Shown here: piece by piece, positions 1 through 64,000 of the stretch
How positions within the stretch are numbered: the stretch's first letter is position 1
Layout: every line of letters starts with the position of its first letter
From: an uncultured virus (IMG/VR IMGVR_UViG_3300017991_000058)
Taxonomy: Duplodnaviria; Heunggongvirae; Uroviricota; Caudoviricetes
Length of the DNA: 64,000 bases
IMG/VR virus record: IMGVR_UViG_3300017991_000058
Direction: 5' to 3' (one strand)
Notes under the pieces: generated by a model
Database searches by the model: none
Told to the model about the DNA's origin: nothing
Seen by the model: only the letters and a program-made list of their open reading frames with translations
Made by a program: the position numbers and the translations under genes

Positions 1-79
1 CGCGCGACGAGCTCGTCTGCGCCCCCGGCCACGATCGCCGTGATATTCACGCGGCGAGCCATACGCTCCAACATACCCG

Positions 80-631
80 TCACGTCCGCCACCCGGCCCT
101 CCCATAGTAGCCGGCCTCCGCCCACAGCGTCGCGCCGGGGCACGCGACGACGGGCCACCGCAGGAGCCTCGCCGCGTCGACGACGGCGATCGCCCCGGCC
201 AGGGACCCGACGCGACCGACGGGGACGACGCGCTCGCTCTCTTCGAGATAGCCGGCGGTCCCGAGGTCCAGCAGAATGGCCCGATGGATCGCCGGGTCCG
301 CGGCGAGCGAGACGCGCGCCGGAGCCTCGGCGACGCAGACGTCGACGAAGGACCCGTCCGGACGCTTTGGGATCGGACCGCCGACCCCCCTCCCGCGACG
401 GACAAGGGTCGCCCGAACGTCCTTCAGGGGAACGTTAGTCTCTGCGAACGCGCCGGACGGCGTCGGGGCAAACTCCCGCATGACGACGCCGAGATCGACG
501 CGCGCCCCCAGCCTGAACTCGGACGCGAGAGCGGCGTCGACGCGGGCCAGCACGGCGACGAACCTGTCCGGCAACTCGTCGACGGAGCCGCACGGAACGA
601 GCAGGCTGTCGATGCAGTCCATCAGCCGCAC
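80..631 (-). CDS. hypothetical phage protein
   Basis: 183 aa ORF with normal globular composition, chained to neighbouring minus-strand genes; no recognisable motif. Confidence 0.55.
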   Translation of the reverse strand: MRLMDCIDSLLVPCGSVDELPDRFVAVLARVDAALASEFRLGARVDLGVVMREFAPTPSGAFAETNVPLKDVRATLVRRGRGVGGPIPKRPDGSFVDVCVAEAPARVSLAADPAIHRAILLDLGTAGYLEESERVVPVGRVGSLAGAIAVVDAARLLRWPVVACPGATLWAEAGYYGRAGWRT

Positions 632-744
632 GCCCGTATCTGGACCCAGACGGACGCGACTATCGCCGCGCCGACGAGAACGGGTAGGACCTCGAACAAG
701 AGCCAGTCGACGGCCGCCCTGACGATCTTCCCGATCACGGTCAC
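622..744 (-). CDS. small membrane protein (40 aa)
   Basis: GTG at 744 overlaps the upstream TGA (GTGA); hydrophobic stretch WLLFEVLPVLVGAAIVASVWV. Confidence 0.45.
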   Translation of the reverse strand: MTVIGKIVRAAVDWLLFEVLPVLVGAAIVASVWVQIRACG

Positions 745-1286
745 CCCCTGACTCCCGGCGGGTGGTCCTGGCCCGGAGCGAACCACCGCCACTGACGCCT
801 GACGCACCTTCCGACGCCGCCGAACAGGTCCGGGCCCCACTCGCTGCCTTTCTTCCGTCTCTGCGGGACGCTGAAGACGCGCTTCTCGGCGGCGACGGCC
901 CCGGACTCGGCCAGCCGGATGGTCCGTCTCCGCACCGTCTCGGGGCTGGTGCGGAACCCCCTGGAGCGGAGCTCGGAGACGAGGGCGTCGGTCGTCACCC
1001 CGCCGACCTCGTCCGGGCCGCGAAACCCGGTCCGCTCCTTCAGCACCTGGACTATGGCCGCGTCGATCCGCTTCCAGGACCTGCGCCGGCGGCGAGCCGG
1101 CGGGTCCGGAGCGTCGAGCAGCCGGCGCTCCAGCACGCCGATCGCCTCCAGAGACAGCCGACGCCTGACGATCCGCTCGAGCTCGGCGTCCGCCACCTCG
1201 ACGGCGTCCGGCGGGTGACCGTCGGCGACGAGACCGCGGCGGACGCGAAGGACGGAGCGGAGGGCCGCGCGGACGGAGGCGTTCAT
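741..1286 (-). CDS. winged-helix DNA-binding protein (DeoR/ArgR-like HTH)
   Basis: ATG at 1286 overlaps upstream stop; TTDALVSELRSRGFRTSPETVRRRTIRLAESGAV resembles a wHTH. Confidence 0.5.
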   Translation of the reverse strand: MNASVRAALRSVLRVRRGLVADGHPPDAVEVADAELERIVRRRLSLEAIGVLERRLLDAPDPPARRRRRSWKRIDAAIVQVLKERTGFRGPDEVGGVTTDALVSELRSRGFRTSPETVRRRTIRLAESGAVAAEKRVFSVPQRRKKGSEWGPDLFGGVGRCVRRQWRWFAPGQDHPPGVRG

Positions 1287-1516
1287 CCCAGTGTCCGCTC
1301 GATCTCCATTCGGGCGTCGCAGACGCAGTCCTCGAGCTCCTCGTCGGAACACAGCCCGCTGCGCTCGACGAGCTCGAGCCACCCAGAGATCACGTCCAGG
1401 GCGTTCCGGTTGCAGTCCCGAACGCGGCCGTCCAGGACGGCGTCGATCTGCCCCTGAACCGCCGTTCCGAGGTCGTTGTACGCCCGAGCTACCTCGATCA
1501 GGTCAGCGAGAGTCAT
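1283..1516 (-). CDS. hypothetical protein
   Basis: 77 aa, GGAGAGGGG upstream, abuts neighbours. Confidence 0.6.
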   Translation of the reverse strand: MTLADLIEVARAYNDLGTAVQGQIDAVLDGRVRDCNRNALDVISGWLELVERSGLCSDEELEDCVCDARMEIERTLG

Positions 1517-1807
1517 CTAGAGCCCCCTCTCCTGCGGAGGCCACGAATCGAACTCGACCTCCTCGACGTCGACGGCCGGAGCCGTCTCGTCCATGCCCCA
1601 ATTGATGAACGTCTCCGGGTCGACGCCCGTCAGCAGGAACTGCACCAGGCCGCGCCCGGTGCGGACCTGCGCGGCGTACTCTCCCCCGCTCCCACGCACG
1701 AACTCGAGCCGGTCGAACGCCTCGACCAGATAGTGCTCGATGGCAGACTCGATCTCGGTCCGCGAAAGCTCGTGCGGATCGGTGTATCCATTGATATTCA
1801 TAAACAT
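1517..1807 (-). CDS. hypothetical acidic protein
   Basis: 96 aa, AAGGAG RBS upstream. Confidence 0.65.
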   Translation of the reverse strand: MFMNINGYTDPHELSRTEIESAIEHYLVEAFDRLEFVRGSGGEYAAQVRTGRGLVQFLLTGVDPETFINWGMDETAPAVDVEEVEFDSWPPQERGL

Positions 1808-1817
1808 ATCAGGCTCC

Positions 1818-2171
1818 TTAGTCGTGGTAGATGTCGACGGGAGGATGAGCTTCGCCCCATCCGTCGTCGGCGAGCCGCGCGCCGATCTCTTCGCTCAGGC
1901 GCTCCATCTCCCCGTCGGTGACGTACAGCGTGTAACGCGGGTCGCGCGTTCCGACGGCCCGCATCTCCTCGTCGGTGATGTAGGAGACGCCGTGCGGCTC
2001 CGCGCCCCAGCGACGGACGCCCAGCGTCGAGCGGATGGCCTGCCCCACGATCCCGCGGACGCGCCGGACCGCTCCCCGCGGGGCCTGGACGATCACGATC
2101 GCCAGGCGCCTGCCGTCGTCCTCGAAGGAGTGTCCGCCGTCCGCGACCCTGGCCGTGATCTCCTCGAACAT
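1818..2171 (-). CDS. hypothetical protein
   Basis: 117 aa, strong GGAGGAGAGG RBS. Confidence 0.65.
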   Translation of the reverse strand: MFEEITARVADGGHSFEDDGRRLAIVIVQAPRGAVRRVRGIVGQAIRSTLGVRRWGAEPHGVSYITDEEMRAVGTRDPRYTLYVTDGEMERLSEEIGARLADDGWGEAHPPVDIYHD

Positions 2172-2181
2172 CCTCTCCTCC

Positions 2182-2370
2182 TTACTGCTCGTCGGGCTCG
2201 TCGTCGCCGACGGCCATGTTGTCGATGAGAGCCTCCATGGCGTCGCCGCAGGCCGGGCACATGCCGTGGGAGACGATCTCGTCGGGGTCGGGCTCGCCCT
2301 CCACCCACCGACCGTCGATCAGCATCCGCCGGCACCAGGCGCACTGGACGCGATACTCGTCGCGGGCCAT
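2182..2370 (-). CDS. small zinc-finger protein (CAWC...SHGMCPAC)
   Basis: ATG at 2370; two CxxC pairs with SHG, a common small phage Zn-binding pattern. Confidence 0.65.
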   Translation of the reverse strand: MARDEYRVQCAWCRRMLIDGRWVEGEPDPDEIVSHGMCPACGDAMEALIDNMAVGDDEPDEQ

Positions 2371-2372
2371 CT

Positions 2373-2630
2373 CTACAGCCCCTTGACGACGGCGACGGAG
2401 TAGCGACCGGGAGCGACGAGGACGGTCTCGCGGCGGAGCCCGTTGTCGGCCAGGAAGCGGTGGGCGATCGCCCAGACGCGCTCGCTGCGGGCGAGCAGGT
2501 CGGCGTCCTTGGCCCCGCCCAGCCTGTAGTTGGTGAGAAGCTCGTCGGCGGAGTCGAACAGCTCCGTCGCCCTGGCGATCGCGGTCCGCGTCTCGGTCTC
2601 GGTCTTGGCTGCCATGTCCCTGCCCTCCAT
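2373..2630 (-). CDS. hypothetical protein, first gene after a sigma70-like promoter (start may be 2615)
   Basis: 85 aa ORF directly downstream of TTGACA-N17-TATATT. Confidence 0.6.
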   Translation of the reverse strand: MEGRDMAAKTETETRTAIARATELFDSADELLTNYRLGGAKDADLLARSERVWAIAHRFLADNGLRRETVLVAPGRYSVAVVKGL

Positions 2631-2638
2631 CTACTCTC

Positions 2639-2667
2639 AATATAGTATACCGGGGGGGACCTGTCAA
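2639..2667 (-). promoter_or_regulatory. sigma70-type promoter TTGACA-N17-TATATT
   Basis: perfect -35 (2662-2667), 17-nt spacer, 5/6 -10 (2639-2644) in an AT-rich intergenic gap. Confidence 0.7.
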
Positions 2668-2710
2668 GAGGAAATCGACGGGATCGTGCACAATTTTCGG
2701 CGCGGAGATC

Positions 2711-3412
2711 TCAGCCCTGCCGACGATGGCGTCGGAGCGGGATCGGCAGGCTGAGCTGGCGCCCGGCGGCCCGCTCCTCCGCCAGCCTGCGGGAGCGGAG
2801 CCAGTCCTGAAACAGGATGGCGACGGACGGGAACCCGGCGACGCTGGCCGGGCGGCCGTCGGGTCGGACGTACCGGACCCGCCCGCGGATGAAGTCGACT
2901 GCGGCCGCGGGGTAGCGGAGCCTGACGACTCCTCTCTCCGACCTCCGGGCGGAGACGTACCTGAACCACCAGGCCTTCCCGACCTTCGCCGGGAGGAGCG
3001 CGGCGACGAGCTCGGCCCGGCCGGAGACGACCTCGCGGACGGCCTTTGCGACCCACAGCTCCTCCGCCCTGCCGTACGGCGGGTTCATCCAGCACCGACC
3101 TCTCCACGGGAGAGACAGACCGTCGTCGTCGACGGTGAAGTACCTGCTGCAGACGTGGAGCTCAGCGCTGGCCGCGACGTCCAGGTCGAACGCTCCGTCC
3201 GCCCACAGGTCGGCGTACCGGCGGACGAGCTCGTCGGGGGACCCCCACTCCCACGTCTCGGCGGGTAGCAGGAGAGGGCCAACGCGCCGCTCTGCGCCCC
3301 CCTCAGGGCCCGGGAGAGGTCCGGGGGTGCCGGAGACCGCCCCCGGAGCGACGGGCGGCTCGAGACGGAACAGGGCCATCTGGCGTTGAAGGTCGTCGTC
3401 GCTCCAGCTCAT
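2711..3412 (-). CDS. phage N6-adenine DNA methyltransferase (Dam-like)
   Basis: WGSP, FDLDVAA, YFTVDDDGL and catalytic NPPY motif. Confidence 0.85.
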   Translation of the reverse strand: MSWSDDDLQRQMALFRLEPPVAPGAVSGTPGPLPGPEGGAERRVGPLLLPAETWEWGSPDELVRRYADLWADGAFDLDVAASAELHVCSRYFTVDDDGLSLPWRGRCWMNPPYGRAEELWVAKAVREVVSGRAELVAALLPAKVGKAWWFRYVSARRSERGVVRLRYPAAAVDFIRGRVRYVRPDGRPASVAGFPSVAILFQDWLRSRRLAEERAAGRQLSLPIPLRRHRRQG

Positions 3413-3418
3413 GGCACC

Positions 3419-4024
3419 TCACACTATCAGACCGACCTCGTCGCGGATGGCGGCGCCGAGATCGAAGCCGGGCTCGGAGCGGAACGCGTCCCCGTGCTCG
3501 GCCCACGCCACGGCCTGCGTCGCCGAGTCGTACCTGGCCGCCAGGGTCGACCGCGACCACAGTCCGGACGCCTCGAGCACGGCTCTAGCGTACCCAATGC
3601 CGCCCATAGCGACCCGGTCTCGGCCCGGAGACACCCGCCATCTGCACGTCGCCACGGCCTCCCACATCGACTCTCCGGCCCACACGACGGAGAGTCGAGA
3701 CTGAGGCGGAGCGTCCACGGTCTCGGCCATGACACTGACGACGGACACCACCTGGGGGAATCCGGACAGTGAGGCCCACCGGACGGACGCGGACAGGAAG
3801 GCCATCTCGAGCGCTCTTCGGAACCCGGCGACAACCGCGAGCGCGATCATAGGCCGCGGATCGTCCGCCGCCAGCCAGGCGGTCCGAAGGCACCCGCCGT
3901 GCCGATCGACCCACTCCGCGACGAGGCGCGGCGCGGTGCGCCCCTTGACGTGGACGAGATCGCCGCACACGGCGTCGAGCCCGCCCAGCCGCCAGACGGC
4001 GTCGATCCGATCAACGCCCGTCAC
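3419..4024 (-). CDS. hypothetical protein
   Basis: 201 aa ORF in the gene chain. Confidence 0.5.
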   Translation of the reverse strand: MTGVDRIDAVWRLGGLDAVCGDLVHVKGRTAPRLVAEWVDRHGGCLRTAWLAADDPRPMIALAVVAGFRRALEMAFLSASVRWASLSGFPQVVSVVSVMAETVDAPPQSRLSVVWAGESMWEAVATCRWRVSPGRDRVAMGGIGYARAVLEASGLWSRSTLAARYDSATQAVAWAEHGDAFRSEPGFDLGAAIRDEVGLIV

Positions 4025-4445
4025 GATCGTCCCCCGAGACTAGCTTGAACCCGGTCGTGTCGCCGGAGGCCAGCCTGAACACGGTTCCGACGCGGATCGA
4101 CCTGCTCATCCAGACGGCGACCCCGGGCCGAATCAGTACCGGATACACGACGGACTGCGGTGCCGCCGGCGGGACGTACCTGCGGCGCAGGTCCCACACG
4201 ACGGGGGTAACGGCCCGGAACAGGACGTCACCGCCGTAGGGCGAGCCTCCATCGACGTCTCCGACGAGGACGGCGACCATCGCGGCGTAGCCGTCCTCGG
4301 GTACCAGTCGACGCCGCGGCGTCCCGCCGAAGTACTCGTCGACGATCGGAGACGACGTGTAGGCCACGAGGAAGCGCCCCCCGAGACGGTACGCGGCGAC
4401 GACGTCCGCGTCGGCGTGGGCGTCCAGCAGCTCGACGACGTCCAT
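4011..4445 (-). CDS. hypothetical protein
   Basis: ATG at 4445 overlaps upstream TGA; MDVVELLDAH... 144 aa. Confidence 0.5.
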   Translation of the reverse strand: MDVVELLDAHADADVVAAYRLGGRFLVAYTSSPIVDEYFGGTPRRRLVPEDGYAAMVAVLVGDVDGGSPYGGDVLFRAVTPVVWDLRRRYVPPAAPQSVVYPVLIRPGVAVWMSRSIRVGTVFRLASGDTTGFKLVSGDDRDGR

Positions 4446-4771
4446 CAGTTCCCGGCCAGGCGCCAGAGCGCGTCTGCGTAGTCGACGACGACGTCCGCGT
4501 CGGACCTCAGCTCGTCGTACCGAGACGAGCGCCTGCGGACGACGTCGTCGATCATCAGCAGGTTCCCGGCCATTACGGCCGGGTCGCATCCCCCTCCGCC
4601 GATCTTGGCGGCGAGCGACTTCAGCCTTGAGTTGGCGGACTCGGCGAACCAACTCGACGCACCCCCGGCGACGGCCTCGCGCGTCAGCTCGTCGAACAGC
4701 TCGCCGAGGTCGACGTCCAGGGCCCCCAGCCGCCGGATGCTGTCGAGACGGTCGTGCTCGTCCCGGTCCAC
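4445..4771 (-). CDS. hypothetical protein
   Basis: 108 aa helical ORF, tight packing. Confidence 0.55.
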   Translation of the reverse strand: MDRDEHDRLDSIRRLGALDVDLGELFDELTREAVAGGASSWFAESANSRLKSLAAKIGGGGCDPAVMAGNLLMIDDVVRRRSSRYDELRSDADVVVDYADALWRLAGN

Positions 4772-4772
4772 G

Positions 4773-5198
4773 CTACGTCACCTGCCCCCCGAGTCTGACG
4801 AGAGACCCCGCGGCCGAGACGTCGCGCTCCAGGACCGCAACCGCGCCCGCGACGGGCCCCGGGATCGCCACACCCCGCTCAGGCATCAGCCGGGCGAGAC
4901 GGACGACGTACCTCCCGTGGTGGACGAGCTGGCCGCCGGACGGCTTTACGACGACGTCCGCCGTTCGTCGGCGACGAATCGTCTCGTGGGCCATCCACCG
5001 CAGGACACCGGAGGACGACTTCAGCGTGACCGGGGGCTCTCGGCAGTCGATCGGCGGCGAGCGGTCGACCCCGTCGATGTGGTCGACGATCCCGCGGATG
5101 TGCATCAGCTCGTCCGGCCAGAGCGCGTCGTCCGGAAGGGACGTCAGCCACTCGACGGTCTCGCGTATCCGCCGCACCATGTCGCCGCGGAGCGTCAC
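4773..5198 (-). CDS. hypothetical protein
   Basis: 141 aa, GTGA overlap with upstream gene. Confidence 0.5.
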   Translation of the reverse strand: MTLRGDMVRRIRETVEWLTSLPDDALWPDELMHIRGIVDHIDGVDRSPPIDCREPPVTLKSSSGVLRWMAHETIRRRRTADVVVKPSGGQLVHHGRYVVRLARLMPERGVAIPGPVAGAVAVLERDVSAAGSLVRLGGQVT

Positions 5199-5449
5199 CC
5201 CTCGGACTTGCGCTCGGCCGCGGCGGCGGCCCGCCGCTCCCTCATCATCGCGGTGTGCTCCGACCTCCGGACGGCCGATGCCCGCTCGAGCTGCTCGTGG
5301 AGCTCGCCAACCCCGGCGGCGTGGTCGAGGACGATCCGCATCCAGGTGTACATAGGCATCCCGTCCTCGGCGGCGGCCGCCCTCCAGGCGTCGAGCTCCG
5401 CCTGGCTGGCCTTGATGCTCGTCTGCGCGTCGTATCTGGACATCGACAC
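5195..5449 (-). CDS. ribbon-helix-helix-like small regulator
   Basis: TSIKASQAELDAWRAAAAEDGMPMYTWMRIVLD fits a strand-helix-helix pattern; GGAGGG RBS. Confidence 0.5.
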   Translation of the reverse strand: MSMSRYDAQTSIKASQAELDAWRAAAAEDGMPMYTWMRIVLDHAAGVGELHEQLERASAVRRSEHTAMMRERRAAAAAERKSEG

Positions 5450-5506
5450 CCCTCCGTCGGAGACGTTACTGCTCGTCCGCCCGTGAGGCGTACCGACGGA
5501 GACCGG

Positions 5507-6232
5507 TCAGCGGGAGTCCGGGTCTCTCAGAGCGAGCCACGCCGCGAAGTTGTGCCACCGCCAGACGCAGTCGACGTCGGAGAACCCGGCGGCCCGGAGC
5601 AGCTCGACGTTCCACCTGGCCGTCACAGGAACCAGGACCCCCTCGAGCGCCAGGCGCTTTCGCTCTACGTCGTCGCGGGAGTAGCCGCGCCGCTCCTTGC
5701 TCTCGAGATAGGCGTCTACCATGGCGGCGTCGAGCTCCGCGGTGTCGCCAAGCACCTTCTCGACGACGATCGCGGCGCCTCCCGGAACGGTTGACCGGTA
5801 GATGGACCGGACGATCTGGTGGCGGTATTCGATCGGCGTGAACTGCAGGACGAGGACGGCCATCGTGACCGACGCCGACACGTCCGGGTAGCCGCGGCGC
5901 AGGTCGTGGTCCAAGACGACGACGCGGCCGGACTCGATCCCCTCCGCGAACCGCTCCCTGGCGGCGGCGAGCATCGGGGCGGACACCTCGACGCCGACCA
6001 GCCTGCACGTCGAGCCGCGGACGGCCTCGAACCTGGCCAGGGCCTCGCCCCTCGCGCAGCCCAGGTCGACGACGTCCGTCCCGCCCGAGGCGTAGCGGAG
6101 AGCGAGCCCCAGAACGACGCTGCGCATGACCTCGTACTGGGGGATGGACCGCGCCAGCATGTCGTCGAAGACGCGGGTCACCTCTCCGTCGAACTCCCAC
6201 CGGTCCGGAGCATAGCCGGTGTCTCTCGTCAC
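5507..6232 (-). CDS. cmoA: carboxy-S-adenosyl-L-methionine synthase (CmoA family)
   Basis: WEFDGEVTRVFDDMLARSIPQY, DLGCARG, VLQF, PGG..VVEKV, YSRDDVERKRLALEGVL (the KR Arg equivalent to E. coli R199), C-terminal WHNF. Confidence 0.92.
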   Translation of the reverse strand: MTRDTGYAPDRWEFDGEVTRVFDDMLARSIPQYEVMRSVVLGLALRYASGGTDVVDLGCARGEALARFEAVRGSTCRLVGVEVSAPMLAAARERFAEGIESGRVVVLDHDLRRGYPDVSASVTMAVLVLQFTPIEYRHQIVRSIYRSTVPGGAAIVVEKVLGDTAELDAAMVDAYLESKERRGYSRDDVERKRLALEGVLVPVTARWNVELLRAAGFSDVDCVWRWHNFAAWLALRDPDSR

Positions 6233-7617
6233 TTCGGACCTCCGACAAGTCGCTTGAACTCCGCGGCGTAGTATCTCCGCGGGTCACCGACGGCGGCGGC
6301 CGCGGCGCCCTTCAGCCCGGCGCCGTCCTGGAACGCCAGCTTTGGCCTGTGCACGACGCGGTCCGGGAGCAGCCCGGAGTAGGCCCGCGACATGACGGCC
6401 TTCGGGCGTCCCCTACTCGCCACGGCGCTCTGGGGGAGAGACAGCGCGAACTCGACGAGACTCGTGTGGAGAAACGGAAGGCGGCACTCCACCCCGTGGG
6501 AGAGAAACACCTTGTTGCACCTGGCGAAGTTCTTCCGGTGCTGGTCCAGAAAGGTGCGCTTCCTGTACGCGTGCCAGCCGAACTTATGAACGCCGTGGTA
6601 GCTGAACCCGTAGCTGGCCATGAGCTCGTCCGCCCCCTCCCCACTGAACGTGACCTTGAACCCGTCGGCGCTCATGGATCTGGCCAGGTGGAGGCACGCC
6701 CACCCTATCTCCACCTGGGCCTTGTGGGGCATCTCGATCCGCCGGACGACATCGGAGAGGTCGTCCGCAGTCGGGGCCGGGACGGCGATCTCTCTCAGCT
6801 CCGTCCCGAGCCGGTCGGCGACCTCGCGGGCGGCCAGGAGGTCCGGGCTCTTCGGATCGCGGTACGCGACGAACGCGACGACGTCGGGAACATGAGACAC
6901 CAAGTGGGACAGGACCGAGCTCGAGTCGATCCCGCCGCTCAGGAGAGCGCACACGGGGACGTCGGAGATCGACCTCTCGGCGACCCCGGACGCGATCTCC
7001 ATCCGCATGCGCTCCGCGGCGGAGTCGAGCGTCGTCTCTGCAGGAGCCGCCGGCGCGTCGTACCATCTCTCGACGGACATCCCGCCGGAGCCGTCGATCT
7101 CGACGACCGTGCCGGGCTCGACCCACGTGGCGGCGGCCGGGGGGAGCCCGGCGGCGGCCACGGCCCTGATCTCCGATGCGAAGGCCACCCTTCCGCCCAC
7201 GCGCGCGACGTGGAGCGGAACCTCCCCGAACCTGTCCCGCGCCAGCCTGAGAGTCTCTCCGTCCGCCCACGCCACGGCGAACATGCCCTCCATCCGCGAC
7301 AGCCCGGCGACGCCCCAACGGTCCAAAACGGCTGCGACGACCTCCGTGTCCCCGTCCGTGCAGAACGACTCCCCCAGAGACTCGAGCTCGGCTCTCAGGC
7401 CGAGATAGTTCCACAGCTCTCCGTTGTAGGAGACGGTGACGTCGCCGCGCGAGAACGGCTGGTCGCTGCGAGAATCGAGGTCCAGGATCGCGAGCCTGGT
7501 GTGACCGAGCCAGAACGGCCCGACGCGGACGACTCCGATCGCGTCGGGACCCCTGTGGCGCAGCGCGGCCACGGCCGCGTCGACGGGGTCTCCGACCCCT
7601 CCGACTACCCCGCACAC
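6229..7617 (-). CDS. asnB: asparagine synthetase B-like glutamine amidotransferase / ATP-dependent amide ligase
   Basis: N-terminal MCG nucleophile, HRGPD, GHTRLAILD, YNGELWNY, DTEV, RDRFG, LLSGGIDSS PP-loop, SGEGADE, VECRLPFL. Confidence 0.9.
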   Translation of the reverse strand: MCGVVGGVGDPVDAAVAALRHRGPDAIGVVRVGPFWLGHTRLAILDLDSRSDQPFSRGDVTVSYNGELWNYLGLRAELESLGESFCTDGDTEVVAAVLDRWGVAGLSRMEGMFAVAWADGETLRLARDRFGEVPLHVARVGGRVAFASEIRAVAAAGLPPAAATWVEPGTVVEIDGSGGMSVERWYDAPAAPAETTLDSAAERMRMEIASGVAERSISDVPVCALLSGGIDSSSVLSHLVSHVPDVVAFVAYRDPKSPDLLAAREVADRLGTELREIAVPAPTADDLSDVVRRIEMPHKAQVEIGWACLHLARSMSADGFKVTFSGEGADELMASYGFSYHGVHKFGWHAYRKRTFLDQHRKNFARCNKVFLSHGVECRLPFLHTSLVEFALSLPQSAVASRGRPKAVMSRAYSGLLPDRVVHRPKLAFQDGAGLKGAAAAAVGDPRRYYAAEFKRLVGGPK

Positions 7618-8066
7618 TCGGCCGCCTCCGCCAGGAACCGCCGAGCCGCCTCGACGTTGACGGGGTTGTTCCAGAACCTGACGATCCCGGACGGGTGCGG
7701 GATGACCGCGATCTCGGCCGGCCCGTCGAGCGCGCCGGAGACCCAGACCATGAACCCGATGCGGTCGACTCTGACTCCCAGCGACTCGGCCATCCGTCTA
7801 GACGCCAGAACGACGCGCCTGCCTAGAAGCTCCATCCGAGACCGTCTCCAGGCCCTGCGGACGGCCGACTTCGGAAGGGAGTCGCCCTTGCGGCCGCCGC
7901 TCCGGCCGGGCCACTCGGACAGCAGGTTGGCCGGCTCGAACATCGCCAGAAGTTCGCCGTGGTCAACGCCTGCGATCTTGGCCAGCCGCCTTCCGCTGTC
8001 TCCGGAGAACGGTCTTGACGGGTCGGACTTCCTGCTCGGCGCCTCGCCCAGAATGACGACTCTCAT
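7605..8066 (-). CDS. uracil-DNA glycosylase superfamily protein (family 4-like, no Fe-S cysteines)
   Basis: ATG at 8066 overlaps MTase stop; ILGEAP, PFSGDSG, IPHPSG motifs. Confidence 0.75.
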   Translation of the reverse strand: MRVVILGEAPSRKSDPSRPFSGDSGRRLAKIAGVDHGELLAMFEPANLLSEWPGRSGGRKGDSLPKSAVRRAWRRSRMELLGRRVVLASRRMAESLGVRVDRIGFMVWVSGALDGPAEIAVIPHPSGIVRFWNNPVNVEAARRFLAEAAECAG

Positions 8067-9481
8067 GGCCTCGGGCTCCCGGCGAGAACGCCGGCCAGCG
8101 CCCTGGCGACGGCCATCATCATCGGCGGCGGGACGGCGCGGCCGAGGCGCTCCCACTGCTGGGAGTACGAACCGACCAGCCGGAAGTCGTCGGGGAACCC
8201 GCAGATCCGCCGCAGCTCGGCGATGGAGAACTTCCTCCGCTCCGTCGGATGGATGACCCCGGCCGCTCCCGGATTCCCGGCCGTCTGGGTCACCGTCGGG
8301 CACGGGCGGTCCGGATGGGCCCGCACGAGGTTGAAGTACTTGTCCGACTGCTCGCCCGGCTTCAGCTTCCGGCTCGCCTTGTCGATGGCGTAGCCGTCCA
8401 GAGGGGCTCCGGTCTCGACCCTGGGGTCGTCGCTCTCGACGAAGAACCTCGGGTCCTGAGCGCAGACGGCCGGGAACGGCGACTCTGGGTCCAGCCGCTG
8501 CCCCTTCGACTTGAACGGCGCCCCCATGCCGCGGACGACCGTGAGCTCGGACTGGGTCTTCGGGCGGTTGTGCGTCATCACCGTCGGGACCGGGAGGTCT
8601 ATGGACCGCTCCCCCTTTGAAGTTCCGACGGACGTCTCGATCTCGTGGCGATGGTAGCCCGCACCGCGAGCCGTTGTGACGGTCGGCGCGGGGCGGTCCG
8701 CAGCGTCGAAGTCGTAGCCCTCGAAGTACCCGTGGCCCTCCGACCTGAACCTCCCGATCCACGGGCACGCGTCTCTCAGCGAGTAGCGATATCCGAGCGG
8801 GCGGGGGAACGGAATGTCTACGTCCGGCGCGACGTCGTCTCGCAGCCCGACGAAGATCAGCCGCTTCCGGACCTGGGGGACGCCGAGCCACTGAGCGTCG
8901 AGCTCTCGAATCGCCACGCGATACCCGCACTCGACGAGGCGGCCGTAGATCTCTTTCAAATAGCCCTTCGCCTTGCCGGCCCGGAGCCCCGGGACGTTCT
9001 CCGCGACGAACGCGCGCGGTCTTATCCCGTCGACGATCCGCGCGAACTCCCAGAACAGGTCGTCGGTCCTCTGGACGGTCGAGCTGTACTTCTTCTCCTC
9101 ACCCCAGTGCTTGTCTCGCTTGCCGGCCAGAGAGAACGACGCGCACGGAGGGCTCCCCTGGACGACGTCGATCTCCCCGACGCCCATCCCGACGGCGGCG
9201 AGGATGTCGGACGGGTCGACGGAGCGGATGTCGCTCGAGTCGACGGGGCAGTCCGGGAAGTTCATCTCGTGGACGGCGCGCGCCTCGGCGACGAACTCGC
9301 TGGCCCACAGCACGCGATACCCTGCCCACTCGAACCCAAGACAGCTCCCCCCGGCCCCGGTGAACGTAGAGACGACGGTGAGTCCGTTGGTCCCGGCCGC
9401 GGCCCGGATCTCGCCCATGGACGGGATCGCGTAGGGCGGGCGCTCGTCGGAAGCGGCGGGGGCTGATTCGTCCGGCATCAC
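8063..9481 (-). CDS. C5-cytosine DNA methyltransferase fold enzyme, probable carboxymethyltransferase
   Basis: motif I FTGAGG, IV GSPPCASFS, VI ENV, VIII QVRKR, IX ELRRICGFPD; motif X is GRAV instead of GNAV. Confidence 0.9.
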   Translation of the reverse strand: MMPDESAPAASDERPPYAIPSMGEIRAAAGTNGLTVVSTFTGAGGSCLGFEWAGYRVLWASEFVAEARAVHEMNFPDCPVDSSDIRSVDPSDILAAVGMGVGEIDVVQGSPPCASFSLAGKRDKHWGEEKKYSSTVQRTDDLFWEFARIVDGIRPRAFVAENVPGLRAGKAKGYLKEIYGRLVECGYRVAIRELDAQWLGVPQVRKRLIFVGLRDDVAPDVDIPFPRPLGYRYSLRDACPWIGRFRSEGHGYFEGYDFDAADRPAPTVTTARGAGYHRHEIETSVGTSKGERSIDLPVPTVMTHNRPKTQSELTVVRGMGAPFKSKGQRLDPESPFPAVCAQDPRFFVESDDPRVETGAPLDGYAIDKASRKLKPGEQSDKYFNLVRAHPDRPCPTVTQTAGNPGAAGVIHPTERRKFSIAELRRICGFPDDFRLVGSYSQQWERLGRAVPPPMMMAVARALAGVLAGSPRP

Positions 9482-9518
9482 GGTCTCCTATGCAGACACA
9501 GTACGACAAGGGCCCCGG

Positions 9519-10700
9519 TCATCGAAAGGTCTCCAGCATGCGCCAGAAGTCCGGGTAGGACTTGGACACGCACCCGGCGTCGCGTACCGTCACGCCGGGA
9601 ACGCGGAGGCCGACGAGCCCGAAGGCCATGGCCATCCTATGGTCCCTCTCCGGGTCCAGCTCGACGCCGCCCCTGAGCGGGCCGGGCCGGATCGTCAGGC
9701 CGTCTACCCGCTCCTCGGCCCGGGCGCCCAGCTTGACGAGCTCGCGGCACAGCACGGCGATTCGGTCGCTCTCCTTGACCCGCAGGTGCTCCGCTCCGAC
9801 GATCGTCGTCTCGCCGTCGGCGAATAGAGCACAGGCGGCGACCGTCGGGGCGAGGTCCGGTGCGTCGCGAAGGTCGATCCGCCGCCCGACGCCACTGACA
9901 ATCGACTCGAGGAGCTCCGGGAAGGCGCGGTCGCCCTGCGCGGAGTCTGGGGCGACGTTCGACACCTCGACCCGCCGCCCCGTCAGGAATCCGGCCGCCA
10001 GCGGATAGCTGGCGCTCGACCAGTCCCCCTCGACTCGAAAGCGCGTCGCTCTCGGCCCGCCGGGCCAGACGCGGAATGCCCCGCCCCGCCTCTCGACGCG
10101 GACGCCGAATCTCTCCATGACGCCCAACGTCAGGTCCACATAGGGACGCGACGGAACGGAGCCGACCACCTCGATGTCGATCCCGCCGGGCAGCCCGGCA
10201 CCCATCAAGAGCAGCGCCGACAGCTCCTGGCTCGACAGCCCGGCGACGATCCTGGCGCGGACGCGTCCCCGCGAGTCGACCGCGCGGCCGTCTAGCGCCA
10301 CGGGGGGGCAGCCCGGCCCGCCCCGCTCCTCGACGTACACGCCGAGCCCGCGGAGAGCCGACAGGAGGGCGGGCATCGGACGACGACGCATGGCGAGATG
10401 CCCGTCGACAACGTAGGACCCTGTCACCACGGGTGCCAGCCCGGTGATGAACCGCACCGCCGTCCCGGCGTTCCCAAGAAGGAGCGTAATCGACGGCGCC
10501 CGGAGCCGCGCAGGCGGCCTGACGGTCCAGGTCTCCGCCTCGTCGTCGACGGAGACTCCGAGAGCGCGCAACCCCGCGACCATGGCCCGGCTGTCGTCGC
10601 AGTCCAGAGGACACTCGACGACGCACGGAGACTCGCCAAGCGCGGCCAGCACGATGGCGCGCTGCGTCACGCTCTTCGACGGCGGGACGCTGACGATCAC
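9519..10700 (-). CDS. aroA: 3-phosphoshikimate 1-carboxyvinyltransferase (EPSP synthase)
   Basis: PPSKSVTQRA, LGNAGTAVRF, RRPM, SSQ, PSRPY, EGDWSSASY, HLRVKESDRI, DHRMAM, KSYPDFW; GTG at 10700 overlaps upstream TGA. Confidence 0.93.
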   Translation of the reverse strand: MIVSVPPSKSVTQRAIVLAALGESPCVVECPLDCDDSRAMVAGLRALGVSVDDEAETWTVRPPARLRAPSITLLLGNAGTAVRFITGLAPVVTGSYVVDGHLAMRRRPMPALLSALRGLGVYVEERGGPGCPPVALDGRAVDSRGRVRARIVAGLSSQELSALLLMGAGLPGGIDIEVVGSVPSRPYVDLTLGVMERFGVRVERRGGAFRVWPGGPRATRFRVEGDWSSASYPLAAGFLTGRRVEVSNVAPDSAQGDRAFPELLESIVSGVGRRIDLRDAPDLAPTVAACALFADGETTIVGAEHLRVKESDRIAVLCRELVKLGARAEERVDGLTIRPGPLRGGVELDPERDHRMAMAFGLVGLRVPGVTVRDAGCVSKSYPDFWRMLETFR

Positions 10701-11296
10701 CTGGGCTGGCCGTCCCACTCGTAGCCGCACTTCGGGCACTGGTACTGGCACTCGGCGGTCGGGTCTATCGGGGTGAAGTCGCCCGGAGGTTCGACGGTGT
10801 TGGCCCCCGCCGAGGCAATCAGGGTCTCGGCGAGCCTATCGATGTCGTCCGCGTTGAATCCGACGCCCCTGAGCGCGGCGTCGCTCTGCTCGTTCAGGTC
10901 CGAGAGGATCGCGTGCAGCTTCTCGTCGTCCCAGCCGCCGACCTCGCCGAGCCTGTTGTGGGCGAGGATGTACGCCTCCGCCTCGAGCTCCGACTCGAAC
11001 GCGATCCCCCGCAGGACGGGAACGAGCCACTCCCCGTCCTCGTCGACGCGGATGCGCTCCGGAGGGTCCACCCCGTCGTCGCGCATCGAGATCAGCGCGT
11101 CGACCCGGCCGTGGCCCTCGACGAGCCGTCCGGTGTTCTCGTCGACGGCCACGGGGTCGTTGAACCCGAACCTGTCTGCCGAGTCGGCGATCCCGTCCTC
11201 GTCGTGGGTCTTCGGGTTGCGCGGCCACTGCACCACATCCGACAGAGGACAGTAGTCGATCCAGAGCTCACCGCTCTTCCGTGCGTCGTCAGCCAT
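10697..11296 (-). CDS. ParB/Srx-like N-terminal domain protein with C-terminal Zn ribbon
   Basis: WPRNPKTH, FGFNDPVAVD, LVEGHGRV, ILAHNRL; ends CPKCGYEW. Confidence 0.8.
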   Translation of the reverse strand: MADDARKSGELWIDYCPLSDVVQWPRNPKTHDEDGIADSADRFGFNDPVAVDENTGRLVEGHGRVDALISMRDDGVDPPERIRVDEDGEWLVPVLRGIAFESELEAEAYILAHNRLGEVGGWDDEKLHAILSDLNEQSDAALRGVGFNADDIDRLAETLIASAGANTVEPPGDFTPIDPTAECQYQCPKCGYEWDGQPR

Positions 11297-11308
11297 CTGC
11301 TCCTCCCG

Positions 11309-12952
11309 TCACGATTCGATCACGCCGTCCCGTATCGTGATCCTGGCCGCGGCGTCCAGCTCCGCGGCGAGGTCGTCCGAGTGCGTGACGACGACGACGC
11401 AGCGGTCGCTAGATACGTCCCGCAGGGCCTCGCCGACGGCGGCGATCCCGTCGTCGTCCAGCGTGTCGAACACCTCGTCGAACCACATCGTTCCAGCCAC
11501 AGTCCCGGCGCTGGCGGCCCTGACCTCGGCCAGCGCGAGGAGCATGGCCACGTCGACGCGGCGGCGCTCCCCGCCGCTCCCCGCCTTGTACGCCCGCTCT
11601 CGCGCGTCGTGGCCTATCCCCCTGACCATGAACTGGATCGTCTCGTGCGGGTTGGTCTGGTTACCGCCGCGTGCGTCCTTCCCGGGACGGAGTCGGACCC
11701 TCGCCCCGGGACACAGCCGGTCCAGCCACGCGTTCGCGACCGTCTCGAGTCCGCGGACTGCGCGGGCCACGACGTGGGTCCTGACGCCCCGCAGGCCGAG
11801 CACCTTCTCGACGACCTTCAGCTCGTCCAGCTCGGCGCCGGCGACGCGGACGTCGTGCTGCGCCGTCGCCACGTCCGCCTCGAGCGCGTCGACGACGGCC
11901 TGGACCTCGTCGGTCTTCTCCGTCCGCGCTCCGGCCCTGCGGCGCCACTCGCGGTGGACGGCGGCTCGGTCGCGCAGCTCGGTGAGCCGCTCGGTCAGGA
12001 CGTCGAGCTCGACGTCCAGCTCCTCGAGATCGGCGCTCGACGCCTCGAGCGTCTCCCGCGTCGCCGGCAGCCGCGTGGCGGCCCACTCGACCTTGTCCCT
12101 GGCGGACTGGCCCAGCCTGGACCTGGCATCGTCCGTGAGCGGCTGGCCGCAGGACGGGCAGCTGTCGAGCTCTGCGACGGACGCCAGCGATGACTCTGCC
12201 GCGGCGCGCTCCCGCTCCAGCGTGGCGATGAAGTGGGTCGCCGAGTTGATCGAGTCGCGGGCGTGCCGCCGCTCCCCCCTGGCGTCCTTCTCGTGGCGGG
12301 CGGCCTCGTCGAGCTCCCGCTGGTCGACGCCGGGAGGCTCCGGACCGACGGCCTCCCCGGCGTCGGAGAGCCGCTTCCGCTCCACTTCCAGACGGGCCTC
12401 GATCTTCCCGAGACGTCGGTCGAGGGAGCCGACCCGCTCCTTGACGGAGTGGATGTCGGCGCGGCAGGCGGTGAGTCCGCGGTCGAACACGTCCAGCCCG
12501 AGCATCCCCTCCAGCAGGCGCTTCCTCTCCCCGTCCGTGGCGACGGAGAACGTCAGCAGGTCCTGACTGGAGAACACCGACGCCCGCCGCCAGGCGTCCA
12601 TGTCTCCGACGATGGGGTCGAGCTCCTCCTGGCCCCTCGTCGCCGTCTCGAACTCCTTCAGCGCCGACGCGGACGTCCCCCACCTGACCATGTTCAGCTT
12701 CTGGCCGTCGCGGTCCCTGACGACGTTCACGCGGTCCGTCTCGACGTTGACCATGGCGACGATCCCGTCGGTCCACCACGGAGTGCCGCGGATCGTCTTG
12801 CCCCACAGCGCGGAGGCAACGGCCTCGATGATGGACGACTTCCCGGCGCCGTTCGGGCCCGTGACGACGACCACTCCGTGGTCGGGCAGGACGATGTCCG
12901 TCTCCCGATGACCGAGGAACCCGCGGGTCCTGATTCTCCGGATGTGGATCAC
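11309..12952 (-). CDS. sbcC: SbcC/Rad50 (gp46-like) ATPase
   Basis: Walker A GPNGAGKS, coiled coil with CPSC Zn hook, SGGE signature, WFDEVFDTLD Walker B/D-loop, VVTH. Confidence 0.88.
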   Translation of the reverse strand: MIHIRRIRTRGFLGHRETDIVLPDHGVVVVTGPNGAGKSSIIEAVASALWGKTIRGTPWWTDGIVAMVNVETDRVNVVRDRDGQKLNMVRWGTSASALKEFETATRGQEELDPIVGDMDAWRRASVFSSQDLLTFSVATDGERKRLLEGMLGLDVFDRGLTACRADIHSVKERVGSLDRRLGKIEARLEVERKRLSDAGEAVGPEPPGVDQRELDEAARHEKDARGERRHARDSINSATHFIATLERERAAAESSLASVAELDSCPSCGQPLTDDARSRLGQSARDKVEWAATRLPATRETLEASSADLEELDVELDVLTERLTELRDRAAVHREWRRRAGARTEKTDEVQAVVDALEADVATAQHDVRVAGAELDELKVVEKVLGLRGVRTHVVARAVRGLETVANAWLDRLCPGARVRLRPGKDARGGNQTNPHETIQFMVRGIGHDARERAYKAGSGGERRRVDVAMLLALAEVRAASAGTVAGTMWFDEVFDTLDDDGIAAVGEALRDVSSDRCVVVVTHSDDLAAELDAAARITIRDGVIES

Positions 12953-14094
12953 TACCCTATCCCCGTGAACCGCCGGGCCAGCTCTAGGACCCTGCCCCGG
13001 TCGACGCCCTTCGGCAGCTTCATCTTGCCGACGTACGCCGCCAGAGCGGCGGCGAGCGAGTCGGACGACCGCGCCGCGGCGGCGGCCTCTCGAGCGGCCT
13101 CGCTGGCGTCCTCGACGTCTATCGTCACCGCCCCTCGATGGACGACCCCCCTGTCGATGAGGATCTTCAGGTCGTCCCTTGCGTCGGCCATCTCGTCGGC
13201 CGCGGCCAGCCACTCAACGAATAGCTTCGATCCCTGAGCGCGCTCGGCGAACGCCTCCACGTCGTCGGCAGAGCGAACCTTGACGAACCTCGGTCCCGGG
13301 ATCTCCACGGACTCGACGCGCCCCCCGGAGTCGACGACGAGCATCCGCCCGCGGTCGGCGACGCCGAGGTCCCCCCACCCGGCCGGAGCCAACGCGCCGA
13401 TCTGGATCGCGCGAGCGTCTCCCAGAGAGAACGTCGCCATGTCGTGCCAGTGGCCGGCGACGACGATGTCTACGTCGCTCTCGTCGGCGATCGCCCCGAG
13501 CCCGGACGCGTCGATGGAGCTCGGGTCGTCCCGCAGGTACGACGGGCTGGAGCTGGTCGATATTCCGAGGTGGAGGACGAGGACCCGAAGGCTCCTCAGG
13601 GAGGCTTGTGACGGGTCCGCCCGATCGCCCTCCGAGTCCTCGTCCTCCGCCTCGGCGATCGCAGACCGCAGCCACGTGGCCGCCCGGCCGGACCGGTGAG
13701 GGATCAGAATGACGTCCATGTCGCCGAGCCGGTCGACGGACGGCCTGTCGACGACGGTGGACACGTATCGCAGCGGACCGAGAGCGTGGTCGCCGGGCTC
13801 GGCCGAGATCGCGTCGTGGTTGCCCGGCATCACGGTCACTGGACACCCCCTGTGGGAGGACTCCGCCAGGACGTCCTGGACGGCCGCCAGGACGCGCGGA
13901 CTCGGCGCGACGGTGTCGAACAGGTCCCCGGCAACGTAGAGACGAGCGCAGCCCCGCTCTCTCGCCTCCCAGCACGCCAGGCGGAGAGAGTCGATGGCCA
14001 GACGGCACCGCTCGTTCAGTCCGATCTCGGCCGGGCCCCCGAGCCGCTTGTGGTTCGCGACGTGGACGTCGGCGACGACGGCTACGGTCGTCAT
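12952..14094 (-). CDS. sbcD: SbcD/Mre11 (gp47-like) metallophosphoesterase nuclease
   Basis: ADVH, AGDLFD, PGNHD, GHWH motifs; GGAGG RBS before ATG 14094. Confidence 0.87.
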   Translation of the reverse strand: MTTVAVVADVHVANHKRLGGPAEIGLNERCRLAIDSLRLACWEARERGCARLYVAGDLFDTVAPSPRVLAAVQDVLAESSHRGCPVTVMPGNHDAISAEPGDHALGPLRYVSTVVDRPSVDRLGDMDVILIPHRSGRAATWLRSAIAEAEDEDSEGDRADPSQASLRSLRVLVLHLGISTSSSPSYLRDDPSSIDASGLGAIADESDVDIVVAGHWHDMATFSLGDARAIQIGALAPAGWGDLGVADRGRMLVVDSGGRVESVEIPGPRFVKVRSADDVEAFAERAQGSKLFVEWLAAADEMADARDDLKILIDRGVVHRGAVTIDVEDASEAAREAAAAARSSDSLAAALAAYVGKMKLPKGVDRGRVLELARRFTGIG

Positions 14095-14111
14095 CTCTAC
14101 CTCCAAGCTAG

Positions 14112-15038
14112 TTACTGCTCGTCCGGAGTCGCGGGGTTCGGCGACCCGCAGAGCCACGACCGGACGACCGCGACGTTGGCGGCGGACTTCCTGGCGTTTT
14201 CCTTCAGTATCTTCAGGTCCTTGCCTAGGTTCATCATGGCCCAGTCGTTGTCCCACCCGCTCTCGAAGTCGAGGAGCAGCTTCGCTTTCCGGAACGGTGC
14301 GGCCACCTTGCTCTTGGCGCACTTCACCGTCGTGTAGATCCCGGACGGGGCACCCCCGGTCTTGATCTCCGCCCCCCGCCACGCCTGCAGCCGCCACGTT
14401 GCCTGGTGCTTCAGCGAGTGGCCGCCCGGCGTCGTCTCCTTGGGACCGAACATAACGCCTATCTTCTCGCGGATCTGGTTGATGATGACGACCGCCACGC
14501 GGCGGTCCCTGGCCAGCCTGCCGAGGATCGGCAGGGACTCCGACATGAGCCGCGCCCTGACCCCGGGAGTGGACTGCGACAGCTCGGTCCCTGCGAGCGA
14601 GTCCCATACGACGACGTTCGGTCCGACCCCCTTCGGGATCGCCTCGAACAGCGTCTTCATCTCGGCAATGACCTCCTCGACGGTGGACGGCTCCCCGAGG
14701 AGGAGCTCAGACAGGTCGACCCCGAAGACGGACGCCCTGTCCAGCTCGAGCGTCTTCTCCGTCTCGATGAGCGCCGCGACCCCTCCCGCCCGCTGGGCGG
14801 CGGCGAGGAAGGCGAACCCGAGGCTCGTCTTCCCCGCCCCCTCGTCAGCGAACACCTCGCCGATCCGCCCGACTGGCAGCCCGCCGCAGGCCAGGACGTG
14901 ATAGTCGATCGGCTCGATCCCGGTCGGTACGACCTCCGTCACGGCCGACAGAGACCCGTTCGACGCGAGCCCGACGAGGCTGCCCTTCAGCTTGGCCCGG
15001 ACGCGGTCGACCGGGCGTTTCTTCGACGACTTCGACAC
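14112..15038 (-). CDS. recA: RecA/UvsX-like recombinase
   Basis: PTG..PID..L..GGLPVGRIGEV, EGAGKT, IETE, VVWDSLA, INQIREKIGVMFGPKETTPGG, KSKVAAPF. Confidence 0.88.
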   Translation of the reverse strand: MSKSSKKRPVDRVRAKLKGSLVGLASNGSLSAVTEVVPTGIEPIDYHVLACGGLPVGRIGEVFADEGAGKTSLGFAFLAAAQRAGGVAALIETEKTLELDRASVFGVDLSELLLGEPSTVEEVIAEMKTLFEAIPKGVGPNVVVWDSLAGTELSQSTPGVRARLMSESLPILGRLARDRRVAVVIINQIREKIGVMFGPKETTPGGHSLKHQATWRLQAWRGAEIKTGGAPSGIYTTVKCAKSKVAAPFRKAKLLLDFESGWDNDWAMMNLGKDLKILKENARKSAANVAVVRSWLCGSPNPATPDEQ

Positions 15039-15046
15039 GCCGCGCC

Positions 15047-15793
15047 TCAGAACGGGATGTCGTCGTCGTCGTCGAACGACCCGACGTCGTGGACGGACTC
15101 GACGTCGTCCTGAGCGGTCGCCCCGCCGCCGGCGCCGTCGTCTCCGCCCTGGACCATCGCCCGGATCTCGTCGAGCGTCGGGACCTTCGCGAGGTGGCGA
15201 AGGTTCGGCTGCTGGTCGATCCACTCGTCGTTCCCGAGAGGACTAGAGCTCCGCGCGGCTCTCACGGTGTAGCGCGTGTCGTTCTTTCCGCTCCCGGTCC
15301 GCTCGATCACGATGTCGAACCCGTCGACGGGGTGGGTGAAGTCTCCGCCGGCGTCCTCGTCGCGCCTGATGGCGACGAGCGCCTCGTGGATCATCTTCCC
15401 GAACCCGAGGATCTTGACTCCGGCGTCCTCGTCCTGCCTGTCGATGACGCAGGCGAAAACGCGCCTGCTGGCCCAGAAGTCTCGCGCCGCCTCCTGGTCC
15501 CGCGGGTTCCCGCTCGCCTTGAGCTTGTCGCCCTTCGCGCACGCCGGGCACGGGCGGCGAATCATCAGCCGCGGGCAGTTGAACACGATCGCGTCCGGGA
15601 CCCCCGGCAGGTTCAGGAAGTGCTGGAACGTGGTGACGAACGGGGTGCTCCGCCCCGCGGGCGGGGGCAGGAATCGGACGACGTTGCGCCCCACCTCCAG
15701 CCGCATGAACTGGCCGCCGGAGCGCGACAGGTCCTCGTGCTCCTGGTCGGCGGCGTCTATCTCGTAGGTGCCGTAATTCACGATGTTCGACAT
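15047..15793 (-). CDS. T4 gp32-like single-stranded DNA-binding protein
   Basis: VRFLPP, CP..CPAC Zn site, DFTHPVDGFDI...TRY, acidic tail DDDDDIPF. Confidence 0.8.
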   Translation of the reverse strand: MSNIVNYGTYEIDAADQEHEDLSRSGGQFMRLEVGRNVVRFLPPPAGRSTPFVTTFQHFLNLPGVPDAIVFNCPRLMIRRPCPACAKGDKLKASGNPRDQEAARDFWASRRVFACVIDRQDEDAGVKILGFGKMIHEALVAIRRDEDAGGDFTHPVDGFDIVIERTGSGKNDTRYTVRAARSSSPLGNDEWIDQQPNLRHLAKVPTLDEIRAMVQGGDDGAGGGATAQDDVESVHDVGSFDDDDDIPF

Positions 15794-15806
15794 GTTCTCT
15801 CTCCTT

Positions 15807-15848
15807 GCTCGTCCGGCTCGTCCGGCTTGTCCGCTTGTCCGCTTGTCC
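15807..15848 (-). repeat. five tandem GGAC(A/G)AGC octamers in the SSB gene leader
   Basis: copies at 15807, 15816, 15825, 15833, 15841 run directly into the AAGGAG RBS. Confidence 0.85.
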
Positions 15849-15885
15849 GGCCCGGAGCCGCGGCCCGGGCCCGTTCATGGTCGCC

Positions 15886-16356
15886 CTAGTCCCCTCCGAA
15901 GTCCAGGGCGGACCTCCCGGCCATCTGCTCCCGCAGGACCGGGTCGGCCGCCATCTCGATCCGGAGCTTCGCCCCGAGCGACTGGAGCATGTCCCGCTTG
16001 CAGATGATCGCGTCGACGATGCCCTTGACTCTCAGCCTGTCCGCCTCCTTCTCGATGTACACGGCGTGGGCGTCCGACACATCCTCGTCGAGCATGACGG
16101 CGGCGTTGATCTCGTCGACGGTCGGCTTCGACTTCTCGGATCTGGCGTCCTCGCGGGCCTCCAATAGCCGCCTGGCGCGCTCCGCCTCCCACTCGGCCTT
16201 CGCCACCATCGACACTCGGGTGGCATCGGCCAGCTGGGCGTTCCAGTAGGCAAGCCGCGGCGGAAGCTCGCAGTACTCCCTGTTCAGGTCCAGCGCGTCG
16301 ATGTCGACGGACTCCGCTGCGAAGTCCTCCAGATCCAGTCGCCCCTGGTTCTCCAC
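15886..16356 (-). CDS. helical protein, possible UvsY-like recombination mediator
   Basis: 156 aa all-helical, CKRDMLQSLG near C-terminus, between polymerase and SSB/RecA. Confidence 0.5.
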   Translation of the reverse strand: MENQGRLDLEDFAAESVDIDALDLNREYCELPPRLAYWNAQLADATRVSMVAKAEWEAERARRLLEAREDARSEKSKPTVDEINAAVMLDEDVSDAHAVYIEKEADRLRVKGIVDAIICKRDMLQSLGAKLRIEMAADPVLREQMAGRSALDFGGD

Positions 16357-16376
16357 AGGTCACCTCCGGTCGCCGC

Positions 16377-18941
16377 TCACGCGGCGAGCTCCCACGGCTC
16401 GAGATCGCCCAGGGTCGGCCCGACCTCGATGTCGACCTTCAGCGGGACTCCGCACGAGTCGTGGCTCTGCATGATGTCTCTGGCGCCCAGAAGGGTCTCC
16501 TCCATGGCGTCCTCCCTGATCTCAAATATCACGCTGTCGTGGACGGTTAGGACCAGCTTGGCCGGGACGCCGTCTCCGAGAATCCAGTCCACGATGTCGC
16601 AGATCGACGCGAGCATGAAATCTGACGCGGTCCCCTGAACCGGCGTGTTGACGGCGCTGTTCTCGGCGGTCGACCGCTTCAGGCTGTCTCTCGACGCGAT
16701 CCCTATCAGCGGTCTTCTGCGGGCGCGCTCGCCGGCCCACCACGTCCAGGCGAATCCGGTCCGACGGGTCTCCTTCAGCCGAGACCTCATCCACGAGGCC
16801 AGCTTGACCCACTTCCCGAGGATCGCCTGGCGGAGCCTCACGGCGTCGTCGAGCGAGCAGTCCAGACGCCGCGCCAGCCCCTTGTCGGTCATCCCGTACA
16901 GCAGCCCGAAGTTGAAGCTCTTCGCGGCCGTCCTGTGGGACTTATCCACCTCGTCCGGAGAGATCCCCCAGTAGATCGGAGCGATGAGCTTCGCCGTCGC
17001 CGTGTGGAAGTCCTCCCCGGACAGGAACATCTCGATCATGACCGGGTCGCGCGACAGGAACGCCGCCCCTCGGAGCTCGATCTGGCTGTAGTCGAGCTGC
17101 CCGAGGAGATACCCAGGAGGCGCCACGAAGCTGCGCTTCACCGCACGCCCCTCCTCGCTGTAGGTCCGCGGGAGGGTCTGTAGCGGCGGGTTTATCACGC
17201 TCAGGCGACCCGTCCTGGTCCCGTCGATCTTCAGCTCCGGGTGGATGCGCCCGTCCGACCTTATCCACGACGCCATTGAGCGGCCGTAGTTGCCGCGGAG
17301 CTTCTCGATTCGACGGTATTCGACGAGGTCCCCGACGACCGGGTGCTCGTCGATCATGGCGTTCAGCGCCTCCCGATCCGTCGACGACCGCCCTGTCGCA
17401 GTCGTCTTGGTCGGGGTCAGTCCGAGCCGCTTGAACAGGAGGTCGGACACGCTCTGAGGGCTGCTCGGATCGAAGTCGCCGTACACCGCGAGCCGCGCGC
17501 GTACCGACTCCAGCTCCATGTCGCAGTACTCGTGGAACGTCTCCATCGCCGAGCGGTCGGCGGCGACCCCCCACCGCTCGATCTGAGCCACGGCGTCCGT
17601 CGCCCTGCTGACGATCAGGTCCCAGACTCTCTTGATCGGAGGGTCGGCGGCGATCTCCCCCTCGAGCAGGTCCCCCAGCCTGGCGGTCGCCACCGCGTCG
17701 CGGGCGCAGTACCGATCGCGCACGGCGCTCGGAACGAGCGCGTATGCAAACCGCATCGGATCGTCGTCCGGCATCAGCGCGACGGCGGCCTCCAGCGCCG
17801 GATCTCTGACCCCCCCGTCGAACAGCGACCCCTGCCCCACGCGCTCCGCCGCCCTCGCGGTCCGGATCTCTCTCTCGGCGACGGCCAGCGCCGCGGCGTT
17901 CTCGTCCTTGTGGCCGCCCATTCCGACCAGGTGAGAGCAGACGTCGAGCCGTGCGTTCACGTCGGCGACGACGAGGCGGCGCCACAGGCGGGTGTCCCCG
18001 TGAGTCCCCGCGACGCGGCACCCCCAGGCCGCCCAGACGGCCAGGTTGTCCCCCTTCAGGTTGTGCCCTACCTTCCCGACGGACGGGTCCTCGAGCAGCT
18101 CGACCAGCGGCGCTCTGACGTCCGGGTCGCCGAGCACGGAGCGCGGCCACACGTAGGCGTCGTCGGTCCCGCTCGGGACGACGGCAACGCAGGCGATCTC
18201 AAAGTACTCCCCGAACGGGACCCCGGCCCACTCGACGTCGTATGCGAACCACGGCGACTCGGCGCGGATCTCCTCGACGGCCCCGGACGCGTCGTCGACG
18301 GTCTGGACGACGTGCAGCTCGGCGTCCAAGGGCGGCGGCGGAGGGTCCGGAGAGCCCAGCGCCCATGCGAGGTCCTCCTCGAACCACCGCCCGACAAACC
18401 TGTTACGAGACGCCGCGGCGGGGTGAATGCAGTAGTAGACGGGGACCAACCGCCCGCTGACCGGAAGAGCCGCCCAGGAGTAGCCGCGCCGCGTCGACAT
18501 CATAGGAACGGAGTGCCCGAGCAGCCCATCGACGGCGTCGCCACCCATCGCGACGATCCTGGTCGGCGAGACGTCCACCAGCGTCTGTCTAAGGTACGGC
18601 CTGCAGGCGGCGATCTCGTCCCGGGTCTGCTGTCCGCCGGCCGGCCAGCACCGAGTCACGTTCTCGTAGGCCACCGGGCCGTCCCACATCTTCGGAACGA
18701 GCTCCCGGAGCTTCTTCGACGACGCACCGACGAACAGCCGCCCGCGACGGTCCTCGTCCTTTCCGGGATGCTGCCCGACGAATAGCACACCCCCGGGCTC
18801 CCCCTCGGCGGGGAGACACGGGTTCTTCACGGCCGGGAGCCGTGCCCGACGGCAGCGCCTGCACCGAGAGTTCAGCTCGAGCCTAGGGCCCGAGCTGATC
18901 GGAGACGTGGGGCTCTCCGGATAGAGCGGGAGAGACCTCAC
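16377..18941 (-). CDS. polA: family A DNA polymerase with N-terminal UDG-like domain and 3'-5' exonuclease
   Basis: N-term CRRC, VGQHPG..ED...FVG, HPA; exo YDVE, GHNLKGD, YCARD; pol DYSQIELR, RTAAKSFNFGLLYG, VHDS. Confidence 0.92.
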   Translation of the reverse strand: MRSLPLYPESPTSPISSGPRLELNSRCRRCRRARLPAVKNPCLPAEGEPGGVLFVGQHPGKDEDRRGRLFVGASSKKLRELVPKMWDGPVAYENVTRCWPAGGQQTRDEIAACRPYLRQTLVDVSPTRIVAMGGDAVDGLLGHSVPMMSTRRGYSWAALPVSGRLVPVYYCIHPAAASRNRFVGRWFEEDLAWALGSPDPPPPPLDAELHVVQTVDDASGAVEEIRAESPWFAYDVEWAGVPFGEYFEIACVAVVPSGTDDAYVWPRSVLGDPDVRAPLVELLEDPSVGKVGHNLKGDNLAVWAAWGCRVAGTHGDTRLWRRLVVADVNARLDVCSHLVGMGGHKDENAAALAVAEREIRTARAAERVGQGSLFDGGVRDPALEAAVALMPDDDPMRFAYALVPSAVRDRYCARDAVATARLGDLLEGEIAADPPIKRVWDLIVSRATDAVAQIERWGVAADRSAMETFHEYCDMELESVRARLAVYGDFDPSSPQSVSDLLFKRLGLTPTKTTATGRSSTDREALNAMIDEHPVVGDLVEYRRIEKLRGNYGRSMASWIRSDGRIHPELKIDGTRTGRLSVINPPLQTLPRTYSEEGRAVKRSFVAPPGYLLGQLDYSQIELRGAAFLSRDPVMIEMFLSGEDFHTATAKLIAPIYWGISPDEVDKSHRTAAKSFNFGLLYGMTDKGLARRLDCSLDDAVRLRQAILGKWVKLASWMRSRLKETRRTGFAWTWWAGERARRRPLIGIASRDSLKRSTAENSAVNTPVQGTASDFMLASICDIVDWILGDGVPAKLVLTVHDSVIFEIREDAMEETLLGARDIMQSHDSCGVPLKVDIEVGPTLGDLEPWELAA

Positions 18942-19663
18942 CCCTGGATGTCCAGGACACTGCAGGCTCGCCGGACGCGGTCCTCCAGGTTCTTTATCCG
19001 CGCGAGAACCGGGACGTCGGCCTGATGCTCCGCGCATCTCTCGACGATGGCGTCCACGGTCGTCGCGATCCCGTTGTCGTAGAAGTACGACACGATGTGT
19101 CGGAGCTGCTTGGCCCCGACGAGCTCCGGCGGCAGTCCGTCCTGTGCCGGAGCGGCGGTCTCTTCAGCGGGCTGGGGGTCGGACTCGGGAGACGCGCCGG
19201 TTGGCTCCGTCGCCGACGGGTCTAGCTCGACGTCGTCCTGGACGCTCGGCTTCCCGCGCTTCTTCGCCGGAGCGGACCGAGCCTTTGACTTCGACTCGGA
19301 TGCGGAGGCTCTCTTCTTCGGATCGGCGGCGGGCGCTCTCTTCTTCGGCTCGGCCTTCGGCTCGGCCTTCGGCTCGACCTCCGGCTCGGTCTCGACGGGC
19401 TCTCCGTGAGACGAACCCCCTACGCGCACGCGAGTCCCGGCCCTCGCGGTCTCGACGACCAGCTTGGTGGCGCCGTCGGCACCGTCCGCGACGTCGAGCT
19501 GGGCGACGTCCCCCGTCGACAGGCGCCTCAGGATCATCAGCGCGTCCTCCGCGGACAGCGCCTCGATCGCCAGCCGGCTCGACCGCGCGTCGAACGTCAC
19601 GGTTCGGATCGTCCCGATGACGTCGGCGGTCGCCTCGAAGCTGTTCACTCTCTGGATGGCCAT
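18938..19663 (-). CDS. hypothetical protein with Lys/Ala/Pro-rich linker
   Basis: AAGGAGG RBS; KAEP repeats between two globular-looking parts. Confidence 0.7.
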   Translation of the reverse strand: MAIQRVNSFEATADVIGTIRTVTFDARSSRLAIEALSAEDALMILRRLSTGDVAQLDVADGADGATKLVVETARAGTRVRVGGSSHGEPVETEPEVEPKAEPKAEPKKRAPAADPKKRASASESKSKARSAPAKKRGKPSVQDDVELDPSATEPTGASPESDPQPAEETAAPAQDGLPPELVGAKQLRHIVSYFYDNGIATTVDAIVERCAEHQADVPVLARIKNLEDRVRRACSVLDIQG

Positions 19664-19697
19664 GTGGTCAGGTCCTCCTTGCGGCTATCGTTACTGC

Positions 19698-20585
19698 TCA
19701 TCCGACCGCGCGGCGCGCCTCCTCTACGAGCCAAGCGGGGTCCACGTCGTTCGGGTCGGTCTTCGGGGGGAGGTGGACCCAACCCGCCCTTGCACCGTCG
19801 AAGGCCAGCCTTGCGGCGAGCATCTCCGCCTCGAGCCACGCGTCGCCGTCTAGGACGACCACGATCGGACGCGGTGCCGACAGCAGGGCCGAGACCTGAC
19901 CCTCGGACGGCTTTCCGAACAGGGCGACCGCGTCCGGCCAGTACGGGAGCGCGTCGAACATCCCCTCGACGACGAGCGCAGGGACGTCCGTCTCGACGGC
20001 GAGCGCCGCTGGGTTGTAGACGTTCGACTCGCGGTCCATCCCCGTGGCCGAGACGTACTTGAGCTGGCGCCCGCGCGGCTCGGTCCACAGCCGCGCCTGC
20101 CATCCGACCCACTCTCCGTCGATCGTCAGGAGCGGAGCGACGACTCTCCCCCCGACGGCGCCGGACAGGCAGGCGCCGATCCTGGCCTCCTCCACCGTCT
20201 GAGACGACACTCCGCGATCGGCGAGATACCGACGAGCCGGCGCGAGGGAGATCGCGCTAGAGCCGGGCTCTCGCCAGAGCGGCTCCCAGTCGGGCGGCGG
20301 CCCGAGCTCCGGGTCGGCGCCATGAGCCGCCCGATCGAGCCTAGGGGGCGCGTCGTCGTCCGCCCCGGCCGTCGATATTCGGCCCCAGCAGCCGCACCGA
20401 AAGCAGTGGAACTTCCCCGACGAGAAGTGCACTCCGAGCGCGGCGTGCGGGTCCGGGGTCCCGACGACGGACGGACAGATCGGACACGGAGCTCTCCCCC
20501 ACCCCGTCGGGCCGACGCGAGAGACCGACCGGGCCGCGCGCTCGACGACGGTGAGCTCGGCGCTAGAAGAGATCCGCCTGCCCAT
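19698..20585 (-). CDS. DNA primase (Zn-binding + TOPRIM)
   Basis: CPIC...CFRC, VVEGMFDA, LDGD, DPND. Confidence 0.85.
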   Translation of the reverse strand: MGRRISSSAELTVVERAARSVSRVGPTGWGRAPCPICPSVVGTPDPHAALGVHFSSGKFHCFRCGCWGRISTAGADDDAPPRLDRAAHGADPELGPPPDWEPLWREPGSSAISLAPARRYLADRGVSSQTVEEARIGACLSGAVGGRVVAPLLTIDGEWVGWQARLWTEPRGRQLKYVSATGMDRESNVYNPAALAVETDVPALVVEGMFDALPYWPDAVALFGKPSEGQVSALLSAPRPIVVVLDGDAWLEAEMLAARLAFDGARAGWVHLPPKTDPNDVDPAWLVEEARRAVG

Positions 20586-22389
20586 CCTCGGCACTCTCCG
20601 CTACTGGGGCGATCCTCGCGCACTCGAACTCCGTGGGTAGCGACACCACTCCGCCGCGCTTCCCGCCGCGGTTCTTGGCGATCCTGTACTCTACCTCGTC
20701 GTCGGACGCGTTCAGGGCGATCCACAGGTCGGCGACGCGGATCTTGTGCTGGGAGTCCGCCGCGTCGTCGGCGCCCTGCTTCTCGGTGGACTTGGACCTG
20801 CGGCGGCTCTGCGACGCGGTCCACGACCACCCGCTCCGCTTCACCGCGAACTCCTCGCGCAGCCCGCCGTAGACCTCACGCATCCCCTCGTAGTCTCGAG
20901 ACTTCGAGTGCCCCAGAAGGTCGGCGTAGTCGACCACGAGCGCGTCGACGCCGATCCCCTCCCGCTGCTCGACGGCGTCGACCCACGTGATGAGGTCCGA
21001 CACCGTCGTGACCTCCGGCGCGAACTGACCGACGAAGCACGAGCCGCGCGGCGGGAGACTCTCCAGACGCATCAGGGCCTCCGACTCCATCGACCCGTCC
21101 GCGATTCCGTCGATCGGCACCCCCGTCAGGTTCGCGATGAGCCGAGTCAGCCACTGCTCCTCATTCAGCTCCAGCGTTGCGACCAGAACGTTCCGCCCCG
21201 ACAGCAGGGCCGAGCCCGTCACGTGGCACAGGAACATCGAATTGTGCGTCACGGTGAAGTCGCCAAGGAGATATCGCCCGTCGCCGTCGAGCGTGAACCC
21301 GAAGTACGGCTCCCGAATGCCTGTCGGGACAACGTCGAATCCGGTCAACAGCACGTTCTTCCGCTGGCGCCGCGGCCTGACTTCCTTCCGTCGGACGCGC
21401 ACCGGGATCTCGTCGACGGGCGCACGCCACAGCTTGAAGTCTCGCCTGCGCCTGACCGGCCATGACAGGTAGTCGCGGACCGACACATCGACGACTCGGC
21501 CGCCATACCTCGCGACGCCGGGGCGGCCGGTCCCGACGAGCGTCAGGATGTGGTCGGCGTTTACCCTCCACGGCTCGCCGCGCAGGGGACGGACCTCGTA
21601 CATCTCCCCCTCGCCGCGGCTCGTCGCGAGAACGTTCCTGACCTTGCCCTCCGGGGCCATAAGCCGGTCCCAGACGCGGACGTCTTCGACCAGCTTGACG
21701 GACCCGTCCGCCATCAGAATCTCCTGGCCGGCGGCATGGCACTTGCCGTCGCCCGCCCCTCCCATCACGACGGACAGCGTCCCGACGGGAGGACCTCCGG
21801 AGAGCTCGCAGTCGAGCTCGCTGATGCCCGTCGGCAGCTTGTCCGTCCGCCTTAGCCGCCGGATCGCGTCGAGCGCCTTCGGACCGAGCTGAGTCCCGGC
21901 CACGATCTGACTGGCCCCGAGCCTGACCGTCGCCTGCAGGTGCTCGATCACGTCCTCGAGATCCCCCTCCCGAGACCCCACGCGGCGCATCGCGAGACGG
22001 ACCGCCTCCCGGTTTCTCCGCTCCTTGATCACCGGAATGAGCTCGTCCCCGACACCGTCCGGGTCCGGAGGGTCGTCCATATCCTCGAGCTCGTCGACGA
22101 GGTCCCCGACCGCAACGACCTGCTCGTGGGTTACGCGCCCCTCGTGGCGCCACCTAGAGACGCGCTGGACGACGATGGTCCCCGACCCAGGTCCCTTGCC
22201 CGTCTCCGCCCCGACGGCCTTCGCCGCAAGGGCTACCAGCCTGGCGGCGTCTCCGGCGAACGCGTCCGGCTCGACGGTCGCGCCGACCCGCGCCCAGAAC
22301 CCCCGGTCGAACACGAGGTGGCGCAGGACGGCCTGTTGGAACTTCGGAGCGAATCGATACGGCTCCGCCTTCTGCTGCTGGTCTGCCAT
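20563..22389 (-). CDS. dnaB: DnaB-like replicative helicase, intein-containing
   Basis: LPTG..ELD, Walker A GGAGDGK/S split by intein, TLE, VVDYADL, TASQ, AKNR. Confidence 0.87.
   Translation of the reverse strand: MADQQQKAEPYRFAPKFQQAVLRHLVFDRGFWARVGATVEPDAFAGDAARLVALAAKAVGAETGKGPGSGTIVVQRVSRWRHEGRVTHEQVVAVGDLVDELEDMDDPPDPDGVGDELIPVIKERRNREAVRLAMRRVGSREGDLEDVIEHLQATVRLGASQIVAGTQLGPKALDAIRRLRRTDKLPTGISELDCELSGGPPVGTLSVVMGGAGDGKCHAAGQEILMADGSVKLVEDVRVWDRLMAPEGKVRNVLATSRGEGEMYEVRPLRGEPWRVNADHILTLVGTGRPGVARYGGRVVDVSVRDYLSWPVRRRRDFKLWRAPVDEIPVRVRRKEVRPRRQRKNVLLTGFDVVPTGIREPYFGFTLDGDGRYLLGDFTVTHNSMFLCHVTGSALLSGRNVLVATLELNEEQWLTRLIANLTGVPIDGIADGSMESEALMRLESLPPRGSCFVGQFAPEVTTVSDLITWVDAVEQREGIGVDALVVDYADLLGHSKSRDYEGMREVYGGLREEFAVKRSGWSWTASQSRRRSKSTEKQGADDAADSQHKIRVADLWIALNASDDEVEYRIAKNRGGKRGGVVSLPTEFECARIAPVAESAEDGQADLF
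21241..21741 (-). mobile_element. mini-intein (167 aa) in the helicase Walker A motif
   Basis: starts CHAAGQEILMADG, block B VNADHIL, ends DFTVTHN followed by Ser. Confidence 0.9.
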
Positions 22390-22406
22390 CGCACCCCGTC
22401 TGACCG

Positions 22407-23846
22407 TTATTGCTCATCCGCCCAGATGAAGGAACCCCTCGCAGCGTCGGCGGACAGTCTCGCGCTCTCGGCGGAGCACCGATCGTGGACGTCCGCCAGC
22501 ACCTGCGCGGCGTTGGACGCCCCACGCGGAAACTGGACGGCGACGATCTCTGCGACGTCTGCGTCCGTCACTCTCCCCAGCCGCTCTGCGACTAGCCGCC
22601 CGAGCTCCCGCTCGACTCGCTGGACGCGGCGGGAGAGCTCGAGCCCGACCGGGTCGTATCGAATCCGCCCTCCGAGCGACGTCCCGGAGATCCGGAACAG
22701 CCTGCGGACGCGCCCGTCTCCGACCCGTCCGGCCGACATGACGCCGGGGATCTGGACCTTCCGCCCCGAATGCCGGTCGCGCCAGTAGCAGAGCTCCCAG
22801 ACGAGCCAGGCGGCCGGAGCGACCTCCTTGTCGGCGCAGGCCCGCCACCATCCGACGACGGTCGACGTCAGCCTGGACCTCCCGCCGGCGGCGACCCCGT
22901 TCATCCGCATGTCGGACGAGCCCGACACGAACCTCGTTGCGCCGCGCCACAGGCGGGCGACGTGGGCCAGGACGGCGGCGTCCTCGAGACCGGCGTCGGC
23001 GGCCGGCGGATGCGGAGTCCGGATCGCGAGCTCGGCCCGCCTTCCGTCGGCGAGGAGGAGCCGCGGGACGACGTCGAGCCGGAGCAGCTCCTTCAGAGAC
23101 CGGACGTCAGACTCGCCGCCGCCGCACTCAGACTGAACGTCAGGATCGTCAGAGACGGCCGTTCCGACGGCGTCTGACACGGACTCCGGACCGACACCGC
23201 AAGTCAAAAGCGACGGGCGTGCGCCAGCGCGCGCGCCATCGAACGAGCGAGCGAAGCGAGCGAGTGAAGATCTATCCTGGTCTATACCCCCTACAGGACT
23301 ACTCCCCTGCTTACTGGGGCCCACTTGAATTCCGTTATAGGGCCCACTTGAATTCCGAGGCCCTTTTAGGGCCCACTTGATTTCCGAGCCATCGCCAGGT
23401 GCGATCTCTGAGCTGTCTTCTGCAGTTAGCTGCCCTCTATGGCCCACTTGATTCTTTCTGTAGGGCCCACTTGATTCTTTCGAGGCTCGGACGGAACGTT
23501 CGGATCGACGTCTCCCGGCCCCGTCGCGGCGTCCGCCCCATCCGGACGACTCCCGAAGGAGCCTCCACACGTCGGGTGGAACGTTCGCTGCGTCTCCCGC
23601 GATGAGTCTCCCGCGGACCGTCCTCGACGGGTCCCGCCGCGACGCGGCTCTCGTTATTAGGCGAACGGATCGGAGCCGCGTGAGCCCCGCTCGGACCTGC
23701 TTCGTCGACAGGCCGGATCGGGCCGCCATCTCCGCACGAGTGAGACGGACCGTCCGCCGGCGGTCCGCCGCGGCGGAGAGCTGCTGCCACAGCGCCATCG
23801 CCGACGGGCCCAGCGCCCGCCGCAGCTCGGCCACGGAGACCCTCAC
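22407..23846 (-). CDS. HTH replication initiator-like protein carrying internal iterons
   Basis: N-terminal HTH LTRAEMAARSGLSTKQVRAGLTRL; internal AT-richer repeat zone; upstream of helicase/primase. Confidence 0.6.
   Translation of the reverse strand: MRVSVAELRRALGPSAMALWQQLSAAADRRRTVRLTRAEMAARSGLSTKQVRAGLTRLRSVRLITRAASRRDPSRTVRGRLIAGDAANVPPDVWRLLRESSGWGGRRDGAGRRRSERSVRASKESSGPYRKNQVGHRGQLTAEDSSEIAPGDGSEIKWALKGPRNSSGPYNGIQVGPSKQGSSPVGGIDQDRSSLARFARSFDGARAGARPSLLTCGVGPESVSDAVGTAVSDDPDVQSECGGGESDVRSLKELLRLDVVPRLLLADGRRAELAIRTPHPPAADAGLEDAAVLAHVARLWRGATRFVSGSSDMRMNGVAAGGRSRLTSTVVGWWRACADKEVAPAAWLVWELCYWRDRHSGRKVQIPGVMSAGRVGDGRVRRLFRISGTSLGGRIRYDPVGLELSRRVQRVERELGRLVAERLGRVTDADVAEIVAVQFPRGASNAAQVLADVHDRCSAESARLSADAARGSFIWADEQ
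23318..23474. repeat. five direct GGCCCACTTGA repeats, putative replication-origin iterons
   Basis: copies at 23318, 23341, 23370, 23441, 23464 in an AT-richer stretch, next to a GAGCGAGCGAAGCGAGCGAG tract at about 23245. Confidence 0.8.
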
Positions 23847-23850
23847 GGCA

Positions 23851-25818
23851 TCACTCCGTCCCCTCGAGCCCGAGCTGGCCGAAGTCGACGTCGACGACGT
23901 CGAACCCCTCCCGTTCGTACGCCCGCCGGCGGGCGGATGAGTGACGCTCTAGGATTCCGTTCCCCCTGTCGTCGATGTCCCACAGCTCGAACGTCGTCGA
24001 GCCGTCGGGTCCCGGGCGCATCCCCCTCCCCGCCCGCTGGAGGGCGGCGATCGTCGACTTCCCTCCGCAGGCGACCACGATGGACGCGAGCGACGGGATG
24101 TCGATCCCCTCCTGCCACACGACGCTGGCGACGACGACGTCTATGTCTCCGCGCGCCAGGAGCTGCTTCGAGCCCGCCCTCTGCCGCTCGGCCGTGCTCC
24201 CCCAGACGAGGGCGACGCGGAGCCCGGCGCGCTCGAGCGCGGCCGTCAGCGCCTTTCCGTGCGCGATCTCTCGGACGTAGACGATCGACGGCTTGGCCGC
24301 CGCGACGGCGACGTCGACGATGCGGCGGTTGCGCTTGCGGGAGCGGACGATCGCCTCGCCGTACACGCCGCGGTAGGTGGGGCGAGAGACGTCCTGCTCT
24401 ACAACGACCATCTGGACGTTGGGGCGGGCGAGAACGCCGGCGTCCACCAGCGTCTGGGTCGGTATCCGGTGGACGACGGGGCCGAGAGCTCCGATGGCCA
24501 TGAGGCTCCGTCTGTCGTCGCGGTCGAGCGGAGTCCCGCTCAGACCGATCCTGTACCGCGCGTTGGCCAGCGCCATGGACACCGAGTAGAACGTGTCGGC
24601 CGGGAGCGTGTGGCAGTTGTGGACGACGAGCCCGGAGGCCCCTACGAGATAGGTTTCCGGGCCAGGGACGCTGAGATTGTAGACGAGACCGTCCGGACAC
24701 ACTCCGCCGTACGTTCCATCACGGCCTGGTTCGAGAACCTCAACACGGTCCACCCGCACGACTCTAAGAACGCCGTCTTCCTGACATCGGCCGCCCGACG
24801 TCCCAGTGAACCGTGGGTCGGTCCGTCGATCTCGACGGCGATCATGAGCTCCCGATTCCCAACGTCGCACATTATACCCGCATAGGGCTTGTGCAGGTAC
24901 GTATCCGTGGCTGTCCGTCAGAAACGGGTGCCCCGGCGTACAGACGACAGTATCCCCGTTCGACAGCCAAAGCCTAACTAGACCGGACGGACGGCGAGAG
25001 AACACGTCTGCCACTCGACGGCAACAGAGTCGGGACGTCTCGGCGTCGTAGGAGACGACAACGTCTCCAGGCCGAATCGTCTCGATCGGGCGAGAACCGA
25101 CCATGGTTCCGGCAGGGAAGCACTCGTCGACGACGAGACCGCCCGTCCTCCTGACGAGCTCGACTCCGACAGGAGTTCCGATCTTGGATCGCAGCGACTG
25201 GAACGTGGCGACCGTCAGCCGCGTCCCCGCCACCGCCAGCCCGTCTCCGACGACGCCGACGAGCGGAGCCCCGAGCCGCCATGCGGCGTCGTCTGGGACG
25301 TCGAGGTCGGTCCCCTTCAACCGCGAGACGAACCGGGCAGCCGCCTGGTACATCAGACCCTTCCTGTGGACGACGAACAGCCAGTGGACCGTCGGAAGGA
25401 CGCGCGTCAGCCCGACGAGGATCTCCGTCTTCCCGCTCCCCGTCGGCATCCATAGGACCCCGCGCTCTCGTCGGACGGCTGCGCGGAGCGCGTCGAGTTG
25501 GTAGTCGCGAAGCCACGCGACGTCAGCCTCTCGATTGATCTCCGGGGCCGCCGGCCGCCTGTCGCTGACGACGACGCGATGCCCGGCGTCCTCGGCCCTT
25601 ATGCGGACGAGAGGCAGGAGTCCGGCCGGGAACGTCTCGTCCAGAACGTCGAACATGGAGACCTTCGGCGGCTTTACGCGCTTCACGCGCCGCGTCTTCC
25701 GGTTCTGTCGGAACGCACGACGGACGTCCTCGTACGAGAGGTACTCGCGCAGCCACGAGCGCTCGTCGTCCGTGCACGACGCGACCCGGCAGAGCGTGTT
25801 CGTCAGGTCGAGGTGCAC
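23851..25818 (-). CDS. SF2 (UvsW/Rad25-like) DNA helicase, intein-containing
   Basis: LRDYQ, MPTGSGKT, VVDE/CH split by intein, GLSGTP, EGIDIP, QRAGRGMR. Confidence 0.88.
   Translation of the reverse strand: MHLDLTNTLCRVASCTDDERSWLREYLSYEDVRRAFRQNRKTRRVKRVKPPKVSMFDVLDETFPAGLLPLVRIRAEDAGHRVVVSDRRPAAPEINREADVAWLRDYQLDALRAAVRRERGVLWMPTGSGKTEILVGLTRVLPTVHWLFVVHRKGLMYQAAARFVSRLKGTDLDVPDDAAWRLGAPLVGVVGDGLAVAGTRLTVATFQSLRSKIGTPVGVELVRRTGGLVVDECFPAGTMVGSRPIETIRPGDVVVSYDAETSRLCCRRVADVFSRRPSGLVRLWLSNGDTVVCTPGHPFLTDSHGYVPAQALCGYNVRRWESGAHDRRRDRRTDPRFTGTSGGRCQEDGVLRVVRVDRVEVLEPGRDGTYGGVCPDGLVYNLSVPGPETYLVGASGLVVHNCHTLPADTFYSVSMALANARYRIGLSGTPLDRDDRRSLMAIGALGPVVHRIPTQTLVDAGVLARPNVQMVVVEQDVSRPTYRGVYGEAIVRSRKRNRRIVDVAVAAAKPSIVYVREIAHGKALTAALERAGLRVALVWGSTAERQRAGSKQLLARGDIDVVVASVVWQEGIDIPSLASIVVACGGKSTIAALQRAGRGMRPGPDGSTTFELWDIDDRGNGILERHSSARRRAYEREGFDVVDVDFGQLGLEGTE
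24616..25122 (-). mobile_element. intein (169 aa) in the DECH box
   Basis: starts CFPAGT, block B CTPGHPF, ends VYNLSV...LVVHN followed by Cys; more A/T-ending codons than flanks. Confidence 0.9.
24642..24872 (-). pseudogene. DUF559/Vsr-like endonuclease C-terminal remnant in an alternative frame within the intein
   Basis: IAVEIDGPTH...DVRKTAFLESCGWTVLRFSNQAV; N-terminal half missing (in-frame TGA about 16 codons upstream). Confidence 0.72.
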
Positions 25819-26099
25819 GGAGCGTCCTCGCCGGCGTCGGGCTCGTCGTCAGGGACGTCGAGCTCGTCCAGGTCGGTGTCGACGATCCGCGCCGCGATCG
25901 GCGGGGCGGAGTAGTACGCGGCCAGGGACTCGCGGCTGATGAACCGGAACCTTCCGTGCCGAGTCTCGTCGAGCTGTCCGTCGTCCAGCGCCCGATAGAC
26001 CGTCGCGATGTGCACCCCCGCCAGGGCGGCCGCCTCGGCCACGGTAACGTATCCGGCGTCGCGCATGATCTGCCGGAACTTCGTCAGTTTCTTCGCCAT
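25803..26099 (-). CDS. excisionase-like HTH DNA-binding protein
   Basis: YVTVAEAAALAGVHIATVYRALDDGQL...RFISRESL. Confidence 0.8.
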   Translation of the reverse strand: MAKKLTKFRQIMRDAGYVTVAEAAALAGVHIATVYRALDDGQLDETRHGRFRFISRESLAAYYSAPPIAARIVDTDLDELDVPDDEPDAGEDAPCTST

Positions 26100-26118
26100 G
26101 TCATCTCCGTCTTTGGTC

Positions 26119-26481
26119 CTACGACCGTCTGAGATACTCGACCAAGTGGTCGCGCTCCAACCTCTCCGCGTACCGACCGCCGTCCCACACGGCCAGCAGG
26201 CGCGCCTTCATCGTGACGACATCTCCCCGCCCCTCCCTGAGCAGACGGCGCGGGAGGTCTCCGGGGCCGGCTATGTGCGCGCGGACGTCGGCGAGCGGGG
26301 CGTATCCGCTCTTGGCCAGGCGAGTCGTTGTTCGATGGATCAGGCAGTAGTCGCTCCCGAGGTGACCGCGACCGGCTATGAACCCGAGCCCGCAGCGGGG
26401 GCACGTCATCCTCCGCTGCACCCCGCCGCACCTGCCGACGGCGTCGGCCAGCTTCATCTCGTCTGGGATGTCGTCGCACAC
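26119..26481 (-). CDS. small CxxC/GHxGSxxC zinc-finger protein
   Basis: CPRCG...GHLGSDYCL. Confidence 0.5.
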   Translation of the reverse strand: MCDDIPDEMKLADAVGRCGGVQRRMTCPRCGLGFIAGRGHLGSDYCLIHRTTTRLAKSGYAPLADVRAHIAGPGDLPRRLLREGRGDVVTMKARLLAVWDGGRYAERLERDHLVEYLRRS

Positions 26482-26675
26482 TTCATCACCCTCAGAAGGC
26501 AGTCGGCCGAGCCGACGTGCCCCGTGTTCGCCTCGCGAGTCTCTCCGCACAGGGGGCACACGAAGCGCGCGCGCCGCTCGAGCAGCGCCATCTCCGCCTC
26601 GAGCGCCAGGACGTCGTCGACGGTCGACGGGCGTCTCGGCTCCAGATCGTCCCACGACCATCTCCGCACGCTCAT
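26454..26675 (-). CDS. small CxxC/GHxGSxxC zinc-finger protein
   Basis: ATG at 26675 overlaps the sigma-gene stop; CPLCG...GHVGSADCL. Confidence 0.55.
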   Translation of the reverse strand: MSVRRWSWDDLEPRRPSTVDDVLALEAEMALLERRARFVCPLCGETREANTGHVGSADCLLRVMKCATTSQTR

Positions 26676-27292
26676 CAGAGCGACGCGACGAGCGCGCGGA
26701 GCTCGTCGTCCGCCCGGATCGCCTCGACGACGGCCCGCTTCCTCTCTCGGACCTGAAGGACGCCCACGCCGAGCTTCCTTGCCGTGTCGCGGACCGTCGC
26801 CTCCCCGAGGAGGATGCGCAGGGCCTCCCTGCCTCCGGGCTGGCGCGAGACGACCTCCCTGAGCCGCCTGTAGGCCCGGGCCCGGTCTATCGTCGCCTCG
26901 ATTCCCCCGAGCTCCTCGACAGGGTCTGGGCCCGCCAGGCGCGCAACCGGCGGCCCGCGGTCCTCGTCCCTGTCGCGGTCCGCCTCCCGGTCGATCGAGA
27001 TCGACCTGAGCGGGAGTAGCTGTCGGACGTTGTGCCGACAGACGTACACGGGAGCGTGCGCCCTGCAGACCGCCTCGAACAGCGCGACGTTCACCGCCCT
27101 GTAGACTATCGACGAGAGCCTGGCCGGACCGTCCGGCTTGTAGCACCGGCGGACGGACGCCTCCGCTAGGGAGGCCACCTGGTGGAGGTCCTCGACGTCG
27201 ACCGTCGGGAACTTCCGCGCGTATCTGGCGACGAGCTTGAACCGGATCTTCCGGACCCGCTCGTCGTCGACCTTCTGCCTATCCTTCCCCAT
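26675..27292 (-). CDS. phage sigma70-family RNA polymerase sigma factor
   Basis: region 2-like LVARYARKFPTVDVEDLHQVASLA; region 4 HTH TVRDTARKLGVGVLQVRERKRAVVEAIR. Confidence 0.72.
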   Translation of the reverse strand: MGKDRQKVDDERVRKIRFKLVARYARKFPTVDVEDLHQVASLAEASVRRCYKPDGPARLSSIVYRAVNVALFEAVCRAHAPVYVCRHNVRQLLPLRSISIDREADRDRDEDRGPPVARLAGPDPVEELGGIEATIDRARAYRRLREVVSRQPGGREALRILLGEATVRDTARKLGVGVLQVRERKRAVVEAIRADDELRALVASL

Positions 27293-27725
27293 GACGCATC
27301 ACCTTCATTCGTTGGGCGGCGATCCTCCTGTCGGCGCGCCGCTGAGAGTTCACCACCGAGAGCCCGTGGGACGCCGCTGTGATCCGAAGCCTGTGGGCGA
27401 ACCGCGGGCTGACGACGTCCGTCGACAGCACCGAAGGGTCTCTCTCGTCGGTCGTGACCCACATCGTCTGGACGAGAGCTCCGGAGTCGTCGCGGAACAG
27501 GAGCCCGGACCTCAGGACGAGCCTGCACCCGACGAGCCCGCGGCCGGTCGCGCCCCCGAGTCGCCTGGAGGCGTCCTCCATCCGCAAGACGGACGCCTCG
27601 GCATCCGGGAGCCGCTCGGCCAGCCACTCCACCGTGTCCGAGCCGACGTGAGCGTCGACGACGGCGGCGACGGAGCGAGCTGCCCCCGCCGATCGCGGGG
27701 GCAGCACGAGCCCGTCCCGGCTCAC
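27279..27725 (-). CDS. hypothetical protein
   Basis: 148 aa, GTGA overlap with the MoxR stop. Confidence 0.5.
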   Translation of the reverse strand: MSRDGLVLPPRSAGAARSVAAVVDAHVGSDTVEWLAERLPDAEASVLRMEDASRRLGGATGRGLVGCRLVLRSGLLFRDDSGALVQTMWVTTDERDPSVLSTDVVSPRFAHRLRITAASHGLSVVNSQRRADRRIAAQRMKVMRHGEG

Positions 27726-28903
27726 GGGCGGACCCCCGCCGCCTCCAGGATCGGCTGGAGAGCGATCAGGCTCTTCTTCGCCTCTCCGCCCTGGTGGAGT
27801 CGCTTCCGGACGAGCGCCCTGGCGGCCGGGACCGTCAGGTCGGCGGCGTCTCCGACCATCCCTCCGATGATCTCCCAGAGCTTCTCAGAGCGCTCGTTCT
27901 GCCGCTCGCACTTTCCGGACGTGACGAGGGCGGAGCAGCTCGAGAGGACTGCAACGGTCCGGTCGAGACGCGCGGGCTCGTGCTTGAACTTCACCTTCCC
28001 GTCCAGGACGGCCTCCGGGTCGGGGAGCTTGACCTTCGTCCGAAACGTCGTCAGCTCGGAGCCGGCCCCCGGGCCGACGAACGACGCGACGAGCTCGTCG
28101 ACGATGATGTCGTCTGCGCCGTGGACGTCGCAGCCCGCCAGAGCGCGGGTCGCCATCTCCCAGGTCCGGTGGCTCGGCCACGCCTTGCCGCGACCGGAGC
28201 TCCCGGCATCCGGCATCCGGTGGAGCAGGTCGGGGCGCGCCTTCACGAACCCTGCGACCACGCCCTTGGCCTTCGCGAAGGCCGTCGGCCATGCGGCCAT
28301 GACGCGGGCCTCCTCGGTCTCGGACGAGATCCTCTCGTCGTCGCCGACGTCGTCCGTGCTGGCGCCGTTCGCGCCGATCAGCCAGTCGCACCAGTCGGCC
28401 GGCTCGGGGCTCTCCCAGTTCAGGTGCCCGAAGCGGTTCGCCAGGGGCGGGGTTAGGTCCCAACCGCCGGCGGCGTCGGCCACGGGGTTGGCCGCGGCGA
28501 CGAAGCGGACCCCTCGCGGGAAGTAGTAGTCGCCGAGAGCTCCGTCCAAGACCATCCTGAGCAGCGCCGCCTGCGTCGCCGGGGCCGTCGTCGTCAGCTC
28601 GTCGACGAACACGACGCCGCGGCCGTCGCCGTCGATCTCGAAGTCAGAGGCCCACCCAGGCGGAGCGTACTCCATGAAGCGCCGCCGGCCCCGCTCGACC
28701 GGGATCGGCAGCCCGCCGAAGTCGGCCGGCTCCCTGATGGACGCCACGAGGGTGTGGCACATCAGTCCGAGCGCCGTCGCCACGGTCTCGATCACCCTGG
28801 ACTTGCCTACGCCAGGCTTCCCCCACCAGAGCAGCGGAAGACCCCACCTCCCGTTCAGACCCGGCGTGAACATCGATACGTGAAGAATCTTGCGAGTGTC
28901 CAT
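27722..28903 (-). CDS. MoxR-like AAA+ ATPase
   Basis: WGKPGVGKS, EPADFGGLP, FVDEL, QAALL, AANP, LANRF. Confidence 0.88.
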   Translation of the reverse strand: MDTRKILHVSMFTPGLNGRWGLPLLWWGKPGVGKSRVIETVATALGLMCHTLVASIREPADFGGLPIPVERGRRRFMEYAPPGWASDFEIDGDGRGVVFVDELTTTAPATQAALLRMVLDGALGDYYFPRGVRFVAAANPVADAAGGWDLTPPLANRFGHLNWESPEPADWCDWLIGANGASTDDVGDDERISSETEEARVMAAWPTAFAKAKGVVAGFVKARPDLLHRMPDAGSSGRGKAWPSHRTWEMATRALAGCDVHGADDIIVDELVASFVGPGAGSELTTFRTKVKLPDPEAVLDGKVKFKHEPARLDRTVAVLSSCSALVTSGKCERQNERSEKLWEIIGGMVGDAADLTVPAARALVRKRLHQGGEAKKSLIALQPILEAAGVRP

Positions 28904-28951
28904 TCTCTAGCCTCCCTGTGTGTCTGGCTGCACCCGTCAGCAGCTACGGAG

Positions 28952-28980
28952 ACCTTACCGCACCGCTAGGGCCCTGTCCA
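28952..28980 (-). promoter_or_regulatory. sigma70-like promoter TGGACA-N17-TAAGGT
   Basis: in the divergent intergenic gap, oriented to the MoxR gene. Confidence 0.55.
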
Positions 28981-29036
28981 GGGAAATCTACACCGGATAG
29001 CGATCTCCTCGCAAATTAGCACCGGTGCATTTCCTC

Positions 29037-29065
29037 TGGACATTCTCGCATCGCTCGCGTAGGCT
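29037..29065 (+). promoter_or_regulatory. sigma70-like promoter TGGACA-N17-TAGGCT
   Basis: same -35 hexamer and spacing as the divergent partner, oriented to 29109. Confidence 0.58.
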
Positions 29066-29108
29066 AGGGATAGAACGTTCGGCGTGAGACCGGACGGGGA
29101 GGCTGACG

Positions 29109-29984
29109 ATGACGGGAAACGAGATCATGGTTGTCGAGGACGGGGCGAACATCGCTGGGCGCGTCGTCTACTGGAGACTCGAGGGGACGCTGGAGCTGGA
29201 CGTCCTCTCCGACGCCTGGCTGGCGGCCGGGCTGGACGAAAAGCTACTACCTAACCCCCCCACGCCCGAGCGCGCGTTGAAGAGGACGCTCCAGTCGTTC
29301 TCCTCGAACAGGACGCTCGTCAGGCCGCTCGGCGGCGGGGTGTCGGGATACGCCCTCATCGAGGAGCACGCCGACGAGCGGCGTCTAGAGCACGCCCAGG
29401 GACTGACGGCGGTAATCGACACCGCCGGCGAGCGGGCGGTTCCGGCGCTCGACGTCGAGCCGTCGGACCACGAGATGGCCGCAGACGTCAGGCTCCGCTA
29501 CGCGTCGACGCTCATGGAGCTCGACACCCGCGACGCGTCCGGGTGGCTCGGGAAGCTCGTCGAGGACGTGTCGGCCGTCGGGCTGCGCGATAAGGGCGGC
29601 GTCTACTTCGTGCCCAGAGACTCGCTCCCGACCTGGGACCGATACGTCGAGGTGATCGGCGACGTCTCCGACCACCACGTGTTCCAGATCCCGGCGATGA
29701 GGACGCGCGACGCGATCGCCGCGGTCGTCGACGCGATCGTCAGCGAGGCCACCGCCGTCGCCGGCGACATCGAGAGAGACCTCGCCGACGAAGACCGCGA
29801 GCTCGGAAAGCGGGCCCTCCGCACCCGCGTCGAGCGATGCGAGAGGACGCTGGCGAAGGTCGGACGCTACGAGGAGCTGCTGGACGAGAAGCTCGACGAC
29901 GTGCGAGACCGAATCGGAGAGCTGAGAGCGCAGGTCGCGACCGCCCTTCTGATGGCGGAGACCGGAGAGGAGACGGACCGATGA
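29109..29984 (+). CDS. MoxR/vWA-associated protein (DUF3150/DUF6744-like)
   Basis: VVYWRL, LPNPPTPERAL, LRDKGGVYFVP, C-terminal coiled coil; context. Confidence 0.6.
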   Translation: MTGNEIMVVEDGANIAGRVVYWRLEGTLELDVLSDAWLAAGLDEKLLPNPPTPERALKRTLQSFSSNRTLVRPLGGGVSGYALIEEHADERRLEHAQGLTAVIDTAGERAVPALDVEPSDHEMAADVRLRYASTLMELDTRDASGWLGKLVEDVSAVGLRDKGGVYFVPRDSLPTWDRYVEVIGDVSDHHVFQIPAMRTRDAIAAVVDAIVSEATAVAGDIERDLADEDRELGKRALRTRVERCERTLAKVGRYEELLDEKLDDVRDRIGELRAQVATALLMAETGEETDR

Positions 29985-31492
29985 AGAAGGAACTGTCGCC
30001 GAGCCAGAAGCTGTCTACGGGGCGCCTCATGGCCCGCGAGCGGCTGCCCTACTTCGGGGCGATGCTCCACGCGCTGACCCCCGTCGAGATCCCGGAGGGG
30101 GCGCTCGACACGTTCGGCGTCCTACCGAACAGCGTCCTCCTGGTCGACAACGCGGCGCTGCGGAGGTGGACGATCGAGGAGACCGCAGCGGTGCTGGTCC
30201 ACGAGGGGCTCCACATCGTCCGCGACCACGACAAGCGCCGAAAGGCGATCGGCGCGAACACCTACGGCGAGTCCCGCGTCTGGAACCTGGCAGCCGACGT
30301 CGAGATCAACGATGACCTGAAGGACGCCGGTCTCACGCTGCCCGAGAACGCGATCTATCCGAAGACGTTCGGGATGGAGCCCGGGCTGACGGCCGAGATC
30401 TACTACGGCGAGCTGATGAAGATGGCCCAGACCTGCCCGATCTGCGGGGGCAATCCGAACGACGGCGACCGGGACGGCGACGGCAATGGATGCGGATGCG
30501 ACGGCTCCTGCGGCGAGGACGGCTGCTCCTGCGGAGACGGCGGAGACGCCGAGGACGGGCAGAAGGACGGCAAGAAGGGCAAGGGAAAGGGAAAGAAGAG
30601 CAAGGGCAAGAAGGGCAAGGGCAAGAAGGGTGACGGCAAGCAGGGAGGCAGGCAGGGAGGCCGGTGCCCGTTCTGCGACGGCCCGCAGAAGCCTGGAGCC
30701 GGCTCCGGCTGGTGCGGCTCGGGCGGCGGGCGCCCCGTGCCCGGAGAGCCCGACATGAAGTCCAAGTCCGAGCAGGCCGGACGGTCCGAGGTCGAGCTGA
30801 AGTCGCTCCGTCGCCAGGTCGCAGAGCAGGTCCGCGAGGCGAGCGAGAAGTCGAGAGGGACCGTCCCGGCGGGTCTCGTGCGATGGGCCGAGGCCGAGCT
30901 GGCCCCGCCGCGGATCGACTGGAGGACCAAGCTGAGCCAGGTCGCAAGGACGGCGGTTGGATTCAGGCCGGGCGCCGTCGACTTCCGCTACAACCGCCCG
31001 AGCCGCCGACAGAGCGCTCTGGGCTACGGGATGGGGTGCCCGGTCCTCCCGGCGCTCATCCGCCCCGTCCCGCAGGTCGCGATCGCCGTCGACACGTCCG
31101 GGTCCATGTCGGCCGAAGACCTCCGGATCGCCGTCGAGGAGTCGGACGGCATCCTCAAGGCGATCGGTGCCGAGGTGACGTTCATCGCCTGCGACGCCGC
31201 GGTAGGCGCCGTAAAGCCCGTCAGGTCGGCGCGGGAGCTCGCCGAGAGCCTCGTCGGCGGAGGGGGGACGGACTTCGCCCCGGTGTTCGAGACGGTCGAG
31301 CGGCTCCGCCCCCGCCCCGAGGTGATCGTCTACGCGACGGACGGATGCGGGCCCGCCCCTCTGGCGGCCCCCGCCGGCGTGCGGGTGATCTGGCTGCTCG
31401 TCGGCCAGTACCGCCAGCGCCCCCACTTCCCGGCCGGCGAGTGGGGGGAGTTCATCGACGTCGACGACCTGTACGACGACGAGGCCGCGTGA
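29981..31492 (+). CDS. metallopeptidase-like + vWA domain protein (DUF2201-like)
   Basis: HEGLH, WNLAADVEIN, MIDAS DTSGS, GGGGTDF, TDG; K/G- and Cys-rich linker. Confidence 0.85.
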   Translation: MKKELSPSQKLSTGRLMARERLPYFGAMLHALTPVEIPEGALDTFGVLPNSVLLVDNAALRRWTIEETAAVLVHEGLHIVRDHDKRRKAIGANTYGESRVWNLAADVEINDDLKDAGLTLPENAIYPKTFGMEPGLTAEIYYGELMKMAQTCPICGGNPNDGDRDGDGNGCGCDGSCGEDGCSCGDGGDAEDGQKDGKKGKGKGKKSKGKKGKGKKGDGKQGGRQGGRCPFCDGPQKPGAGSGWCGSGGGRPVPGEPDMKSKSEQAGRSEVELKSLRRQVAEQVREASEKSRGTVPAGLVRWAEAELAPPRIDWRTKLSQVARTAVGFRPGAVDFRYNRPSRRQSALGYGMGCPVLPALIRPVPQVAIAVDTSGSMSAEDLRIAVEESDGILKAIGAEVTFIACDAAVGAVKPVRSARELAESLVGGGGTDFAPVFETVERLRPRPEVIVYATDGCGPAPLAAPAGVRVIWLLVGQYRQRPHFPAGEWGEFIDVDDLYDDEAA

Positions 31493-31830
31493 GCCCGGCC
31501 GACATCGACGCGGCCAACGCGGCGATCAGGCTGGGAGACCCCGTGCTGCCCCCCGTCGGAACGGTCCTGGCCGTCCCCCCGATGGCCCCGAGCCAGGTCA
31601 CGAGAGCCAAGGTGATAAACGTCGTCGTAGCGTGCGACGACAGCCACGGGCACGCGGTCGCCAGGAGCATCGGCGCTCCGCGTCCCGTCGACACGATGGC
31701 CAAGATCGTCAGGCCGGGCGACGGCAGCTACCAGGTCGTGTCCGTCCCCGACGACGCCCCCCCGTTCGCGCTATGGTGGCGCCCGACCGGGCGCGCGCGG
31801 CTCAGGAGCTCTCGAGATCGGCGTCGATGA
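31489..31830 (+). CDS. hypothetical protein
   Basis: GTG at 31489 overlaps the vWA stop (GTGA). Confidence 0.45.
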   Translation: MSPADIDAANAAIRLGDPVLPPVGTVLAVPPMAPSQVTRAKVINVVVACDDSHGHAVARSIGAPRPVDTMAKIVRPGDGSYQVVSVPDDAPPFALWWRPTGRARLRSSRDRRR

Positions 31831-32569
31831 GCACGGCCTGGTCGTAGGTCGGGAACGCCCCGTCGGGATCGGGGACCTCCTCGCTGGTGAGGAACTCGTT
31901 CAGGGTGTCCGTCACCTTCTCGTCGAAGTCGGCCCCGCCGGCCATGTTGCCAGTGGCCAGACGAGTGTAGCCGTCGTACGGAAGGGTCGGCTCGCCCGAG
32001 CAGCCGGGCTCGTCGCACTCGGTCTCGACGGTGAACCACTTGGCGCAGCTGGGGCACCTCCGCAGGGACATGCCGGCGCGCGCGGGGTGCATCCCGTCCT
32101 CGATCCGGAAGAACAGCGGGGCCGCCTTGCTCGACTCGTGCGCCCACTCCTCCCACTGCGTCTCGGCCGCTCCTCCGCCGCCGGGCGGCGAGTTCGTGAT
32201 AGAGTTCCAGCCCGAGACGGGCTCGGCGATCTCGGTGAGCTGGTTGTTCGGGGCCTCGACGGTGCCCCCGGACTCGGACCGAAACAGAACGCCGTCCACG
32301 TCCTGACCGGGAGCTGTCGACACGACGTCCACGACGTTTATGAACCTATCGTCCGGCTCTCCGTCCACGTGGGCGACGAGAGTGCCGGCCGGATAGGTCC
32401 CCGTGTCCACGTTCACCCGGCACGTCGCATAGCTGACGTGGTTGCCACGCCCAACGTAGATCTCGAGCCAGTGCTCGACGTTGGTCTCCCGTCGGAAGTT
32501 CACGATCTTCAGGTAGTCGATGACGGAAGGGGGCGGCACAGGATCGACCAACTTTATCTTCTTGGCCAT
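31802..32569 (-). CDS. hypothetical Zn-ribbon protein, paralogue of 62913-63356
   Basis: AAGGAGAAGGA RBS; GMSLRRCPSC...PYDG...EFLTSEEVPDP shared with the distal gene. Confidence 0.75.
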   Translation of the reverse strand: MAKKIKLVDPVPPPSVIDYLKIVNFRRETNVEHWLEIYVGRGNHVSYATCRVNVDTGTYPAGTLVAHVDGEPDDRFINVVDVVSTAPGQDVDGVLFRSESGGTVEAPNNQLTEIAEPVSGWNSITNSPPGGGGAAETQWEEWAHESSKAAPLFFRIEDGMHPARAGMSLRRCPSCAKWFTVETECDEPGCSGEPTLPYDGYTRLATGNMAGGADFDEKVTDTLNEFLTSEEVPDPDGAFPTYDQAVLIDADLESS

Positions 32570-32656
32570 GCTGTCCTTCTCCTTCTGCCGGGAGTGTACC
32601 ACCCCAGAACCGCCGCGGGGCGCAGCCCGATCCAAAGACGAGCAGTAACGTAGGGA

Positions 32657-32881
32657 GTGAACGTCAGGACCCGTAGGCTGCGGGAGGTTAGCATGGAGCT
32701 CGCGGCGGCAGTGCTGGAGGGATGGGTCGTCAGCCGCCTGGGCCGACGGTCCGTCCCCGTCCTGGCGATGGTCCTTGGTCGACTGTGCGACAGGTTCGAC
32801 GTCGACCCCGACGTTGCCGGGAGAGTCGTATCGCTGGCGCAGGAGGCGTCGAGGAGCGACGCGGAGCTGAGGCCGAACTGA
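32657..32881 (+). CDS. hypothetical protein
   Basis: 74 aa, follows a GACGAGCAGTAA motif, stop overlaps the resolvase ATG. Confidence 0.5.
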   Translation: MNVRTRRLREVSMELAAAVLEGWVVSRLGRRSVPVLAMVLGRLCDRFDVDPDVAGRVVSLAQEASRSDAELRPN

Positions 32882-33312
32882 TGGGAGCCAGGAGCAGGAC
32901 CAAGGGTAAGCGATGGGAGCGCTCGGTCGCTCAGCTGCTCCGCGGCGTCTTTCCGGCGACGTACAGGGCCAGACAGGATCGTCGCGGGGGTGCGGGGACG
33001 GGCGAGGGCGCAGACGTCGAGGGAACCCCGTTCTGGATCGAATGCAAGCACCACCAGGTCGTCAACCATCGCTCCGCGCTCCGACAGGCCAGGGCAGTCC
33101 AAGCAGAGCGCGGAGACTCGCGGCCCAGAGTGGCCGTATGCAAGGAGGACCGCCCCCCGCCCGACTGGCGCGTCGGGCTACCGCTCGAGCCCCCTACCGC
33201 GGTGATGGAGCTCGCCGCCTGGATCGCCCTCGTCGACGACTGGGCGCGGCTGAAGCGGGCGGCCGGAGAGCCGCTCGAGCTCCCCGTCGTCGAGGGCGAC
33301 GGCGCCAGATAG
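32881..33312 (+). CDS. Holliday junction resolvase-like PD-(D/E)xK nuclease
   Basis: SRTKGKRWERSVA, GADV, IECKH. Confidence 0.8.
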   Translation: MGARSRTKGKRWERSVAQLLRGVFPATYRARQDRRGGAGTGEGADVEGTPFWIECKHHQVVNHRSALRQARAVQAERGDSRPRVAVCKEDRPPPDWRVGLPLEPPTAVMELAAWIALVDDWARLKRAAGEPLELPVVEGDGAR

Positions 33313-34287
33313 GACATCGTCCTCCCCGGCCGGTCTCGGAGCGTCTCCTCCATCAACGCTCTCGGGGCCGGCCGGGGTCCCCTCCCGTCGCCGCGCCAGC
33401 TCCTCGCAGATAGGATCGACCGTCGCGGAGCATCCGGGAGTCCCGGGACGGCACCAGAACGCGTTGAGCGTCCCGGTCCCCGGTATGCGAGCCAGGCCGC
33501 GGGCGCAGGCGATCGGGTCGTCGCACGCGCCGCGGCCGTCCTCGCATCGACCGCCCCACGTGATCGGCTGGACCCCTACGACGGTCGGCTCGACGCGCTC
33601 TCCGGCGACAAGTCGCCGAGCAAGGGCGGCCGTCCTGGCGCAAGAGCGGGAGTACTGTCGCGCCCACTGTCGCGAGCCGGCCGGCCAGCTGGGCGGCTGC
33701 GCGCACTCCAGCTCCAGCTCGGCGATCCAGACCGTACGTCGGCGGCGGGGCGGGACCGTCCCGGTGGCGTAGCGCTGGGCACGACGCATCGCCGAGAGCA
33801 GGGTCTCTCCCCGCTCGTCGCACTCCGTGATCATCGCGTTCAGGGCCCTGTCGCAGGTCCGCCTGCGGATGCGCTGGAGCACCTGCCAGATCCCGACGCA
33901 GTCGCGCTCGGCCCCGTCCGCCTCGGCCATGCAGATCCTCAGCAGTGCCGTCGCCGTCGCCGCGGCGCTCGTCCGCTCTGGGACGTTCCACAGCCTGGCC
34001 CGCGTCTCGACGGGAGACTCCCATGCCCAACGACGCAGGACCCGCTCGCGACGCGCCCGATCGGCCCGCTCGCGCTCGGCGGCGACGGCCGCGGTCTCCA
34101 CGAGCTCGGCGGCCACCGGGGCGACGCCGAGCTCGGCGCGGATGGCCCGGCTCCGAGCCTCGATGTCGAACGACTCCGCCTCGGGATCGACGACGGCCGG
34201 CGGGGCGGGCGACTTGGCGATCGTCGGGGTCCCGCCGCACGCGGAAAGCACGGCCATGATCGTCGTAAGCGTCGTTAGCGCTCGCAT
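33178..34287 (-). CDS. Cys-rich lipoprotein, possible SleB/Hydrolase_2-like wall hydrolase
   Basis: signal peptide with lipobox LSAC; LLRICMAEADG...IWQVLQR resembles the SleB catalytic helix. Confidence 0.5.
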   Translation of the reverse strand: MRALTTLTTIMAVLSACGGTPTIAKSPAPPAVVDPEAESFDIEARSRAIRAELGVAPVAAELVETAAVAAERERADRARRERVLRRWAWESPVETRARLWNVPERTSAAATATALLRICMAEADGAERDCVGIWQVLQRIRRRTCDRALNAMITECDERGETLLSAMRRAQRYATGTVPPRRRRTVWIAELELECAQPPSWPAGSRQWARQYSRSCARTAALARRLVAGERVEPTVVGVQPITWGGRCEDGRGACDDPIACARGLARIPGTGTLNAFWCRPGTPGCSATVDPICEELARRREGTPAGPESVDGGDAPRPAGEDDVLSGAVALDDGELERLSGRPLQPRPVVDEGDPGGELHHRGRGLER

Positions 34288-34389
34288 TGCACCCTCCTCT
34301 GTGTGAGGTGTTCGCGGCCAGAACGTCGGCCGCTGTCTGGACATTCGGGGATTCTAGGCGCAAGCATTATCGGACCGCAAGGAGCCGAC

Positions 34390-34800
34390 ATGGGAGACGA
34401 CTGGCGCATAGGGACCTGGGTCTGCGTCGGATGCGGGACGGAGCTGTCTCAGCGGTTCCACGTCCCGACGGACGGCCACCCGTCCGACGCCCCGCCGCCC
34501 GACGGGTGGCGCGTGGACGAGACCGGCGACCTGCTCTGCTCGAGCTGCTCCGCCGCGCGGAGGACGACGCCTCCGCCGGACAGCTGCCTGACGGAGGCCT
34601 ACGAGGACTGCGTCGACGAGGAGAGCTCAATCGATCGGTGGAGTCAGGTCCACATATGCCTCGGGTGCATCCACGTCTCGGTCTGCAGGTACGCCCCGCC
34701 GGACGACAGGCTGCTCGTGGCCATCTCGCACTGCAGGGCCTATGAACCCCCCGACGGCGCGCCCGACGATGTATCATCGTCCGAGCCGTCGGTCGGATGA
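34390..34800 (+). CDS. small multi-CxxC protein
   Basis: AAGGAG RBS; CVGC, CSSC, CLGCIHVSVC. Confidence 0.6.
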   Translation: MGDDWRIGTWVCVGCGTELSQRFHVPTDGHPSDAPPPDGWRVDETGDLLCSSCSAARRTTPPPDSCLTEAYEDCVDEESSIDRWSQVHICLGCIHVSVCRYAPPDDRLLVAISHCRAYEPPDGAPDDVSSSEPSVG

Positions 34801-34858
34801 CGCCCGCGAAACCTTCCCCACGCGGTCGGACACTCCGGCCGGCGGCCCACTCAGAACG

Positions 34859-35431
34859 TCAGGGACCGGAGACCGAGGAGAGCGCGTAGGCCGTGAGCGC
34901 CACGAGCCCCGCCGAGACGACGACACCGACGGCGAACCACAAGACGGGCGACCTCCACCAGACGCGCGCACTGTCCTCCGCCTCCCTTCGGAGACGGACG
35001 GCGGTCTCGAGCGCGTCCGCGGCGGTCTGGGCCTCCTCGGCGGCGAGACCCACCGCCCGACGGAGACGCTCGACCTGCTCGTCGCGAAGCGTCAGCCGCT
35101 CCTCGAGCAGGGTCACGCGGACACGGACGTGCGGGAGCTCCTCCAAGTCCGCGAGAATGCAGCGGGCGACGGGGGCTGCGAACCACACTCCGACCTGACC
35201 GTCGACCGTCACCGTGGCCCGGCGGGTCCCCTCGAACTCGGGGGCGCACACCCGCGGAGACGGAGACGTCTCCGCCGAGCAGTCGGCCGTCCACAGGCAG
35301 ATCGCCGCGAGAACTGCCCCAGCCGCCACCAGGACCGCAGTCGCATCGACGGGGGTGTGTCGGTACCCCCTCGCCCGAAACGCCGTCTGAGCGGCCGCCA
35401 GGGCCCTCCTGTCACGTGTCACCATTGACAC
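34859..35431 (-). CDS. membrane-anchored coiled-coil protein, possible spanin component
   Basis: N-terminal hydrophobic segment with Cys, coiled coil, C-terminal TM; last gene of the lysis-like cluster. Confidence 0.5.
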   Translation of the reverse strand: MSMVTRDRRALAAAQTAFRARGYRHTPVDATAVLVAAGAVLAAICLWTADCSAETSPSPRVCAPEFEGTRRATVTVDGQVGVWFAAPVARCILADLEELPHVRVRVTLLEERLTLRDEQVERLRRAVGLAAEEAQTAADALETAVRLRREAEDSARVWWRSPVLWFAVGVVVSAGLVALTAYALSSVSGP

Positions 35432-35434
35432 ACC

Positions 35435-35788
35435 TCAGAACCCGAGCCTGGCGAACTCCGCCTCGAGCTCGTCGTCCGGGACGTCCGCCCGCCGGCGGGC
35501 GGCGGCGATCCTATCCCGGTTCTCGTCCAGCCTGACGTCGATCTCTGCAACGGCCCTCTCGTCGGCGGCGTCGGCCGTCATCAGCTCCTCGCGGCGGGCG
35601 CGGAGCTCGGCGACGTCCCGACGGGCCCGCTCGACGTCCAGAGCGTCGCGGAGCCCGGAGACCCGCCGTCTGTAGGCCCCGACCGCCAGGAACGCTCCGA
35701 CGCCGACGACGAGGGCGCCACCGACGACCCCGGCGGCGACCTTCCACCTGCGACGGAGCCAGGCCCACACGGCGCGGAGCCAGATCAC
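35435..35788 (-). CDS. TM + coiled-coil protein (i-spanin/Rz-like)
   Basis: GTG at 35788; VAAGVVGGALVVGVGAFLAVG then charged helix. Confidence 0.55.
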   Translation of the reverse strand: MIWLRAVWAWLRRRWKVAAGVVGGALVVGVGAFLAVGAYRRRVSGLRDALDVERARRDVAELRARREELMTADAADERAVAEIDVRLDENRDRIAAARRRADVPDDELEAEFARLGF

Positions 35789-36168
35789 GATCCGTCCGCG
35801 TCGCCGTTCGCGCCCGGGATGGAGATGTCGATCCCCTTCCGCTTCGCGACTCCCTTGACGATGGCGAACCCCCAGGTCGAGAGTATCCCGGCCCCGGCGT
35901 AGTAGACGGCGTGCGCCGCGACGGTCTCGGGGACGTCGGGAGAGACGGGGAGCCCCGGGACGAGCCCGAACAGCGCCCCGGCGACGACGGGGTGGACCGG
36001 GAGCGTCTTCCGCATCCACCAGAAGAACCCGGCTCTCGTCCCCTGCCCGTCGGCGCGCTTCGCCGTCCACACGGCGGACTTGAACACCTGGACGACGAAC
36101 GCCGCCGTCAGGGCGAACACCAGCAGCGGGTAGTGGTCCGAGACGAACTGGACGATCTCGTCGAACAT
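35785..36168 (-). CDS. holin-like membrane protein
   Basis: three hydrophobic segments, charged C-tail, follows the putative endolysin. Confidence 0.6.
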   Translation of the reverse strand: MFDEIVQFVSDHYPLLVFALTAAFVVQVFKSAVWTAKRADGQGTRAGFFWWMRKTLPVHPVVAGALFGLVPGLPVSPDVPETVAAHAVYYAGAGILSTWGFAIVKGVAKRKGIDISIPGANGDADGS

Positions 36169-36177
36169 GGCAGCCTC

Positions 36178-37026
36178 CTATCGGGACGGGAGGCTGCACG
36201 CCCCCCGCGCGAGCCAGTTGGACCATCGCTCGAGAACGGCCCACTGACCCCTGGTGACGAAGTTGTACGCCCAGCCGATCATCCCCCTGACGGGGACGTC
36301 GCTGTCCACGAAGTGGCTCATGTGCTCTTGGAGCTCGGCCGGCGTCTTGGCGACCGCCCGGCGGTTCTCGCCGGAGAGCGGCTTCGACGGGTCGCGGCGG
36401 ACGAACTTGTAGTTTCCGAAGCTCGGGACGACCTCGTCGAACCCGATCTCGGCGTAGTCTGCGAGCCCCTCCTTCACCCGCCGCTCCGGCACGAAGTAGA
36501 GCTGCGGACTGCCGTAGTCGCACTCGACGGTGGGCTCGCCTCTCTGGCCGGGCTCGGCGAAGGCGTCGAAGGGGAACGTTCGGTGCCCGCGGGGGAGCCC
36601 GTAGCTCGTCATTCCTAGCAGCATGCTGGGGTTGATGGCGGTCACCGCGTCTCTCGAGCGATCGAACAGCTCGGAGGCCTTGGCGTCCCGGCGCTTGAAC
36701 CCGAGCTCCGGGTCCAGCAGCCAGCCCGCGGTGACGTCGCTCAGCGTGCTCTGGGTCATCTCGGCGACGAACAGCTCGACGCGGTCGTGCCACGGGAACC
36801 CCCAGATGTGGGGCTCGACCCCGGCCCGGAGCAGCGCCGTGCTGTAGCGGCGGATGGCCGGCGGGCGGTTCATCCAACGCTCGCCGTGGTTGTCGTGCCA
36901 CGGTCCGCCTATCGCCACCCAGGAGACCCCGGCCCCGGCGAGCCTGTCTGCCAGCTGCTTCGGAGTGCCGTGTTTCGACTTCCTGATCGCTCTGATGTAG
37001 AGCCCGATTCCGATCGGTGCCGCCAT
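36178..37026 (-). CDS. putative endolysin (GH25-like TIM-barrel)
   Basis: GVSWVAI, HIWGF, WLLDPE acid pair, SPQLY; position before holin. Confidence 0.55.
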   Translation of the reverse strand: MAAPIGIGLYIRAIRKSKHGTPKQLADRLAGAGVSWVAIGGPWHDNHGERWMNRPPAIRRYSTALLRAGVEPHIWGFPWHDRVELFVAEMTQSTLSDVTAGWLLDPELGFKRRDAKASELFDRSRDAVTAINPSMLLGMTSYGLPRGHRTFPFDAFAEPGQRGEPTVECDYGSPQLYFVPERRVKEGLADYAEIGFDEVVPSFGNYKFVRRDPSKPLSGENRRAVAKTPAELQEHMSHFVDSDVPVRGMIGWAYNFVTRGQWAVLERWSNWLARGACSLPSR

Positions 37027-37062
37027 GGTTCCTTCCCCTTTCACCGGGAGGATACCACAGCG

Positions 37063-38979
37063 CTAGGGCAGGGTGTGGTCGCCGTACGTCTTGAGGCCGA
37101 AGAACAGGTCGACAGCCCCGAGCTTGTACATCCTCCCGTTCACGTAGCGGAGCATGTGGCCGTAGTCCTGCGCCGTTCCGATCCCGTTCCCTCCGCCGGC
37201 CGTGTTCCGGTCCGTGCTCGGCTTCTCCACGATCCAATTCGAGCCGCGGTCGACGGTGACGTACACGGTGTCGCCCGTCCCTACGACGACCCACATGCCG
37301 AGTCCGGAGGACACGACGACGGCCACTCCGTTCTTGTCCTCGGCGTCCGGGCTGACGTCCGTCCAGGTCGCGCCCTCGTCGTCGGAGTACAGCACCTCGT
37401 CGTCCGTCACGACGATGTAGCAGTCGGTGGCGTCGTCGTAGACGACGGAGTTGGCCTGCGCGATGCCTCCGCCCGGCGTGACGTCGGTCCAGGTCCCGGT
37501 CGGGTTCCCGTCGATCCTGAAGATCTTCCCGGCCCCGGAGTTGTCGCCGACGATCACCCAGGAGTTGCTCCCGCGGGCCACGGAGCGGAGCGCCGTCGAC
37601 GCGCTCGGCATCGTCCTGCCGTTCCACGTCGCTCCGCCGTCTGCGGACGTCGATGCCTCGCCGCCGGCCGACGTGTTCACTCCGACGGCGACGACCTCGC
37701 TCCCCTCCCCGGCGACCCCGAACAGCTCCCCGCCGGCGCCGACGAAGTTCCCGGACGGCGTGCGCTCGACCCACGACGACACGCCGGCGTTGGCAGACGT
37801 CTGGATGGCGGCCCCGTTCGCGGCGCTCTCCCGTCCGACGGCGACGCTGAGATTGGACGAGCGGTTGTAGACGGCGTCGTGGACGAGGTCCATCCCGCCG
37901 CCGGCGAAGGCCACGCAGTTGGAGTACATGCCGGTTCCGGCCAGGCCGGTCAGCGCCTTCGCCGCGGCGCCCGTGTCGGCGAACATGACGTGGGCCTCGT
38001 TGTCCTCGTCCCATACGAGAGCCTTGCAGGCGTAGGACGACCCGCCGGCCGCGTCGACCGTCTGCCCCCAGTTCATGACCTCCTGGAGGTACGTCGACAG
38101 GCGGTTGCTGATGGCGAAGCTGTAGATCGCCTCGAGATGGTCGCGGACGGAGCCGGCCGACAGATCGAGCTGGTCCGGATACGTCCCGGCGTCGATCGCG
38201 TTGTCGCCTATCTTGTCGGCGCCGCCGTCGCCGTACGTGCTCTCATCGGCCAGCTCGGCGACCAGCTTGTCGAGCTGGGCCTCGACGGTCGTCGCCGGAT
38301 TAGTCGTCCCGTCGTGCCAGGTCCCGCCGCCGCCGTACTGGAGCCCGCCGGCGTCGGCGAGAGCCTGGATCGCCTCCTCGGCGGTCCCGACGGCGATCCC
38401 CGGGGTGATCCCGGACGTCTTGAAGGCCCACTCTCGGCGCGAGTCGTCGATGTCGGCGTTCAGGATCTGCGTCATCCCGTACGTCAGGAGGACGTCCGTC
38501 AGGAGGATCTGCGTGCTCCGTAGCGCCGGCGGGGTGGCGGTCCCGGCCAGCGCCTCGGCCCCCTGGACGACGTTGATCTGGAACCCGTCGGCCAGCGAGA
38601 AGTAGACGGTCGTCCCATCGCCGTCGAGACGCGGGTCGGACTGCGTGACGACGTGCTGGGCGAACAGCGAGATGTACTTCTCGTTCCCGCTCGTCGTGAC
38701 GGCCGTCGGGTTCGAGTTCTCGTCGACAGAGCAGTCGACGTCCTGCTGGGCCGTCCACGTGACCCGCTTCCCCTCCTGCTGATAGATGCTCGCGGGCCCG
38801 GCGACGTCGACCGTCATGTTCGGGGTCCCGGCGTTCTCTGTCACCTCTCCGCCGCTCGTGACGCCGACGATCCCGTTGTCGAGGGCCCAGTTCTTCAGGG
38901 CGGCATCGACGGCGTCGAACGCCCCGTCGAGCTCCCCCTCGGTGACCTTCTGGCGGAAAAAGAAGTCGAATCGGTTCAT
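37063..38979 (-). CDS. tail fibre / baseplate-attached protein with BNR (Asp-box) beta-propeller
   Basis: N-terminal FFFRQKVTEGELD attachment region; SADGGATW, YSDDEGATW, TVDRGSNW repeats. Confidence 0.75.
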   Translation of the reverse strand: MNRFDFFFRQKVTEGELDGAFDAVDAALKNWALDNGIVGVTSGGEVTENAGTPNMTVDVAGPASIYQQEGKRVTWTAQQDVDCSVDENSNPTAVTTSGNEKYISLFAQHVVTQSDPRLDGDGTTVYFSLADGFQINVVQGAEALAGTATPPALRSTQILLTDVLLTYGMTQILNADIDDSRREWAFKTSGITPGIAVGTAEEAIQALADAGGLQYGGGGTWHDGTTNPATTVEAQLDKLVAELADESTYGDGGADKIGDNAIDAGTYPDQLDLSAGSVRDHLEAIYSFAISNRLSTYLQEVMNWGQTVDAAGGSSYACKALVWDEDNEAHVMFADTGAAAKALTGLAGTGMYSNCVAFAGGGMDLVHDAVYNRSSNLSVAVGRESAANGAAIQTSANAGVSSWVERTPSGNFVGAGGELFGVAGEGSEVVAVGVNTSAGGEASTSADGGATWNGRTMPSASTALRSVARGSNSWVIVGDNSGAGKIFRIDGNPTGTWTDVTPGGGIAQANSVVYDDATDCYIVVTDDEVLYSDDEGATWTDVSPDAEDKNGVAVVVSSGLGMWVVVGTGDTVYVTVDRGSNWIVEKPSTDRNTAGGGNGIGTAQDYGHMLRYVNGRMYKLGAVDLFFGLKTYGDHTLP

Positions 38980-38992
38980 CGTCCTGTCCTCC

Positions 38993-40756
38993 CTAGTGCA
39001 GCTGCCAGTCGCCGGACGGGCCGCCCGCCTTCCCGAGCCCGGATACGCCGAGCTCCAGGTGGTCGTACTCCACGGGCGTCGTCGGCTCGACGATCCGCAC
39101 GAGGTGCTCGTGGGCCGGCTTCATGAGCTCGGCGATCTGCGTTATCCGCGCCCGCTGCTCGTCCGTCAGCGAGACCGCGGAGTGGATCTCGAAGCTGTAG
39201 AGCAGGCGGCGATCCCCCGGCCCGAGCTCGGCCGCGTCCGCCGGCTCGGTCTCGGCGCTGGACAGCTCGTCGCCCGGGCCGCTCCCGGGGCTCTGACCGT
39301 CCAGCGTCGGGCTGTCGGAGTGGGCGAGCTCCCAGCCGAGACCGTTGTACGTCTCGATCGTGACGTCGAGCCCGAGGAAGAACCGAACGACGTCGATGAT
39401 CCCCTGGGCCGTCCCCTTCTCCTTATAGATGTCGGTCAGCACGCGGATGAGCCGCCGCTTGTCTATCTCGCTCAGGTCGAACGCGAACGGATTGCCGAGG
39501 TCGGCCAGCATCGCGTCGAGATACCGCTCGGGGGCGACGTCCGGGTCGAGGATCGTCGTCCAGTCGTCGATGAGCTTGAGCAGCAGGTCGGTGACGTCCT
39601 GGAGGCAGGCGATCCAGAGCGCCAGCTCCCCCGTGTGGTCCTCCGTCTTGTTCAGCTGAGGGATGAAGTCCCACAGCAGGAACCGCCGACCGGCGGGCCA
39701 CGGCTGAGCCAGGCTCTCGAACTCAACGGCGTTCGTCGGAGGACCGATCGCGTTCCCGTAGACGTCGACGACGTCGGTGACCGTCAGCAGGTACGCGGAG
39801 CCGAACGACAGCTCCTCGTCGACCGTGACGTCGACGGTGGACGCGTCCACCGCGGCGACGGACTCGGCGACGACGTCGACCGCGGGTGTCGTGTTCCGAG
39901 AGAACGCGTAGTTGTCCGGGTTCAGGGCGTCGGTCGCCCCGGACGCCGACGACTGAAGGACGGGCTCGGAGAACGTGACGCGGACGATCAGCTGCGTGCG
40001 GGCATCCGCAGAGACGACGCTCGGGCTCGTCTGGTCCTCGGTTCCGAAGGTGTACGTCTCGTCCAGGGAGCTGCCGGACTCGGTGACGCGGACGTCGACG
40101 TCGACGTCGGAGTCGAAGTCCGCGGTCGGATCGACGACGAGCCGCAGCGTCGCGGCGTCCGGGTTCGAGCTGGAGAGAGAGAACCCGGACTGGGCCACAC
40201 CGGCTGCGACGGCCTGGGTGCCGCCGATCCAGACGTCGACGTTGGCCAGTGCGGGAGCGGTCCCGCTCCCGTCGTGGAGCTCGATCTCGACGTCCGCGTC
40301 GAGCGGGACCTCTGTCTCTCCGTCCTCGGGGATGCGGTTGACGAGCTCTACGACGGGCGTGAAGTCTGCCCCCGTCACGGGCGTCGTCGAGAACGCCAGC
40401 TCGGCGTTGGCCGTCCCGCCCGTGACGTCGATCTCAGACGTCGACCCGTAGCTGTCGGACGTGATCCGAACCTGCCCGGACTCGGCCGCGGCGGTCGCGC
40501 CCGTCAGGCCGGCGGTCGCCCCGTTCAGGACGGCGGCGACCTCCGCGGCCGTCGCCTCCGCGATGTCGTCGAAGTCGACGGCGAGAAACGTGACCGTCTG
40601 AACCCCGGCGTTGTCGACGTCGACGGTCAGCGTCTGACCGTCGACGAGCGCGAAGGCCTCGGCCCCGCCGGACAGTATGGTCGCCCGGGACGCGTCGCCG
40701 AGGTCCTCCCGGACGAGGTCCAGCTGGACGGACGGGAGCTGAACCTGCTCGGCCAT
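38993..40756 (-). CDS. baseplate wedge protein (P2 gpI-like) with Ig-like extensions
   Basis: LDPDVAPERYLDAMLADLG, YKEKGTAQGI, KPAH. Confidence 0.8.
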   Translation of the reverse strand: MAEQVQLPSVQLDLVREDLGDASRATILSGGAEAFALVDGQTLTVDVDNAGVQTVTFLAVDFDDIAEATAAEVAAVLNGATAGLTGATAAAESGQVRITSDSYGSTSEIDVTGGTANAELAFSTTPVTGADFTPVVELVNRIPEDGETEVPLDADVEIELHDGSGTAPALANVDVWIGGTQAVAAGVAQSGFSLSSSNPDAATLRLVVDPTADFDSDVDVDVRVTESGSSLDETYTFGTEDQTSPSVVSADARTQLIVRVTFSEPVLQSSASGATDALNPDNYAFSRNTTPAVDVVAESVAAVDASTVDVTVDEELSFGSAYLLTVTDVVDVYGNAIGPPTNAVEFESLAQPWPAGRRFLLWDFIPQLNKTEDHTGELALWIACLQDVTDLLLKLIDDWTTILDPDVAPERYLDAMLADLGNPFAFDLSEIDKRRLIRVLTDIYKEKGTAQGIIDVVRFFLGLDVTIETYNGLGWELAHSDSPTLDGQSPGSGPGDELSSAETEPADAAELGPGDRRLLYSFEIHSAVSLTDEQRARITQIAELMKPAHEHLVRIVEPTTPVEYDHLELGVSGLGKAGGPSGDWQLH

Positions 40757-41157
40757 CAGGCGGTCACCAGCTCGAGCCTGAACGCCAGCGTGTTGTTAGG
40801 CCCGGCGAGCGCGGCGACCGTCGGGATCGCGATGTCGGTCAGCTCGAGAGTCCGCTGCTCGACCCTCAAGCGCCGCGTGTAGCGCGCGCTACCGTTCAGC
40901 CGCGCCGTAAACTCCCACTCGAGCGACGCAGGGAGCTCGGTCGGGAGAGAGACGTTCACCGTCACCCTGGCGAGCGCCGCCTGGGCGTCGAACTCGATGT
41001 TGGCCTGAGACACCTCGATGTGGTCCCCCGCGTCGAAGTAGCCCGTCTCGCGCCCAGCGTGACCGAGCTCGAAGACGTAGCTCCCGCCCGGGGCGTCGCT
41101 CTCGGCGATCCGCCCCTGCTCGTCTCCGATGTCTCGCTCGAACGGCGACAGGGCCAC
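40756..41157 (-). CDS. hypothetical virion protein
   Basis: GGAGG RBS, beta-rich 133 aa in the tail block. Confidence 0.65.
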   Translation of the reverse strand: MALSPFERDIGDEQGRIAESDAPGGSYVFELGHAGRETGYFDAGDHIEVSQANIEFDAQAALARVTVNVSLPTELPASLEWEFTARLNGSARYTRRLRVEQRTLELTDIAIPTVAALAGPNNTLAFRLELVTA

Positions 41158-41176
41158 GATGTACCTCCAGGGACCT

Positions 41177-41905
41177 CTAGAGTTGCCGAGCGATCTCGAG
41201 GTGGTCGAAGTAGCTGCGCCGCGTCACGTCCTCGACGCGAAACGCGAACCCTCCCCGCCCCGACGTGTAAGGGGCGCTCCCCGTGTTGACTCCGAGAGAG
41301 TCGTCGACGAACCCCTCGATGCTCGGGTACTGGGGACCCTCCATTCCCGTGATCCTCTCCCAGACCGGACTCGTCACGTCGTTCACGTCCAAGTCGTTCT
41401 GGAATACCTGCAGGATGACGTCTCCCGTCCCCTGGACGATGACGTCGAGCCGGAGATGGAGCCAGGTGTCTACCTCGAACGTCTCGGTCGAGCGCATCAG
41501 GACGTCGGTCGTCGGCGGGTTCGGCGTCGTGTCGGGCAGCCCCGTCACGATCGACCCCTTTCGCAGGACGATGTGGCCGGGCTCGTCGTCCCCGATCCCG
41601 AGCAGGTATCCGAGGTCGTTCACCGACGCCCCCTGAAGCGCACCGAACAGGAACGGCGCGAACCCCGTGTTCCCGCCCCCGGCCGCGCGCTTCAGTGCCC
41701 CGCGGATCGAGCATCCGCTGGCCATCGGGGCGAAGTTCACCTGGTTGTTGTGGAGCCCGACGGCTCCGTCGACGATCGACTTCGAGTTGAACCCGTAGAC
41801 GAAGTCGCCGCCGCCCGCCGGCTTGACGACCCCGGCCGTCACGCCGCGGGCCACGCTCGACGCGCCGAGAGAGTCGGTCAACACCGACCACTGTGCCTCG
41901 CTCAT
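41177..41905 (-). CDS. beta-sandwich (lectin-like) virion protein
   Basis: TWLHLRLDV, GRGGF, YFDHLEI typical of ConA-like folds. Confidence 0.6.
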   Translation of the reverse strand: MSEAQWSVLTDSLGASSVARGVTAGVVKPAGGGDFVYGFNSKSIVDGAVGLHNNQVNFAPMASGCSIRGALKRAAGGGNTGFAPFLFGALQGASVNDLGYLLGIGDDEPGHIVLRKGSIVTGLPDTTPNPPTTDVLMRSTETFEVDTWLHLRLDVIVQGTGDVILQVFQNDLDVNDVTSPVWERITGMEGPQYPSIEGFVDDSLGVNTGSAPYTSGRGGFAFRVEDVTRRSYFDHLEIARQL

Positions 41906-41917
41906 GGCTCTCCTCCG

Positions 41918-42811
41918 CTAGACCCCCGTCAGCTCCTCCGTCCAGAACCAACCGGGGTCGTGCTTGACGTAGTGGGTCCCGTAGCCGACGTCGCCTATGT
42001 CGATGATCGTCCCGCCGTTGACGGCGGCGAGCTGGAACGTGTCGGCCGTCTCGTTCTGGACGACGTACTCGGTCGAGGCGAACAGCCCGTCCGGGAGCCG
42101 CCCCCCCTCGTTGCGGAGGGTGACAGCCCACGGAGTCGCGAGTCCGTGCCCGACCTTCGTGATCGTGTCCGTCGCCGGGGCGACGCTCGTGACCTCGAAG
42201 TCGAATGCCTCCCCCTCGAACGTCTCGAAGTTCCCGCTCACGCCGTAGCCCGTGGCGAACCCGGCCGGGGAGAGATACACTCCCCAGCCGGCCGGATACG
42301 ACCAGACGTAGGAGTCGTTGTCCCACCCGCCCTCGAAGTCCTCGTAGTCGTACGCGTCGAAGTCGGCGAACTCTAGGTCGGACGACGTGAACGACGGGAC
42401 GATCGTCTGCCCCGCGGGCCACCCCTCCTCGAAGTCCTCGACGGGCTCCGCGCCGGACGGCTCCGCGACGTCGAACACGGCGACCTCGGTCGGAAGGGAC
42501 TGGAAGCTGAGCGGCCCCTGGTTGCCAGTCCCCCACTCCGTCTCGAAGTCCTCGACGGGACGGGGGGACGACGCGAACACGGCAGGGTCGAGATCGACGT
42601 AGTACCCGGCGTACTCCCCGACGAGCCCGACGAACCCGGCCGGCCACTCCCCCTCGAACGTCTCCTGGCCCGTCGCGACGCTGTTCGAGACGTCCAGGTC
42701 GAACTCGGCGAACTCCTCCCCGGACGACGTGACGGACGTCGTCCATCCGTCCGCGACGCCAGGGCCGGACCCGCCGGCCCGGGTCTCGAAGCTGCCGTTG
42801 ACGATCGTCAC
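41918..42811 (-). CDS. acidic virion protein with EDFE.GW repeats
   Basis: GTG at 42811; NGSFE start; repeated (E/D)xFE.(E/G)W. Confidence 0.65.
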   Translation of the reverse strand: MTIVNGSFETRAGGSGPGVADGWTTSVTSSGEEFAEFDLDVSNSVATGQETFEGEWPAGFVGLVGEYAGYYVDLDPAVFASSPRPVEDFETEWGTGNQGPLSFQSLPTEVAVFDVAEPSGAEPVEDFEEGWPAGQTIVPSFTSSDLEFADFDAYDYEDFEGGWDNDSYVWSYPAGWGVYLSPAGFATGYGVSGNFETFEGEAFDFEVTSVAPATDTITKVGHGLATPWAVTLRNEGGRLPDGLFASTEYVVQNETADTFQLAAVNGGTIIDIGDVGYGTHYVKHDPGWFWTEELTGV

Positions 42812-44322
42812 GCGAGGGTCCCTCCGGTGTCGCCGTTCAGCAGGGTGACGGTCCCGAGCGTCGGGAACTCCTGGACCTCCAGCGAGACGTCGGACCGCTC
42901 GCCGTTCAAGATGAAGTCGCCCAGGCCGTCGCCTACCTTCCTCACCCCCGTCGTGTCCCTGACGACGTTGAAGACGTCGGACCATGCCACGACAGGGTCC
43001 GGGTCCCCGTCGGAGTCCGTCGAGTTGAATCCGAAGTCGACGTTCTCGTTCGACGATCCGTCGTCGTCGTCGAGCGCGAACCAGTCGGCGAGATTCGACC
43101 TGATCGCAGCGTCGACGGTCGCGGCGACAGCTCCCTCGACCAGGTAGACGGTCGCTTGGACGTCTACGGTCAGATACTCTGGATCGGCGACGGACAGCAC
43201 GAACGTGATGGTGTTCGGGTAGGTCACCGTGACCATCGTCTCGACGGCGTCCTTCAGGGTCTGGGTCGGCAGGCCGCCGCCGTCCGGGATGATGTGGAGC
43301 ATCCCCGCGTTCTCGTCGATGGACGCCCGCTCGTTCGACGTGAGCATTAGGGCTCGAGACACGCCGGCCACTCTCAGGGCGTTGATCTCGTAGTCCTCCC
43401 TGGCGACGGTCCGGTTCAGCACCCTGAGGCTCTCCGGAGCGTCCTCACGGATCTCCTCGATCGTGTCTCTGTTCGATCCTCCGCTTGCCGCGGACGGGTT
43501 GGTCACGGTCACGACCTGGGGGTTCCCGAGGTGGTCTGTGTAGGAGCTGTCGAGCTTCCGGATCGAGCCGGCCTCGACGTTCCCGTCATCGCCACCGCCG
43601 CTCTTGTAGTCGACGGTGATCGTCCCCTGCGGGATGGCCCCGTTGATGCCGTTCCCGAACGTGACGGTGGCCCGATCGTTCTCGTCGACCGTGACGGTGT
43701 AGTGCCGATCCGTCGACGTGGACGACAGGAAGTCGTCGACTTGAGAGTACGCCCCGTCTGCGGCGGAAATCGACGCGGACGCGTCGAGGTAGGGCGTGTC
43801 CGACAGGGTGAACTCTTGGTTCGGGAGCCCTGTCGACGTGAACGTCTCCTGGGCGGTCAGACTGTGCTCGACCTGCAGGACGGCGGTCGGGGGGTCGGTC
43901 AGGGCGACGATGGTCACGTCTCCGAGGACCTGGAATACGACGGGGTCGGTTATCTCGAGCGTCCTGCAGAGGTCTCCGGCCGCGAACGTGACGTTCCCGA
44001 TGGGCGGCGCCCCGAGCGTGACGACGACCTCGGCCGTCGCGGCGGACGCCCCCCCGGGGGTGTAGCCGACGAGCTTCGCGAGCCCGAGCAGGCTCTGCCT
44101 GAGCTGGGCCGTCGTGATACGCGACTCCCTGGACTGGTTGTCTTGATAGTAGAGCACGACGTCGCCGACGTGGGCGAACAGCTCCATCATGATGTTCCCG
44201 AAGTTCGCGACGTTGAAGTCCGTCCACGCCGGGAACGCGCTCCGGACGAGATTGATCAGCCTGGCCCGCAGACTGTCGAAGTCCTTGTCCGTGTAGTCCG
44301 TGGTGCCGCCGATGAGGCTCAT
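42808..44322 (-). CDS. baseplate J / T4 gp6-like wedge
   Basis: DYTDKDFDSLR, LVGYTP, FGNGING, ASGG..DTIEEIR, RTVAREDYE. Confidence 0.88.
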   Translation of the reverse strand: MSLIGGTTDYTDKDFDSLRARLINLVRSAFPAWTDFNVANFGNIMMELFAHVGDVVLYYQDNQSRESRITTAQLRQSLLGLAKLVGYTPGGASAATAEVVVTLGAPPIGNVTFAAGDLCRTLEITDPVVFQVLGDVTIVALTDPPTAVLQVEHSLTAQETFTSTGLPNQEFTLSDTPYLDASASISAADGAYSQVDDFLSSTSTDRHYTVTVDENDRATVTFGNGINGAIPQGTITVDYKSGGGDDGNVEAGSIRKLDSSYTDHLGNPQVVTVTNPSAASGGSNRDTIEEIREDAPESLRVLNRTVAREDYEINALRVAGVSRALMLTSNERASIDENAGMLHIIPDGGGLPTQTLKDAVETMVTVTYPNTITFVLSVADPEYLTVDVQATVYLVEGAVAATVDAAIRSNLADWFALDDDDGSSNENVDFGFNSTDSDGDPDPVVAWSDVFNVVRDTTGVRKVGDGLGDFILNGERSDVSLEVQEFPTLGTVTLLNGDTGGTLA

Positions 44323-44329
44323 CGGGACG

Positions 44330-44359
44330 AGCATACCTGACCTCGGAGGGTCTCGTCGA
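44330..44359 (-). promoter_or_regulatory. putative promoter TCGACG-N18-TATGCT, 7 nt before ATG
   Basis: shares TCAGGTATGCT with the site at 58093-58103. Confidence 0.45.
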
Positions 44360-44361
44360 GG

Positions 44362-44877
44362 TCAGACCAGCGGGACGACTGCCTCGAGCCCGGGGAGGAG
44401 CGTGGTGTTCCCGGGGGAGTTGCGAGACGCGAGGTCGAACCACACTCGGATCGCCATGGCGACCTCGCCGTGGCCTGGAACGTCCTCCGAGAGCACCTCC
44501 ACGCCGGTGACGTTCGCCCTGGGCTCCCAGCGGGAGATCGCCTCGGCGACGTACACCCTGGCGATCTCCCGAGTCGTGTCGTCGTTGCTCGCGTGCCTGA
44601 GCCTGTGGAGCCAGCTCCCGAACTCGTCTCGCCACGGGATCTCGCCCTGGGAGAACTCGGACGCGGCCCGCGTCCCGAGGACCTGCCCTATGCACGCCGC
44701 GACGAGCCTCCCGCCGCCGTCAGAGGCCCAGTCGCTCTTCTTGTCGCGGACGAACGGGCGCAGGACCCCGAACCCCAGGAAGTCCCCCCCGCCGACCCTC
44801 GACGGAGCCGGACTCGTCGTCGGCGCCGTCGGCGTCGGAAGGGCGGTCGAGACGGTGAACGTCGCGTCTACGCTCAT
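44362..44877 (-). CDS. baseplate gp25/GPW-like protein
   Basis: GEIPWRDEFGS.L, AISRWEPRA. Confidence 0.82.
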   Translation of the reverse strand: MSVDATFTVSTALPTPTAPTTSPAPSRVGGGDFLGFGVLRPFVRDKKSDWASDGGGRLVAACIGQVLGTRAASEFSQGEIPWRDEFGSWLHRLRHASNDDTTREIARVYVAEAISRWEPRANVTGVEVLSEDVPGHGEVAMAIRVWFDLASRNSPGNTTLLPGLEAVVPLV

Positions 44878-45272
44878 GACTCCAAGTTCCCGTCAAGGTC
44901 GGACGCGAACACCCTTACGGTGATGCTCCCGTCCGGCCATCCTCCGGTGCGCCGGAGCTCGAACCTGTAGCCGTCCGCGATCGCAGACCTGGTCGACCCG
45001 GCGACGTACCTAGCCGTGAAGGCCGTCCCGTCGTGGACGAGCTCCGTCACCCCCGTCTCGGCGATGGCCAGAGCGAAGATCGCCCGCGCGAGCCGATCGA
45101 GGTTGTCCGTCACGTCGACGACCACGGACCCGTCGACGTCGAGCTGAGCGCCCGGTGTCGGAGACACGTACGTGACGGTGGGGGGCGTCGTGTCCGGAGC
45201 CGGGGGTGTGATCCCGCCGACCTGGACGACGTCGATCGGGACGTCCAGCGTCTGGGCGGGGTAGTCGGCCAT
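44874..45272 (-). CDS. small Ig-like protein
   Basis: DTTPPTV...VRVFASDLDGN. Confidence 0.6.
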   Translation of the reverse strand: MADYPAQTLDVPIDVVQVGGITPPAPDTTPPTVTYVSPTPGAQLDVDGSVVVDVTDNLDRLARAIFALAIAETGVTELVHDGTAFTARYVAGSTRSAIADGYRFELRRTGGWPDGSITVRVFASDLDGNLES

Positions 45273-46213
45273 CAGATCGCCGCCGGGACGGTCGAGCCAT
45301 CCAATAGGTCTACGATGCTGCAGTCCTGCACGTACAGGTACTGGCGGTTTCCGCCGGTGTTCGGGTAGCCCCTGCCGACGGCGGCGACGCGGAACCAGCG
45401 AGACGTCCCGAGGTAGCCCTGAACGGTCGGCTCGACGCAGATTATCGACGGGTGGCGCTCGTCTCCGTCGTAGGCGATGCGTCCCCAGTTGTGGTAGTTC
45501 TCCGGCCAGCAGTACCGCCCCGTGGCCCAACCCGCACCGCTCGTCCACGTGTGACCGGCGTTGCCGTTGTAGAACGCTTCTTTAGTGAGATTCTCGTCCA
45601 CGAATATGCAGTACGGGTCCGGATCTCCGGCGGCGACGTTGCGGAGGTCGTCTATTGAAATCACCGACCTGAGCGAATTCGGGTTGTTGAACTCAACCGA
45701 GCAGAACCCGTACTCGCCCGCCGGACTCGGCGAGTCGTCGAACGCCGTATGGATGAGGTTCGGCGTCCCTGCGCTCGTGAACAGAGGGTCCGCGGAGTCC
45801 CACGGCTGAGTCTCGTCGACAGCTGTCGCACGACTCGTCGCGCTCCCGCCGGTGAACGAGGCCGTCCGCGAGTAGTAGATCGACCAGTTGTCGTCGTCTC
45901 CGTCGCCGTCGAACTCCCTGCGGCGGATCTCGATCTCCCGGTTCCCGTCCGGGTCTCTCAGGACGAACCAGCAGTTCCCGGAGCCCATCGCCTCGAGACC
46001 GCTCCCGAGCCCGACGTTCTGCCCGGGTCCGGACTTGACGATGTCGTCTCCGCGGACGACCTGGGCGAACACGTCGTCGGTGTCGAAGACCCCCCCGTTG
46101 CCGCTCCCGGACCTCGTGCACGCCCAGCCGGCCAGCTGGGCCGTCTTCAGGATCGAGAACGGATGTGCGTTCCCCGTGTTGTGGACGTAGTTGAGATTCC
46201 GATGGATGGTCAT
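45272..46213 (-). CDS. hypothetical virion-associated protein
   Basis: 313 aa Gly/aromatic-rich, with its own putative promoter. Confidence 0.65.
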   Translation of the reverse strand: MTIHRNLNYVHNTGNAHPFSILKTAQLAGWACTRSGSGNGGVFDTDDVFAQVVRGDDIVKSGPGQNVGLGSGLEAMGSGNCWFVLRDPDGNREIEIRRREFDGDGDDDNWSIYYSRTASFTGGSATSRATAVDETQPWDSADPLFTSAGTPNLIHTAFDDSPSPAGEYGFCSVEFNNPNSLRSVISIDDLRNVAAGDPDPYCIFVDENLTKEAFYNGNAGHTWTSGAGWATGRYCWPENYHNWGRIAYDGDERHPSIICVEPTVQGYLGTSRWFRVAAVGRGYPNTGGNRQYLYVQDCSIVDLLDGSTVPAAI

Positions 46214-46231
46214 CAGCTGGTCCCGTCGCCT

Positions 46232-46261
46232 AGCCTAGCACTGCCCGGCGGACCCCGACAA
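46232..46261 (-). promoter_or_regulatory. putative promoter TTGTCG-N18-TAGGCT with extended -10 (TGn)
   Basis: intergenic; same TAGGCTAGG as at 29060. Confidence 0.45.
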
Positions 46262-46267
46262 GGCGGT

Positions 46268-46963
46268 CTATATCGGGATCGTCTCCCGAACGGACCTGAG
46301 GACGGCGACCAGCGCGCTGAGCTGGTCTGCCGCGACGCCGACCTCGTCCCCTAGGTCGCCCAGAGTCGGGATCTCGGGCATCCCGGGAACAAGAGACCCG
46401 AAGGTGTTGATCATGCCTATCAGGCCGTCGACGGGCCCGGCGCTTGCCTTGACGTTGGCGAGCTGGGCTGCGAGCTGCTCCGACGCGCACTCCGTCGCCT
46501 GGCGCAGAGCGTCGAGGTTCTCGTTCTCGGCGACGGCTATGGCCGCCTGGATTCTGGCCTCCTGGGCCGCGAGAACGTCCAGCGCGGAGGCCATCCCGTC
46601 CATGTACGTCAGGACGACGTCGACCAGATCGAGGATCATCGCCGGGACGGACAGCTGAGGAACGAGCGCGGCCAGTTGGCTCAGCTTGTCGGTCAGCTCG
46701 GACGCCGCGTCCGCGATGTCGAACGGGTCGGACACGAGCGCCGTGACGAGGTCGCCGAGGGCGGTCAGGGCCCCGATGACGTCGAAGATCGGCGACAGCG
46801 GGGCCATCGCCGCCGTCGACTGCGCCATGAGCTGCTGGGCGAGCTCGAGCGGCGGGGCGTCCACGCCCGGCAGGGATGCGCAGACGCGAACCCCTCCTGG
46901 CATCCGGACGCAGAGCTCCCGGTCGCCAACCTCGATCTCCGGACACTCGATCGGGGTCGTCAT
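46268..46963 (-). CDS. hypothetical helical baseplate-region protein
   Basis: GGAGGG RBS; directly after the spike gene. Confidence 0.65.
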   Translation of the reverse strand: MTTPIECPEIEVGDRELCVRMPGGVRVCASLPGVDAPPLELAQQLMAQSTAAMAPLSPIFDVIGALTALGDLVTALVSDPFDIADAASELTDKLSQLAALVPQLSVPAMILDLVDVVLTYMDGMASALDVLAAQEARIQAAIAVAENENLDALRQATECASEQLAAQLANVKASAGPVDGLIGMINTFGSLVPGMPEIPTLGDLGDEVGVAADQLSALVAVLRSVRETIPI

Positions 46964-46972
46964 CGCACCCTC

Positions 46973-47554
46973 CTAGATCGGCTCGGTCCCCGGCTGGACG
47001 GGGCGCCCCATTATGGTCACGTTCAGCCCGTCGATCGCGACGGTCCCGACCGCCGATATCCTCACGCTCGACGTCGCCGAGATCGTCATCTGGCGCGTAA
47101 GCCCGTCGTACTCGATGCCGTCGTCGGAGACCTTGTCGCGGATCAGGAGCGCCGGCGTGTCGGCGCTGTCGTCGAGGACGATGAGCCACCGCGACGACTC
47201 GACGACATGGACCGACGGGGCGTCCTCGGCGCTCTTCGCTGTGACCCTGTCGTTGAGCGTCGAGACGCGGCCAGGGGCCCGCCAGCAGCCCGGGAGGTAG
47301 TGGAGCTCGTCGACGTCCCCCTGGTGGCACCAGACGGCGACGTCGGCGCCGACCTCCGGAACAAAGTAGACCCCGCGCCCCTCGGAGTGACCTCCGCCGA
47401 CGTTCAGCGGGAGCGCCCATCCGCTCTCCGGCTCGATCAGCCCGGGCACCCGCAGCTTGACCCGCCCCACCTTCAGGGGGTCGTCGTTCCGGACCACTAC
47501 CCCTCGGTACACCGCCGTGTGCCTGGGCCCGCCTGCTCCGTCGTGCTCGTCCAT
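46973..47554 (-). CDS. baseplate spike / gpV (gp5 OB-fold)
   Basis: YRGVVVRNDDPLKVGRVKLRVP, VPEVGADV. Confidence 0.85.
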   Translation of the reverse strand: MDEHDGAGGPRHTAVYRGVVVRNDDPLKVGRVKLRVPGLIEPESGWALPLNVGGGHSEGRGVYFVPEVGADVAVWCHQGDVDELHYLPGCWRAPGRVSTLNDRVTAKSAEDAPSVHVVESSRWLIVLDDSADTPALLIRDKVSDDGIEYDGLTRQMTISATSSVRISAVGTVAIDGLNVTIMGRPVQPGTEPI

Positions 47555-47556
47555 CG

Positions 47557-48975
47557 TCAGTCTCCGCTCGTAGCCGCCGGCGTCGTCGTCGTCGTCGTCC
47601 TGGACCGCGCAGCGCGTCCTGACGGCTGGCCGTACGTGATCGTCGTCCGCCTGGTCTCGGGGTCGACGGTCTCGTAGGGCGCGGTTGGTCTCGCGTCTCC
47701 CGGGCCGTCTCGACGCTCCTCCTCGGACTCCTCTCCCTCCTGCCTGTTGCGCCGCCCCTGGTTAGCCGGCCCGGGGTCGAGCAGCTCGAGCCCGTCCGCC
47801 GCCCTACTGCTGACGGCGTGACCTCCGTGTCCGTCCGACACAGCCTTGACTGTCATCACGTATCCGGACCCGTCTACGACGTGGGTGACCTCCTTCGTGT
47901 AGTACCGGATCGACAGACGGCGCCCCGCCCCGTCGAGCTGAAAGACGGTCTTGGCGTACATCTGCGGGTCGCCGATGCACTCCATCGTCAGCTTTACGGC
48001 CATCTGGCGGTGGCGCCTGGCCCTGGCCCTGGCCTGTCTCGCGGCGACGTCGGGCGAGTGGGTCGACGTCGGGCGGACCTCGTCCTGGGCGACGTGCTCC
48101 TCGTGAGAGTCCGGCTGGCGGTCGTAGTCCGGGTTCACGCTCCCCGTCCGCGTCTCCGGGTCGATAATCTCGAACACCGGGGCGAGCGCCGTGTCCCCGC
48201 CGGCGGCCGCGCCTCCGGCTCCGGAGTCCCCCTCGACGTCCTCCCCCTCGAGCGGGTTGCGCCCGCGCGTCCTGACTCGGCCCGGCCTGGCGGTCACGTC
48301 GTTCTCGACGTTGATGCTGATGATCTCCCCTGCGTCCCGCGAGGTGTACCAGCGGAACCTCCGGACCGGCCTCTCGTCCGTCCTGCGCCGGTGGAAGTGG
48401 AACCCGTCCCAGTCGACGAAGAACTGGAACCCCTCCTCGTCGGCGAGCTGGCGGACGAACTGGGCGTCGGTCATCCGCGCCTGCTGGACGCTCTCGAGGA
48501 CGACGTCCGTGTCCTCGATCTCCACGTCGCCGAACCCGCTCTCCTGGGCGATCTGACGGACGACGTCGCTCCGCCGCATGTTCTCGAACAGACGGTTCCG
48601 GACGACGCGGTTCATCAGGATGGACCTGGCCTGGGCCTCGACCGTCAGCTCCGTGAACCCCGTGACCTTGGTGACGACGAGCTCCCGCGGCGCCGACATC
48701 CGCCCCGGATAGCCCCAGGAGGCGCGGATGATGTTCCCCTTCTTCCACACCGGGTCGTCGAAGTTCTGCAGGTCGTGGTTGTCCACCGTGAGTCGGAGAG
48801 TGTCCGCCCTCCTCTCGCTGTCGACGTACGCGAACGACAGGACGCGGATCGCGTTCTGCGGGAGGGGCCTGCCGCGCCCCTGGGGGTCGACGAGCATCAG
48901 CTCGGACTCCCCGGCCTCCGACTCGACCGTCACCCAGAACTGGGGCTCGGTCCGGATGAACGGGCGCAGGCTCAT
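47557..48975 (-). CDS. baseplate hub / late control D-like protein
   Basis: WGY, SDVVRQIA, QQARMTDAQFVRQLA, IGDP, YYTKEVTH. Confidence 0.8.
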   Translation of the reverse strand: MSLRPFIRTEPQFWVTVESEAGESELMLVDPQGRGRPLPQNAIRVLSFAYVDSERRADTLRLTVDNHDLQNFDDPVWKKGNIIRASWGYPGRMSAPRELVVTKVTGFTELTVEAQARSILMNRVVRNRLFENMRRSDVVRQIAQESGFGDVEIEDTDVVLESVQQARMTDAQFVRQLADEEGFQFFVDWDGFHFHRRRTDERPVRRFRWYTSRDAGEIISINVENDVTARPGRVRTRGRNPLEGEDVEGDSGAGGAAAGGDTALAPVFEIIDPETRTGSVNPDYDRQPDSHEEHVAQDEVRPTSTHSPDVAARQARARARRHRQMAVKLTMECIGDPQMYAKTVFQLDGAGRRLSIRYYTKEVTHVVDGSGYVMTVKAVSDGHGGHAVSSRAADGLELLDPGPANQGRRNRQEGEESEEERRDGPGDARPTAPYETVDPETRRTTITYGQPSGRAARSRTTTTTTPAATSGD

Positions 48976-49319
48976 CCCGTCAGCCTGCGCTCTGATGAGA
49001 ACACGCGCTCTTCGACCACGCGGAGAGACGGGACGACGACGATGCTTCCGACGGCGAGCTCGACCGTCGGATCGTGGATCGGCTGAGGCTGGAAGTCGGC
49101 GATCACCCACCAGAGACCGGACGGTCTCGGCAGCCCCCTGTAGTACCGACCGGCGAGCGTCCAGAGCGTGTCGCCCGCCTCGACGACGTGGGCCTCGCTG
49201 TCCGACAGCTGCTCGAACGGGAACGACTTCCGCTCGGTCAGAAACAGCTCGTCCTCTCCGAGGTCGTCGAGCCGCGTCCCCTTGGTGAAGATGTGGCGGC
49301 TTCGCTCTCTCGGAGGCAT
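48972..49319 (-). CDS. LysM / tail protein X
   Basis: HVVEAGDTLWTLAGRYY...LWWVIADF. Confidence 0.82.
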   Translation of the reverse strand: MPPRERSRHIFTKGTRLDDLGEDELFLTERKSFPFEQLSDSEAHVVEAGDTLWTLAGRYYRGLPRPSGLWWVIADFQPQPIHDPTVELAVGSIVVVPSLRVVEERVFSSERRLTG

Positions 49320-49895
49320 CTACTCGACTCCCTCGTGCGGGTTTGGACGGAACTTCAGGGCGGCCGGAATGTCGCCGCCGGGCACGTGCCCGTACCTGAG
49401 CCCGGTGTCCCGCCTGACCTCCCGGCTCGTCAGGCGGGTGTCTCTGATCTCCTCGAGCTGGACGGTGGCGCGAGACACCCTGGCCTGACCGTACCTGTTG
49501 AACTCCTCGTGGACGAACCGAACTCGACGGACGACGCAGACGATCGATAGCATCCTGGGCCAGACGAACAGGACGCGCGGCGCCGCCCCTCCTGCGACCG
49601 TCTCGGCTCGCCCGCGCGGGAACTCCAGGCTCTTCAAGAACCGCCTGTCCTGCCGCATCTTCTCGAGCTCGTCGGACGACGTCCCGCGCCAGAAAAGCTC
49701 GACGTCGAACGACTCGTTTCCCGTGTGGATGAACTGGAGCGGCTGATGCGAGTAGCCCGGGACGACCAGCTTGTTCCAGGTCGCCGCGATGTCCTCCTCG
49801 AGACGCTCCGGGTTGAACTGGGCGCGCATCGTTTCGTTCGTGTTCAGGTTCGTCAGCGTGACCCTCGACGGGTCCTGGCGCTGGCTGAGGGCCAT
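49320..49895 (-). CDS. tail tube initiator (contractile-system tube 2)
   Basis: AQFNPE, PG..LQF, PRVLFVW. Confidence 0.72.
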   Translation of the reverse strand: MALSQRQDPSRVTLTNLNTNETMRAQFNPERLEEDIAATWNKLVVPGYSHQPLQFIHTGNESFDVELFWRGTSSDELEKMRQDRRFLKSLEFPRGRAETVAGGAAPRVLFVWPRMLSIVCVVRRVRFVHEEFNRYGQARVSRATVQLEEIRDTRLTSREVRRDTGLRYGHVPGGDIPAALKFRPNPHEGVE

Positions 49896-49898
49896 CGA

Positions 49899-52574
49899 CT
49901 ACTCCTCCCCCACGCCGACGGGCAGGAAGGACCCGGCGCCGATGGTCCGCGCCCCGGCCCGCGCCGCTCGCGCGATCGTCTCCGCCCCGACCTGGACGGT
50001 GATCGGCTGGCTCGCCGCCGCCCGAAGGGCCCCGACGGCCTCGCGCAGCATGGACGTCGCCTCCCTAGTCGCGCTCGACTCCGGTGCCGCCGCCGGGCGC
50101 CCGGCGGCGGCCCTGGCGGCCACGACGGCCGGCTGGGCGGACGGTCCTGGGGCGACGGACCCGCCGCGTCTTCGTGCCTTCAGGGCCGTCGAGGCCGTCC
50201 TGGTGGCCATCCCCTCCGCCTGGGCCTGGCCGTACCTGACGACGCCGCCGAGCCCCAGAGCTCCGCGGACGGGGGCGGGGATCACGCTCAGCATCCCGGC
50301 GACTCTCGACGTGATGAACGCGACGACGCTCCCCACCTGCTGCTTGAGCCTCCACCACGCCCCGATCGCCGAGTTGACGGCTGAGTTCATCCCACCGAAC
50401 GCGGCGGCGAACGTCCGCTGCAGCCACGTCACGGCGCGGACGTACAGCCCTATGGCCCTGAGGATGGTTCCGATCGCGTGGGCGGCCAGCACCAGCGACG
50501 GGACGACGACGTCGGCGAAGACTCGTCCGAAGTCCTCGGCGGCGCTGGCGCCCCTCCGCCCGGAGCTCGCGACGTCCTCCTGGTACCCGAACGCGGCGCG
50601 GAGCGCCTGCGACACCTGGGCTATGGACTCCGCCAGGAACCCCCACGCCCGCCGCAGGTCGCCCGATCTGGCCTGGAACCGCTTGACGACTCCCGTGAGG
50701 AACTGGACGACCTGTCTGACGACGTCTATGACGACGACGACGGATCGTCCGACGGATCGGCCGATCTCCACGCCGTGCTTCAGAAACCGCTGCATGGGAG
50801 TCCCGGCGGCGTCGTCCAGACCGTCGCCGACGATCCCGAGCGCCCGCCCGAGCTCCCGGAGCGCTCGGACGAGGGCCTTCCCGGCGGGAGCCCCAGCCGA
50901 CAGGGCCTCTCGGAAACCGCGACCCACCGCTGTGAGCGTGCGGCGGAGCCTCGTGACGAGGGCGAAGACGTTGATGACGAACCGGCGCAGCCCCCTGTTC
51001 TCCGCCCGCCCGAGCTCCTCCGACACGGCCTTCGAGAACCCTCCCTGGCTGAACAGCTCCCGCAGCGACCGGTACGCCAGACGGGCCCTCCCGACGGCCC
51101 GCTGGAAGAAGTCGCCGAGCCCGCCTACGTTCCGACGGACGGACACGCCTAGCGCGACGATCCCGGCCGCCAGCGAGGCGACCGCCCCGACGACTGGCAT
51201 TGTCGCGAGGAGGACGACGCCCATCGTGATGGCCATGGTCTCGAGGAACGGGATCGTAAGGGCGACGATGAACCCGATCGTCCCGAGCCCGCCGAACGCC
51301 GCGATCATCCCGGTGATCGCCATCGCGATGGCCGCGACGGACGTCTGGAGCGGCTCGGGGAGAGCCGTCCAGAACCGGATGACCGCGTTCAGCGTGTCCG
51401 TCAGCGCGGTGACGAACGGGCGGATGACGCGCGCGAAGGCGTCGCCGAACACGACCTGCAGAGTCTGGATCGTCCCCTGGAGGAGCCGCTGCTGCCCGGC
51501 GAACGTGTCGAGCATGATGTCCCGGAACTCGGCGGCGGTCCCGGCCGCCCCCTCCATCGTCCCGCGGAGGTACTCCATCGCCTCCGCTCCCCGGACGATC
51601 TCGCCGGAGGCGTTCCGGACGCCCTGCCTGAGCTGACGCCCGACCGCCGTCGCGGCGACGAGACCGAACCGGCCGAACAGCCTGGAGAACACGGCCCCCC
51701 GCTCGGCCGCGTCCGCGTAGCGCGTCCCGGCCGCCTCGGACGCCTCGAGAATGACGTCCATGAAGTTCCTCATCCTTGTCGTCCCGTCCTCGAGAGCCTC
51801 GGTCACCTCGACGCCGAGCGTTCGGCGGATCTCCTGCGCGTTGCGGGTCATGAAGATCAGGGCGGACGAGACGCCGGACGCCGCGACGGACGCCTGGACT
51901 CCGGTGTTCCTTACGAGGCCCATCGCGATGAGCATCTCGTTCATGTTCTGCTCTGTCAGCCCGGCACCGCGGGAGACGTTCCCGAGAGCGAGGGCGAGCT
52001 CGTTGGCCTGGAGAGCCGTAATGTTCGATATCCGGAGGAGGCGGTCGGCGGCGAGCGTGGCCTGGCCGGCTTCGAGTCCGAAGACCCTGAGCGCGGAGCC
52101 GACCGTCTGGGCGCTCTCCGCAACGCCGATCGCCCCGCCGGCCGCGAAGTCTAGGACGCCGCTCAGGGCGGAGATCGACTCCTGGGCCTGGAAGCCTCGG
52201 ACGCCGAGCTCTCCGAGCCCCTGGACGGCCTCCGTAGGCGAGAACTGGGTCGCTATCCCGGCCCGGATCGCCGCCTCCCGCAGGTTGCCCAACTCCCCGG
52301 TCGTCGCCCTCGTGATCGCCCTGACGCGGGCCAGCCCCTCCCCGAACTCACCGGATATGTTGGCCAGCGCCATGGCTCCGCGGAGCCCGGCGATCCCGGT
52401 GGCCATCGTGGCAAGAGACGCTCCGACGCCGATCGCCGCGGCCTGGATTATGCCGCTCGCGAGCCTGGCTCGAGCCGCCTGCCGGTCGAACGCTCCGCCG
52501 ACCCGCTGGATCGTCTGCGTCGCCCTGTCGCGAGCGGTGAAGACGAACCCTAGCCCGAGGTTGTTGAGAGCCAT
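49899..52574 (-). CDS. tape measure protein
   Basis: 891 aa Ala/Gly-rich helical, TQFSPTEA TP901-type core. Confidence 0.88.
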   Translation of the reverse strand: MALNNLGLGFVFTARDRATQTIQRVGGAFDRQAARARLASGIIQAAAIGVGASLATMATGIAGLRGAMALANISGEFGEGLARVRAITRATTGELGNLREAAIRAGIATQFSPTEAVQGLGELGVRGFQAQESISALSGVLDFAAGGAIGVAESAQTVGSALRVFGLEAGQATLAADRLLRISNITALQANELALALGNVSRGAGLTEQNMNEMLIAMGLVRNTGVQASVAASGVSSALIFMTRNAQEIRRTLGVEVTEALEDGTTRMRNFMDVILEASEAAGTRYADAAERGAVFSRLFGRFGLVAATAVGRQLRQGVRNASGEIVRGAEAMEYLRGTMEGAAGTAAEFRDIMLDTFAGQQRLLQGTIQTLQVVFGDAFARVIRPFVTALTDTLNAVIRFWTALPEPLQTSVAAIAMAITGMIAAFGGLGTIGFIVALTIPFLETMAITMGVVLLATMPVVGAVASLAAGIVALGVSVRRNVGGLGDFFQRAVGRARLAYRSLRELFSQGGFSKAVSEELGRAENRGLRRFVINVFALVTRLRRTLTAVGRGFREALSAGAPAGKALVRALRELGRALGIVGDGLDDAAGTPMQRFLKHGVEIGRSVGRSVVVVIDVVRQVVQFLTGVVKRFQARSGDLRRAWGFLAESIAQVSQALRAAFGYQEDVASSGRRGASAAEDFGRVFADVVVPSLVLAAHAIGTILRAIGLYVRAVTWLQRTFAAAFGGMNSAVNSAIGAWWRLKQQVGSVVAFITSRVAGMLSVIPAPVRGALGLGGVVRYGQAQAEGMATRTASTALKARRRGGSVAPGPSAQPAVVAARAAAGRPAAAPESSATREATSMLREAVGALRAAASQPITVQVGAETIARAARAGARTIGAGSFLPVGVGEE

Positions 52575-52608
52575 CGACCCTTAGTCTACATGACGACGGC
52601 CGCCATCA

Positions 52609-52974
52609 CTACCGCTTGGTGGCGCGCTTCATCGCCTCCGCCTCCCGGCGCCGCTGCTCCTCGAGCCAGTCCAGGGCCTCGTCTATCTCGCCCAGCGACA
52701 TGTCGAGGACGTCTGCTCTGGTGAACGAGTAGCCAGACCCCCCGTGGATCGTGTAGCAGAGCATTCGGACCGCTCCCCAGAGATCCTCGGCGTCGATCTC
52801 AGAGAACAGCCCGAACAGGCTCAGAGGTTCTCGTCTCGGCCGTCCCGCGGCAGCGCCTGCCCATCCCCCGCCTCCGACGGCCGCGTTCCACGTGCCGACA
52901 TCTTTCGACGGCGGCGACGGCGGCGGCGCTCGTTCGGCTTCTGGGGGACGAACATGCGCTGCAAGTCCAAAGGG
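52609..52974 (-). CDS. -1 frameshifted extension of the tail assembly chaperone (gpGT-like)
   Basis: slippery C CCT TTG at 52968-52974; -1 frame open to 52609 ending ...VLDMSLGEIDEALDWLEEQRRRE. Confidence 0.65.
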   Translation of the reverse strand, partial: PFGLAAHVRPPEAERAPPPSPPSKDVGTWNAAVGGGGWAGAAAGRPRREPLSLFGLFSEIDAEDLWGAVRMLCYTIHGGSGYSFTRADVLDMSLGEIDEALDWLEEQRRREAEAMKRATKR

Positions 52975-53654
52975 AGGTCGATCTCCCACTCGCCTCCGCA
53001 GCTCGGACAGTAGACGTCGAAGGCCGTCTCGACCCCTCCGTCGACGTCGTCCATGTCGTCGATGAGGTCCTGGACGTCTCCCATCGACAGGTCGTTCAGG
53101 TGGGCCGTCAGCTCCTCCTTCGGAACGCCGTCGACGTCGAGGACGCGGGTCATCATGGACGCCACCACGACGTCGTCGGTCCCCTTGAGCACCTCGATCG
53201 CACGGATCTGGTCCCGCCCCGTCATGAGCTTGAACCGGACCTTGCGGCCGGCGAGCTCGGTCTCGAATCGGTTGTCGCCGGCGGCGACCTTGGCGACGGA
53301 CTCGTCCGGAAGTCGGCGGACCGGGAGCTCTAGCAGGGGCAGGTCCCAGACGAACTTGTGACCACAGCTCGGGCAGCGAACGTCCAGCTCCTCCATTTCG
53401 CCGTACGTCGCGACGCGGATCATCAGCAGGGCGAAGATTCTGTCGCACGCGAGGACCTGCTGCCAGTCGACCCGATCCCGCGGAAACGCGTACGGCCCGA
53501 GCTCGATCGTCTCGAGCCAGCACGCCCGGAGGATCGAGTCGGCGGCCCTCCCTGACCTTATGGCTCTCGCGTCGGCGAGGATGCCGGCCGACTCGGCCTT
53601 GAAGTGACGGGCCCGTCCGACGAATCCGGACGGGCACTCGATGATGCGCTCCAT
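52821..53654 (-). CDS. tail assembly chaperone (gpG-like, two CPSC motifs)
   Basis: between tube and TMP; DRIFALLMIRVATYG, CPSCG twice. Confidence 0.75.
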   Translation of the reverse strand: MERIIECPSGFVGRARHFKAESAGILADARAIRSGRAADSILRACWLETIELGPYAFPRDRVDWQQVLACDRIFALLMIRVATYGEMEELDVRCPSCGHKFVWDLPLLELPVRRLPDESVAKVAAGDNRFETELAGRKVRFKLMTGRDQIRAIEVLKGTDDVVVASMMTRVLDVDGVPKEELTAHLNDLSMGDVQDLIDDMDDVDGGVETAFDVYCPSCGGEWEIDLPLDLQRMFVPQKPNERRRRRRRRKMSARGTRPSEAGDGQALPRDGRDENL

Positions 53655-53693
53655 GCCCTTCCCCTCAGCACGGCGCGCCGCTCGGCGCGCGGG

Positions 53694-54158
53694 TTACTGG
53701 ATCAGCTCCGGGTAGTCGTAGCGGAGGACGACGGACTCGATGACGTTCTCGTCGGCCTCGTTGTCCCAGCTGCCCGCCACGAACCGCTTGATGAAGGCGT
53801 TGTGCAGCCGCCACCGCCTGAGGACCGTCCCGTCCCTGTCGAACTGGACGACGTCGACCATCCGCTTGTACTGGGCGTCGACGAGACCGGCGTTGATCGC
53901 CAAGTTCGCGCAGTCGAGCATCCAGTCGTACAGGTCGTGGTCCTGGGTCGCCCCCCGCTCGAGCGTGACGTCCTCGACGGTCGCGCGGCCGAGAGACTTG
54001 TCCGGAATGAGCGTCCCGCCCTCGGAGTGGTCGACGTCGGCGAACTCGACCGCGATGTCCGAACAGGTCCGGAACGCGGCAGACCCGAGACCGTCGATCT
54101 CGACCTGGAAGGCGAACCGCTTGTGGAAGCTCCTCGGGGTCCCGATGATCCCTGACAT
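53694..54158 (-). CDS. tail tube protein (T4 gp19-like)
   Basis: [30 protein letters not shown]. Confidence 0.9.
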
Positions 54159-54170
54159 CTCTCAACCTCC

Positions 54171-56441
54171 CTACGCGGTCGCGGCCGCGATCTCCTCCTC
54201 GAGCTCCCGCGTGTCCTGGGAGAACCGGAGGATGATGTACTCGGCCGGCTTCTGCGTCGCCAGGCCGATCCTGGCGATGAGCTTCCCGGCGAAGACGCTG
54301 CTCGCCGGGTTCAGCCCCTCGCCTACGTCGACGAAGAAGCTGTTCGACGGGGAGTCGCCCCTGAACGCCCCGTTCCGGAACTGGATGAGCAGGAACGCCG
54401 TCAGGGCGCGGTCGACACGGGCGCGGAGGTTGGCGTCGTTGTTCGAGTGGCGCGCGAACTCGGTGCCGAGCCTCGCGGACACCTCGATGTAGATGACGCC
54501 CCGCCGCTCGGCGACGCTCGGGAAGTTCCCGTTGCCCTTGAGCGTCCGGCTCCCGTCAATGAACAGCGGGAGCCCGGGGCCCGTCGTCAGCGGGTTGATC
54601 CGCTTCGGGTAGACGAGGTCTCGGCAGCTCTCCTGCTTGACGTCGTCGTTCTCGAACCCGACGACGCCTCTCAGGATGCCCCTCTCGACGCCGGCGGGCT
54701 GGAGGTAGACACCCCCCTCCCTGGAGCCGTCCGTCCGCGCGAAGACGCCGGCGATGTGGCCGCTCGGCGGGACGACGATCGTGTCGTCAGTCCCGAACAC
54801 CGCCTCGGACGGGTTCAGGACCTTCACCTGCGGCCAGTAGATCGCCCCGTACTCGGAGAGGTTGAGCAGCGACGCGGTGGTCTCGACGTAGGTGATGATC
54901 CCCGTCTTCGACTGCCCCGCGGGGGGGTCGAGAACCGCGAAGACCGTGCCGTCGCGGGTGTCCTCGCAGTAGGTGATCATTCCGTTGTGGACGGCGTTCG
55001 TCGGGCGGTCCGGGATGGCGAGGAGCGCCAAGTCGAGCGACTGGTCGAGGACGCGGAGCCCCGTCGGGCCGGCCGAGGAGCCGAGGAAGTCGTTGTCGTC
55101 GATGGAGGCGAGCCCGTCGTTCCCGCCGGCCAGCGGCCCGTGGGTGACGGGACTGTAGGTCGGGGAGGTGTCGCCGCCGCTCGGGCGCCGCTGCTCGGCG
55201 GTCCCGGCGGCGCCGAGGTCCTCTGCCTCGATGAAGTGCGAGCCCGTGTCCTCGTCGTTGACGATCGTCTCGACGTACCTGTCGGCCGTCGTGTCCATCG
55301 TCAGGTTCGGGTAGACCTCGACGACGATCCCGCTGTCGAGAACGGTCAGGTTGAACTCCGAGGCGACGAGCGACGTCGCGCGGCTGATCTTGATGGTCAG
55401 GTCGTGGGCGTAGGTCCCGGGATACTTCCCGAGGATCTTGAGGGTGTCGACGGCGGCGCCGCTCGTTCCAGAGTGCGTCGCGTTGTCGAGCCCCATCTCG
55501 TCGTCGGCCGTCGACGACGCGTCGACCTGGACGAAGTACGACGCCCCGGCCGTGTCGCGGGTGATCCTGATCTGGCCGCTCTCGTCCGAGACCGTGACTC
55601 CGGACGCGGCGGCCTCGACGATCGTCTTCACCTCGGCGGCCGTAACGACGTCAATGTCCGCGACGTTCCCCGTCCCGGTGTCGCTCTGCCCGTTGAACCC
55701 GAGCGTGGAGACGGCAGTTCCGGCGAACCCGTCGAGATCGGAGTCCGTCCCGAGCGTGTCCGACGTGATGACGACGGCCCCGGCGGACACGGTTGCCGAG
55801 ACGCCGGTCGCCTTGGCGTTGATGACGGCCGCGACCTCCGCGGCCGTCGCAGCCCCGATCGCGACGAACTCTGCGGTGAGGAACGTCACCGTCTGGGGAG
55901 AGCCGTTGTCGACCTCCAGGATGAGCGTCTGGCTGTCGGCGAGAGCGAAGGTCTCGGTCTGGCTCCCCGTGACGGAGGCCGCCGTCGCGCTGAACGTCGC
56001 CGTGTCCGGTCCGCCGAGGTCCGTCGTGATCAGCAGGGTGTCGCCGTTCGCGAGCTCGAACGGAGCGGCGATGCTCCCGAGGACGGACCCCTGGGTTGCC
56101 CCTCCGGCCGTGGTCTGGATCGTCACCTCGGCCGTCGCGGACGTCGCCGTCGATGGCGTGTCGACGTCCGTGTAGTGGACGGTTCGGACGAAGTCGAGGA
56201 CCTGTCCGCCGTTGTCGAAGAACCCCTGCACGGCGTGGTAGGCGTCGCCGTCGGCGATCGCTCCGCCGTAGATGTCGACCCACTCGTCGAAGCTCGTCGT
56301 CCTCGTGAGCTCCCCGACGGGCCCCTTCTCCGTGACGCCGATCATTCCAAAGACGTTCGTCGGAACGCCGAGGATTTGGCGAACCCGCGGCTCCTCCTCG
56401 GTGACGACGACCTTCGAGGCCAGCAGCTCCTTGCTCATCAC
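54171..56441 (-). CDS. contractile tail sheath protein with inserted domains
   Basis: GVTEKGP, FFDNGG, AIYWP, VPPSGHIAG, INPL, GSRTL, KPAEYI. Confidence 0.92.
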   Translation of the reverse strand: MMSKELLASKVVVTEEEPRVRQILGVPTNVFGMIGVTEKGPVGELTRTTSFDEWVDIYGGAIADGDAYHAVQGFFDNGGQVLDFVRTVHYTDVDTPSTATSATAEVTIQTTAGGATQGSVLGSIAAPFELANGDTLLITTDLGGPDTATFSATAASVTGSQTETFALADSQTLILEVDNGSPQTVTFLTAEFVAIGAATAAEVAAVINAKATGVSATVSAGAVVITSDTLGTDSDLDGFAGTAVSTLGFNGQSDTGTGNVADIDVVTAAEVKTIVEAAASGVTVSDESGQIRITRDTAGASYFVQVDASSTADDEMGLDNATHSGTSGAAVDTLKILGKYPGTYAHDLTIKISRATSLVASEFNLTVLDSGIVVEVYPNLTMDTTADRYVETIVNDEDTGSHFIEAEDLGAAGTAEQRRPSGGDTSPTYSPVTHGPLAGGNDGLASIDDNDFLGSSAGPTGLRVLDQSLDLALLAIPDRPTNAVHNGMITYCEDTRDGTVFAVLDPPAGQSKTGIITYVETTASLLNLSEYGAIYWPQVKVLNPSEAVFGTDDTIVVPPSGHIAGVFARTDGSREGGVYLQPAGVERGILRGVVGFENDDVKQESCRDLVYPKRINPLTTGPGLPLFIDGSRTLKGNGNFPSVAERRGVIYIEVSARLGTEFARHSNNDANLRARVDRALTAFLLIQFRNGAFRGDSPSNSFFVDVGEGLNPASSVFAGKLIARIGLATQKPAEYIILRFSQDTRELEEEIAAATA

Positions 56442-56818
56442 TCACCTCCCGCCTTGCTCGCCGCCTGCTTGTGGTGGCTGTCCGCGTCGGACTTCGCCTT
56501 CGCCTTGGGCTTGGGCTTGGCCTTGGGCGGCGCCGTCTCTACGGTGAGCTTCACGGCTCCCGCGGCCCGGAGCCTCCGGACGTCCGGCACCGCGGCGATC
56601 GCGTCGGGCAGCCCCGTGACGGACTCGCCGCGCAGCAGCGTGATCACGCCGGCGCAGCCCTTCCGGGTCTCGCGCATCCCGCGAGACCCGGTCCGCGGAT
56701 TGTGGTCGCTCGCCCGCACAACGACTCGCCGATACCCGAACCGCTTGTGCCAGAAGGCGGGGTGGTCGAGCGAGATGATCTGCCGTCGCCTCGACACGTT
56801 TTCGATCGTCGTCGCCAT
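56438..56818 (-). CDS. hypothetical basic protein
   Basis: tight packing before the sheath gene. Confidence 0.6.
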   Translation of the reverse strand: MATTIENVSRRRQIISLDHPAFWHKRFGYRRVVVRASDHNPRTGSRGMRETRKGCAGVITLLRGESVTGLPDAIAAVPDVRRLRAAGAVKLTVETAPPKAKPKPKAKAKSDADSHHKQAASKAGGE

Positions 56819-58083
56819 CAGCAATCCCCTCCCGGGCTCGGTCCCACGTCGTAGGACGCGCCCGTCTGAGCCGTCGTTATATCGATGCCGTCCTCGTCGA
56901 CCGGAGCGACTATCCGGCGGCCGAGCTCGCCGTCGAAACCGGCCAGGTCCTCGATGTCGAACCCGCGGATCACGACAGTCCCGCTGAACGTCCTGACGTT
57001 CGACAGGTTCGCTACGCCGGTCGTGTCGAAGTCCCCGTTCGGGACGAAGTCGTGCTCGTATCTCACCCGCCCCTGAGAGGGGTCGTCCGGGTCCCGGTCC
57101 AGGTAGATGTACGGGTTGTTGTTGACGAACTGAGTCGCGAGAACCTGGAGGTTCGTCGCCTCGCCCTTGTGGTCCGACACTCCGGTCACGACGAATGACA
57201 GGTCGACCGTGTAGGGAACCCTACGGACGACTATGTCGCCGCTCGGCAGCTCCACCGTGATCGTCCCGTTCTCGCTGAAGAACCGGTTCTCGGAGATGTC
57301 CGGACCGTCGACGGCGATGCCGGGAAGATCGGCGACGGCGGTGATGTTCAGCTCGTCTCCGGTCTCGTCGTCGTACTCCGTGTGAGTCGTCGTCGAGACG
57401 TTCGGGATGACCTGCTTCCGCCACTGGATGATGTACTCGCGGACGAGCCGCGTCAGGTGGGCCGCGTCGGCGAGCTGGACCCGGGAGAAGGCGTATCCGT
57501 CCGAGACGGTGACCGTCTCTCCGGAGATCGGGTCCCCGTCGTCGTCGACGTTCCTCACCGTCACGTCGACCTTTCCCTCGCCGTACGCCCGCGTGTAGGC
57601 GCGGGCTCCGGACGTCGGGCCCTCCGCCGAGACCGCGCCGGACGTCTCCAGCGTCAGGACGGTCGCCGTCATGGACGCGACGGAGTGGTCGGTGTTGTTA
57701 GCGTCCTCGTCCGCCTGCTCCACAGTGACGGTCTGGCCCGACCTGAACCCGTCGTCGCGCCAGCTCCCGGCGCTCCTCACGATCGTGTCGGGGGTCCCCG
57801 GAACGAACGTCAAGTCGGGGTCGCCGAGCATCCTGACGATCTCCCCGGAGATCGGCGAGACGGGAGTCAGGGCCGCCAGCCTGTTCGTCCGCAGCACCTG
57901 GACGTCCGTCGCGGGTTCGTCGTCGAACAGAATCTCGACGCTGGCGGGCGCCGCAGCCGTCACCCCAGACGGGTTCACCGACTCGGTGGGGAGTCGAAAC
58001 CCGTCCCCGTACACCTCTACTAGGGCGCGACCGGACGTCGGCCCGCGGGCTGGGACGATGTTGGTGACCACCGGGACGGACAT
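56818..58083 (-). CDS. IPT/TIG domain + tail completion protein
   Basis: PVVTNIVPARGPTSG...VEVYGDGF. Confidence 0.65.
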   Translation of the reverse strand: MSVPVVTNIVPARGPTSGRALVEVYGDGFRLPTESVNPSGVTAAAPASVEILFDDEPATDVQVLRTNRLAALTPVSPISGEIVRMLGDPDLTFVPGTPDTIVRSAGSWRDDGFRSGQTVTVEQADEDANNTDHSVASMTATVLTLETSGAVSAEGPTSGARAYTRAYGEGKVDVTVRNVDDDGDPISGETVTVSDGYAFSRVQLADAAHLTRLVREYIIQWRKQVIPNVSTTTHTEYDDETGDELNITAVADLPGIAVDGPDISENRFFSENGTITVELPSGDIVVRRVPYTVDLSFVVTGVSDHKGEATNLQVLATQFVNNNPYIYLDRDPDDPSQGRVRYEHDFVPNGDFDTTGVANLSNVRTFSGTVVIRGFDIEDLAGFDGELGRRIVAPVDEDGIDITTAQTGASYDVGPSPGGDC

Positions 58084-58122
58084 GCTGGCGCCAGCATACC
58101 TGAGGATCGCCCCGAGACTCAA
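58082..58122 (-). promoter_or_regulatory. putative promoter TTGAGT-N18-TATGCT overlapped by the 16-bp palindrome ATGCTGGCGCCAGCAT
   Basis: -10 lies 9 nt before ATG 58083; perfect palindrome at 58082-58097. Confidence 0.5.
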
Positions 58123-58133
58123 GGTCGTAGGCG

Positions 58134-58808
58134 TCAGGACGCCGTGCCGAAGGCGCCGCCCGTCGCGATTGAGACGTCGCGCAGAATCCTGCGCTCGGCC
58201 CCCCTCCGCCTCCTATCGAACACGGGTTCGAGAAACGGACGGGGTCGGATGCGGATTACCAGCACGGCCCCCGGCCGAAACAACGGGATCGCCCCTCCGG
58301 ACCGCTTCGTCCCGCCGACAGGCTTCGTGCCCGACGAGCGGCGGCGGGACAGGCTCCCCGTAACTGACCTCAGCATCGAGAAGAAGTACCGGTGCATCGC
58401 GGGCGTCACCCTGATGACGATGACCTTCCCTCGCTCGTGGACGGCGGCGATCGAGACGATCGACGCGCCCCCTCTCCCGCCTCGCCGTCGAGCCCCGCGC
58501 GACACCCCCCCGAAGTACTCCATCGATCGGACGCGGCGGACCCTTACGGAGTTGATCAGGTCTGCGTGGTCTATCAAGGGCTTGTTCGACCGCTTCCGCC
58601 CGACGGTCAGGGGTCGGTTCGGGGTGAGCCGCTGTCCGCCTGGGGCACCCCGCCTGACCCCCTGCTTGACGTCCCGCACGTAGCGCTCCGCCTCGGCCCT
58701 GACGGCGCGGTCGAACGCGCAACGGAGAGCCCTACCGTCGCGATGACTGCGGAGGATCTGTCTGGCCCTCTCCCAATCGCCGACGAGCCTTACGCGAACG
58801 CCGTTCAC
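58134..58808 (-). CDS. neck / virion morphogenesis protein
   Basis: KRSNKPLID..DLINS, IAAVHERG, IRPRPFLEP. Confidence 0.75.
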   Translation of the reverse strand: MNGVRVRLVGDWERARQILRSHRDGRALRCAFDRAVRAEAERYVRDVKQGVRRGAPGGQRLTPNRPLTVGRKRSNKPLIDHADLINSVRVRRVRSMEYFGGVSRGARRRGGRGGASIVSIAAVHERGKVIVIRVTPAMHRYFFSMLRSVTGSLSRRRSSGTKPVGGTKRSGGAIPLFRPGAVLVIRIRPRPFLEPVFDRRRRGAERRILRDVSIATGGAFGTAS

Positions 58809-59323
58809 GACGTCGACCGCTCTCGCGACTCGAACATCAGCAGGAGCAGATTGCGGCGCGCCCCGACGAAGAAAGACCTCGGCTGCGGCTCGACGCAGAA
58901 GAGACCGGGGGGGTTCGGGATGCGCTGTATCAGCTCTCCGGTCGGCCTGTAGATCGCGTCCAGCCTGTCGCTCTTCCGGAGCATGGGGAGCCCGTCGTCG
59001 TCCAGAAGTCCCTCCCGCTCGAGCTCGCGGAAGTGAAGGACCAACCTGACCATCGACCTAGGGGACTGCCCCGTCGTCATCATCTGCATGGCGTCGAAGG
59101 CGTCGTCCTCGATCTGGGCGCTAAGACGGACGACGCTCTCCACCCGACGAATGCTACCCCTAGCCGAGCTGTCGTCGTCCGCCGGCGGGACCATAACCGG
59201 CTCGCGGAACACGTCGTCGTACCCGAGCCCGTGGGGCCCAGCCCCGTCGGGGTCGTCGGCCGTCGCGTCGGTGTCCAACCTGGCGATGTCGACGCGGAAC
59301 GGGAATATCAGCCGGCCTCTCAC
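58805..59323 (-). CDS. head closure / neck protein
   Basis: GYDDVFREP, position between adaptor and morphogenesis genes. Confidence 0.6.
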   Translation of the reverse strand: MRGRLIFPFRVDIARLDTDATADDPDGAGPHGLGYDDVFREPVMVPPADDDSSARGSIRRVESVVRLSAQIEDDAFDAMQMMTTGQSPRSMVRLVLHFRELEREGLLDDDGLPMLRKSDRLDAIYRPTGELIQRIPNPPGLFCVEPQPRSFFVGARRNLLLLMFESRERSTS

Positions 59324-59338
59324 GTGCGCCTAGGGGGC

Positions 59339-59497
59339 CTATCGCCGCCCGCCTCCCTTGCCACGGCCTCCGCCACGCCCACCGCCCGGCCCGCCGCCGG
59401 AGCAGCCGCCTGTGTTCTTCCCCCGGCCGCCCCCACCGGCCTGCCCCTTCCCTCCGCCGCGCCCGTCTCTCGGCGGGCTCGCAGGTCGCTTCGCCAT
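59339..59497 (-). CDS. 52-aa Gly/Arg/Lys-rich microprotein (not in the ORF track)
   Basis: AGGAGG RBS 6 nt before ATG; MAKRPASPPRDGRGGGKGQAGGGGRGKNTGGCSGGGPGGGRGGGRGKGGGRR. Confidence 0.65.
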   Translation of the reverse strand: MAKRPASPPRDGRGGGKGQAGGGGRGKNTGGCSGGGPGGGRGGGRGKGGGRR

Positions 59498-59527
59498 GGT
59501 CGTCCTCCTGTCGAGGAGAGTAGCACG

Positions 59528-60607
59528 CTAGACGGCGCGGATCTTTATGGGACGTCTGAACCGCGCGAGGATCGCGTCGATCTCAGGATCGCCGGTGTAC
59601 GCGCCGACGACGGCCCGCCCCCCGGACGTCGCGGAGACGCCCCCGAGCTTGATGGTCTGGTCTCGCGTCTTGTACTCCGTAACGCGCCAGCGGGCTCGGG
59701 CGTCCTCCCGGTCGTCTCCGTCGACGAGGAGCGGGAGCTCCCGCATCGCCATCAGCTTGCAGGCGTGGGCGATGAGCTCCGGGACCTTCCCGGTCGCCGT
59801 CCCGTCGTACTCCGTGTACCCGAACTGGCCCGTGATCTGGACGTTGCGCTGCCCGCGCGGGAAGTTCCGGAAGCCTAGCCTGGCCTCGAGAGACCCCTCT
59901 ATCGGCTGGAGGAGCTCGATCCGGGGGTTCTCCCTGTCGTCCGGCTGGGTGAGGTTCTCCGACAGGTGCCTGTTGTAGACGATCAGCTCGGTGTCGACGT
60001 CTACCTCGATGTCCTCGACGAGCAGCTCCGTCACGTCGATGATCGGCTGGTCGAGATGTAGGGACTTGACCCCCAACCCGTCGAGCGTGAACGTGAGGGA
60101 CCGCGGCTCGAACCACCGCTTTGTGTACATGTCGATCAGCCGGGACGCCGTGGCGATAGCGGACTCGACGCGGGTGTCGTCGTGCATCGCCTCGGTGACC
60201 CCCTCGTCTCGGATGTCTTGGATCGTGCAGTAGCCCGGAGGACTGACCATCGACGCCTGGAGCGTGACGACGAACTCCTGGCAGAACTGCTGCTCGGCGT
60301 GGGCAACTGTCAGCCGCCAGAACCAGTGGATCTCGTAGGCGCCGACGAGCGCGTCTACGGGGACGTCCCACTCCGCGACGTAGTGGCCGGTGCCGATCTT
60401 GTGGCCCGTCGGGCAGAGATTGTCGACGTCGACCGTGGCTCGCCCCGTCGGGGGGTAGACCTGCGTCAGGTTCGGAGGGTCGCTGACCCGCTCGTAGATG
60501 ACGTACTCGGCGGAGTAGATGTCCGTCAGGACGGACCCGATCCGGACGTACGCGTCCAGGACGGGGTTGCTGCAGTTGCTGCTCTCTTCCCGCTCGAGCG
60601 CCGGCAT
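59528..60607 (-). CDS. head-tail adaptor protein with N-terminal Ig-like domain
   Basis: YCTIQDIRDEG, ASRLIDMYTKRWF, FPRGQRNV..GY, TGDPEIDAIL. Confidence 0.75.
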   Translation of the reverse strand: MPALEREESSNCSNPVLDAYVRIGSVLTDIYSAEYVIYERVSDPPNLTQVYPPTGRATVDVDNLCPTGHKIGTGHYVAEWDVPVDALVGAYEIHWFWRLTVAHAEQQFCQEFVVTLQASMVSPPGYCTIQDIRDEGVTEAMHDDTRVESAIATASRLIDMYTKRWFEPRSLTFTLDGLGVKSLHLDQPIIDVTELLVEDIEVDVDTELIVYNRHLSENLTQPDDRENPRIELLQPIEGSLEARLGFRNFPRGQRNVQITGQFGYTEYDGTATGKVPELIAHACKLMAMRELPLLVDGDDREDARARWRVTEYKTRDQTIKLGGVSATSGGRAVVGAYTGDPEIDAILARFRRPIKIRAV

Positions 60608-60617
60608 CGAGACCTCC

Positions 60618-62909
60618 TCAGCAGATCGTACCCGTCATCGTGGCCGATGCCTCGATCGACGCGCCGCTGACCCGCCTGAGGACGATGACGGTGTCGCCCT
60701 CTGCGGGAGCTACAGGAAACGGGTTGTCGCTGTTGACAGAGATCGCACCGTTCGCCTGGGCGTACGCCTCGATCGTCCGTGCCGCCACCCACCCGGCGGC
60801 AGCGACGACGACGACGGTCATGTACTTGAAGGTGTCGTCCGGCTCCGTGAGGGACGTCCCGAACGTGATCGCAGTCGGTGTCGGCGTCGCCCCCACCGTC
60901 GTCTCGGCCGCCATCGAGTTGAGCGCTCGCCCCACCGTTCCTGGGTCCTGATGCGCAGCGATGGACTGGTCGAGGATCGTCTCGGCGACGACGACTGGGT
61001 CGACCCCGGCCGCCGCGTCGTTCAGGGCCGCGCCGGTGGAGCCCGCGCCGACGTGCCCCGAGATCGCCTCGTCCCAGACGGCGTCGACGACGGCGACGAC
61101 CTGCGCGGCCGTCAGCGCCATCTCGTCCCCGGCGACGGCACGGCTGCTGATCAGCTCGTCGAGGTTGTCGAGCAGAGCCGCCCTGACGCTCGTGTACCCC
61201 TGCGCGACCAGCGCAGCGACGCACGCCGCCTGCGCCTCGGCCTGGCTCAGGTCGTTCAGTCCGGCGATCGCGGCCTGGGTCGCCGCGTGCTGGGCGATCT
61301 GGTTCGACTCGTCGGCGGGGTCGGCCGGAAGCCTCGCGTCGATCGCGGCGGTGTCGGCAAAGACGCCCTGAAGCTGCCCGCCGGTCGCGGCCGTCTTCGC
61401 CCCGTCCACCCCGATGGCGTCGCGGATCTGCTCCCGCTCCGAAGACGTCCAATCGACCCCGGCGCCGCTGCTCGCGTCGTTCAGAGCCTCGCCCGTCGAG
61501 CCCACTCCGAGGTGGTCGGCGATCGTCTCGTCCCAGACTCCGTCGGCGATCTCGTCGACCGCGTCGGAGGCCAGGGCGTCGGCGTCCACAGCTCCGGCGG
61601 CGATGGCCGCCGCGTCGACTACCCCTGCCTGCATGGCTCCGACGTCGGAGTCCATCCGCCCGCCGACGAGAGACGTCGGGAGACGGGTCTGGATGTCGTC
61701 CGTGTCGGCCTGGACGGCGGCCACGGCCGCGGCCGTGGCGAGACCGGACTGGATCTCGGCCACCGCGTCGGATGCCAAGGCATCGGCGTCGACGGCGTCG
61801 GTGGCGATCGCCCCGGCCGTGATCGCCCCGTTGTCGATGGCCTCGACGTGGGACCTCATCCTGCCCCCGGAGAGCGTGGCAGGAAGGCGGGTCTGGATGT
61901 CGTCCGTGTCGGCCTGGACGGCGGCAACCTCCGCGGACGTGGACAGTCCCGACTGGATCTCCGCGACGGCATCGGCCGCAAGAGCGTCGGCATCGACGGA
62001 GTCGGTCTGCATGGCTCCGACGTCGGAGTCCATCCTCCCCCCGACGAGAGCCGCCGGCAGCCTGGACTGGATGTCCTGGGTGTCCGCCTCGACGTCCGTG
62101 AGTTGGGACGCCGTGGCGAGACCGGACTGGATCTCGGACACGGCATCGGACGCGAGTGCATCGGCGTCGATTGCGTCAGCCCCTACGACTGAGGCACTGA
62201 CTACGCCGGCCTGCATGGCTCCGACGTCGGAGTCCATCCTACCTCCGACGAGGGCCGCCGGAAGGCGAGACTGGATGTCCTGGGTGTCCGTCTCGACGTC
62301 CGTGAGCTGGGACGCAGTCGCCAGCCCGGACTGGATCTCGGCCACCGCGTCGGCGGCGAGCGCGTCGGCGTCCACGGCGTCGGTGGCGATGGCCGCCGCT
62401 GAGACGACGCCGGCCTGCATCGCACCGACGTCGGAGTCCATCCTCCCGGAGACCAGCGCGGCGGGAAGGCGGGTCTGGATGTCGTCCGTGTCGGCCTGGA
62501 CGTCGGAGACGTCGGACTGCGTCGCGGAGTGCTCGTCGAACAGGTCCTTCACCCACTGGTCGACCTTCAGCTCGTCGACGAACGGCGTGTTCTTCGCGGT
62601 CCCGCCCGTCTCGTCGATGCGGATCATGTAGGTGTCGTCGGCCGTCGGGCTGACGATCGCCGACGTGTCCCAGTCGTAGTAGTACTCGCCCGGGGCCAGC
62701 GACGACGACACCTCCGACATCGTCGCCTGCCGGGTCGTCCACCCGGACGCCTTGAAGGTGTCGTCGTTGAAGTCGTACCAGAAGCCGTCGCTGACCCGCT
62801 GGATCGCCAGAACGACCGTGGAGAGCCCGGTCAGGGCCGCGAGACTCCCGTCCTTCACGACCGGAGTCTGGATGCGCTCGGTGGACCCTGCGATGATTCG
62901 CGTCGTCAC
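60618..62909 (-). CDS. repeat-rich virion protein (collar/fibre-like)
   Basis: N-terminal PGEYYY Ig-like domain, about five 68-aa repeats, VWDE...GSTG repeats. Confidence 0.75.
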   Translation of the reverse strand: MTTRIIAGSTERIQTPVVKDGSLAALTGLSTVVLAIQRVSDGFWYDFNDDTFKASGWTTRQATMSEVSSSLAPGEYYYDWDTSAIVSPTADDTYMIRIDETGGTAKNTPFVDELKVDQWVKDLFDEHSATQSDVSDVQADTDDIQTRLPAALVSGRMDSDVGAMQAGVVSAAAIATDAVDADALAADAVAEIQSGLATASQLTDVETDTQDIQSRLPAALVGGRMDSDVGAMQAGVVSASVVGADAIDADALASDAVSEIQSGLATASQLTDVEADTQDIQSRLPAALVGGRMDSDVGAMQTDSVDADALAADAVAEIQSGLSTSAEVAAVQADTDDIQTRLPATLSGGRMRSHVEAIDNGAITAGAIATDAVDADALASDAVAEIQSGLATAAAVAAVQADTDDIQTRLPTSLVGGRMDSDVGAMQAGVVDAAAIAAGAVDADALASDAVDEIADGVWDETIADHLGVGSTGEALNDASSGAGVDWTSSEREQIRDAIGVDGAKTAATGGQLQGVFADTAAIDARLPADPADESNQIAQHAATQAAIAGLNDLSQAEAQAACVAALVAQGYTSVRAALLDNLDELISSRAVAGDEMALTAAQVVAVVDAVWDEAISGHVGAGSTGAALNDAAAGVDPVVVAETILDQSIAAHQDPGTVGRALNSMAAETTVGATPTPTAITFGTSLTEPDDTFKYMTVVVVAAAGWVAARTIEAYAQANGAISVNSDNPFPVAPAEGDTVIVLRRVSGASIEASATMTGTIC
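61550..62505 (-). repeat. coding tandem repeat, about 204-nt unit, about 5 copies
   Basis: DT.DIQ.RLP..L..GRM.S.V.A...DADALA.DAV.EIQSGL unit; the third copy lacks 10 aa. Confidence 0.85.
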
Positions 62910-62912
62910 GGT

Positions 62913-63356
62913 TCAACTCTCCTCTCTGGCGTCGAGCAGCCTGGCGGTCTCCCCGGTCGTCGGGTCCGGAACCTCCTCGCTGATGAGAAACTCGTAGAGA
63001 ACGTCGCGCACGACGTCGAACAGCCTCTCGATCCGGCTGAGGCCGTCGTACGGGACCGTCTGCGCGCCGCAGCCCCGACACTCCTCCGACAGCGCGCTCC
63101 ACTCCCCGCAGGCCGGGCAGCGTCTGAGACTCATCCCGCCCTTCAGCGGGTGGTTCCCGTTCTCGATCTTGAACTCGATCGGCGGCCACTCCCTGTCGGC
63201 CACGAACGTCCCGTCCACGTCGGCTCCGTAGCAGACCCAGATCTTCACCCACCGCTCGACGTTGTCCTCGATCTTCACCGCGACGATCTTGGCCCTGGTC
63301 GGTGGAGGGGGCGGCGGCGGGGGCGGGGGCGGTGGGTTGTTCAGTGCTACCGACAT
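62913..63356 (-). CDS. hypothetical Zn-ribbon protein with poly-Pro, paralogue of 31802-32569
   Basis: GMSLRRCPAC...PYDG...EFLISEEVPDP. Confidence 0.72.
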   Translation of the reverse strand: MSVALNNPPPPPPPPPPPPTRAKIVAVKIEDNVERWVKIWVCYGADVDGTFVADREWPPIEFKIENGNHPLKGGMSLRRCPACGEWSALSEECRGCGAQTVPYDGLSRIERLFDVVRDVLYEFLISEEVPDPTTGETARLLDAREES

Positions 63357-63366
63357 CGGTCTCTCC

Positions 63367-63999
63367 CTAGACGGCCCTGGCGAACGCGCCCCTCTCGACG
63401 GCCCTTCGATAGACGTCGACCGTCCGCGCCGCGGAGGCGTCCCAGGTGAAGTCGCGGACGCGGCGCATGCCGAGGTCGACCAGCTCGGCCCGGAGCTCTG
63501 GACTGCGCAGGTCCCTGAGCGCCGCGAGGATGCTCCCCGGACTCCGCGGCCGGACGACCATCGCGTACTCCCGGCCGGAGGCGTCGCAGACGATCTCCCC
63601 GAGCCCGTCGACGTCCGTGGCTATCAGCGGAGTCCCCATCGCCATCGCCTCTAGAGCGACGAGCCCGAACGGCTCGTGGATCGACGGCATCAGGACGACG
63701 TCGGCGAGCGCGTAGAGATCGCGAAGGGCCTGACCGTGCTTGAACTTCACCCAGCGGAGACGCTCCGGATGGGCCTGCTCGAGCGCCCTTATCCGCCGCG
63801 TCACCTCCCAACGCTCTACGTCGTTCTCGGTGTTCGCGGCGACGTCGCCGGCCATGACGACCTGCCAGCCGGAGTCCGCGCTCTCGATCGCCTCGATCAG
63901 AGGGACGACGCCCTTCATCGTCGCGATCCGCCCGCAGTACAGGGCGACCGGACGGCGGGAGATCGGCAGGCCGTCCGCGAAGCCAAGACCGCAGTCCGA
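63367..63999 (-). CDS. GT4 (GT-B) glycosyltransferase, 5'-truncated by the window edge
   Basis: LYCGRIATMKG, PSIHEPFGLVALEAMAMGTP, FTWD; frame open to the window end. Confidence 0.88.
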   Translation of the reverse strand, partial: SDCGLGFADGLPISRRPVALYCGRIATMKGVVPLIEAIESADSGWQVVMAGDVAANTENDVERWEVTRRIRALEQAHPERLRWVKFKHGQALRDLYALADVVLMPSIHEPFGLVALEAMAMGTPLIATDVDGLGEIVCDASGREYAMVVRPRSPGSILAALRDLRSPELRAELVDLGMRRVRDFTWDASAARTVDVYRRAVERGAFARAV

Positions 64000-64000
64000 G

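Follow-up and report, generated by a model that had tools for sequence, protein, structure and literature searches.

The window covers 64 kb of an uncultured tailed phage's contig, whose length is 127.6 kb or more. The minus strand of the window carries a run of six consecutive ORFs, from position 11296 to position 5507. In operon order, these encode a ParB-like protein, AroA, a C5-methyltransferase (MTase) of the CmoX type, a UDG-like protein, an AsnB-like ligase and a CmoA-like protein:

10697..11296, minus strand: ParB-like protein, 199 aa (phrog_620, phrog_498)
9519..10700, minus strand: aroA, EPSP synthase (3-phosphoshikimate 1-carboxyvinyltransferase), 393 aa (TIGR01356, PF00275)
8063..9478, minus strand: cmoX, predicted DNA cytosine C5-carboxymethyltransferase, 471 aa, or 472 aa from a GTG at 9481 (PF00145, 8YF3)
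7605..8066, minus strand: UDG-superfamily protein, 153 aa (PF03167, phrog_12275, AF2/Foldseek)
6229..7617, minus strand: predicted glutamine-dependent CmoY-type amide ligase (AsnB-like), 462 aa (Asn_synthase + GATase_6/7, phrog_16728)
5507..6232, minus strand: cmoA, predicted carboxy-SAM synthase, 241 aa (phrog_4752, 1IM8/4GEK)

Start and stop codons overlap at four of the five junctions. As read from the sequence, the overlaps are of 4 nt at the ParB/AroA (GTGA), MTase/UDG (ATGA) and AsnB/CmoA (GTGA) junctions and of 13 nt at the UDG/AsnB junction; AroA and the MTase are separated by a gap of 37-40 nt that contains an AGGAGA ribosome-binding site. Upstream of the operon, SbcC/SbcD-, RecA-, SSB-, PolA-, primase- and DnaB-like genes occupy 11.3-22.4 kb, and 12 nt lie between the SbcC stop and the ParB start. 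Coordinates and junctions, once re-read, agree with the initial annotation, which had described a six-gene row with four overlaps downstream of a replication block. It had also remarked on the lack of cmoB and tRNA genes; indeed, ARAGORN found no tRNA in the 64-kb window and no CmoB-type family was matched among its scanned ORFs in Pfam or PHROGs.

The MTase belongs to the DNA_methylase family (PF00145, HMM E-value 6e-50). Its best PDB match is SpCmoX (8YF3, 4.3e-60), the runner-up (2.9e-21) being about 40 orders of magnitude behind. SpCmoX comes from the Synechococcus phage S-B43, where it has been described together with CmoA, an amide ligase and a ParB-like protein (Yang et al., Nat Commun 2025, PMC12783734); the initial annotation had correctly referred to a report of a cyanophage CmoA paired with a carboxymethyltransferase. 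An SPPC motif is found at residues 110-113 and motif X reads GRAVPP, with Arg448 aligned to Arg350 of SpCmoX in place of the usual Asn. This arginine is the published discriminator of CmoX-type MTases; SpCmoX used Cx-SAM only and its R350N mutant took neither SAM nor Cx-SAM (Yang et al., 2025). The motif-X Arg is present in 50/50 MTases adjoining cmoA in the sampled loci (counts for the cmoA and UDG-like samples, here and below, include near-identical contigs), whereas none of the ten Asn-type MTases located beside UDG-like genes has a cmoA within 6 kb. The best structural match, the SPPC motif and the tracking of cmoA by Arg-type enzymes support, at the level of sequence, the earlier proposal that the MTase would be the consumer of carboxy-SAM. 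Relative to SpCmoX, the enzyme has an insert of about 150 aa in its variable target-recognition region, so that its target motif probably differs from the GC site of SpCmoX.

The PDB structures closest to the CmoA-like protein are those of CmoA/YecO (1IM8, 2.5e-27; 4GEK, 2.5e-26). The protein matches phrog_4752 in PHROGs (3e-62) and is 50-63% identical to the products of cmoX-adjoining cmoA genes in IMG/VR contigs; its score against TIGR00740, 144 bits, is below the NCBIfam equivalog cut-off of 193. This homology is shared with the E. coli CmoA/CmoB pathway leading to cmo5U34 in tRNA but, unlike in that pathway, neither CmoB nor a tRNA accompanies it in the window and the predicted acceptor is DNA cytosine. 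CmoA would convert SAM and prephenate to carboxy-SAM, from which CmoX would move the carboxymethyl group to the C5 of cytosine, yielding 5-carboxymethylcytosine (5cxmC). One may also imagine that the MTase makes plain 5-methylcytosine and that CmoA serves host tRNA modification or a SAM-depleting counter-defence. The sub-threshold score of CmoA goes in this direction, and SAM depletion was raised as a possible side effect by Yang et al. (2025). Nevertheless, the presence of the arginine that governs cofactor use in SpCmoX, the association of cmoA with Arg-type but not with Asn-type MTases, and a window devoid of tRNA and, in its scanned ORFs, of CmoB-like matches make this view highly improbable.

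The ligase matches the Asn_synthase (1e-42) and GATase_6/7 (3e-30) HMMs, phrog_16728 (9e-124) and E. coli AsnB (1CT9, 5.5e-44), than which it is about 90 C-terminal residues shorter (462 aa versus a 553-aa chain). In 11 homologues, the MCG N-terminus carrying the glutaminase Cys2, the RLxIxD, NGE and DTE motifs and the SGGIDS sequence of the SGGxDS loop are invariant. The class-II glutaminase domain is intact, which is indicative of ammonia channelling, and a plain amide would be expected from a ligase carrying such a domain. Moreover, the protein is 50% identical over 95% of its length to gp124 of the Streptomyces phage TurkishDelight (A0A7T0Q3R0), the representative of the second largest ligase cluster, a glutamine-dependent one for which glutamine-derived ammonia was proposed as the substrate and from which, according to the same authors, a soluble enzyme was not obtained (Yang et al., 2025). 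Conserved Cys2, SGGxDS loop and relatedness to this representative are in line with the initial idea that the AsnB-like enzyme processes 5-carboxymethylcytosine further. The ligase would adenylate the carboxylate of 5cxmC, then amidate it, its own glutaminase domain providing the ammonia. The end product would be 5-carbamoylmethylcytosine (dC +57 Da), already in print as a proposed product (Yang et al., 2025). By contrast, SpCmoY of S-B43 ligates glycine to give 5gcxmC (Yang et al., 2025). Considering this characterised CmoY, the several ligase clusters given there without an assigned substrate and the shortened C-terminus, the ligase might join another amine or form another product, so that the final base would not be 5-carbamoylmethylcytosine. 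This is quite unlikely in view of the intact, invariant glutaminase domain and of the same amide having been predicted for the A0A7T0Q3R0 cluster (Yang et al., 2025).

The first protein of the operon has a ParB/Srx fold and a C-terminal CxxC...CxxC zinc ribbon. PHROGs are the sole basis of its assignment (phrog_620, E-value 4e-31; phrog_498, N-terminus of DNA MTases, 9e-25), no Pfam family, ParBc included, being matched at E<=0.1. In most related loci, a homologue immediately precedes CmoX, and a ParBc association of CmoX systems has been reported (Yang et al., 2025). The ParB-dependent thymine dioxygenases of phages offer a precedent, since they act on double-stranded DNA only with the help of ParB (O'Toole et al., PNAS 2026, PMC13229309). 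Here also, a ParB-like gene adjoins that of a post-replicative DNA base-modifying enzyme, but the partner is a cytosine transferase instead of an Fe/2OG dioxygenase (O'Toole et al., 2026), and the C-terminal zinc ribbon distinguishes the protein from the dioxygenase-associated ParB. Probably, the ParB-like protein activates the cytosine transferase or serves as its DNA-loading partner, helping CmoX onto double-stranded DNA.

The locus resembles that of S-B43 by a CmoA homologue beside a C5-MTase having SPPC and the motif-X Arg, and by the neighbouring asparagine-synthetase-family AMP-forming ligase and ParB-like protein. In TurkishDelight (NC_073473.1), gp121-gp125 are two ParB-like proteins, an MTase, a glutamine amidotransferase/Asn synthase and a CmoA-like methyltransferase. 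The ligase is 50% and the MTase 43% identical to their counterparts there, whereas CmoA, at 30%, is much more distant. Conserved neighbourhoods in other phages had been put forward as a check of the initial annotation, and the homologues do co-occur: the order ParB-CmoX-ligase-CmoA is kept in TurkishDelight and in most of ten IMG/VR loci retrieved with the ligase, nine of which have both CmoX and CmoA. The core gene set is thus already known. The aroA/glutamine-amidotransferase/UDG version, initially taken as unreported, retains its novelty for aroA and UDG; Yang et al. (2025) already cover the variant with a glutamine amidotransferase as well as the link to ParB, so that the additions are limited to aroA and the small UDG-fold gene. 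These two are unusual extras of this uncultured phage: neither is mentioned in the main text or in four supplementary files of Yang et al. (2025), and neither belongs to the TurkishDelight cluster.

By its sequence, AroA is a bona fide member of the EPSP synthase family. It scores 362 bits against TIGR01356, above the equivalog cut-off of 287, and matches PF00275 (EPSP_synthase, E-value 7e-93) and the EPSP synthases of the PDB (7.5e-67 to 1e-57); an alignment of 16 homologues shows no variation in the active-site columns. The public gene call, also of 393 aa and 100% identical, supports the start with the GTGA overlap, by which aroA is coupled to ParB in translation. The GC3 of aroA, 0.85, is like that of the neighbouring genes. 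Chorismate mutase makes prephenate, and it is embedded in 7/91 related cmo clusters of IMG/VR (L002, L003, L009, L016, L026, L050 and L060), in one of which, L026, it occupies aroA's slot between ParB and CmoX. This argues that selection in these phages has repeatedly acted on the supply of prephenate, and lends indirect support to the earlier view of AroA as feeding the precursor pathway. AroA probably raises the flux toward prephenate, the CmoA co-substrate; by lifting host shikimate flux, it would provide enough of it for genome-wide modification. Prephenate availability was posed as an open question by Yang et al. (2025). In both types of cluster, an enzyme of the shikimate/prephenate pathway is embedded in the cmo operon. 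However, the mutase acts at the last step, from chorismate to prephenate, and EPSP synthase earlier, so that the present operon still needs the host chorismate synthase and mutase; no chorismate synthase was found in 50 related records, and no chorismate mutase in the TurkishDelight genome. A single pathway enzyme need not suffice to increase shikimate flux. Alternatively, aroA could be a general auxiliary metabolic gene, providing aromatic amino acids for phage proteins, or a passenger, host prephenate being used. The gene is found in 0/90 other cmoA loci and 0/50 whole related records, AroA-bearing loci (7 viral, 80 metagenome, 80 genome) have no cmoA nearby, and S-B43 functions, and TurkishDelight exists, without it. 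In this sample aroA is thus peculiar to the present contig, and its proposed role draws no support from co-occurrence statistics. The nearest relatives of AroA are ordinary bacterial proteins, but an identity of about 61% argues against recent capture. With, in addition, the 4-nt overlap with ParB inside the modification operon, the mutase in the same slot in L026 and the seven mutase-bearing clusters, this alternative is considered rather unlikely, and supply of prephenate by AroA is preferred.

The UDG-like protein scores 30.3 bits against PF03167 (cut-off 24.3) and matches phrog_12275 (2e-22). Its AF2 model (pLDDT 85.5) has UdgX, family-4 UDG and MUG/TDG as top Foldseek matches (4e-5 to 1e-3). 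The GE/QAP, N47 and PHPSG elements are invariant; the protein is compact, with one Cys and hence no Fe-S cluster. The initial annotation had counted its gene in the hypermodification operon, and one may imagine the protein as a pathway step, assisting the ligase by base flipping or acting as a glycosylase on unprocessed 5cxmC or unmodified bases. Consistent with such a step, the gene overlaps both neighbours here, and each of the eight clusters possessing it, this window included, has it between cmoX and cmoA; TDG bound to 5-carboxylcytosine is among the structural neighbours, and a DNA-glycosylase-like protein, aGPT-Pplase, was recruited into thymidine hypermodification (PMC8989533). Yet only 7/90 other cmoA clusters have the gene. 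Within 6 kb, 29/80 family members have a C5-MTase, either Arg-type (19) or Asn-type (10, lacking cmoA), and 51/80 have no CmoX-like MTase; among whole records of members without a CmoX-like neighbour, 42/50 lack a C5-MTase. The genes occur with differing ligases, with none, and in complete phage genomes devoid of C5-MTase. A pathway step is therefore unlikely, and the protein is probably a repair enzyme, a glycosylase that would excise uracil or 5-substituted uracil arising by deamination at transferase sites.

As a whole, the operon likely specifies a post-replicative cytosine hypermodification of the published CmoA-CmoX-CmoY type, with AroA supply and UDG repair as add-ons. For the latter, E. 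coli Dcm-Vsr offers a parallel, since there a C5-MTase is linked to an enzyme that repairs the lesion formed when the MTase's own mark is deaminated. As in that pair, the repair-type gene here overlaps that of a C5-cytosine transferase, and its family adjoins C5-MTases of both cofactor types in the 29/80 loci, a statistical link; Vsr is an endonuclease, whereas the present protein has a UDG fold.

The candidate operon lies on the minus strand of a tailed-phage contig with sheath, tube, baseplate and tape-measure genes at 42-62 kb and DnaB-, primase-, PolA-, SSB-, RecA- and SbcCD-like genes at 11.3-22.4 kb. The window has a GC content of 70%. Its proteins are also encoded by a public contig of 127,578 bp, so that the window covers roughly half of the phage. 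No near-identical DNA was found in cultured phages.

Genes of the operon, in order (window coordinates, strand, product)
11296-10697, minus: ParB-like protein, first operon gene after the SbcC-like gene
10700-9519, minus: AroA, EPSP synthase
9478-8063, minus: C5-cytosine methyltransferase homologue (cmoX)
8066-7605, minus: UDG-fold protein
7617-6229, minus: AsnB-like amidotransferase (the ligase)
6232-5507, minus: CmoA homologue

The SbcC-like gene is separated from the operon by a 12-nt gap with a GGGAGGAG site. The junctions are then, in order, GTGA, a gap of 37-40 nt with AGGAGA, ATGA, a 13-nt overlap and GTGA, and cmoA is found 1.8 kb downstream of cmoX in the same string of overlapping genes. 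Reading of the coordinates and junctions bears out in every detail the initial annotation, which had described a six-gene operon with overlapping genes after the replication block. It had also pointed to the lack of tRNA and cmoB, and indeed the tRNA search of the window was blank and no CmoB-like match occurs among the ORFs scanned. No further shikimate or SAM-synthetase genes were found among the window ORFs scanned. A consensus scan of positions 4300-13400 gave no promoter-like or terminator-like sites, which is weak evidence in a phage with 70% GC.

The core of this operon has a described counterpart. In the Synechococcus phage S-B43, CmoA makes carboxy-SAM (Cx-SAM), CmoX, a C5-methyltransferase (C5-MTase) homologue, makes 5-carboxymethylcytosine (5cxmC), and CmoY, an asparagine-synthetase homologue, ligates glycine to this base (Yang et al., Nat Commun 2025, PMC12783734). 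According to the same article, the defining features of CmoX are an SPPC motif and Arg350, a residue found in place of the motif-X Asn and in contact with the carboxyl group; ParBc neighbours are frequent beside CmoX. The second-largest ligase cluster, represented by A0A7T0Q3R0, carries a glutaminase domain, and glutamine-derived ammonia was proposed as its substrate; soluble enzyme from this cluster is reported there as not obtained, and the availability of prephenate is explicitly left open (PMC12783734). The Streptomyces phage TurkishDelight, whose gp124 is A0A7T0Q3R0, has the gene order ParB, ParB, MTase, amidotransferase, CmoA-like. The core is thus already published, its ParB and glutamine-dependent ligase included, and the operon by itself is no discovery. 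Beyond this core, the insertion of aroA seems to be unique, and the UDG-fold partner has not been described before.

The cmoX product matches PF00145 (E 5.7e-50) and its best solved relative is SpCmoX, the S-B43 enzyme (8YF3; E 4.3e-60, the runner-up being at 2.9e-21). Its GSPPC, with Cys at residue 113, aligns with GSPPC of SpCmoX, and its motif X, ERLGRAVPP, aligns with ERVGRMVPP, so that Arg448 corresponds to SpCmoX R350. Like a CmoX, it is also encoded together with a CmoA homologue. The motif-X column holds Arg in 50/50 MTase matches of related viral loci fetched from IMG/VR through the ligase or CmoA (L001-L099), near-identical and related contigs being included, so that this count and all others of the kind cover kin. 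Among loci fetched through the UDG-like protein (best 80 of 145), 29 have an MTase match, 19 of Arg type and 10 of Asn type; cmoA lies within 6 kb in 17 of the 19 Arg-type loci, whereas it does so in none of the 10 Asn-type loci. The motif-X Arg is thus linked to cmoA, in agreement with the published rule. The alignment and these linkages support the prediction that the MTase of the operon would transfer a carboxymethyl group from Cx-SAM to DNA cytosine.

The CmoA homologue scores below the equivalog cut-offs (144.2 bits against 193.3 for TIGR00740; 95 against 285 for NF011995). CmoA is still its top family, its best PDB matches are CmoA/YecO, and it is 50-63% identical to the products of cmoA genes adjoining CmoX in IMG/VR contigs; CmoA homologues also occur in 82 cultured-phage records. 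The ligase combines an asparagine-synthetase domain (PF00733, 1e-42; 5.5e-44 against E. coli AsnB), with the PP-loop SGGIDS, and an N-terminal class-II glutaminase domain (GATase_6/7, 3e-30). S227, G228, G229, D231 and S232 of the former and M1, C2 and G3 of the latter are invariant in 11 sequences, and the codon after the GTG start is TGC, Cys being the first mature residue. With 50.3% identity to TurkishDelight gp124 (UniRef100_A0A7T0Q3R0) over 95% of its length, it belongs to the glutamine-dependent cluster, for which the membership threshold in the sequence similarity network is about 30% identity.

The ParB-like protein is recognised by PHROGs ParB-like families only; no Pfam family, ParBc (PF02195) included, matches it at E<=0.1. 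It ends in a CxxC...CxxC ribbon in common with the homologue of locus L016, and most related loci have such a homologue ahead of CmoX. Since a ParB-like activator is needed for a phage DNA dioxygenase to act on double-stranded DNA, as described in a 2026 article (PMC13229309), our best guess by analogy would be an activator or loader role.

Altogether, CmoA would convert SAM and prephenate to Cx-SAM, with which cytosine would be turned into 5cxmC and then, by the ligase, into 5-carbamoylmethylcytosine, a chemistry whose prediction is already in print. Family matches, SPPC, the motif-X Arg, the glutaminase domain and gene linkage support, at the level of sequence, this mechanism as set out in the initial annotation, and the operon may be viewed as the published core with added aroA and UDG-fold genes. 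The neighbourhoods in other phages agree with this for the core genes, which cluster in TurkishDelight and in the IMG/VR loci, but aroA, which the initial annotation had included as a feeder of the precursor pathway, was retrieved in 0/90 other cmoA-bearing loci by tblastn.

As judged from its sequence, AroA is a genuine EPSP synthase. It scores 362.1 bits with TIGR01356 (cut-off 287.25) over residues 19-408 of a 410-residue ORF, matches PF00275 (E 7e-93), and retrieves EPSP synthase structures of plants and E. coli from the PDB with E-values from 7.5e-67 to 4e-58. The segments PSKS, LGNAGTA.R, R..RP, SSQ, S.PY, PD, KESDR, DHRMAMAF and KS.P (KSYP) are all present and are invariant columns in 16 homologues; we take them to correspond to the S3P- and PEP-binding residues in E. 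coli numbering. An enolpyruvyl transferase repurposed to act on DNA was considered, and is ruled out by the equivalog score together with the retention of the S3P- and PEP-binding residues. Outside its own contig, the closest relatives of AroA are about 61% identical, those with names being Deltaproteobacteria/Bradymonadales-type MAG proteins. AroA matches were found in 14 cultured-phage records with at best 37% identity, and many of them look like host contamination.

No AroA was detected by HMM in 50 whole related records (0/50). Conversely, no cmo genes lie within 10 kb of AroA in 7 IMG/VR contigs, and no cmoA is near AroA among 80 metagenome and 80 genome loci listed, which reach at most 51% and 44% identity, respectively, and do not include the relatives at about 61%. 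Taken alone, aroA is thus without support from co-occurrence.

Chorismate mutase brings another element. The family (PF01817) was found in 6/50 and 1/41 cmoA-related records, that is 7/91, never more than 3 kb from cmoX or cmoA and immediately adjacent to one of them in 5 of the 7.

Chorismate mutase genes (PF01817) in related IMG/VR loci (locus, coordinates, position)
L002:10095-10328, directly after cmoA
L016:3056-3277, directly after cmoA
L050:10735-10902, directly after cmoA
L060:11520-11753, 0.8 kb after cmoA
L009:6660-6833, just before cmoX
L003:3428-3655, 2.9 kb upstream of cmoX
L026:7902-8117, between ParB and CmoX, the slot of aroA in the present operon

In L016, an open frame of 343 residues could be mistaken for a cmoA-chorismate mutase fusion; it is a high-GC artefact, the two genes being adjacent and in different frames. 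This high-GC locus (L016:515-3295) encodes ParB, CmoX, CmoA and chorismate mutase without an amide ligase, directly followed by terminase genes; as read from its gene content, its product would stop at 5-carboxymethylcytosine.

Prephenate, which CmoA needs as co-substrate, is the product of chorismate mutase, and precursor supply is hence a repeated addition to cmo operons. By analogy, aroA would most simply answer the same need for prephenate in another way, and the EPSP synthase here, together with the chorismate mutase of 7/91 clusters, suggests selection on precursor supply. In engineered E. coli, EPSP synthase is among the aromatic-pathway steps reported as rate-limiting. Against a supply role, one mid-pathway enzyme need not raise the flux, and chorismate synthase was found in 0/50 related records. 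In the literature searched, neither chorismate mutase nor aroA was linked to phage CmoA, and no chorismate mutase inside cmoA/cmoX clusters was found described; chorismate, mutase, aroA, EPSP and glycosylase are absent in such a sense from the text and four supplementary files of PMC12783734.

The other addition, a protein of 153 residues, belongs to the UDG superfamily according to its Pfam domain, fold and motifs. PF03167 scores 30.3 bits, just above the threshold of 24.3, and the AlphaFold (AF2) model, with a pLDDT of 85.5, retrieves UdgX, family-4 UDG and MUG/TDG as its best structural matches (TMq 0.52-0.66, E 4e-5 to 1e-3). In this superfamily, motif A is G-E/Q-x-P and motif B is HPS; here they read GEAPS (G-E/Q-A-P) and PHPSG, with G7, A9, N47 and P123-G127 invariant in 7 sequences. 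Membership of family 4 or UdgX is excluded despite the closest fold: with one Cys in 153 residues, the protein cannot carry the four-Cys Fe-S cluster.

The UDG-fold gene is present in 7/90 other cmoA loci, always between cmoX and cmoA, and L009 has a weaker, eighth match 5.4 kb upstream. Such a constant position might be expected if the protein acted inside the modification pathway. This is less likely, as the family is broader than the cmo loci. A complex prediction of the UDG-fold protein with the ligase scored 0.00, which weighs neither for nor against binding. Its IMG/VR relatives number 145, and a CmoX-like MTase of either cofactor type lies within 6 kb in 29 of the best 80; no C5-MTase occurs anywhere in 42/50 records checked from the remaining 51, complete genomes among them. 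The UDG-fold protein is therefore better read as a phage repair glycosylase often found beside C5-cytosine transferases. C5-MTases promote deamination at low cofactor, and the Dcm-Vsr pair is a case of a C5-MTase with a repair partner. Plausibly, the protein removes uracil or 5-substituted uracil arising by deamination at transferase sites. Ten loci (L273, L285, L288, L295, L306-L309, L336 and L337) associate UDG-like and ParB-like genes, mostly in divergent orientation, with an ordinary, Asn-type C5-MTase, without cmoA; they suggest that glycosylases and C5-MTases are generally paired in phages.

It is tempting to assemble these elements as follows: prephenate supply would limit Cx-SAM-dependent DNA modification, phages would add enzymes of their own (chorismate mutase in some 8% of the clusters sampled, EPSP synthase here), the operon would make 5-carbamoylmethylcytosine, and the compact UDG-fold enzyme, which lacks an Fe-S cluster, would act as a proof-reader against deamination due to the C5 transferase. 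Taken as a whole, this picture is tentative and we hold it to lie somewhat against the balance of probability. The value of the finding is in the two additions, precursor supply through aroA and the UDG-fold glycosylase. If the picture is correct, aroA would be the first gene of the shikimate pathway in a virus to be connected with DNA chemistry, and the operon would make 5-carbamoylmethylcytosine, proposed and never demonstrated as a natural DNA base. With aroA and chorismate mutase at hand, the question of prephenate supply becomes directly testable, and where the host is low in prephenate, a self-feeding operon could help to make DNA with carboxymethyl- or carbamoylmethyl-cytosine. The recurrence of a small UDG-fold protein beside C5-cytosine transferases is a hint that heavily C5-modified genomes may have a repair partner.

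Four small ORFs on the minus strand (5195-5449, 4773-5198, 4445-4771 and 3419-4024) directly follow cmoA; they match nothing in Pfam or PHROGs, nor anything by tblastn in the related loci, and are particular to this phage. Located 2 kb downstream of the operon is a Dam-family N6-adenine DNA methyltransferase (PF05869, E 1e-17; 2711-3412, minus strand), and the phage probably carries a second, adenine DNA modification. Elsewhere in the window, a ResIII/Helicase_C helicase ORF (23851-25848, minus strand) has weak HINT/intein-splicing matches at residues ~248-323 and may contain an intein. A MoxR-like AAA ATPase (phrog_1297; 27722-28906, minus strand) is encoded near a DUF2201 metallopeptidase/VWA-like protein (29594-31492, plus strand), with a DUF6744 protein in between. 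Finally, a group-1 glycosyltransferase (63367-63999, minus strand), which also matches GT4-conflict (PF20706), lies at the edge of the window beside the structural genes.

Follow-up and report, generated by a model that had tools for sequence, protein, structure and literature searches.

A probable CmoX-type DNA cytosine carboxymethyltransferase encoded beside a shikimate-pathway gene in an uncultivated phage

The window, a 64,000-nucleotide stretch of DNA from an uncultivated phage, encodes a protein that is very probably a CmoX-type DNA cytosine C5-carboxymethyltransferase. This assignment is made from sequence, and the use of carboxy-SAM (Cx-SAM) as cofactor is read across from the homologue SpCmoX. 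The protein combines the fold and motifs of C5-methyltransferases with an SPPC motif and an Arg matching SpCmoX R350, and a CmoA homologue is encoded nearby (Table 1). The observations made here are the sequence itself, the alignment to R350, the arrangement of the genes and the joint occurrence of the Arg and cmoA. An enzyme of this type is already known; the unusual part is the shikimate-pathway gene in its cassette.

The source phage is contractile-tailed and myovirus-like, with a G+C content of 69%. No cultured relative of its DNA polymerase exceeds 28% identity, and the phage collection contains no near-identical DNA to positions 5400-10900. With the window, the CmoX family, of which 5,615 members have been published, gains a high-G+C, uncultivated, myovirus-like phage.

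Table 1. Coordinates of the cassette genes and of the cmoX motifs in the window
Feature	Position	Strand	Evidence
cmoA, carboxy-SAM synthase homologue, 241 aa	5507..6232	-	TIGR00740 E 5.2e-42; phrog_4752 E 3.4e-62
cmoY-like putative amide ligase, glutamine-hydrolysing asparagine-synthetase type, 462 aa	6229..7617	-	PF00733, PF13522, PF13537
UDG-superfamily protein, 153 aa	7605..8066	-	PF03167 29.8 bits vs cut-off 24.3, residues 2-141; phrog_12275 E 1.6e-23
cmoX, DNA cytosine C5-carboxymethyltransferase homologue, 471 aa	8063..9478	-	PF00145 E 5.7e-50
cmoX motif X, WERLGRAVPP	8126..8155	-	sixth codon CGC = Arg, 8138-8140
cmoX motif VI, ENV (E161)	8993..9001	-	translation and homologue alignment
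cmoX motif IV, SPPC, S110-P-P-C113, catalytic Cys113	9143..9154	-	invariant in 34 homologues
aroA, EPSP synthase, 393 aa	9519..10700	-	TIGR01356 362.1 bits vs cut-off 287.25; PF00275 E 6.9e-93
ParB_N-like protein, C-terminal zinc ribbon, 199 aa	10697..11296	-	phrog_620 ParB-like, E 4.2e-31

The motif X arginine

The open reading frame is stop-free across 8063-9481(-), and the gene in public collections begins one codon later, at the ATG at 9478. The motif X Arg is R448 in the protein of the longer frame (P0001) and R447 when counted from this ATG. The initial annotation had read motif X as GRAV, with motifs I, IV, VI and VIII intact, and both readings hold. WERLGRAVPP is encoded by the reverse complement of 8126-8155 (TGG GAG CGC CTC GGC CGC GCC GTC CCG CCG), and translation together with the alignment of 34 homologues identifies motif I (F40-x-G42-x-G44-G45) and motif VIII (Q203-x-R205-x-R207) alongside motifs IV and VI. 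The Arg is not chance variation, since it is invariant in all 34 homologues and since 118 out of 121 proteins carry it together with SPPC; these 121 are the query, an identical copy of it and the 119 best database relatives. The exceptions are P0041, which has Asn, P0070, which is without SPPC, and P0099, for which there was no motif call. A frameshift or assembly artefact is ruled out, as the identical protein is recorded from four contigs and the frame is open throughout.

The best PDB sequence match of the window CmoX is SpCmoX (8YF3, E 4.3e-60; runner-up 2.9e-21). The HMMER alignment to 8yf3 sets query residue 448 against chain residue 350 (ERLGRAVPP vs ERVGRMVPP, chain 346-354). In the same alignment set the Arg lies opposite the Asn of motif X in DNMT1 (QVGNAVPP) and in the prophage methyltransferase 3G7U (QIGNSVSP), which confirms that it occupies the Asn position, as the annotation had it. 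An AF2 model of the protein has a mean pLDDT of 70.7, with residues 269-362 below 50. Foldseek with this model returned 8yf3 as the best match (E 5.4e-22) and a probability of 1.00 to C5-methyltransferases.

SpCmoX is the enzyme of Synechococcus phage S-B43, described by Yang et al. (Nat Commun 2025; PMC12783734). Its R350 takes the place of M.HhaI N304 and, in the 1.9 Å structure, directly contacts the carboxymethyl group of Cx-SAM, the only cofactor accepted by the wild-type enzyme (PMC12783734). The arrangement mirrors that of M.MpeI N374K, and the SPPC motif (S95-P-P-C98 in SpCmoX) is one of two criteria for calling CmoX (PMC12783734). Among side chains at M.MpeI N374, cationic ones have been reported to favour CxSAM use most, via a modelled salt bridge (PMC13288465).

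The earlier proposals that the Arg acts as a carboxy-SAM selectivity switch and pairs with the carboxylate are supported by these findings, and the M.MpeI N374K precedent on which they drew is sound. The switch had been presented as a prediction; the switch itself stands, and its standing as a prediction does not, having already been published in December 2025 (PMC12783734). The rule that a change of the motif X Asn to Arg marks a Cx-SAM user is readable from raw DNA, and the sequence-only reading matched the 2025 crystal structure. An R-to-N change is not expected to restore methylation, because SpCmoX R350N accepts neither SAM nor Cx-SAM (PMC12783734).

SpCmoX and the window protein share the C5-methyltransferase fold, the SPPC motif and an Arg in place of the motif X Asn, and the SpCmoX gene likewise has a cmoA and an asparagine-synthetase-like ligase in its neighbourhood. 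SpCmoX is approximately 100 residues shorter than the window CmoX (372 vs 471 aa), whose target-recognition region holds a poorly modelled insert of approximately 90 residues; the GC specificity of SpCmoX therefore need not carry over. The window cassette also contains aroA and a UDG-like gene, neither of which is mentioned in the main text of PMC12783734. The engineered M.MpeI N374K, the DM-Seq CpG carboxymethyltransferase, shares a cationic motif X residue with the window CmoX. Unlike the window CmoX, it is a product of engineering, carries Lys in place of Arg, is CpG-specific and belongs to a different branch of the C5-methyltransferases.

Covariation of the arginine with cmoA

The expectation that Arg-type methyltransferases are enriched next to cmoA was borne out among the close-homologue loci. 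Pooled, cmoA stands beside 140 of 144 Arg forms and beside none of 19 Asn forms. The viral and phage loci (n=90) comprise 83 with Arg, 81 of these with CmoA in the locus, and seven with Asn, in which no CmoA was found even at E 1. Those from bacterial genome assemblies (n=80) comprise 61 with Arg (59 with CmoA), 12 with Asn, in which no CmoA was found at E 1e-5, and seven undetermined. The rule that the Arg form is accompanied by cmoA held wherever the contig was long enough, with the sole exception of the Arg locus L032, where neither the 9.6 kb upstream nor the 3.5 kb downstream contain a CmoA. Among cultured phages, S-CRM01 and Mcat8 have the Arg and an adjoining CmoA-like gene; vB_Pae_U8 has Asn, and CmoA occurs nowhere in its record. 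The two locus sets overlap by at least one record (L084 = L138). Because the Arg formed part of one search pattern, the ratio of Arg to Asn forms is skewed; the association of Arg with cmoA is free of this bias.

On a tree of 158 homologues, three Asn/Arg changes suffice, with one independent pair on well-supported branches. The Fisher values for Arg against cmoA (4.8e-9, 4.9e-12 and, pooled, 3e-21) overstate the evidence, because the association rests on approximately three switches. These are too few for an independent-contrast test to reach significance.

The Asn-type sister methyltransferases (L056, L060, L064, L068, L087, L089, L090, L131-L133 and others) are 41-47% identical to the window protein and share with it the upstream ParB-like gene and the SPPC motif. 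They differ in that their motif X is GNAV or GNSV (WERLGNSVPP in L056), and cmoA, the ligase, chorismate mutase and the UDG-like gene are present in none of the 19 loci. The sisters are presumably plain methyltransferases. Such Arg/Asn pairs, related at 41-47% identity and with the same ParB-like partner, are ready material for the study and engineering of cofactor choice in DNA methyltransferases.

The cassette and its proposed chemistry

The six genes of the cassette follow the order ParB-like, AroA, CmoX, UDG-superfamily, glutamine-type ligase and CmoA, and abut or overlap with successive spacings of -4, +40, -4, -13 and -4 nt. The ParB-like protein had no Pfam match even at E 1; its identity is settled by the matches of PHROGs and of its homologues, four of five of which, when scanned, matched PF02195. 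Homologues of this protein are present in 87 of 91 loci, 90 of the 91 having CmoX. A metagenome scan with P0001 returned only two loci, both copies of L002, neither of them near the window and neither with aroA.

The same order of ParB-like protein, methyltransferase (WERIGRAVPP), glutamine-type ligase and CmoA is found in gp121-gp125 of Streptomyces phage TurkishDelight (NC_073473). Its ligase is 49.8% and its methyltransferase 42.5% identical to that of the window, and its gp122 is likewise without a Pfam match. Unlike the window, the TurkishDelight cassette region has no aroA and no UDG-like gene detected. The annotation of that region names a ParB-like gene, a methyltransferase and an amidotransferase and nothing further.

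The cmoA gene lies three genes downstream of cmoX in the same tightly packed cassette. Its product falls outside strict TIGR00740 membership, at 144.2 bits vs an equivalog cut-off of 193.3, as does the CmoA-like gene of phage Mcat8. TIGR00740 is still the best family for the window CmoA, its E-value lying 35 orders of magnitude ahead of the next, and in the PDB the best matches, with E-values from 1e-27 to 1e-26, are YecO (1IM8) and E. coli CmoA (4GEK). The protein probably works like CmoA.

The window ligase has asparagine-synthetase and amidotransferase domains, a Cys after the Met, and a place beside CmoX, as in the glutamine-hydrolysing CmoY cluster. The protein from TurkishDelight to which it was compared above, gp124, is UniRef A0A7T0Q3R0, the named representative of the second-largest ligase cluster (PMC12783734). 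The window ligase appears to belong with this cluster, and its putative role is DNA amidation.

In the proposed mechanism, Cys113 would attack cytosine C6, with the ENV Glu and the motif VIII Arg holding the flipped cytosine. The motif X Arg, in place of the Asn beside the transferred group, would pair with the carboxylate of carboxy-SAM, and therefore carboxymethyl in place of methyl would be put on C5, giving 5cxmC. The carboxy-SAM would be made in situ by the cassette CmoA from SAM and prephenate, and the EPSP synthase would most likely raise flux to chorismate and prephenate. The ligase may then adenylate the new carboxylate and amidate it with glutamine-derived ammonia. The end product predicted from this context is 5-carbamoylmethylcytosine, a base unobserved in any DNA so far. 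A self-sufficient six-gene module for this base, with AroA feeding CmoA and the UDG-like protein as repair partner, is a plausible yet tentative reading of the whole.

Alternative readings and prephenate supply

An ordinary SAM-dependent C5 methyltransferase, with a neutral Arg and a neighbouring cmoA that serves tRNA modification or some other use, is highly improbable. The intact methyltransferase motifs would suit such an enzyme, as would its placement by NCBIfam in the dcm superfamily only, but every cmoA-linked homologue carries the Arg, and Asn is confined to homologues that lack cmoA. The nearest solved protein, SpCmoX, takes only Cx-SAM, and CmoB was named for no window protein scanned (Pfam; NCBIfam on eight cassette-region proteins). 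With the enzyme read as CmoX, an end product other than the amide is unlikely. Either 5cxmC would be kept, the ligase being a metabolic asparagine synthase, or another amine would be attached. The glutamine-type ligases adjoin CmoX in 23 of 90 viral loci, and in the window the ligase gene shows translational coupling within the cassette, both of which count against this reading, although the ligase does pass TIGR01536 (asparagine synthase, glutamine-hydrolysing) at 273 bits vs a cut-off of 267. It is reported by Yang et al. that SpCmoY ligates glycine and that soluble enzyme of the A0A7T0Q3R0 cluster was not obtained (PMC12783734), which leaves room for a different product. The window ligase differs from SpCmoY in its glutamine amidotransferase domain; it starts (GTG)-Cys-Gly, the N-terminal Cys-Gly of Ntn amidotransferases, pointing to ammonia as the nucleophile, and at 462 residues is approximately 90 shorter than E. 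coli AsnB (553).

It is possible, if somewhat doubtful, that AroA came from a host, landed in the cassette by chance and rides there as a passenger unlinked to Cx-SAM supply. None of the 170 other cassettes sampled contains AroA, neither CmoX nor CmoA is present in any of the four viral AroA loci found in IMG/VR, and one pathway step alone need not raise prephenate. The gene is nevertheless well embedded in the cassette: it starts at a GTG and overlaps the stop of the preceding ParB-like gene by 4 nt, and its third-position G+C of 0.85 resembles that of its phage neighbours. The protein passes the TIGR01356 equivalog test near full length (its residues 19-408 align to positions 2-411 of the 415 in the profile). 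Its nearest relatives are bacterial AroA proteins, and since none of them exceeds 61% identity to it, it is neither a recent capture nor the result of chimeric assembly. It had no PHROG family match, and among 50,697 phage records AroA occurs in 14, most of them fragments that lack annotation.

The position of the gene also argues against a passenger. Chorismate mutase is the prephenate-forming enzyme and is present in 32 of the 170 other cassettes (13 of 90 viral and 19 of 80 from bacterial assemblies), for instance at 534-803 of L002. In 11 of the 13 viral cassettes it occupies the slot between the ParB-like gene and CmoX, where AroA sits in the window; in L037 and L041 it follows CmoA. The window, which is part of a 127.6-kb contig, has no chorismate mutase (hmmsearch --max, best E 0.84) and no further shikimate genes among the ORFs scanned. 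Neither SAM synthetase nor further shikimate enzymes were found beside other cassettes among 96 + 67 cluster representatives. The presence of AroA in a slot held elsewhere by chorismate mutase suggests a phage-boosted supply of prephenate, and AroA in such a cassette is seemingly new. Shikimate-pathway enzymes within the cassette, AroA here and chorismate mutase elsewhere, are relevant to the way in which phages obtain the prephenate needed for genome-wide modification. If true, the AroA feed would answer the question of prephenate supply left open in the paper of the CmoX discoverers (PMC12783734).

The UDG-like gene is a second seemingly new feature of a CmoX cassette. It stands between cmoX and cmoY, and its start overlaps the cmoX stop (ATGA). 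From its context, the protein would be a repair partner for products of deamination or mis-modification. Vsr beside Dcm is an analogue for such a repair partner of a DNA methyltransferase. The UDG-like partner of CmoX offers a testable lead, as does the glutamine-type ligase, whose product is probably an amide. Of the 90 viral loci, 11 encode a homologue of the UDG-like protein either next to CmoX or joined to it; the fused form is seen in L030 and P0102.

The motif X arginine of CmoX

The window's CmoX, a member of the DNA cytosine C5-carboxymethyltransferase family, contains a W-E-R-L-G-R-A-V-P-P motif encoded by the reverse complement of plus-strand positions 8126-8155. The Arg codon, CGC, lies at 8138-8140, where the initial annotation had placed it, towards the C-terminal end of an open frame at 8063-9481 on the minus strand. 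In public gene calls the gene starts with the ATG at 9478, giving a protein of 471 aa. The residue is R448 in the numbering of P0001, the window protein as used here, and R447 when counted from the ATG. Motifs I (F40xGxGG), IV (S110-P-P-C113), VI (E161-N-V) and VIII (Q203xRxR) were all read in the protein and are intact, as had been claimed.

With phmmer against the full set of PDB sequences, the best match was 8YF3, the structure of SpCmoX from Synechococcus phage S-B43 (E 4.3e-60), followed by an E. coli prophage MTase (E 2.9e-21). The query ERLGRAVPPPMMMAV is aligned with ERVGRMVPPLMMKAI of 8YF3, and the Arg falls on residue 350, counted back from the end of the stretch at chain residue 363. 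In the same output it stands opposite the Asn of QVGNAVPPP in mouse DNMT1 (3PT9) and of QIGNSVSP in 3G7U, which bears out its assignment to the motif X Asn position. The M.HhaI alignment in this search was confined to the N-terminal half, so equivalence to HhaI N304 rests on the published structural overlay. AlphaFold2 modelling with 34 homologues gave a mean pLDDT of 70.7, with most of the catalytic core above 85 and residues 269-362 below 50. Foldseek, run with this model against the PDB, likewise ranks 8yf3 first (E 5.4e-22), an entry titled ‘DNA cytosine C5-carboxymethyltransferase in complex with Cx-SAM’. The target-recognition region differs from that of SpCmoX in being approximately 90 residues longer, in a low-confidence part of the model.

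The CmoX of S-B43 produces 5-carboxymethylcytosine at GC sites, using Cx-SAM from a phage CmoA (Yang et al., Nat Commun 2025, PMC12783734). In the 1.9 Å structure, R350 takes the place of M.HhaI N304 and touches the carboxymethyl group; the wild type uses Cx-SAM only and R350N takes neither cofactor (PMC12783734). The initial annotation's statement on M.MpeI N374K also holds; saturation mutagenesis of N374 found a cationic side chain to be best, explained by a modelled salt bridge (PMC13288465). The inference that the motif X Arg selects for Cx-SAM is therefore correct. The observation is confirmed and the Cx-SAM reading supported, but the switch is already in print and established for the CmoX family, to which the window protein is an addition from a new phage lineage. 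The Arg itself will be no surprise to specialists, who may take an interest in the AroA and chorismate mutase encoded within cassettes, in the UDG-like partner of CmoX and in the naturally occurring pairs of Arg and Asn sisters.

P0041, a close homologue of 583 aa, is the sole Asn form within the 119 best database relatives of CmoX. Its two copies of RLGNAVPP, at residues 91 and 547, may point to a partial duplication or to a fusion of two genes.

Arginine, asparagine and the neighbouring cmoA

Two sets of loci with a close CmoX homologue were compared by the residue aligned to R448. The first comprised 90 loci (89 IMG/VR contigs and Streptomyces phage TurkishDelight), whose six-frame ORFs were searched with profiles seeded by proteins of the window. 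CmoA, the Cx-SAM synthase, was present in 81 of the 83 Arg loci and in none of the seven Asn loci, even at E 1 (Fisher's exact p 4.8e-9). One of the two search patterns for this set contained Arg, so the Arg:Asn ratio is biased; the within-class association is free of this bias. Two Arg loci lack CmoA. The L026 contig begins inside cmoX, and its CmoX is the same protein as in L027, which has CmoA upstream; L032 is a true exception over the locus DNA available, from 9.6 kb upstream to 3.5 kb downstream.

The second set, of prophages and of phage contigs in MAGs, was drawn from genome assemblies of bacteria and archaea, including Verrucomicrobiota, Planctomycetota, Acidobacteriota, Streptomyces and Nonomuraea. 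Seven of its 80 loci were left uncalled owing to a missing C-terminus or distant Bacillus matches. CmoA accompanied 59 of 61 Arg loci, the other two contigs stopping just after the cassette start, and 0/12 Asn loci (p 4.9e-12 by the same test). The enrichment of Arg-type MTases beside cmoA, raised in the initial annotation, is thus borne out in both sets, which overlap in at least one record (L084 and L138). Three changes suffice to explain the Asn state on the trees, which cover 91 and 158 homologues. A sign test cannot reach significance because well-supported branches hold only one independent Arg/Asn pair. The locus counts are a clean Arg/cmoA rule, not many independent events.

Cultured phages are in line with this. 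CmoA was found in 36 of the 40 records that best match the window CmoX by tblastn, by comparison with 60 listed of the 82 CmoA-positive records among 50,697 phage records. Motif X was read in the remaining four. Two of them, both S-CRM01, have Arg with CmoA next to the MTase gene. In Moraxella phage Mcat8, Arg goes with a divergent CmoA-like gene as the next one (TIGR00740 E 9e-19), and Pseudomonas phage vB_Pae_U8 has Asn, with CmoA absent from the whole record.

The module of the cultured Moraxella catarrhalis phage Mcat8 (L097, 3499-5699) consists of a ParB-like gene, the Arg-type MTase (ERMGRMVAP) and the CmoA-like gene, all three annotated as hypothetical proteins. In Erwinia, Dickeya and Yersinia jumbo phages (~260 kb; e.g. 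KY984068), cmoA (at about 12.7 kb) is not adjacent to the CmoX-like gene (at about 30 kb) but lies ~18 kb away. The match to this MTase gene is split into three pieces spanning 2 kb, which may reflect an insertion in it.

The ParB-like partner also accompanies the Asn sisters, so its pairing with the MTase is independent of the cofactor. Many of these sisters read WARxGN instead of WERxGR, with a change at the Glu four positions ahead of the switch (L060, L064, L068, L087, L089, L090, L137, L145, L164), whereas others keep it as WERLGNSVPP (L056, L131-L133 and others). The change may be second-shell covariation with the cofactor switch.

The cassette and a possible role in prephenate supply

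CmoX lies in a cassette of six abutting or overlapping minus-strand genes, with gaps of -4, +40, -4, -13 and -4 nt.

Features of the window, and chorismate mutase genes in other CmoX loci
Feature	Position	Strand	Evidence and remarks
ParB_N-like protein with zinc ribbon	10697-11296	-	phrog_620 E 4e-31; PF02195 in 4/5 homologues scanned
AroA	9519-10700	-	TIGR01356, 362 bits against a cut-off of 287
CmoX	8063-9478	-	PF00145 E 5.7e-50 (Pfam)
UDG-superfamily protein, 153 aa	7605-8066	-	PF03167, 29.8 bits against a cut-off of 24.3; between cmoX and ligase gene
Glutamine-type asparagine-synthetase homologue (ligase)	6229-7617	-	begins (GTG)-Cys-Gly
CmoA	5507-6232	-	best family TIGR00740, 144 bits, below cut-off 193; phrog_4752 E 3e-62
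Phage Dam-type N6-adenine DNA methyltransferase	2711-3412	-	PF05869 E 9.7e-18; 2 kb downstream of cassette
Family A DNA polymerase	16377-19163	-	N-terminal UDG-superfamily domain (PF03167 E 1.9e-16) before 3'-5' exonuclease and polymerase domains
DnaB-like helicase and ResIII/SNF2-type helicase	20563-22413 and 23851-25848	-	Hint/intein domains in each (PF05203; PF07591 + PF14890)
Group 1 glycosyltransferase	63367-63999	-	also matches ‘GT4-conflict’ PF20706 (E 1.1e-15); cut by window end
Chorismate mutase examples	L013:4619-4927, L002:534-803, L069:4204-4509, L041:13389-13694, L037:2993-3292		also L101-L111 and others

In the PDB, the window CmoA matches YecO and E. coli CmoA best. The ligase shares 49.8% identity with gp124 of TurkishDelight, a phage with the same order of ParB-like, MTase, ligase and CmoA genes; exact look-up identifies gp124 as UniRef A0A7T0Q3R0. 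In the published work, 5,615 candidate CmoX were collected by SPPC plus R350, and the same contigs held 4,257 CmoA, 2,251 ligases and 1,660 ParB-domain proteins (PMC12783734). The asparagine-synthetase-like ligase CmoY adds glycine after the CmoX step (PMC12783734). A0A7T0Q3R0 is the representative of the second-largest ligase cluster, whose members have a glutamine-hydrolysing domain and presumably use ammonia; Yang et al. obtained no soluble enzyme from this cluster (PMC12783734). Through gp124, the window system therefore falls in this uncharacterised glutamine-type branch.

AroA is an unusual phage gene. It has no PHROG family match, and was found in 14 of the 50,697 phage records, mostly as unannotated fragments or host-like pieces, and in four IMG/VR loci, all lacking CmoX and CmoA. 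None of the 170 other cassettes contains it. Its closest relatives are bacterial (61% identity), the named ones being Deltaproteobacteria or Bradymonadales MAGs. By itself it could be a passenger gene; against this, a chorismate mutase recurs in its slot or cassette elsewhere. A scan of genes recurring beside cassettes found a ~100-aa type II enzyme (PF01817) in 13/90 viral loci. In L013-L019, L065 and L074 (one clade), L069 and L002 it occupies the AroA slot of the window, with the ParB-like gene on one side and cmoX on the other; in L037 and L041 it directly follows cmoA. All nine ORFs put through Pfam passed the CM_2 gathering score. A profile search placed it between the ParB-like gene and cmoX in 19/80 genome-set loci. 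Every such locus is Arg-type with CmoA, bar one contig too short to call, and none of the 19 Asn loci has the gene; it is also absent from the 64-kb window. Chorismate mutase yields prephenate, the co-substrate of CmoA. From gene position, our reading is that these phages top up prephenate, the window phage doing so one enzyme further upstream via AroA. The main text of the CmoX paper does not contain ‘chorismate’, ‘EPSP’ or ‘aroA’, nor do the four supplementary files searched mention chorismate, shikimate, prephenate or EPSP (PMC12783734). In the literature collection searched, no paper joins chorismate mutase, CmoA and phage; the CmoX paper is the only one there to name both CmoX and CmoA, and 5cxmC occurs in five.

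Beyond the directly observed sequence, motifs, R350 alignment, fold match, tight cassette and family-wide Arg/cmoA rule, a mechanism can be proposed. By homology to the solved relative, Cys113 would attack cytosine C6, the Arg would grip the Cx-SAM carboxylate and the carboxymethyl would be put onto C5. Gene context suggests that the cassette CmoA would supply Cx-SAM, with AroA feeding prephenate. The ligase would adenylate the carboxylate and amidate it with glutamine-derived ammonia, giving 5-carbamoylmethylcytosine, and the ParB-like and UDG-like proteins may help on the DNA. No report of 5-carbamoylmethylcytosine in DNA was found in the literature searched, the one relevant match concerning a different base.

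The UDG-like partner and the phage

The UDG-like gene of the window is translationally coupled. Homologues occur in 11/90 viral loci and 1/80 genome-set loci. They directly follow cmoX in L022, L041, L066 and L088, and lie at the cassette end on the opposite strand in L024, L026, L027, L028, L032 and L045. A homologue is fused to CmoX in L030 (L030:9896-11917), and the database relative P0102 is such a fusion by its Pfam labels (PF00145+PF03167). Cofactor-starved C5-MTases deaminate cytosine, and the Dcm-Vsr pairing offers an analogy for a repair partner beside a C5-MTase. Our guess is that the UDG-like protein may repair deamination products of modified or attacked cytosine. The main text of the CmoX paper does not mention a glycosylase (PMC12783734).

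The window has a G+C content of 69% and almost all genes on the minus strand. It encodes a tail tube, sheath-type baseplate, tape-measure and other structural proteins, and the virus is a contractile-tailed phage. A search of the phage collection with 5400-10900 found no near-identical record, and no cultured phage has a polymerase more than 28% identical to that of the window. Further replication and recombination genes encode a gp32-like SSB, RecA and SbcC. The Dam-type methyltransferase probably gives the phage a second kind of DNA marking.

What the first reader, a model, noticed from the sequence alone, without database searches (positions are those of the whole stretch)
9519..10700. Phage-encoded EPSP synthase placed inside a DNA-modification operon
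Seen: a full-length AroA with the expected substrate-binding motifs, between ParB and the MTase, with no other amino-acid biosynthesis genes in the window. Established: EPSP -> chorismate -> prephenate, and prephenate is the CmoA carboxyl donor; aro mutants lose cmo5U. Inference: an auxiliary metabolic gene recruited to supply cofactor for genome-scale modification. An alternative is a repurposed enolpyruvyl transferase acting on a base.
Basis: partly seen in the sequence, partly recalled or inferred. Interest (0 to 1): 0.8.

Follow-up and report, generated by a model that had tools for sequence, protein, structure and literature searches.

The report
Phage EPSP synthase in carboxymethylcytosine operon
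An uncultured phage carries an intact-looking copy of the shikimate-pathway enzyme EPSP synthase inside the operon that carboxymethylates its DNA cytosines, most likely to keep up the supply of prephenate that this chemistry consumes; related phages have a chorismate mutase in the same slot.

Summary
Window 9519-10700 (minus strand) encodes a full-length EPSP synthase: TIGR01356 scores 362 bits against a cut-off of 287, the model folds as EPSPS, and all catalytic residues are kept. It lies between a ParB-like gene and a C5-methyltransferase. That methyltransferase is a CmoX, so the "DNA-modification operon" is the CmoA/CmoX/CmoY 5-carboxymethylcytosine system published in December 2025 (PMC12783734).

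aroA overlaps the parB stop codon (GTGA). Contigs from other sequencing runs cross both aroA junctions. Its nearest cellular relatives (55-57% identity, Myxococcota-type MAGs) sit in ordinary shikimate operons. The best non-self hit among 5.8 billion proteins is 61% identical, so this is not a recent capture.

I found no second aroA-cmo linkage: 0 of 130 Cmo-bearing IMG/VR records carry an EPSPS. However, 13 of the 130 carry a small chorismate mutase, always inside the module. In 10 of those it lies between parB and cmoX, where aroA sits here.

The precursor-supply reading is therefore supported in principle, but for aroA it rests on one phage. Why the enzyme is EPSPS rather than a mutase is unexplained. 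Earlier notes of this scan had already seen the chorismate-mutase add-on on other DNA; the aroA variant is new. Verdict: new variant of a known kind, interest 0.55.

The parts
10697..11296 (-). ParB-like gene, first gene of the module. Its TGA stop overlaps the aroA GTG start (GTGA).
   Evidence: phrog_620 E 4.2e-31 and phrog_723. No Pfam family at E<=1. Junction read. ParB-like genes precede cmoX in 45 of 80 and 64 of 77 related loci.
9519..10700 (-). aroA, EPSP synthase (393 aa). An alternative GTG start at 10751 gives 410 aa.
   Evidence: PF00275 312 bits. TIGR01356 362 bits, above the 287 cut-off. Catalytic residues kept. EPSPS fold at TM 0.90-0.92. Nested among cellular AroA of shikimate operons.
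8063..9481 (-). cmoX-type DNA cytosine C5-carboxymethyltransferase. It starts 37 nt after the aroA stop, behind a GGAGA ribosome-binding site.
   Evidence: PF00145. Best PDB hit 8YF3 (SpCmoX), E 4.3e-60. GSPPC and 'ERLGRAVPP' align with SpCmoX 'ERVGRMVPP'. The defining residues are described in PMC12783734, sections 10 and 13. Junction read.
7605..8066 (-). Small protein of the UDG superfamily; 4-nt overlap with cmoX.
   Evidence: PF03167 29.8 bits. phrog_12275 E 1.6e-23. Homologues lie in 2 of 80 and 6 of 77 related modules. One public protein is fused to a CmoX homologue (P0347, PF00145+PF03167).
6229..7617 (-). cmoY-type amide ligase of the asparagine-synthase B kind, with a glutamine amidotransferase domain. 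Predicted to turn the carboxymethyl group into an amide.
   Evidence: GATase_6/7 plus Asn_synthase. TIGR01536 273 bits against a cut-off of 267. The paper describes a ligase cluster with such a domain (section 13). I did not compare sequences with that cluster.
5507..6232 (-). cmoA-type carboxy-SAM synthase; 4-nt overlap with cmoY.
   Evidence: Best NCBIfam hit TIGR00740, 144 bits, below the 193 cut-off. PDB hits are CmoA only: 1im8, 4gek, 4iwn. phrog_4752 E 3e-62. 58-72% identical to a large metagenomic CmoA clade.

Best explanation
aroA is a working EPSP synthase of cellular (Myxococcota-like) origin that has become a fixed member of the phage's parB-aroA-cmoX-udgL-cmoY-cmoA operon. It is made together with the modification enzymes. 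It keeps the host's shikimate trunk pathway running (shikimate-3-phosphate + PEP -> EPSP). Host chorismate synthase and chorismate mutase can then deliver prephenate, which CmoA consumes one-for-one to make carboxy-SAM. CmoX transfers the carboxymethyl group to cytosine C5, and the AsnB-type CmoY most likely amidates it. What is shown: gene identities, operon structure, conserved active site, cellular origin, and recurrence of a prephenate-making enzyme in the same slot of related modules. What is inferred: that EPSPS is limiting in the infected host, that expression is coupled, and that the DNA is modified. Why this phage took EPSPS rather than a chorismate mutase is open. Possibilities are a host whose own EPSPS is weak, dead or shut off after infection, or a mutase in the unseen half of the genome.
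For: (1) The enzyme is a genuine EPSPS by HMM, residues and fold. (2) The operon is tight: a GTGA overlap with parB, 37 nt to cmoX, and 4-13 nt overlaps down to cmoA. No promoter- or terminator-like site was found in 4000-14000. (3) The module is the published Cmo system, and its cofactor needs prephenate. The CmoA reaction is described in PMC6599085 (passages). That paper also shows that aroC and pheA/tyrA deletions impair cmo5U. (4) Chorismate mutase CM_2 is present in 4 of 50, 1 of 30 and 8 of 50 Cmo-bearing IMG/VR records. All 13 lie within about 0.9 kb of cmoA or cmoX. Ten lie between parB and cmoX (L027, L068, and 8 of 8). At least three arrangements occur, which implies repeated acquisition. 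(5) aroA was not recently captured: the best non-self hit is 61% identical, its tree branch is 0.49 against a median of 0.3 and is not flagged as long, and its GC3 is 0.878 against a phage mean of 0.895 (sd 0.028). (6) The same stretch is held with 0 differences in the listed pieces by contigs of four runs from four coded studies, sediment and seawater. (7) The paper itself names prephenate availability as an open question (Discussion passage). (8) Demand, by inference: 6392 GpC sites in 64 kb. If the target is GC as in SpCmoX (seen as a section heading only), that is about 25,000 cytosines, and as many prephenate molecules, per genome copy.
Against: EPSPS was found in 0 of 130 other Cmo-bearing viral records. 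None of the 4 distinct viral contigs or 80 metagenome loci with more distant AroA (28-46% identity) had Cmo genes within 10 kb. A phage-size contig (128,302 bp) carrying CmoA at 68% and CmoX at 55% identity shows no AroA among the 120 best AroA hits. The linkage therefore rests on one phage. EPSPS lies two steps above prephenate, so it helps only if host AroC and a mutase work. Chorismate synthase was found in 0 of 50 Cmo records, and no mutase was found in this window. EPSPS is not the classical flux-controlling step (recalled). aroA has the most deviant codon use of the 18 genes of 300 aa or more (0.114, next 0.113), a weak hint of later arrival. There are no expression or chemistry data.
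Confidence: 0.55

Rival explanations
1. aroA is a general auxiliary metabolic gene. It boosts aromatic amino-acid (or folate or quinone) synthesis for phage protein production. Its place in the cmo operon is only a convenient, well-expressed insertion site.
For: The enzyme is a canonical EPSPS whose product feeds all chorismate-derived pathways. aroA is not linked to cmo genes elsewhere (0 of 130). Virome papers list shikimate genes (aroQ, aroE, aroK) as putative auxiliary genes without any link to DNA modification (PMC12180181, passages).
Against: The insertion point is the slot where 10 related modules carry chorismate mutase, the enzyme that makes CmoA's co-substrate. The gene is translationally overlapped with parB. 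No other biosynthetic gene was seen in the 64 kb. No EPSPS family exists among the 38,880 PHROGs families at E<=0.001, so EPSPS is not a common phage accessory gene.
Confidence: 0.2
2. aroA is a neutral or nearly neutral passenger, picked up from a host shikimate operon by illegitimate recombination and not yet lost.
For: It is a single known occurrence. Its nearest relatives are cellular genes in aroB-aroD/E-aroA-aroK and aroD/E-aroA-aroC operons. Its codon-use distance is the highest among the long genes.
Against: The frame is intact with every invariant residue of the family. It is only 61% identical to the best non-self hit in 5.8 billion proteins, so it has diverged long without decaying. 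The start and stop overlap precisely, with no flanking scars of neighbouring host genes. The same sequence is held in four coded studies.
Confidence: 0.12
3. aroA is a repurposed enolpyruvyl transferase that acts on something other than shikimate-3-phosphate, such as a base, a nucleotide or a cofactor intermediate, and adds a new step to the hypermodification.
For: It lies inside a DNA-modification operon next to the base-modifying enzyme. PF00275 enzymes (AroA, MurA) transfer enolpyruvyl groups to different hydroxyl acceptors (established knowledge).
Against: All S3P- and PEP-binding residues are kept, and the only change (N336H) is shared with cellular relatives in shikimate operons. It scores above the aroA equivalog cut-off, and no MurA model is reported. 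The branch is not accelerated. The model superposes best on S3P-liganded closed EPSPS.
Confidence: 0.04

Closest known systems
CmoA-CmoX-CmoY 5-carboxymethylcytosine system of Synechococcus phage S-B43 (Yang et al., Nat Commun 2025, PMC12783734; SpCmoX structure 8YF3)
   Same: Same enzyme set and order: ParB-like gene, CmoX with SPPC and the Arg that binds the carboxyl group, AMP-forming amide ligase, and CmoA.
   Different: The ligase here has a glutamine amidase domain. The paper's second cluster is of this kind and was left uncharacterised. A UDG-like gene and an EPSP synthase are inserted here. The paper's main text and its 4 supplementary files hold no 'aroA', 'EPSP', 'chorismate' or 'PF00275/PF01817', and 'shikimate' occurs once, in the Discussion.
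Chorismate-mutase add-on of phage Cmo operons
   Same: A shikimate-pathway enzyme sits inside the cmo module, in 10 cases in the same parB-cmoX slot. It is presumed to feed prephenate to CmoA.
   Different: That enzyme is an AroQ mutase of about 85-100 aa that makes prephenate directly. This one is a 393-aa EPSPS two steps upstream. The mutase add-on recurs in 13 of 130 records, the EPSPS add-on in 0 of 130.
Housekeeping class I-like AroA of Myxococcota/Bradymonadales-type MAGs (P0016 = G088, P0021 = G301)
   Same: 54-57% identical. Same short form (about 395 aa, lacking a roughly 15-residue segment of E. coli AroA). Same N336H change and same invariant residues. The phage protein nests in this clade.
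   Different: The cellular genes lie in aroB-aroD/E-aroA-aroK or aroD/E-aroA..aroC operons. The phage gene has phage genes on both sides and no aro neighbour.
Phage-encoded precursor pathways for other DNA hypermodifications, such as the preQ0/7-deazaguanine genes folE-queD-queE-queC (recalled, no call)
   Same: The logic is the same: the phage carries metabolic enzymes that make the small-molecule donor for its own DNA modification.
   Different: Those phages encode the dedicated branch pathway. Here a single enzyme of a central trunk pathway is carried, and the remaining steps are left to the host.

Membership tests
EPSP synthase / AroA (EC 2.5.1.19; PF00275, TIGR01356) | Scores above the curated equivalog cut-off over the full length | tested here: met
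   TIGR01356 362.1 bits against 287.25, profile positions 2-411 of 415. PF00275 positions 7-416 of 417.
EPSP synthase / AroA (EC 2.5.1.19; PF00275, TIGR01356) | Two-domain EPSPS fold | tested here: met
   Model pLDDT 94.3, pTM 0.92. Foldseek top 30 ranks are all EPSPS, TM 0.90-0.92 to S3P-liganded forms.
EPSP synthase / AroA (EC 2.5.1.19; PF00275, TIGR01356) | S3P- and PEP-binding residues (E. coli K22, S23, R27, N94, G96, R124, S169-Q171, S197, Y200, D313, N336, K340, E341, R344, H385, R386, K411). The list is partly recalled and partly from passages of PMC10305266. | tested here: met
   All are kept in alignment A3 except N336->H, which is shared by relatives embedded in shikimate operons.
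EPSP synthase / AroA (EC 2.5.1.19; PF00275, TIGR01356) | Neighbourhood of other shikimate-pathway genes | tested here: not met
   None among 67 ORFs of the window. The nearest cellular relatives do have such neighbours. This is a contextual feature, not a catalytic one.
EPSP synthase / AroA (EC 2.5.1.19; PF00275, TIGR01356) | Catalyses S3P + PEP -> EPSP + Pi | not testable with these tools
   Needs an enzyme assay or complementation.
MurA (the other PF00275 branch) | Matches MurA family models better than AroA models | tested here: not met
   The three NCBIfam hits at E<=0.001 are all aroA or aroA fusions.
CmoA/CmoX/CmoY DNA 5-carboxymethylcytosine system (PMC12783734) | CmoX: C5-MTase with an SPPC motif and Arg in place of the motif-X Asn (SpCmoX R350) | tested here: met
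   8YF3 is the best PDB hit (206.8 bits; the next MTase scores 78.8). GSPPC and GRAVPP are aligned. Criteria from paper sections 10 and 13.
CmoA/CmoX/CmoY DNA 5-carboxymethylcytosine system (PMC12783734) | CmoA-type carboxy-SAM synthase in the same cluster | tested here: inconclusive
   TIGR00740 is the best hit but falls below its cut-off (144.2 against 193.3). The PDB hits are CmoA only. The prephenate-binding residues were not checked.
CmoA/CmoX/CmoY DNA 5-carboxymethylcytosine system (PMC12783734) | AMP-forming amide ligase (asparagine-synthetase homologue) next to CmoX | tested here: met
   Asn_synthase plus GATase_6/7. TIGR01536 is above its cut-off.
CmoA/CmoX/CmoY DNA 5-carboxymethylcytosine system (PMC12783734) | ParBc-domain (PF02195) neighbour, frequent but not obligatory | tested here: inconclusive
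   ParB-like by PHROGs, with no Pfam match at E<=1.
CmoA/CmoX/CmoY DNA 5-carboxymethylcytosine system (PMC12783734) | 5cxmC or its amide present in virion DNA | not testable with these tools
   Needs LC-MS of phage DNA.
Phage auxiliary metabolic gene | Host-type metabolic gene with phage genes on both sides of one contiguous phage genome | tested here: met
   Replication genes lie upstream and cmo/Dam genes downstream. Tail and baseplate genes are on the same strand. Both junctions are bridged by contigs of other runs.

The most novel reading that the evidence does not exclude
The enzyme no longer serves aromatic metabolism. It would be an enolpyruvyl transferase recruited into the hypermodification itself, for example placing an enolpyruvyl (carboxyvinyl) group on a hydroxyl of a modified base, a nucleotide or a cofactor intermediate. 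This phage's DNA would then carry a base not yet described. A milder novel reading is more likely, at roughly one in three. In it, parB-cmoX is a cassette slot where phages swap shikimate-pathway enzymes (mutase or EPSPS) according to which step limits prephenate in their host. That would make precursor supply, not the transferases, the bottleneck of 5cxmC hypermodification.
Probability: 0.04. Interest if true: 0.9.

Novelty: new variant of a known kind. Interest (0 to 1): 0.55.

Why it matters
The 2025 paper that discovered natural 5-carboxymethylcytosine left open where the large amount of prephenate needed for genome-wide modification comes from. Shikimate-pathway genes built into cmo operons give a direct, testable answer. 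Chorismate mutase is present in about a tenth of the records searched, and EPSP synthase in this phage. The answer is that some phages bring their own precursor supply. The aroA case adds that the bottleneck can lie upstream of chorismate. It would be a rare example of a central-pathway enzyme kept by a phage for the sake of a DNA modification cofactor. For people who want to produce 5cxmC-modified DNA in cells, it suggests that co-expressing shikimate-pathway enzymes could raise yields.

Tried and rejected
1. Close phage relatives. Megablast of 5000-20000 against 50,697 phage records gave no match. AroA tblastn there gave 14 records, all at 23-41% identity, mostly unannotated fragments or records annotated as aroA in very large 'phage' entries. 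I did not check these further.

2. AroA in IMG/VR. The single-protein and alignment scans gave only 4 distinct contigs at 30-36% identity, none with cmo genes.

They returned only distant AroA (28-46% identity), so the 59-63% relatives could not be fetched with their context.

4. A genome scan with the tail sheath, meant to find prophage relatives and a host, gave no confirmed hit. The host remains unknown. There are no tRNA genes in the window.

5. Contig-length matching. The AroA sister P0012 (ENA contig of 5,818 bp) and a CmoX homologue P0306 (Logan contig of 5,818 bp) share a length. With 120 x 120 pairs, one such coincidence is expected by chance, and the two sources differ. It is not counted as evidence.

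6. A reverse survey (which viral chorismate mutases sit by cmoA) was not possible. The mutase alignment was too divergent for the locus finder, and tblastn of one mutase against the phage collection found nothing.

7. Three isolated phages with cmoA (Afa-NA1, PaBG, vB_EamM_Y3) had no CM_2 match, 0 of 3. EPSPS was not searched in them.

8. The small ORFs downstream of cmoA (5195-5449, 4445-4771) were checked as possible mutases. They gave no Pfam or PHROG match and do not resemble AroQ by eye.

9. Sequencing runs: no RNA holder is listed, so nothing can be said about expression. The laid contigs were identical, so they gave no variants for a selection test.

10. No background rate of CM_2 in viral contigs without cmo genes was measured. 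The enrichment argument rests on position alone.

11. Of the 75 new loci of the CmoX scan, only the 50 longest were searched. The other 25, including L273 and L274, which have the same 240-nt parB-cmoX gap, were left out.
Full report
WHAT IS THERE

The window is a piece of a high-GC phage (0.67-0.72 throughout). Tail sheath, tube, baseplate and tape-measure genes and a full replication set are on the minus strand. The replication set holds a DnaB-like helicase with an intein, a primase, a family A polymerase, a gp32-like protein, RecA and Mre11/Rad50. No whole genome is held. The phage collection has no near match. Public gene calls place the same proteins on a contig of 127,578 bp, so about half of the genome was visible.

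The ORF of the finding runs on the minus strand from 10700 (GTG; an upstream GTG at 10751 is the alternative) to 9519.
- It matches PF00275 end to end (312 bits).
- It passes the curated aroA equivalog TIGR01356 (362.1 against 287.25 bits).
- Its codon-position GC is that of a real gene.
- An AlphaFold model (pLDDT 94.3) superposes on liganded EPSP synthases at TM 0.90-0.92.

THE ACTIVE SITE

I fetched E. coli aroA from the K-12 record and aligned it with the phage protein (alignment A3). The phage protein keeps K22, S23, R27, N94, G96, R124, S169, S170, Q171, S197, Y200, D313, K340, E341, R344, H385, R386 and K411.

The residue list is partly recalled. Passages of PMC10305266 name Lys22, Arg124, Gln171, Tyr200, Asp313, Lys340, Glu341, Arg344, His385 and Arg386.

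N336 is His, but so it is in all close relatives.

THE OPERON

The neighbours are not a generic methylation operon.

The C5-methyltransferase (8063-9481) has SpCmoX (8YF3) as its best solved relative by far: 206.8 bits, against 78.8 for the next enzyme. It shows GSPPC, and it has Arg in 'GRAVPP' where ordinary enzymes have Asn. These are the two marks that Yang et al. used to define DNA cytosine carboxymethyltransferases (PMC12783734, sections 10 and 13).

Downstream follow three more genes:
- a small UDG-superfamily gene (7605-8066);
- an asparagine-synthase-B-type ligase with a glutamine amidase domain (6229-7617);
- a CmoA homologue (5507-6232). Its best NCBIfam hit is TIGR00740, below the cut-off, and its PDB hits are CmoA only.

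Upstream lies a ParB-like gene (PHROGs only).

The six genes are packed tightly:
- parB and aroA share GTGA;
- cmoX starts 37 nt after aroA, behind GGAGA;
- the rest overlap by 4 to 13 nt.
No promoter- or terminator-like site was found between 4000 and 14000.

Contigs of other public runs cross both aroA junctions without a single difference (X3 piece 8931-9795; X2 piece 9677-11400). The stretch is held by runs of several coded studies from sediment and seawater. The arrangement is therefore real and stable, not a chimera.

WHERE aroA CAME FROM

Among 5.8 billion proteins, the best non-self hit is 61% identical. A second cluster member, P0248, is the same sequence.

Named relatives are 'Deltaproteobacteria', Bradymonadales and Candidatus Lernaella MAG proteins. 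Three relatives are fused to shikimate kinase (P0044, P0056, P0101).

In a sample of 401 genomes of the phylum of a Myxococcota MAG, 128 had a match at E<=1e-30. The two best were 55% and 57% identical. Their contig lengths equal those of P0016 and P0021.
- In the first, the gene lies in aroB, aroD/E, aroA, aroK.
- In the second, it lies in aroD/E, aroA, with aroC close by.

In a tree of 115 of the 120 best hits (five outside 330-460 aa were dropped), the phage protein nests in this clade. Its sister is P0012 (SH-aLRT 93). Its terminal branch is 0.49, against a median of 0.3, and is not flagged as long.

Its GC3 (0.878) is within one standard deviation of the phage mean. Its codon-use distance is the largest of the 18 long genes, but only just (0.114 against 0.113).

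So it is a bona fide housekeeping-type EPSPS, taken from a Myxococcota-like cell long enough ago to have diverged and adapted. It shows no sign of a changed active site.

IS THE LINKAGE RECURRENT?

I collected Cmo-bearing viral contigs in two ways.
- With a CmoA alignment: 310 confirmed stretches, the best 80 kept.
- With a CmoX alignment: 411 confirmed stretches, the best 80 kept, of which 75 were new.

Whole records were then searched with Pfam models. The counts were:

| Family | CmoA set, 50 longest | CmoA set, other 30 | CmoX set, 50 longest new | Total |
|---|---|---|---|---|
| EPSPS (PF00275) | 0 of 50 | 0 of 30 | 0 of 50 | 0 of 130 |
| Chorismate synthase (PF01264) | 0 of 50 | not searched | not searched | 0 of 50 |
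| Chorismate mutase CM_2 (PF01817) | 4 of 50 | 1 of 30 | 8 of 50 | 13 of 130 |

Every one of the 13 mutase genes lies inside the module.
- In L011 and L065 it lies directly after cmoA.
- In L061 it lies about 0.85 kb after cmoA.
- In L027, L068 and all 8 it lies between parB and cmoX, abutting cmoX.
By simple geometry (twice the observed distance over the contig length), each placement in the first five contigs has a chance of 7% or less.

The eight share one architecture (ParB, mutase, CmoX, and a CmoA-like protein of 26-28% identity). They should count as one lineage or a few.

Three isolated cmoA phages had no mutase.

Conversely, none of 4 viral contigs or 80 metagenome loci with distant AroA had cmo genes.

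After making the first of these counts, I found four earlier notes of this scan (e1-5965962, e1-6045566, e1-6045576, e1-6011875). They had already seen chorismate mutase joined to CmoA/CmoX in other phages.

READING

Prephenate is the co-substrate of CmoA. It is used one-for-one (PMC6599085, passages; PMC12783734). Yang et al. state that its availability needs investigation.

The enzyme that makes prephenate has repeatedly been built into cmo operons. This shows that precursor supply matters to these phages. In the window, the slot used by the mutase in ten contigs holds an EPSP synthase instead. The most economical reading is that it serves the same end from further upstream.

Demand is not trivial. 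The window has 6392 GpC sites. If the enzyme targets GC like SpCmoX (I saw this as a section heading only), a 127.6-kb genome needs about 25,000 prephenate molecules per copy (inference).

What remains unexplained is why EPSPS was chosen. It helps only if the host's chorismate synthase and mutase follow, and it is not the usual control point (recalled). Three possibilities stand:
- a host with a weak, dead or shut-off EPSPS;
- a mutase in the unseen half of the genome;
- a broader role in aromatic supply.

Because aroA-cmo linkage was found nowhere else, I put the supply reading at 0.55. I give 0.20 to a general aromatic auxiliary gene, 0.12 to a passenger and 0.04 to a new-substrate transferase.

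WHAT IS KNOWN

The Cmo system itself is published. Its main text and four supplementary files contain no mention of aroA, EPSP, chorismate or the two Pfam accessions. 'Shikimate' occurs once, in the Discussion.

Three full-text searches found no paper joining phage Cx-SAM chemistry with chorismate mutase or EPSPS. One search for EPSPS as a viral auxiliary gene found a single unrelated phage paper (search listing only).

PHROGs has no family matching this protein.

The finding is thus a new variant of a known system. The aroA add-on is new. The mutase add-on is unpublished but was already noted in this scan.

LIMITS

- Half of the genome is unseen.
- The host is unknown.
- No background rate for the mutase was measured in phages without cmo genes.
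- There are no expression or chemical data.

Noticed in passing
window 7605-8066 (-); also L040, L061, L285, L304, L305, L307, L338, L340; protein P0347: A small UDG-superfamily protein recurs inside cmo modules, in 2 of 80 and 6 of 77 loci by tblastn. It is fused to a CmoX homologue in one public protein (PF00145+PF03167, 680 aa). The Cmo paper's main text does not mention a glycosylase. Its role next to a base-flipping carboxymethyltransferase is unexplained.
   Followed up: partly
L278, L279, L312, L315, L316, L319, L329, L334 (and probably L273, L274): One family of viral contigs has the order ParB, chorismate mutase, CmoX, then a methyltransferase only 26-28% identical to the window's CmoA. 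This may be a second, divergent kind of carboxy-SAM synthase or a different donor-making enzyme.
   Followed up: no
window 20563-22389 (-) and 23851-25848 (-): Two replication helicases, one DnaB-like and one ResIII/SNF2-like, each carry Hint/intein domains (PF05203; PF07591/PF14890).
   Followed up: no
window 16377-19037 (-): The family A DNA polymerase has an N-terminal UDG-superfamily domain (residues 84-215) ahead of the 3'-5' exonuclease. With the stand-alone UDG-like gene, the phage has two such domains.
   Followed up: no
window 2711-3412 (-): A Dam-type N6-adenine methyltransferase (PF05869) lies about 2 kb downstream of cmoA, so the phage probably also carries 6mA.
   Followed up: no
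L268 (G088:C27) 5073-6821: The Deltaproteobacteria MAG whose operon aroA is 55% identical to the phage's has a second, more distant AroA (37%). That copy sits directly upstream of a CM_2 chorismate mutase. Two EPSPS paralogues in one bin may be real or may be a binning artefact.
   Followed up: no
window 5400-11400, runs X2-X5: The listed pieces of the module are identical (0 other letters) in contigs of four coded studies, sediment 2018 and seawater 2021. One X3 contig has a 3-base deletion at 9262 inside cmoX, and another has a 1-base deletion at 5635. Both are at depth under 5 and may be errors.
   Followed up: partly
proteins P0012/P0245 and P0306: The sister of the phage AroA (63% identity) and a CmoX homologue (50% identity, with GSPPC and GRAVPP) both come from contigs of 5,818 bp, though from different sources (ENA, Logan). 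If they are one contig, it would be a second aroA-cmoX pair. This could not be checked.
   Followed up: partly
window 63367-63999 (-), cut by the window end: A group 1 glycosyltransferase (PF00534, also matching the 'GT4-conflict' family) lies next to the head and tail genes.
   Followed up: no
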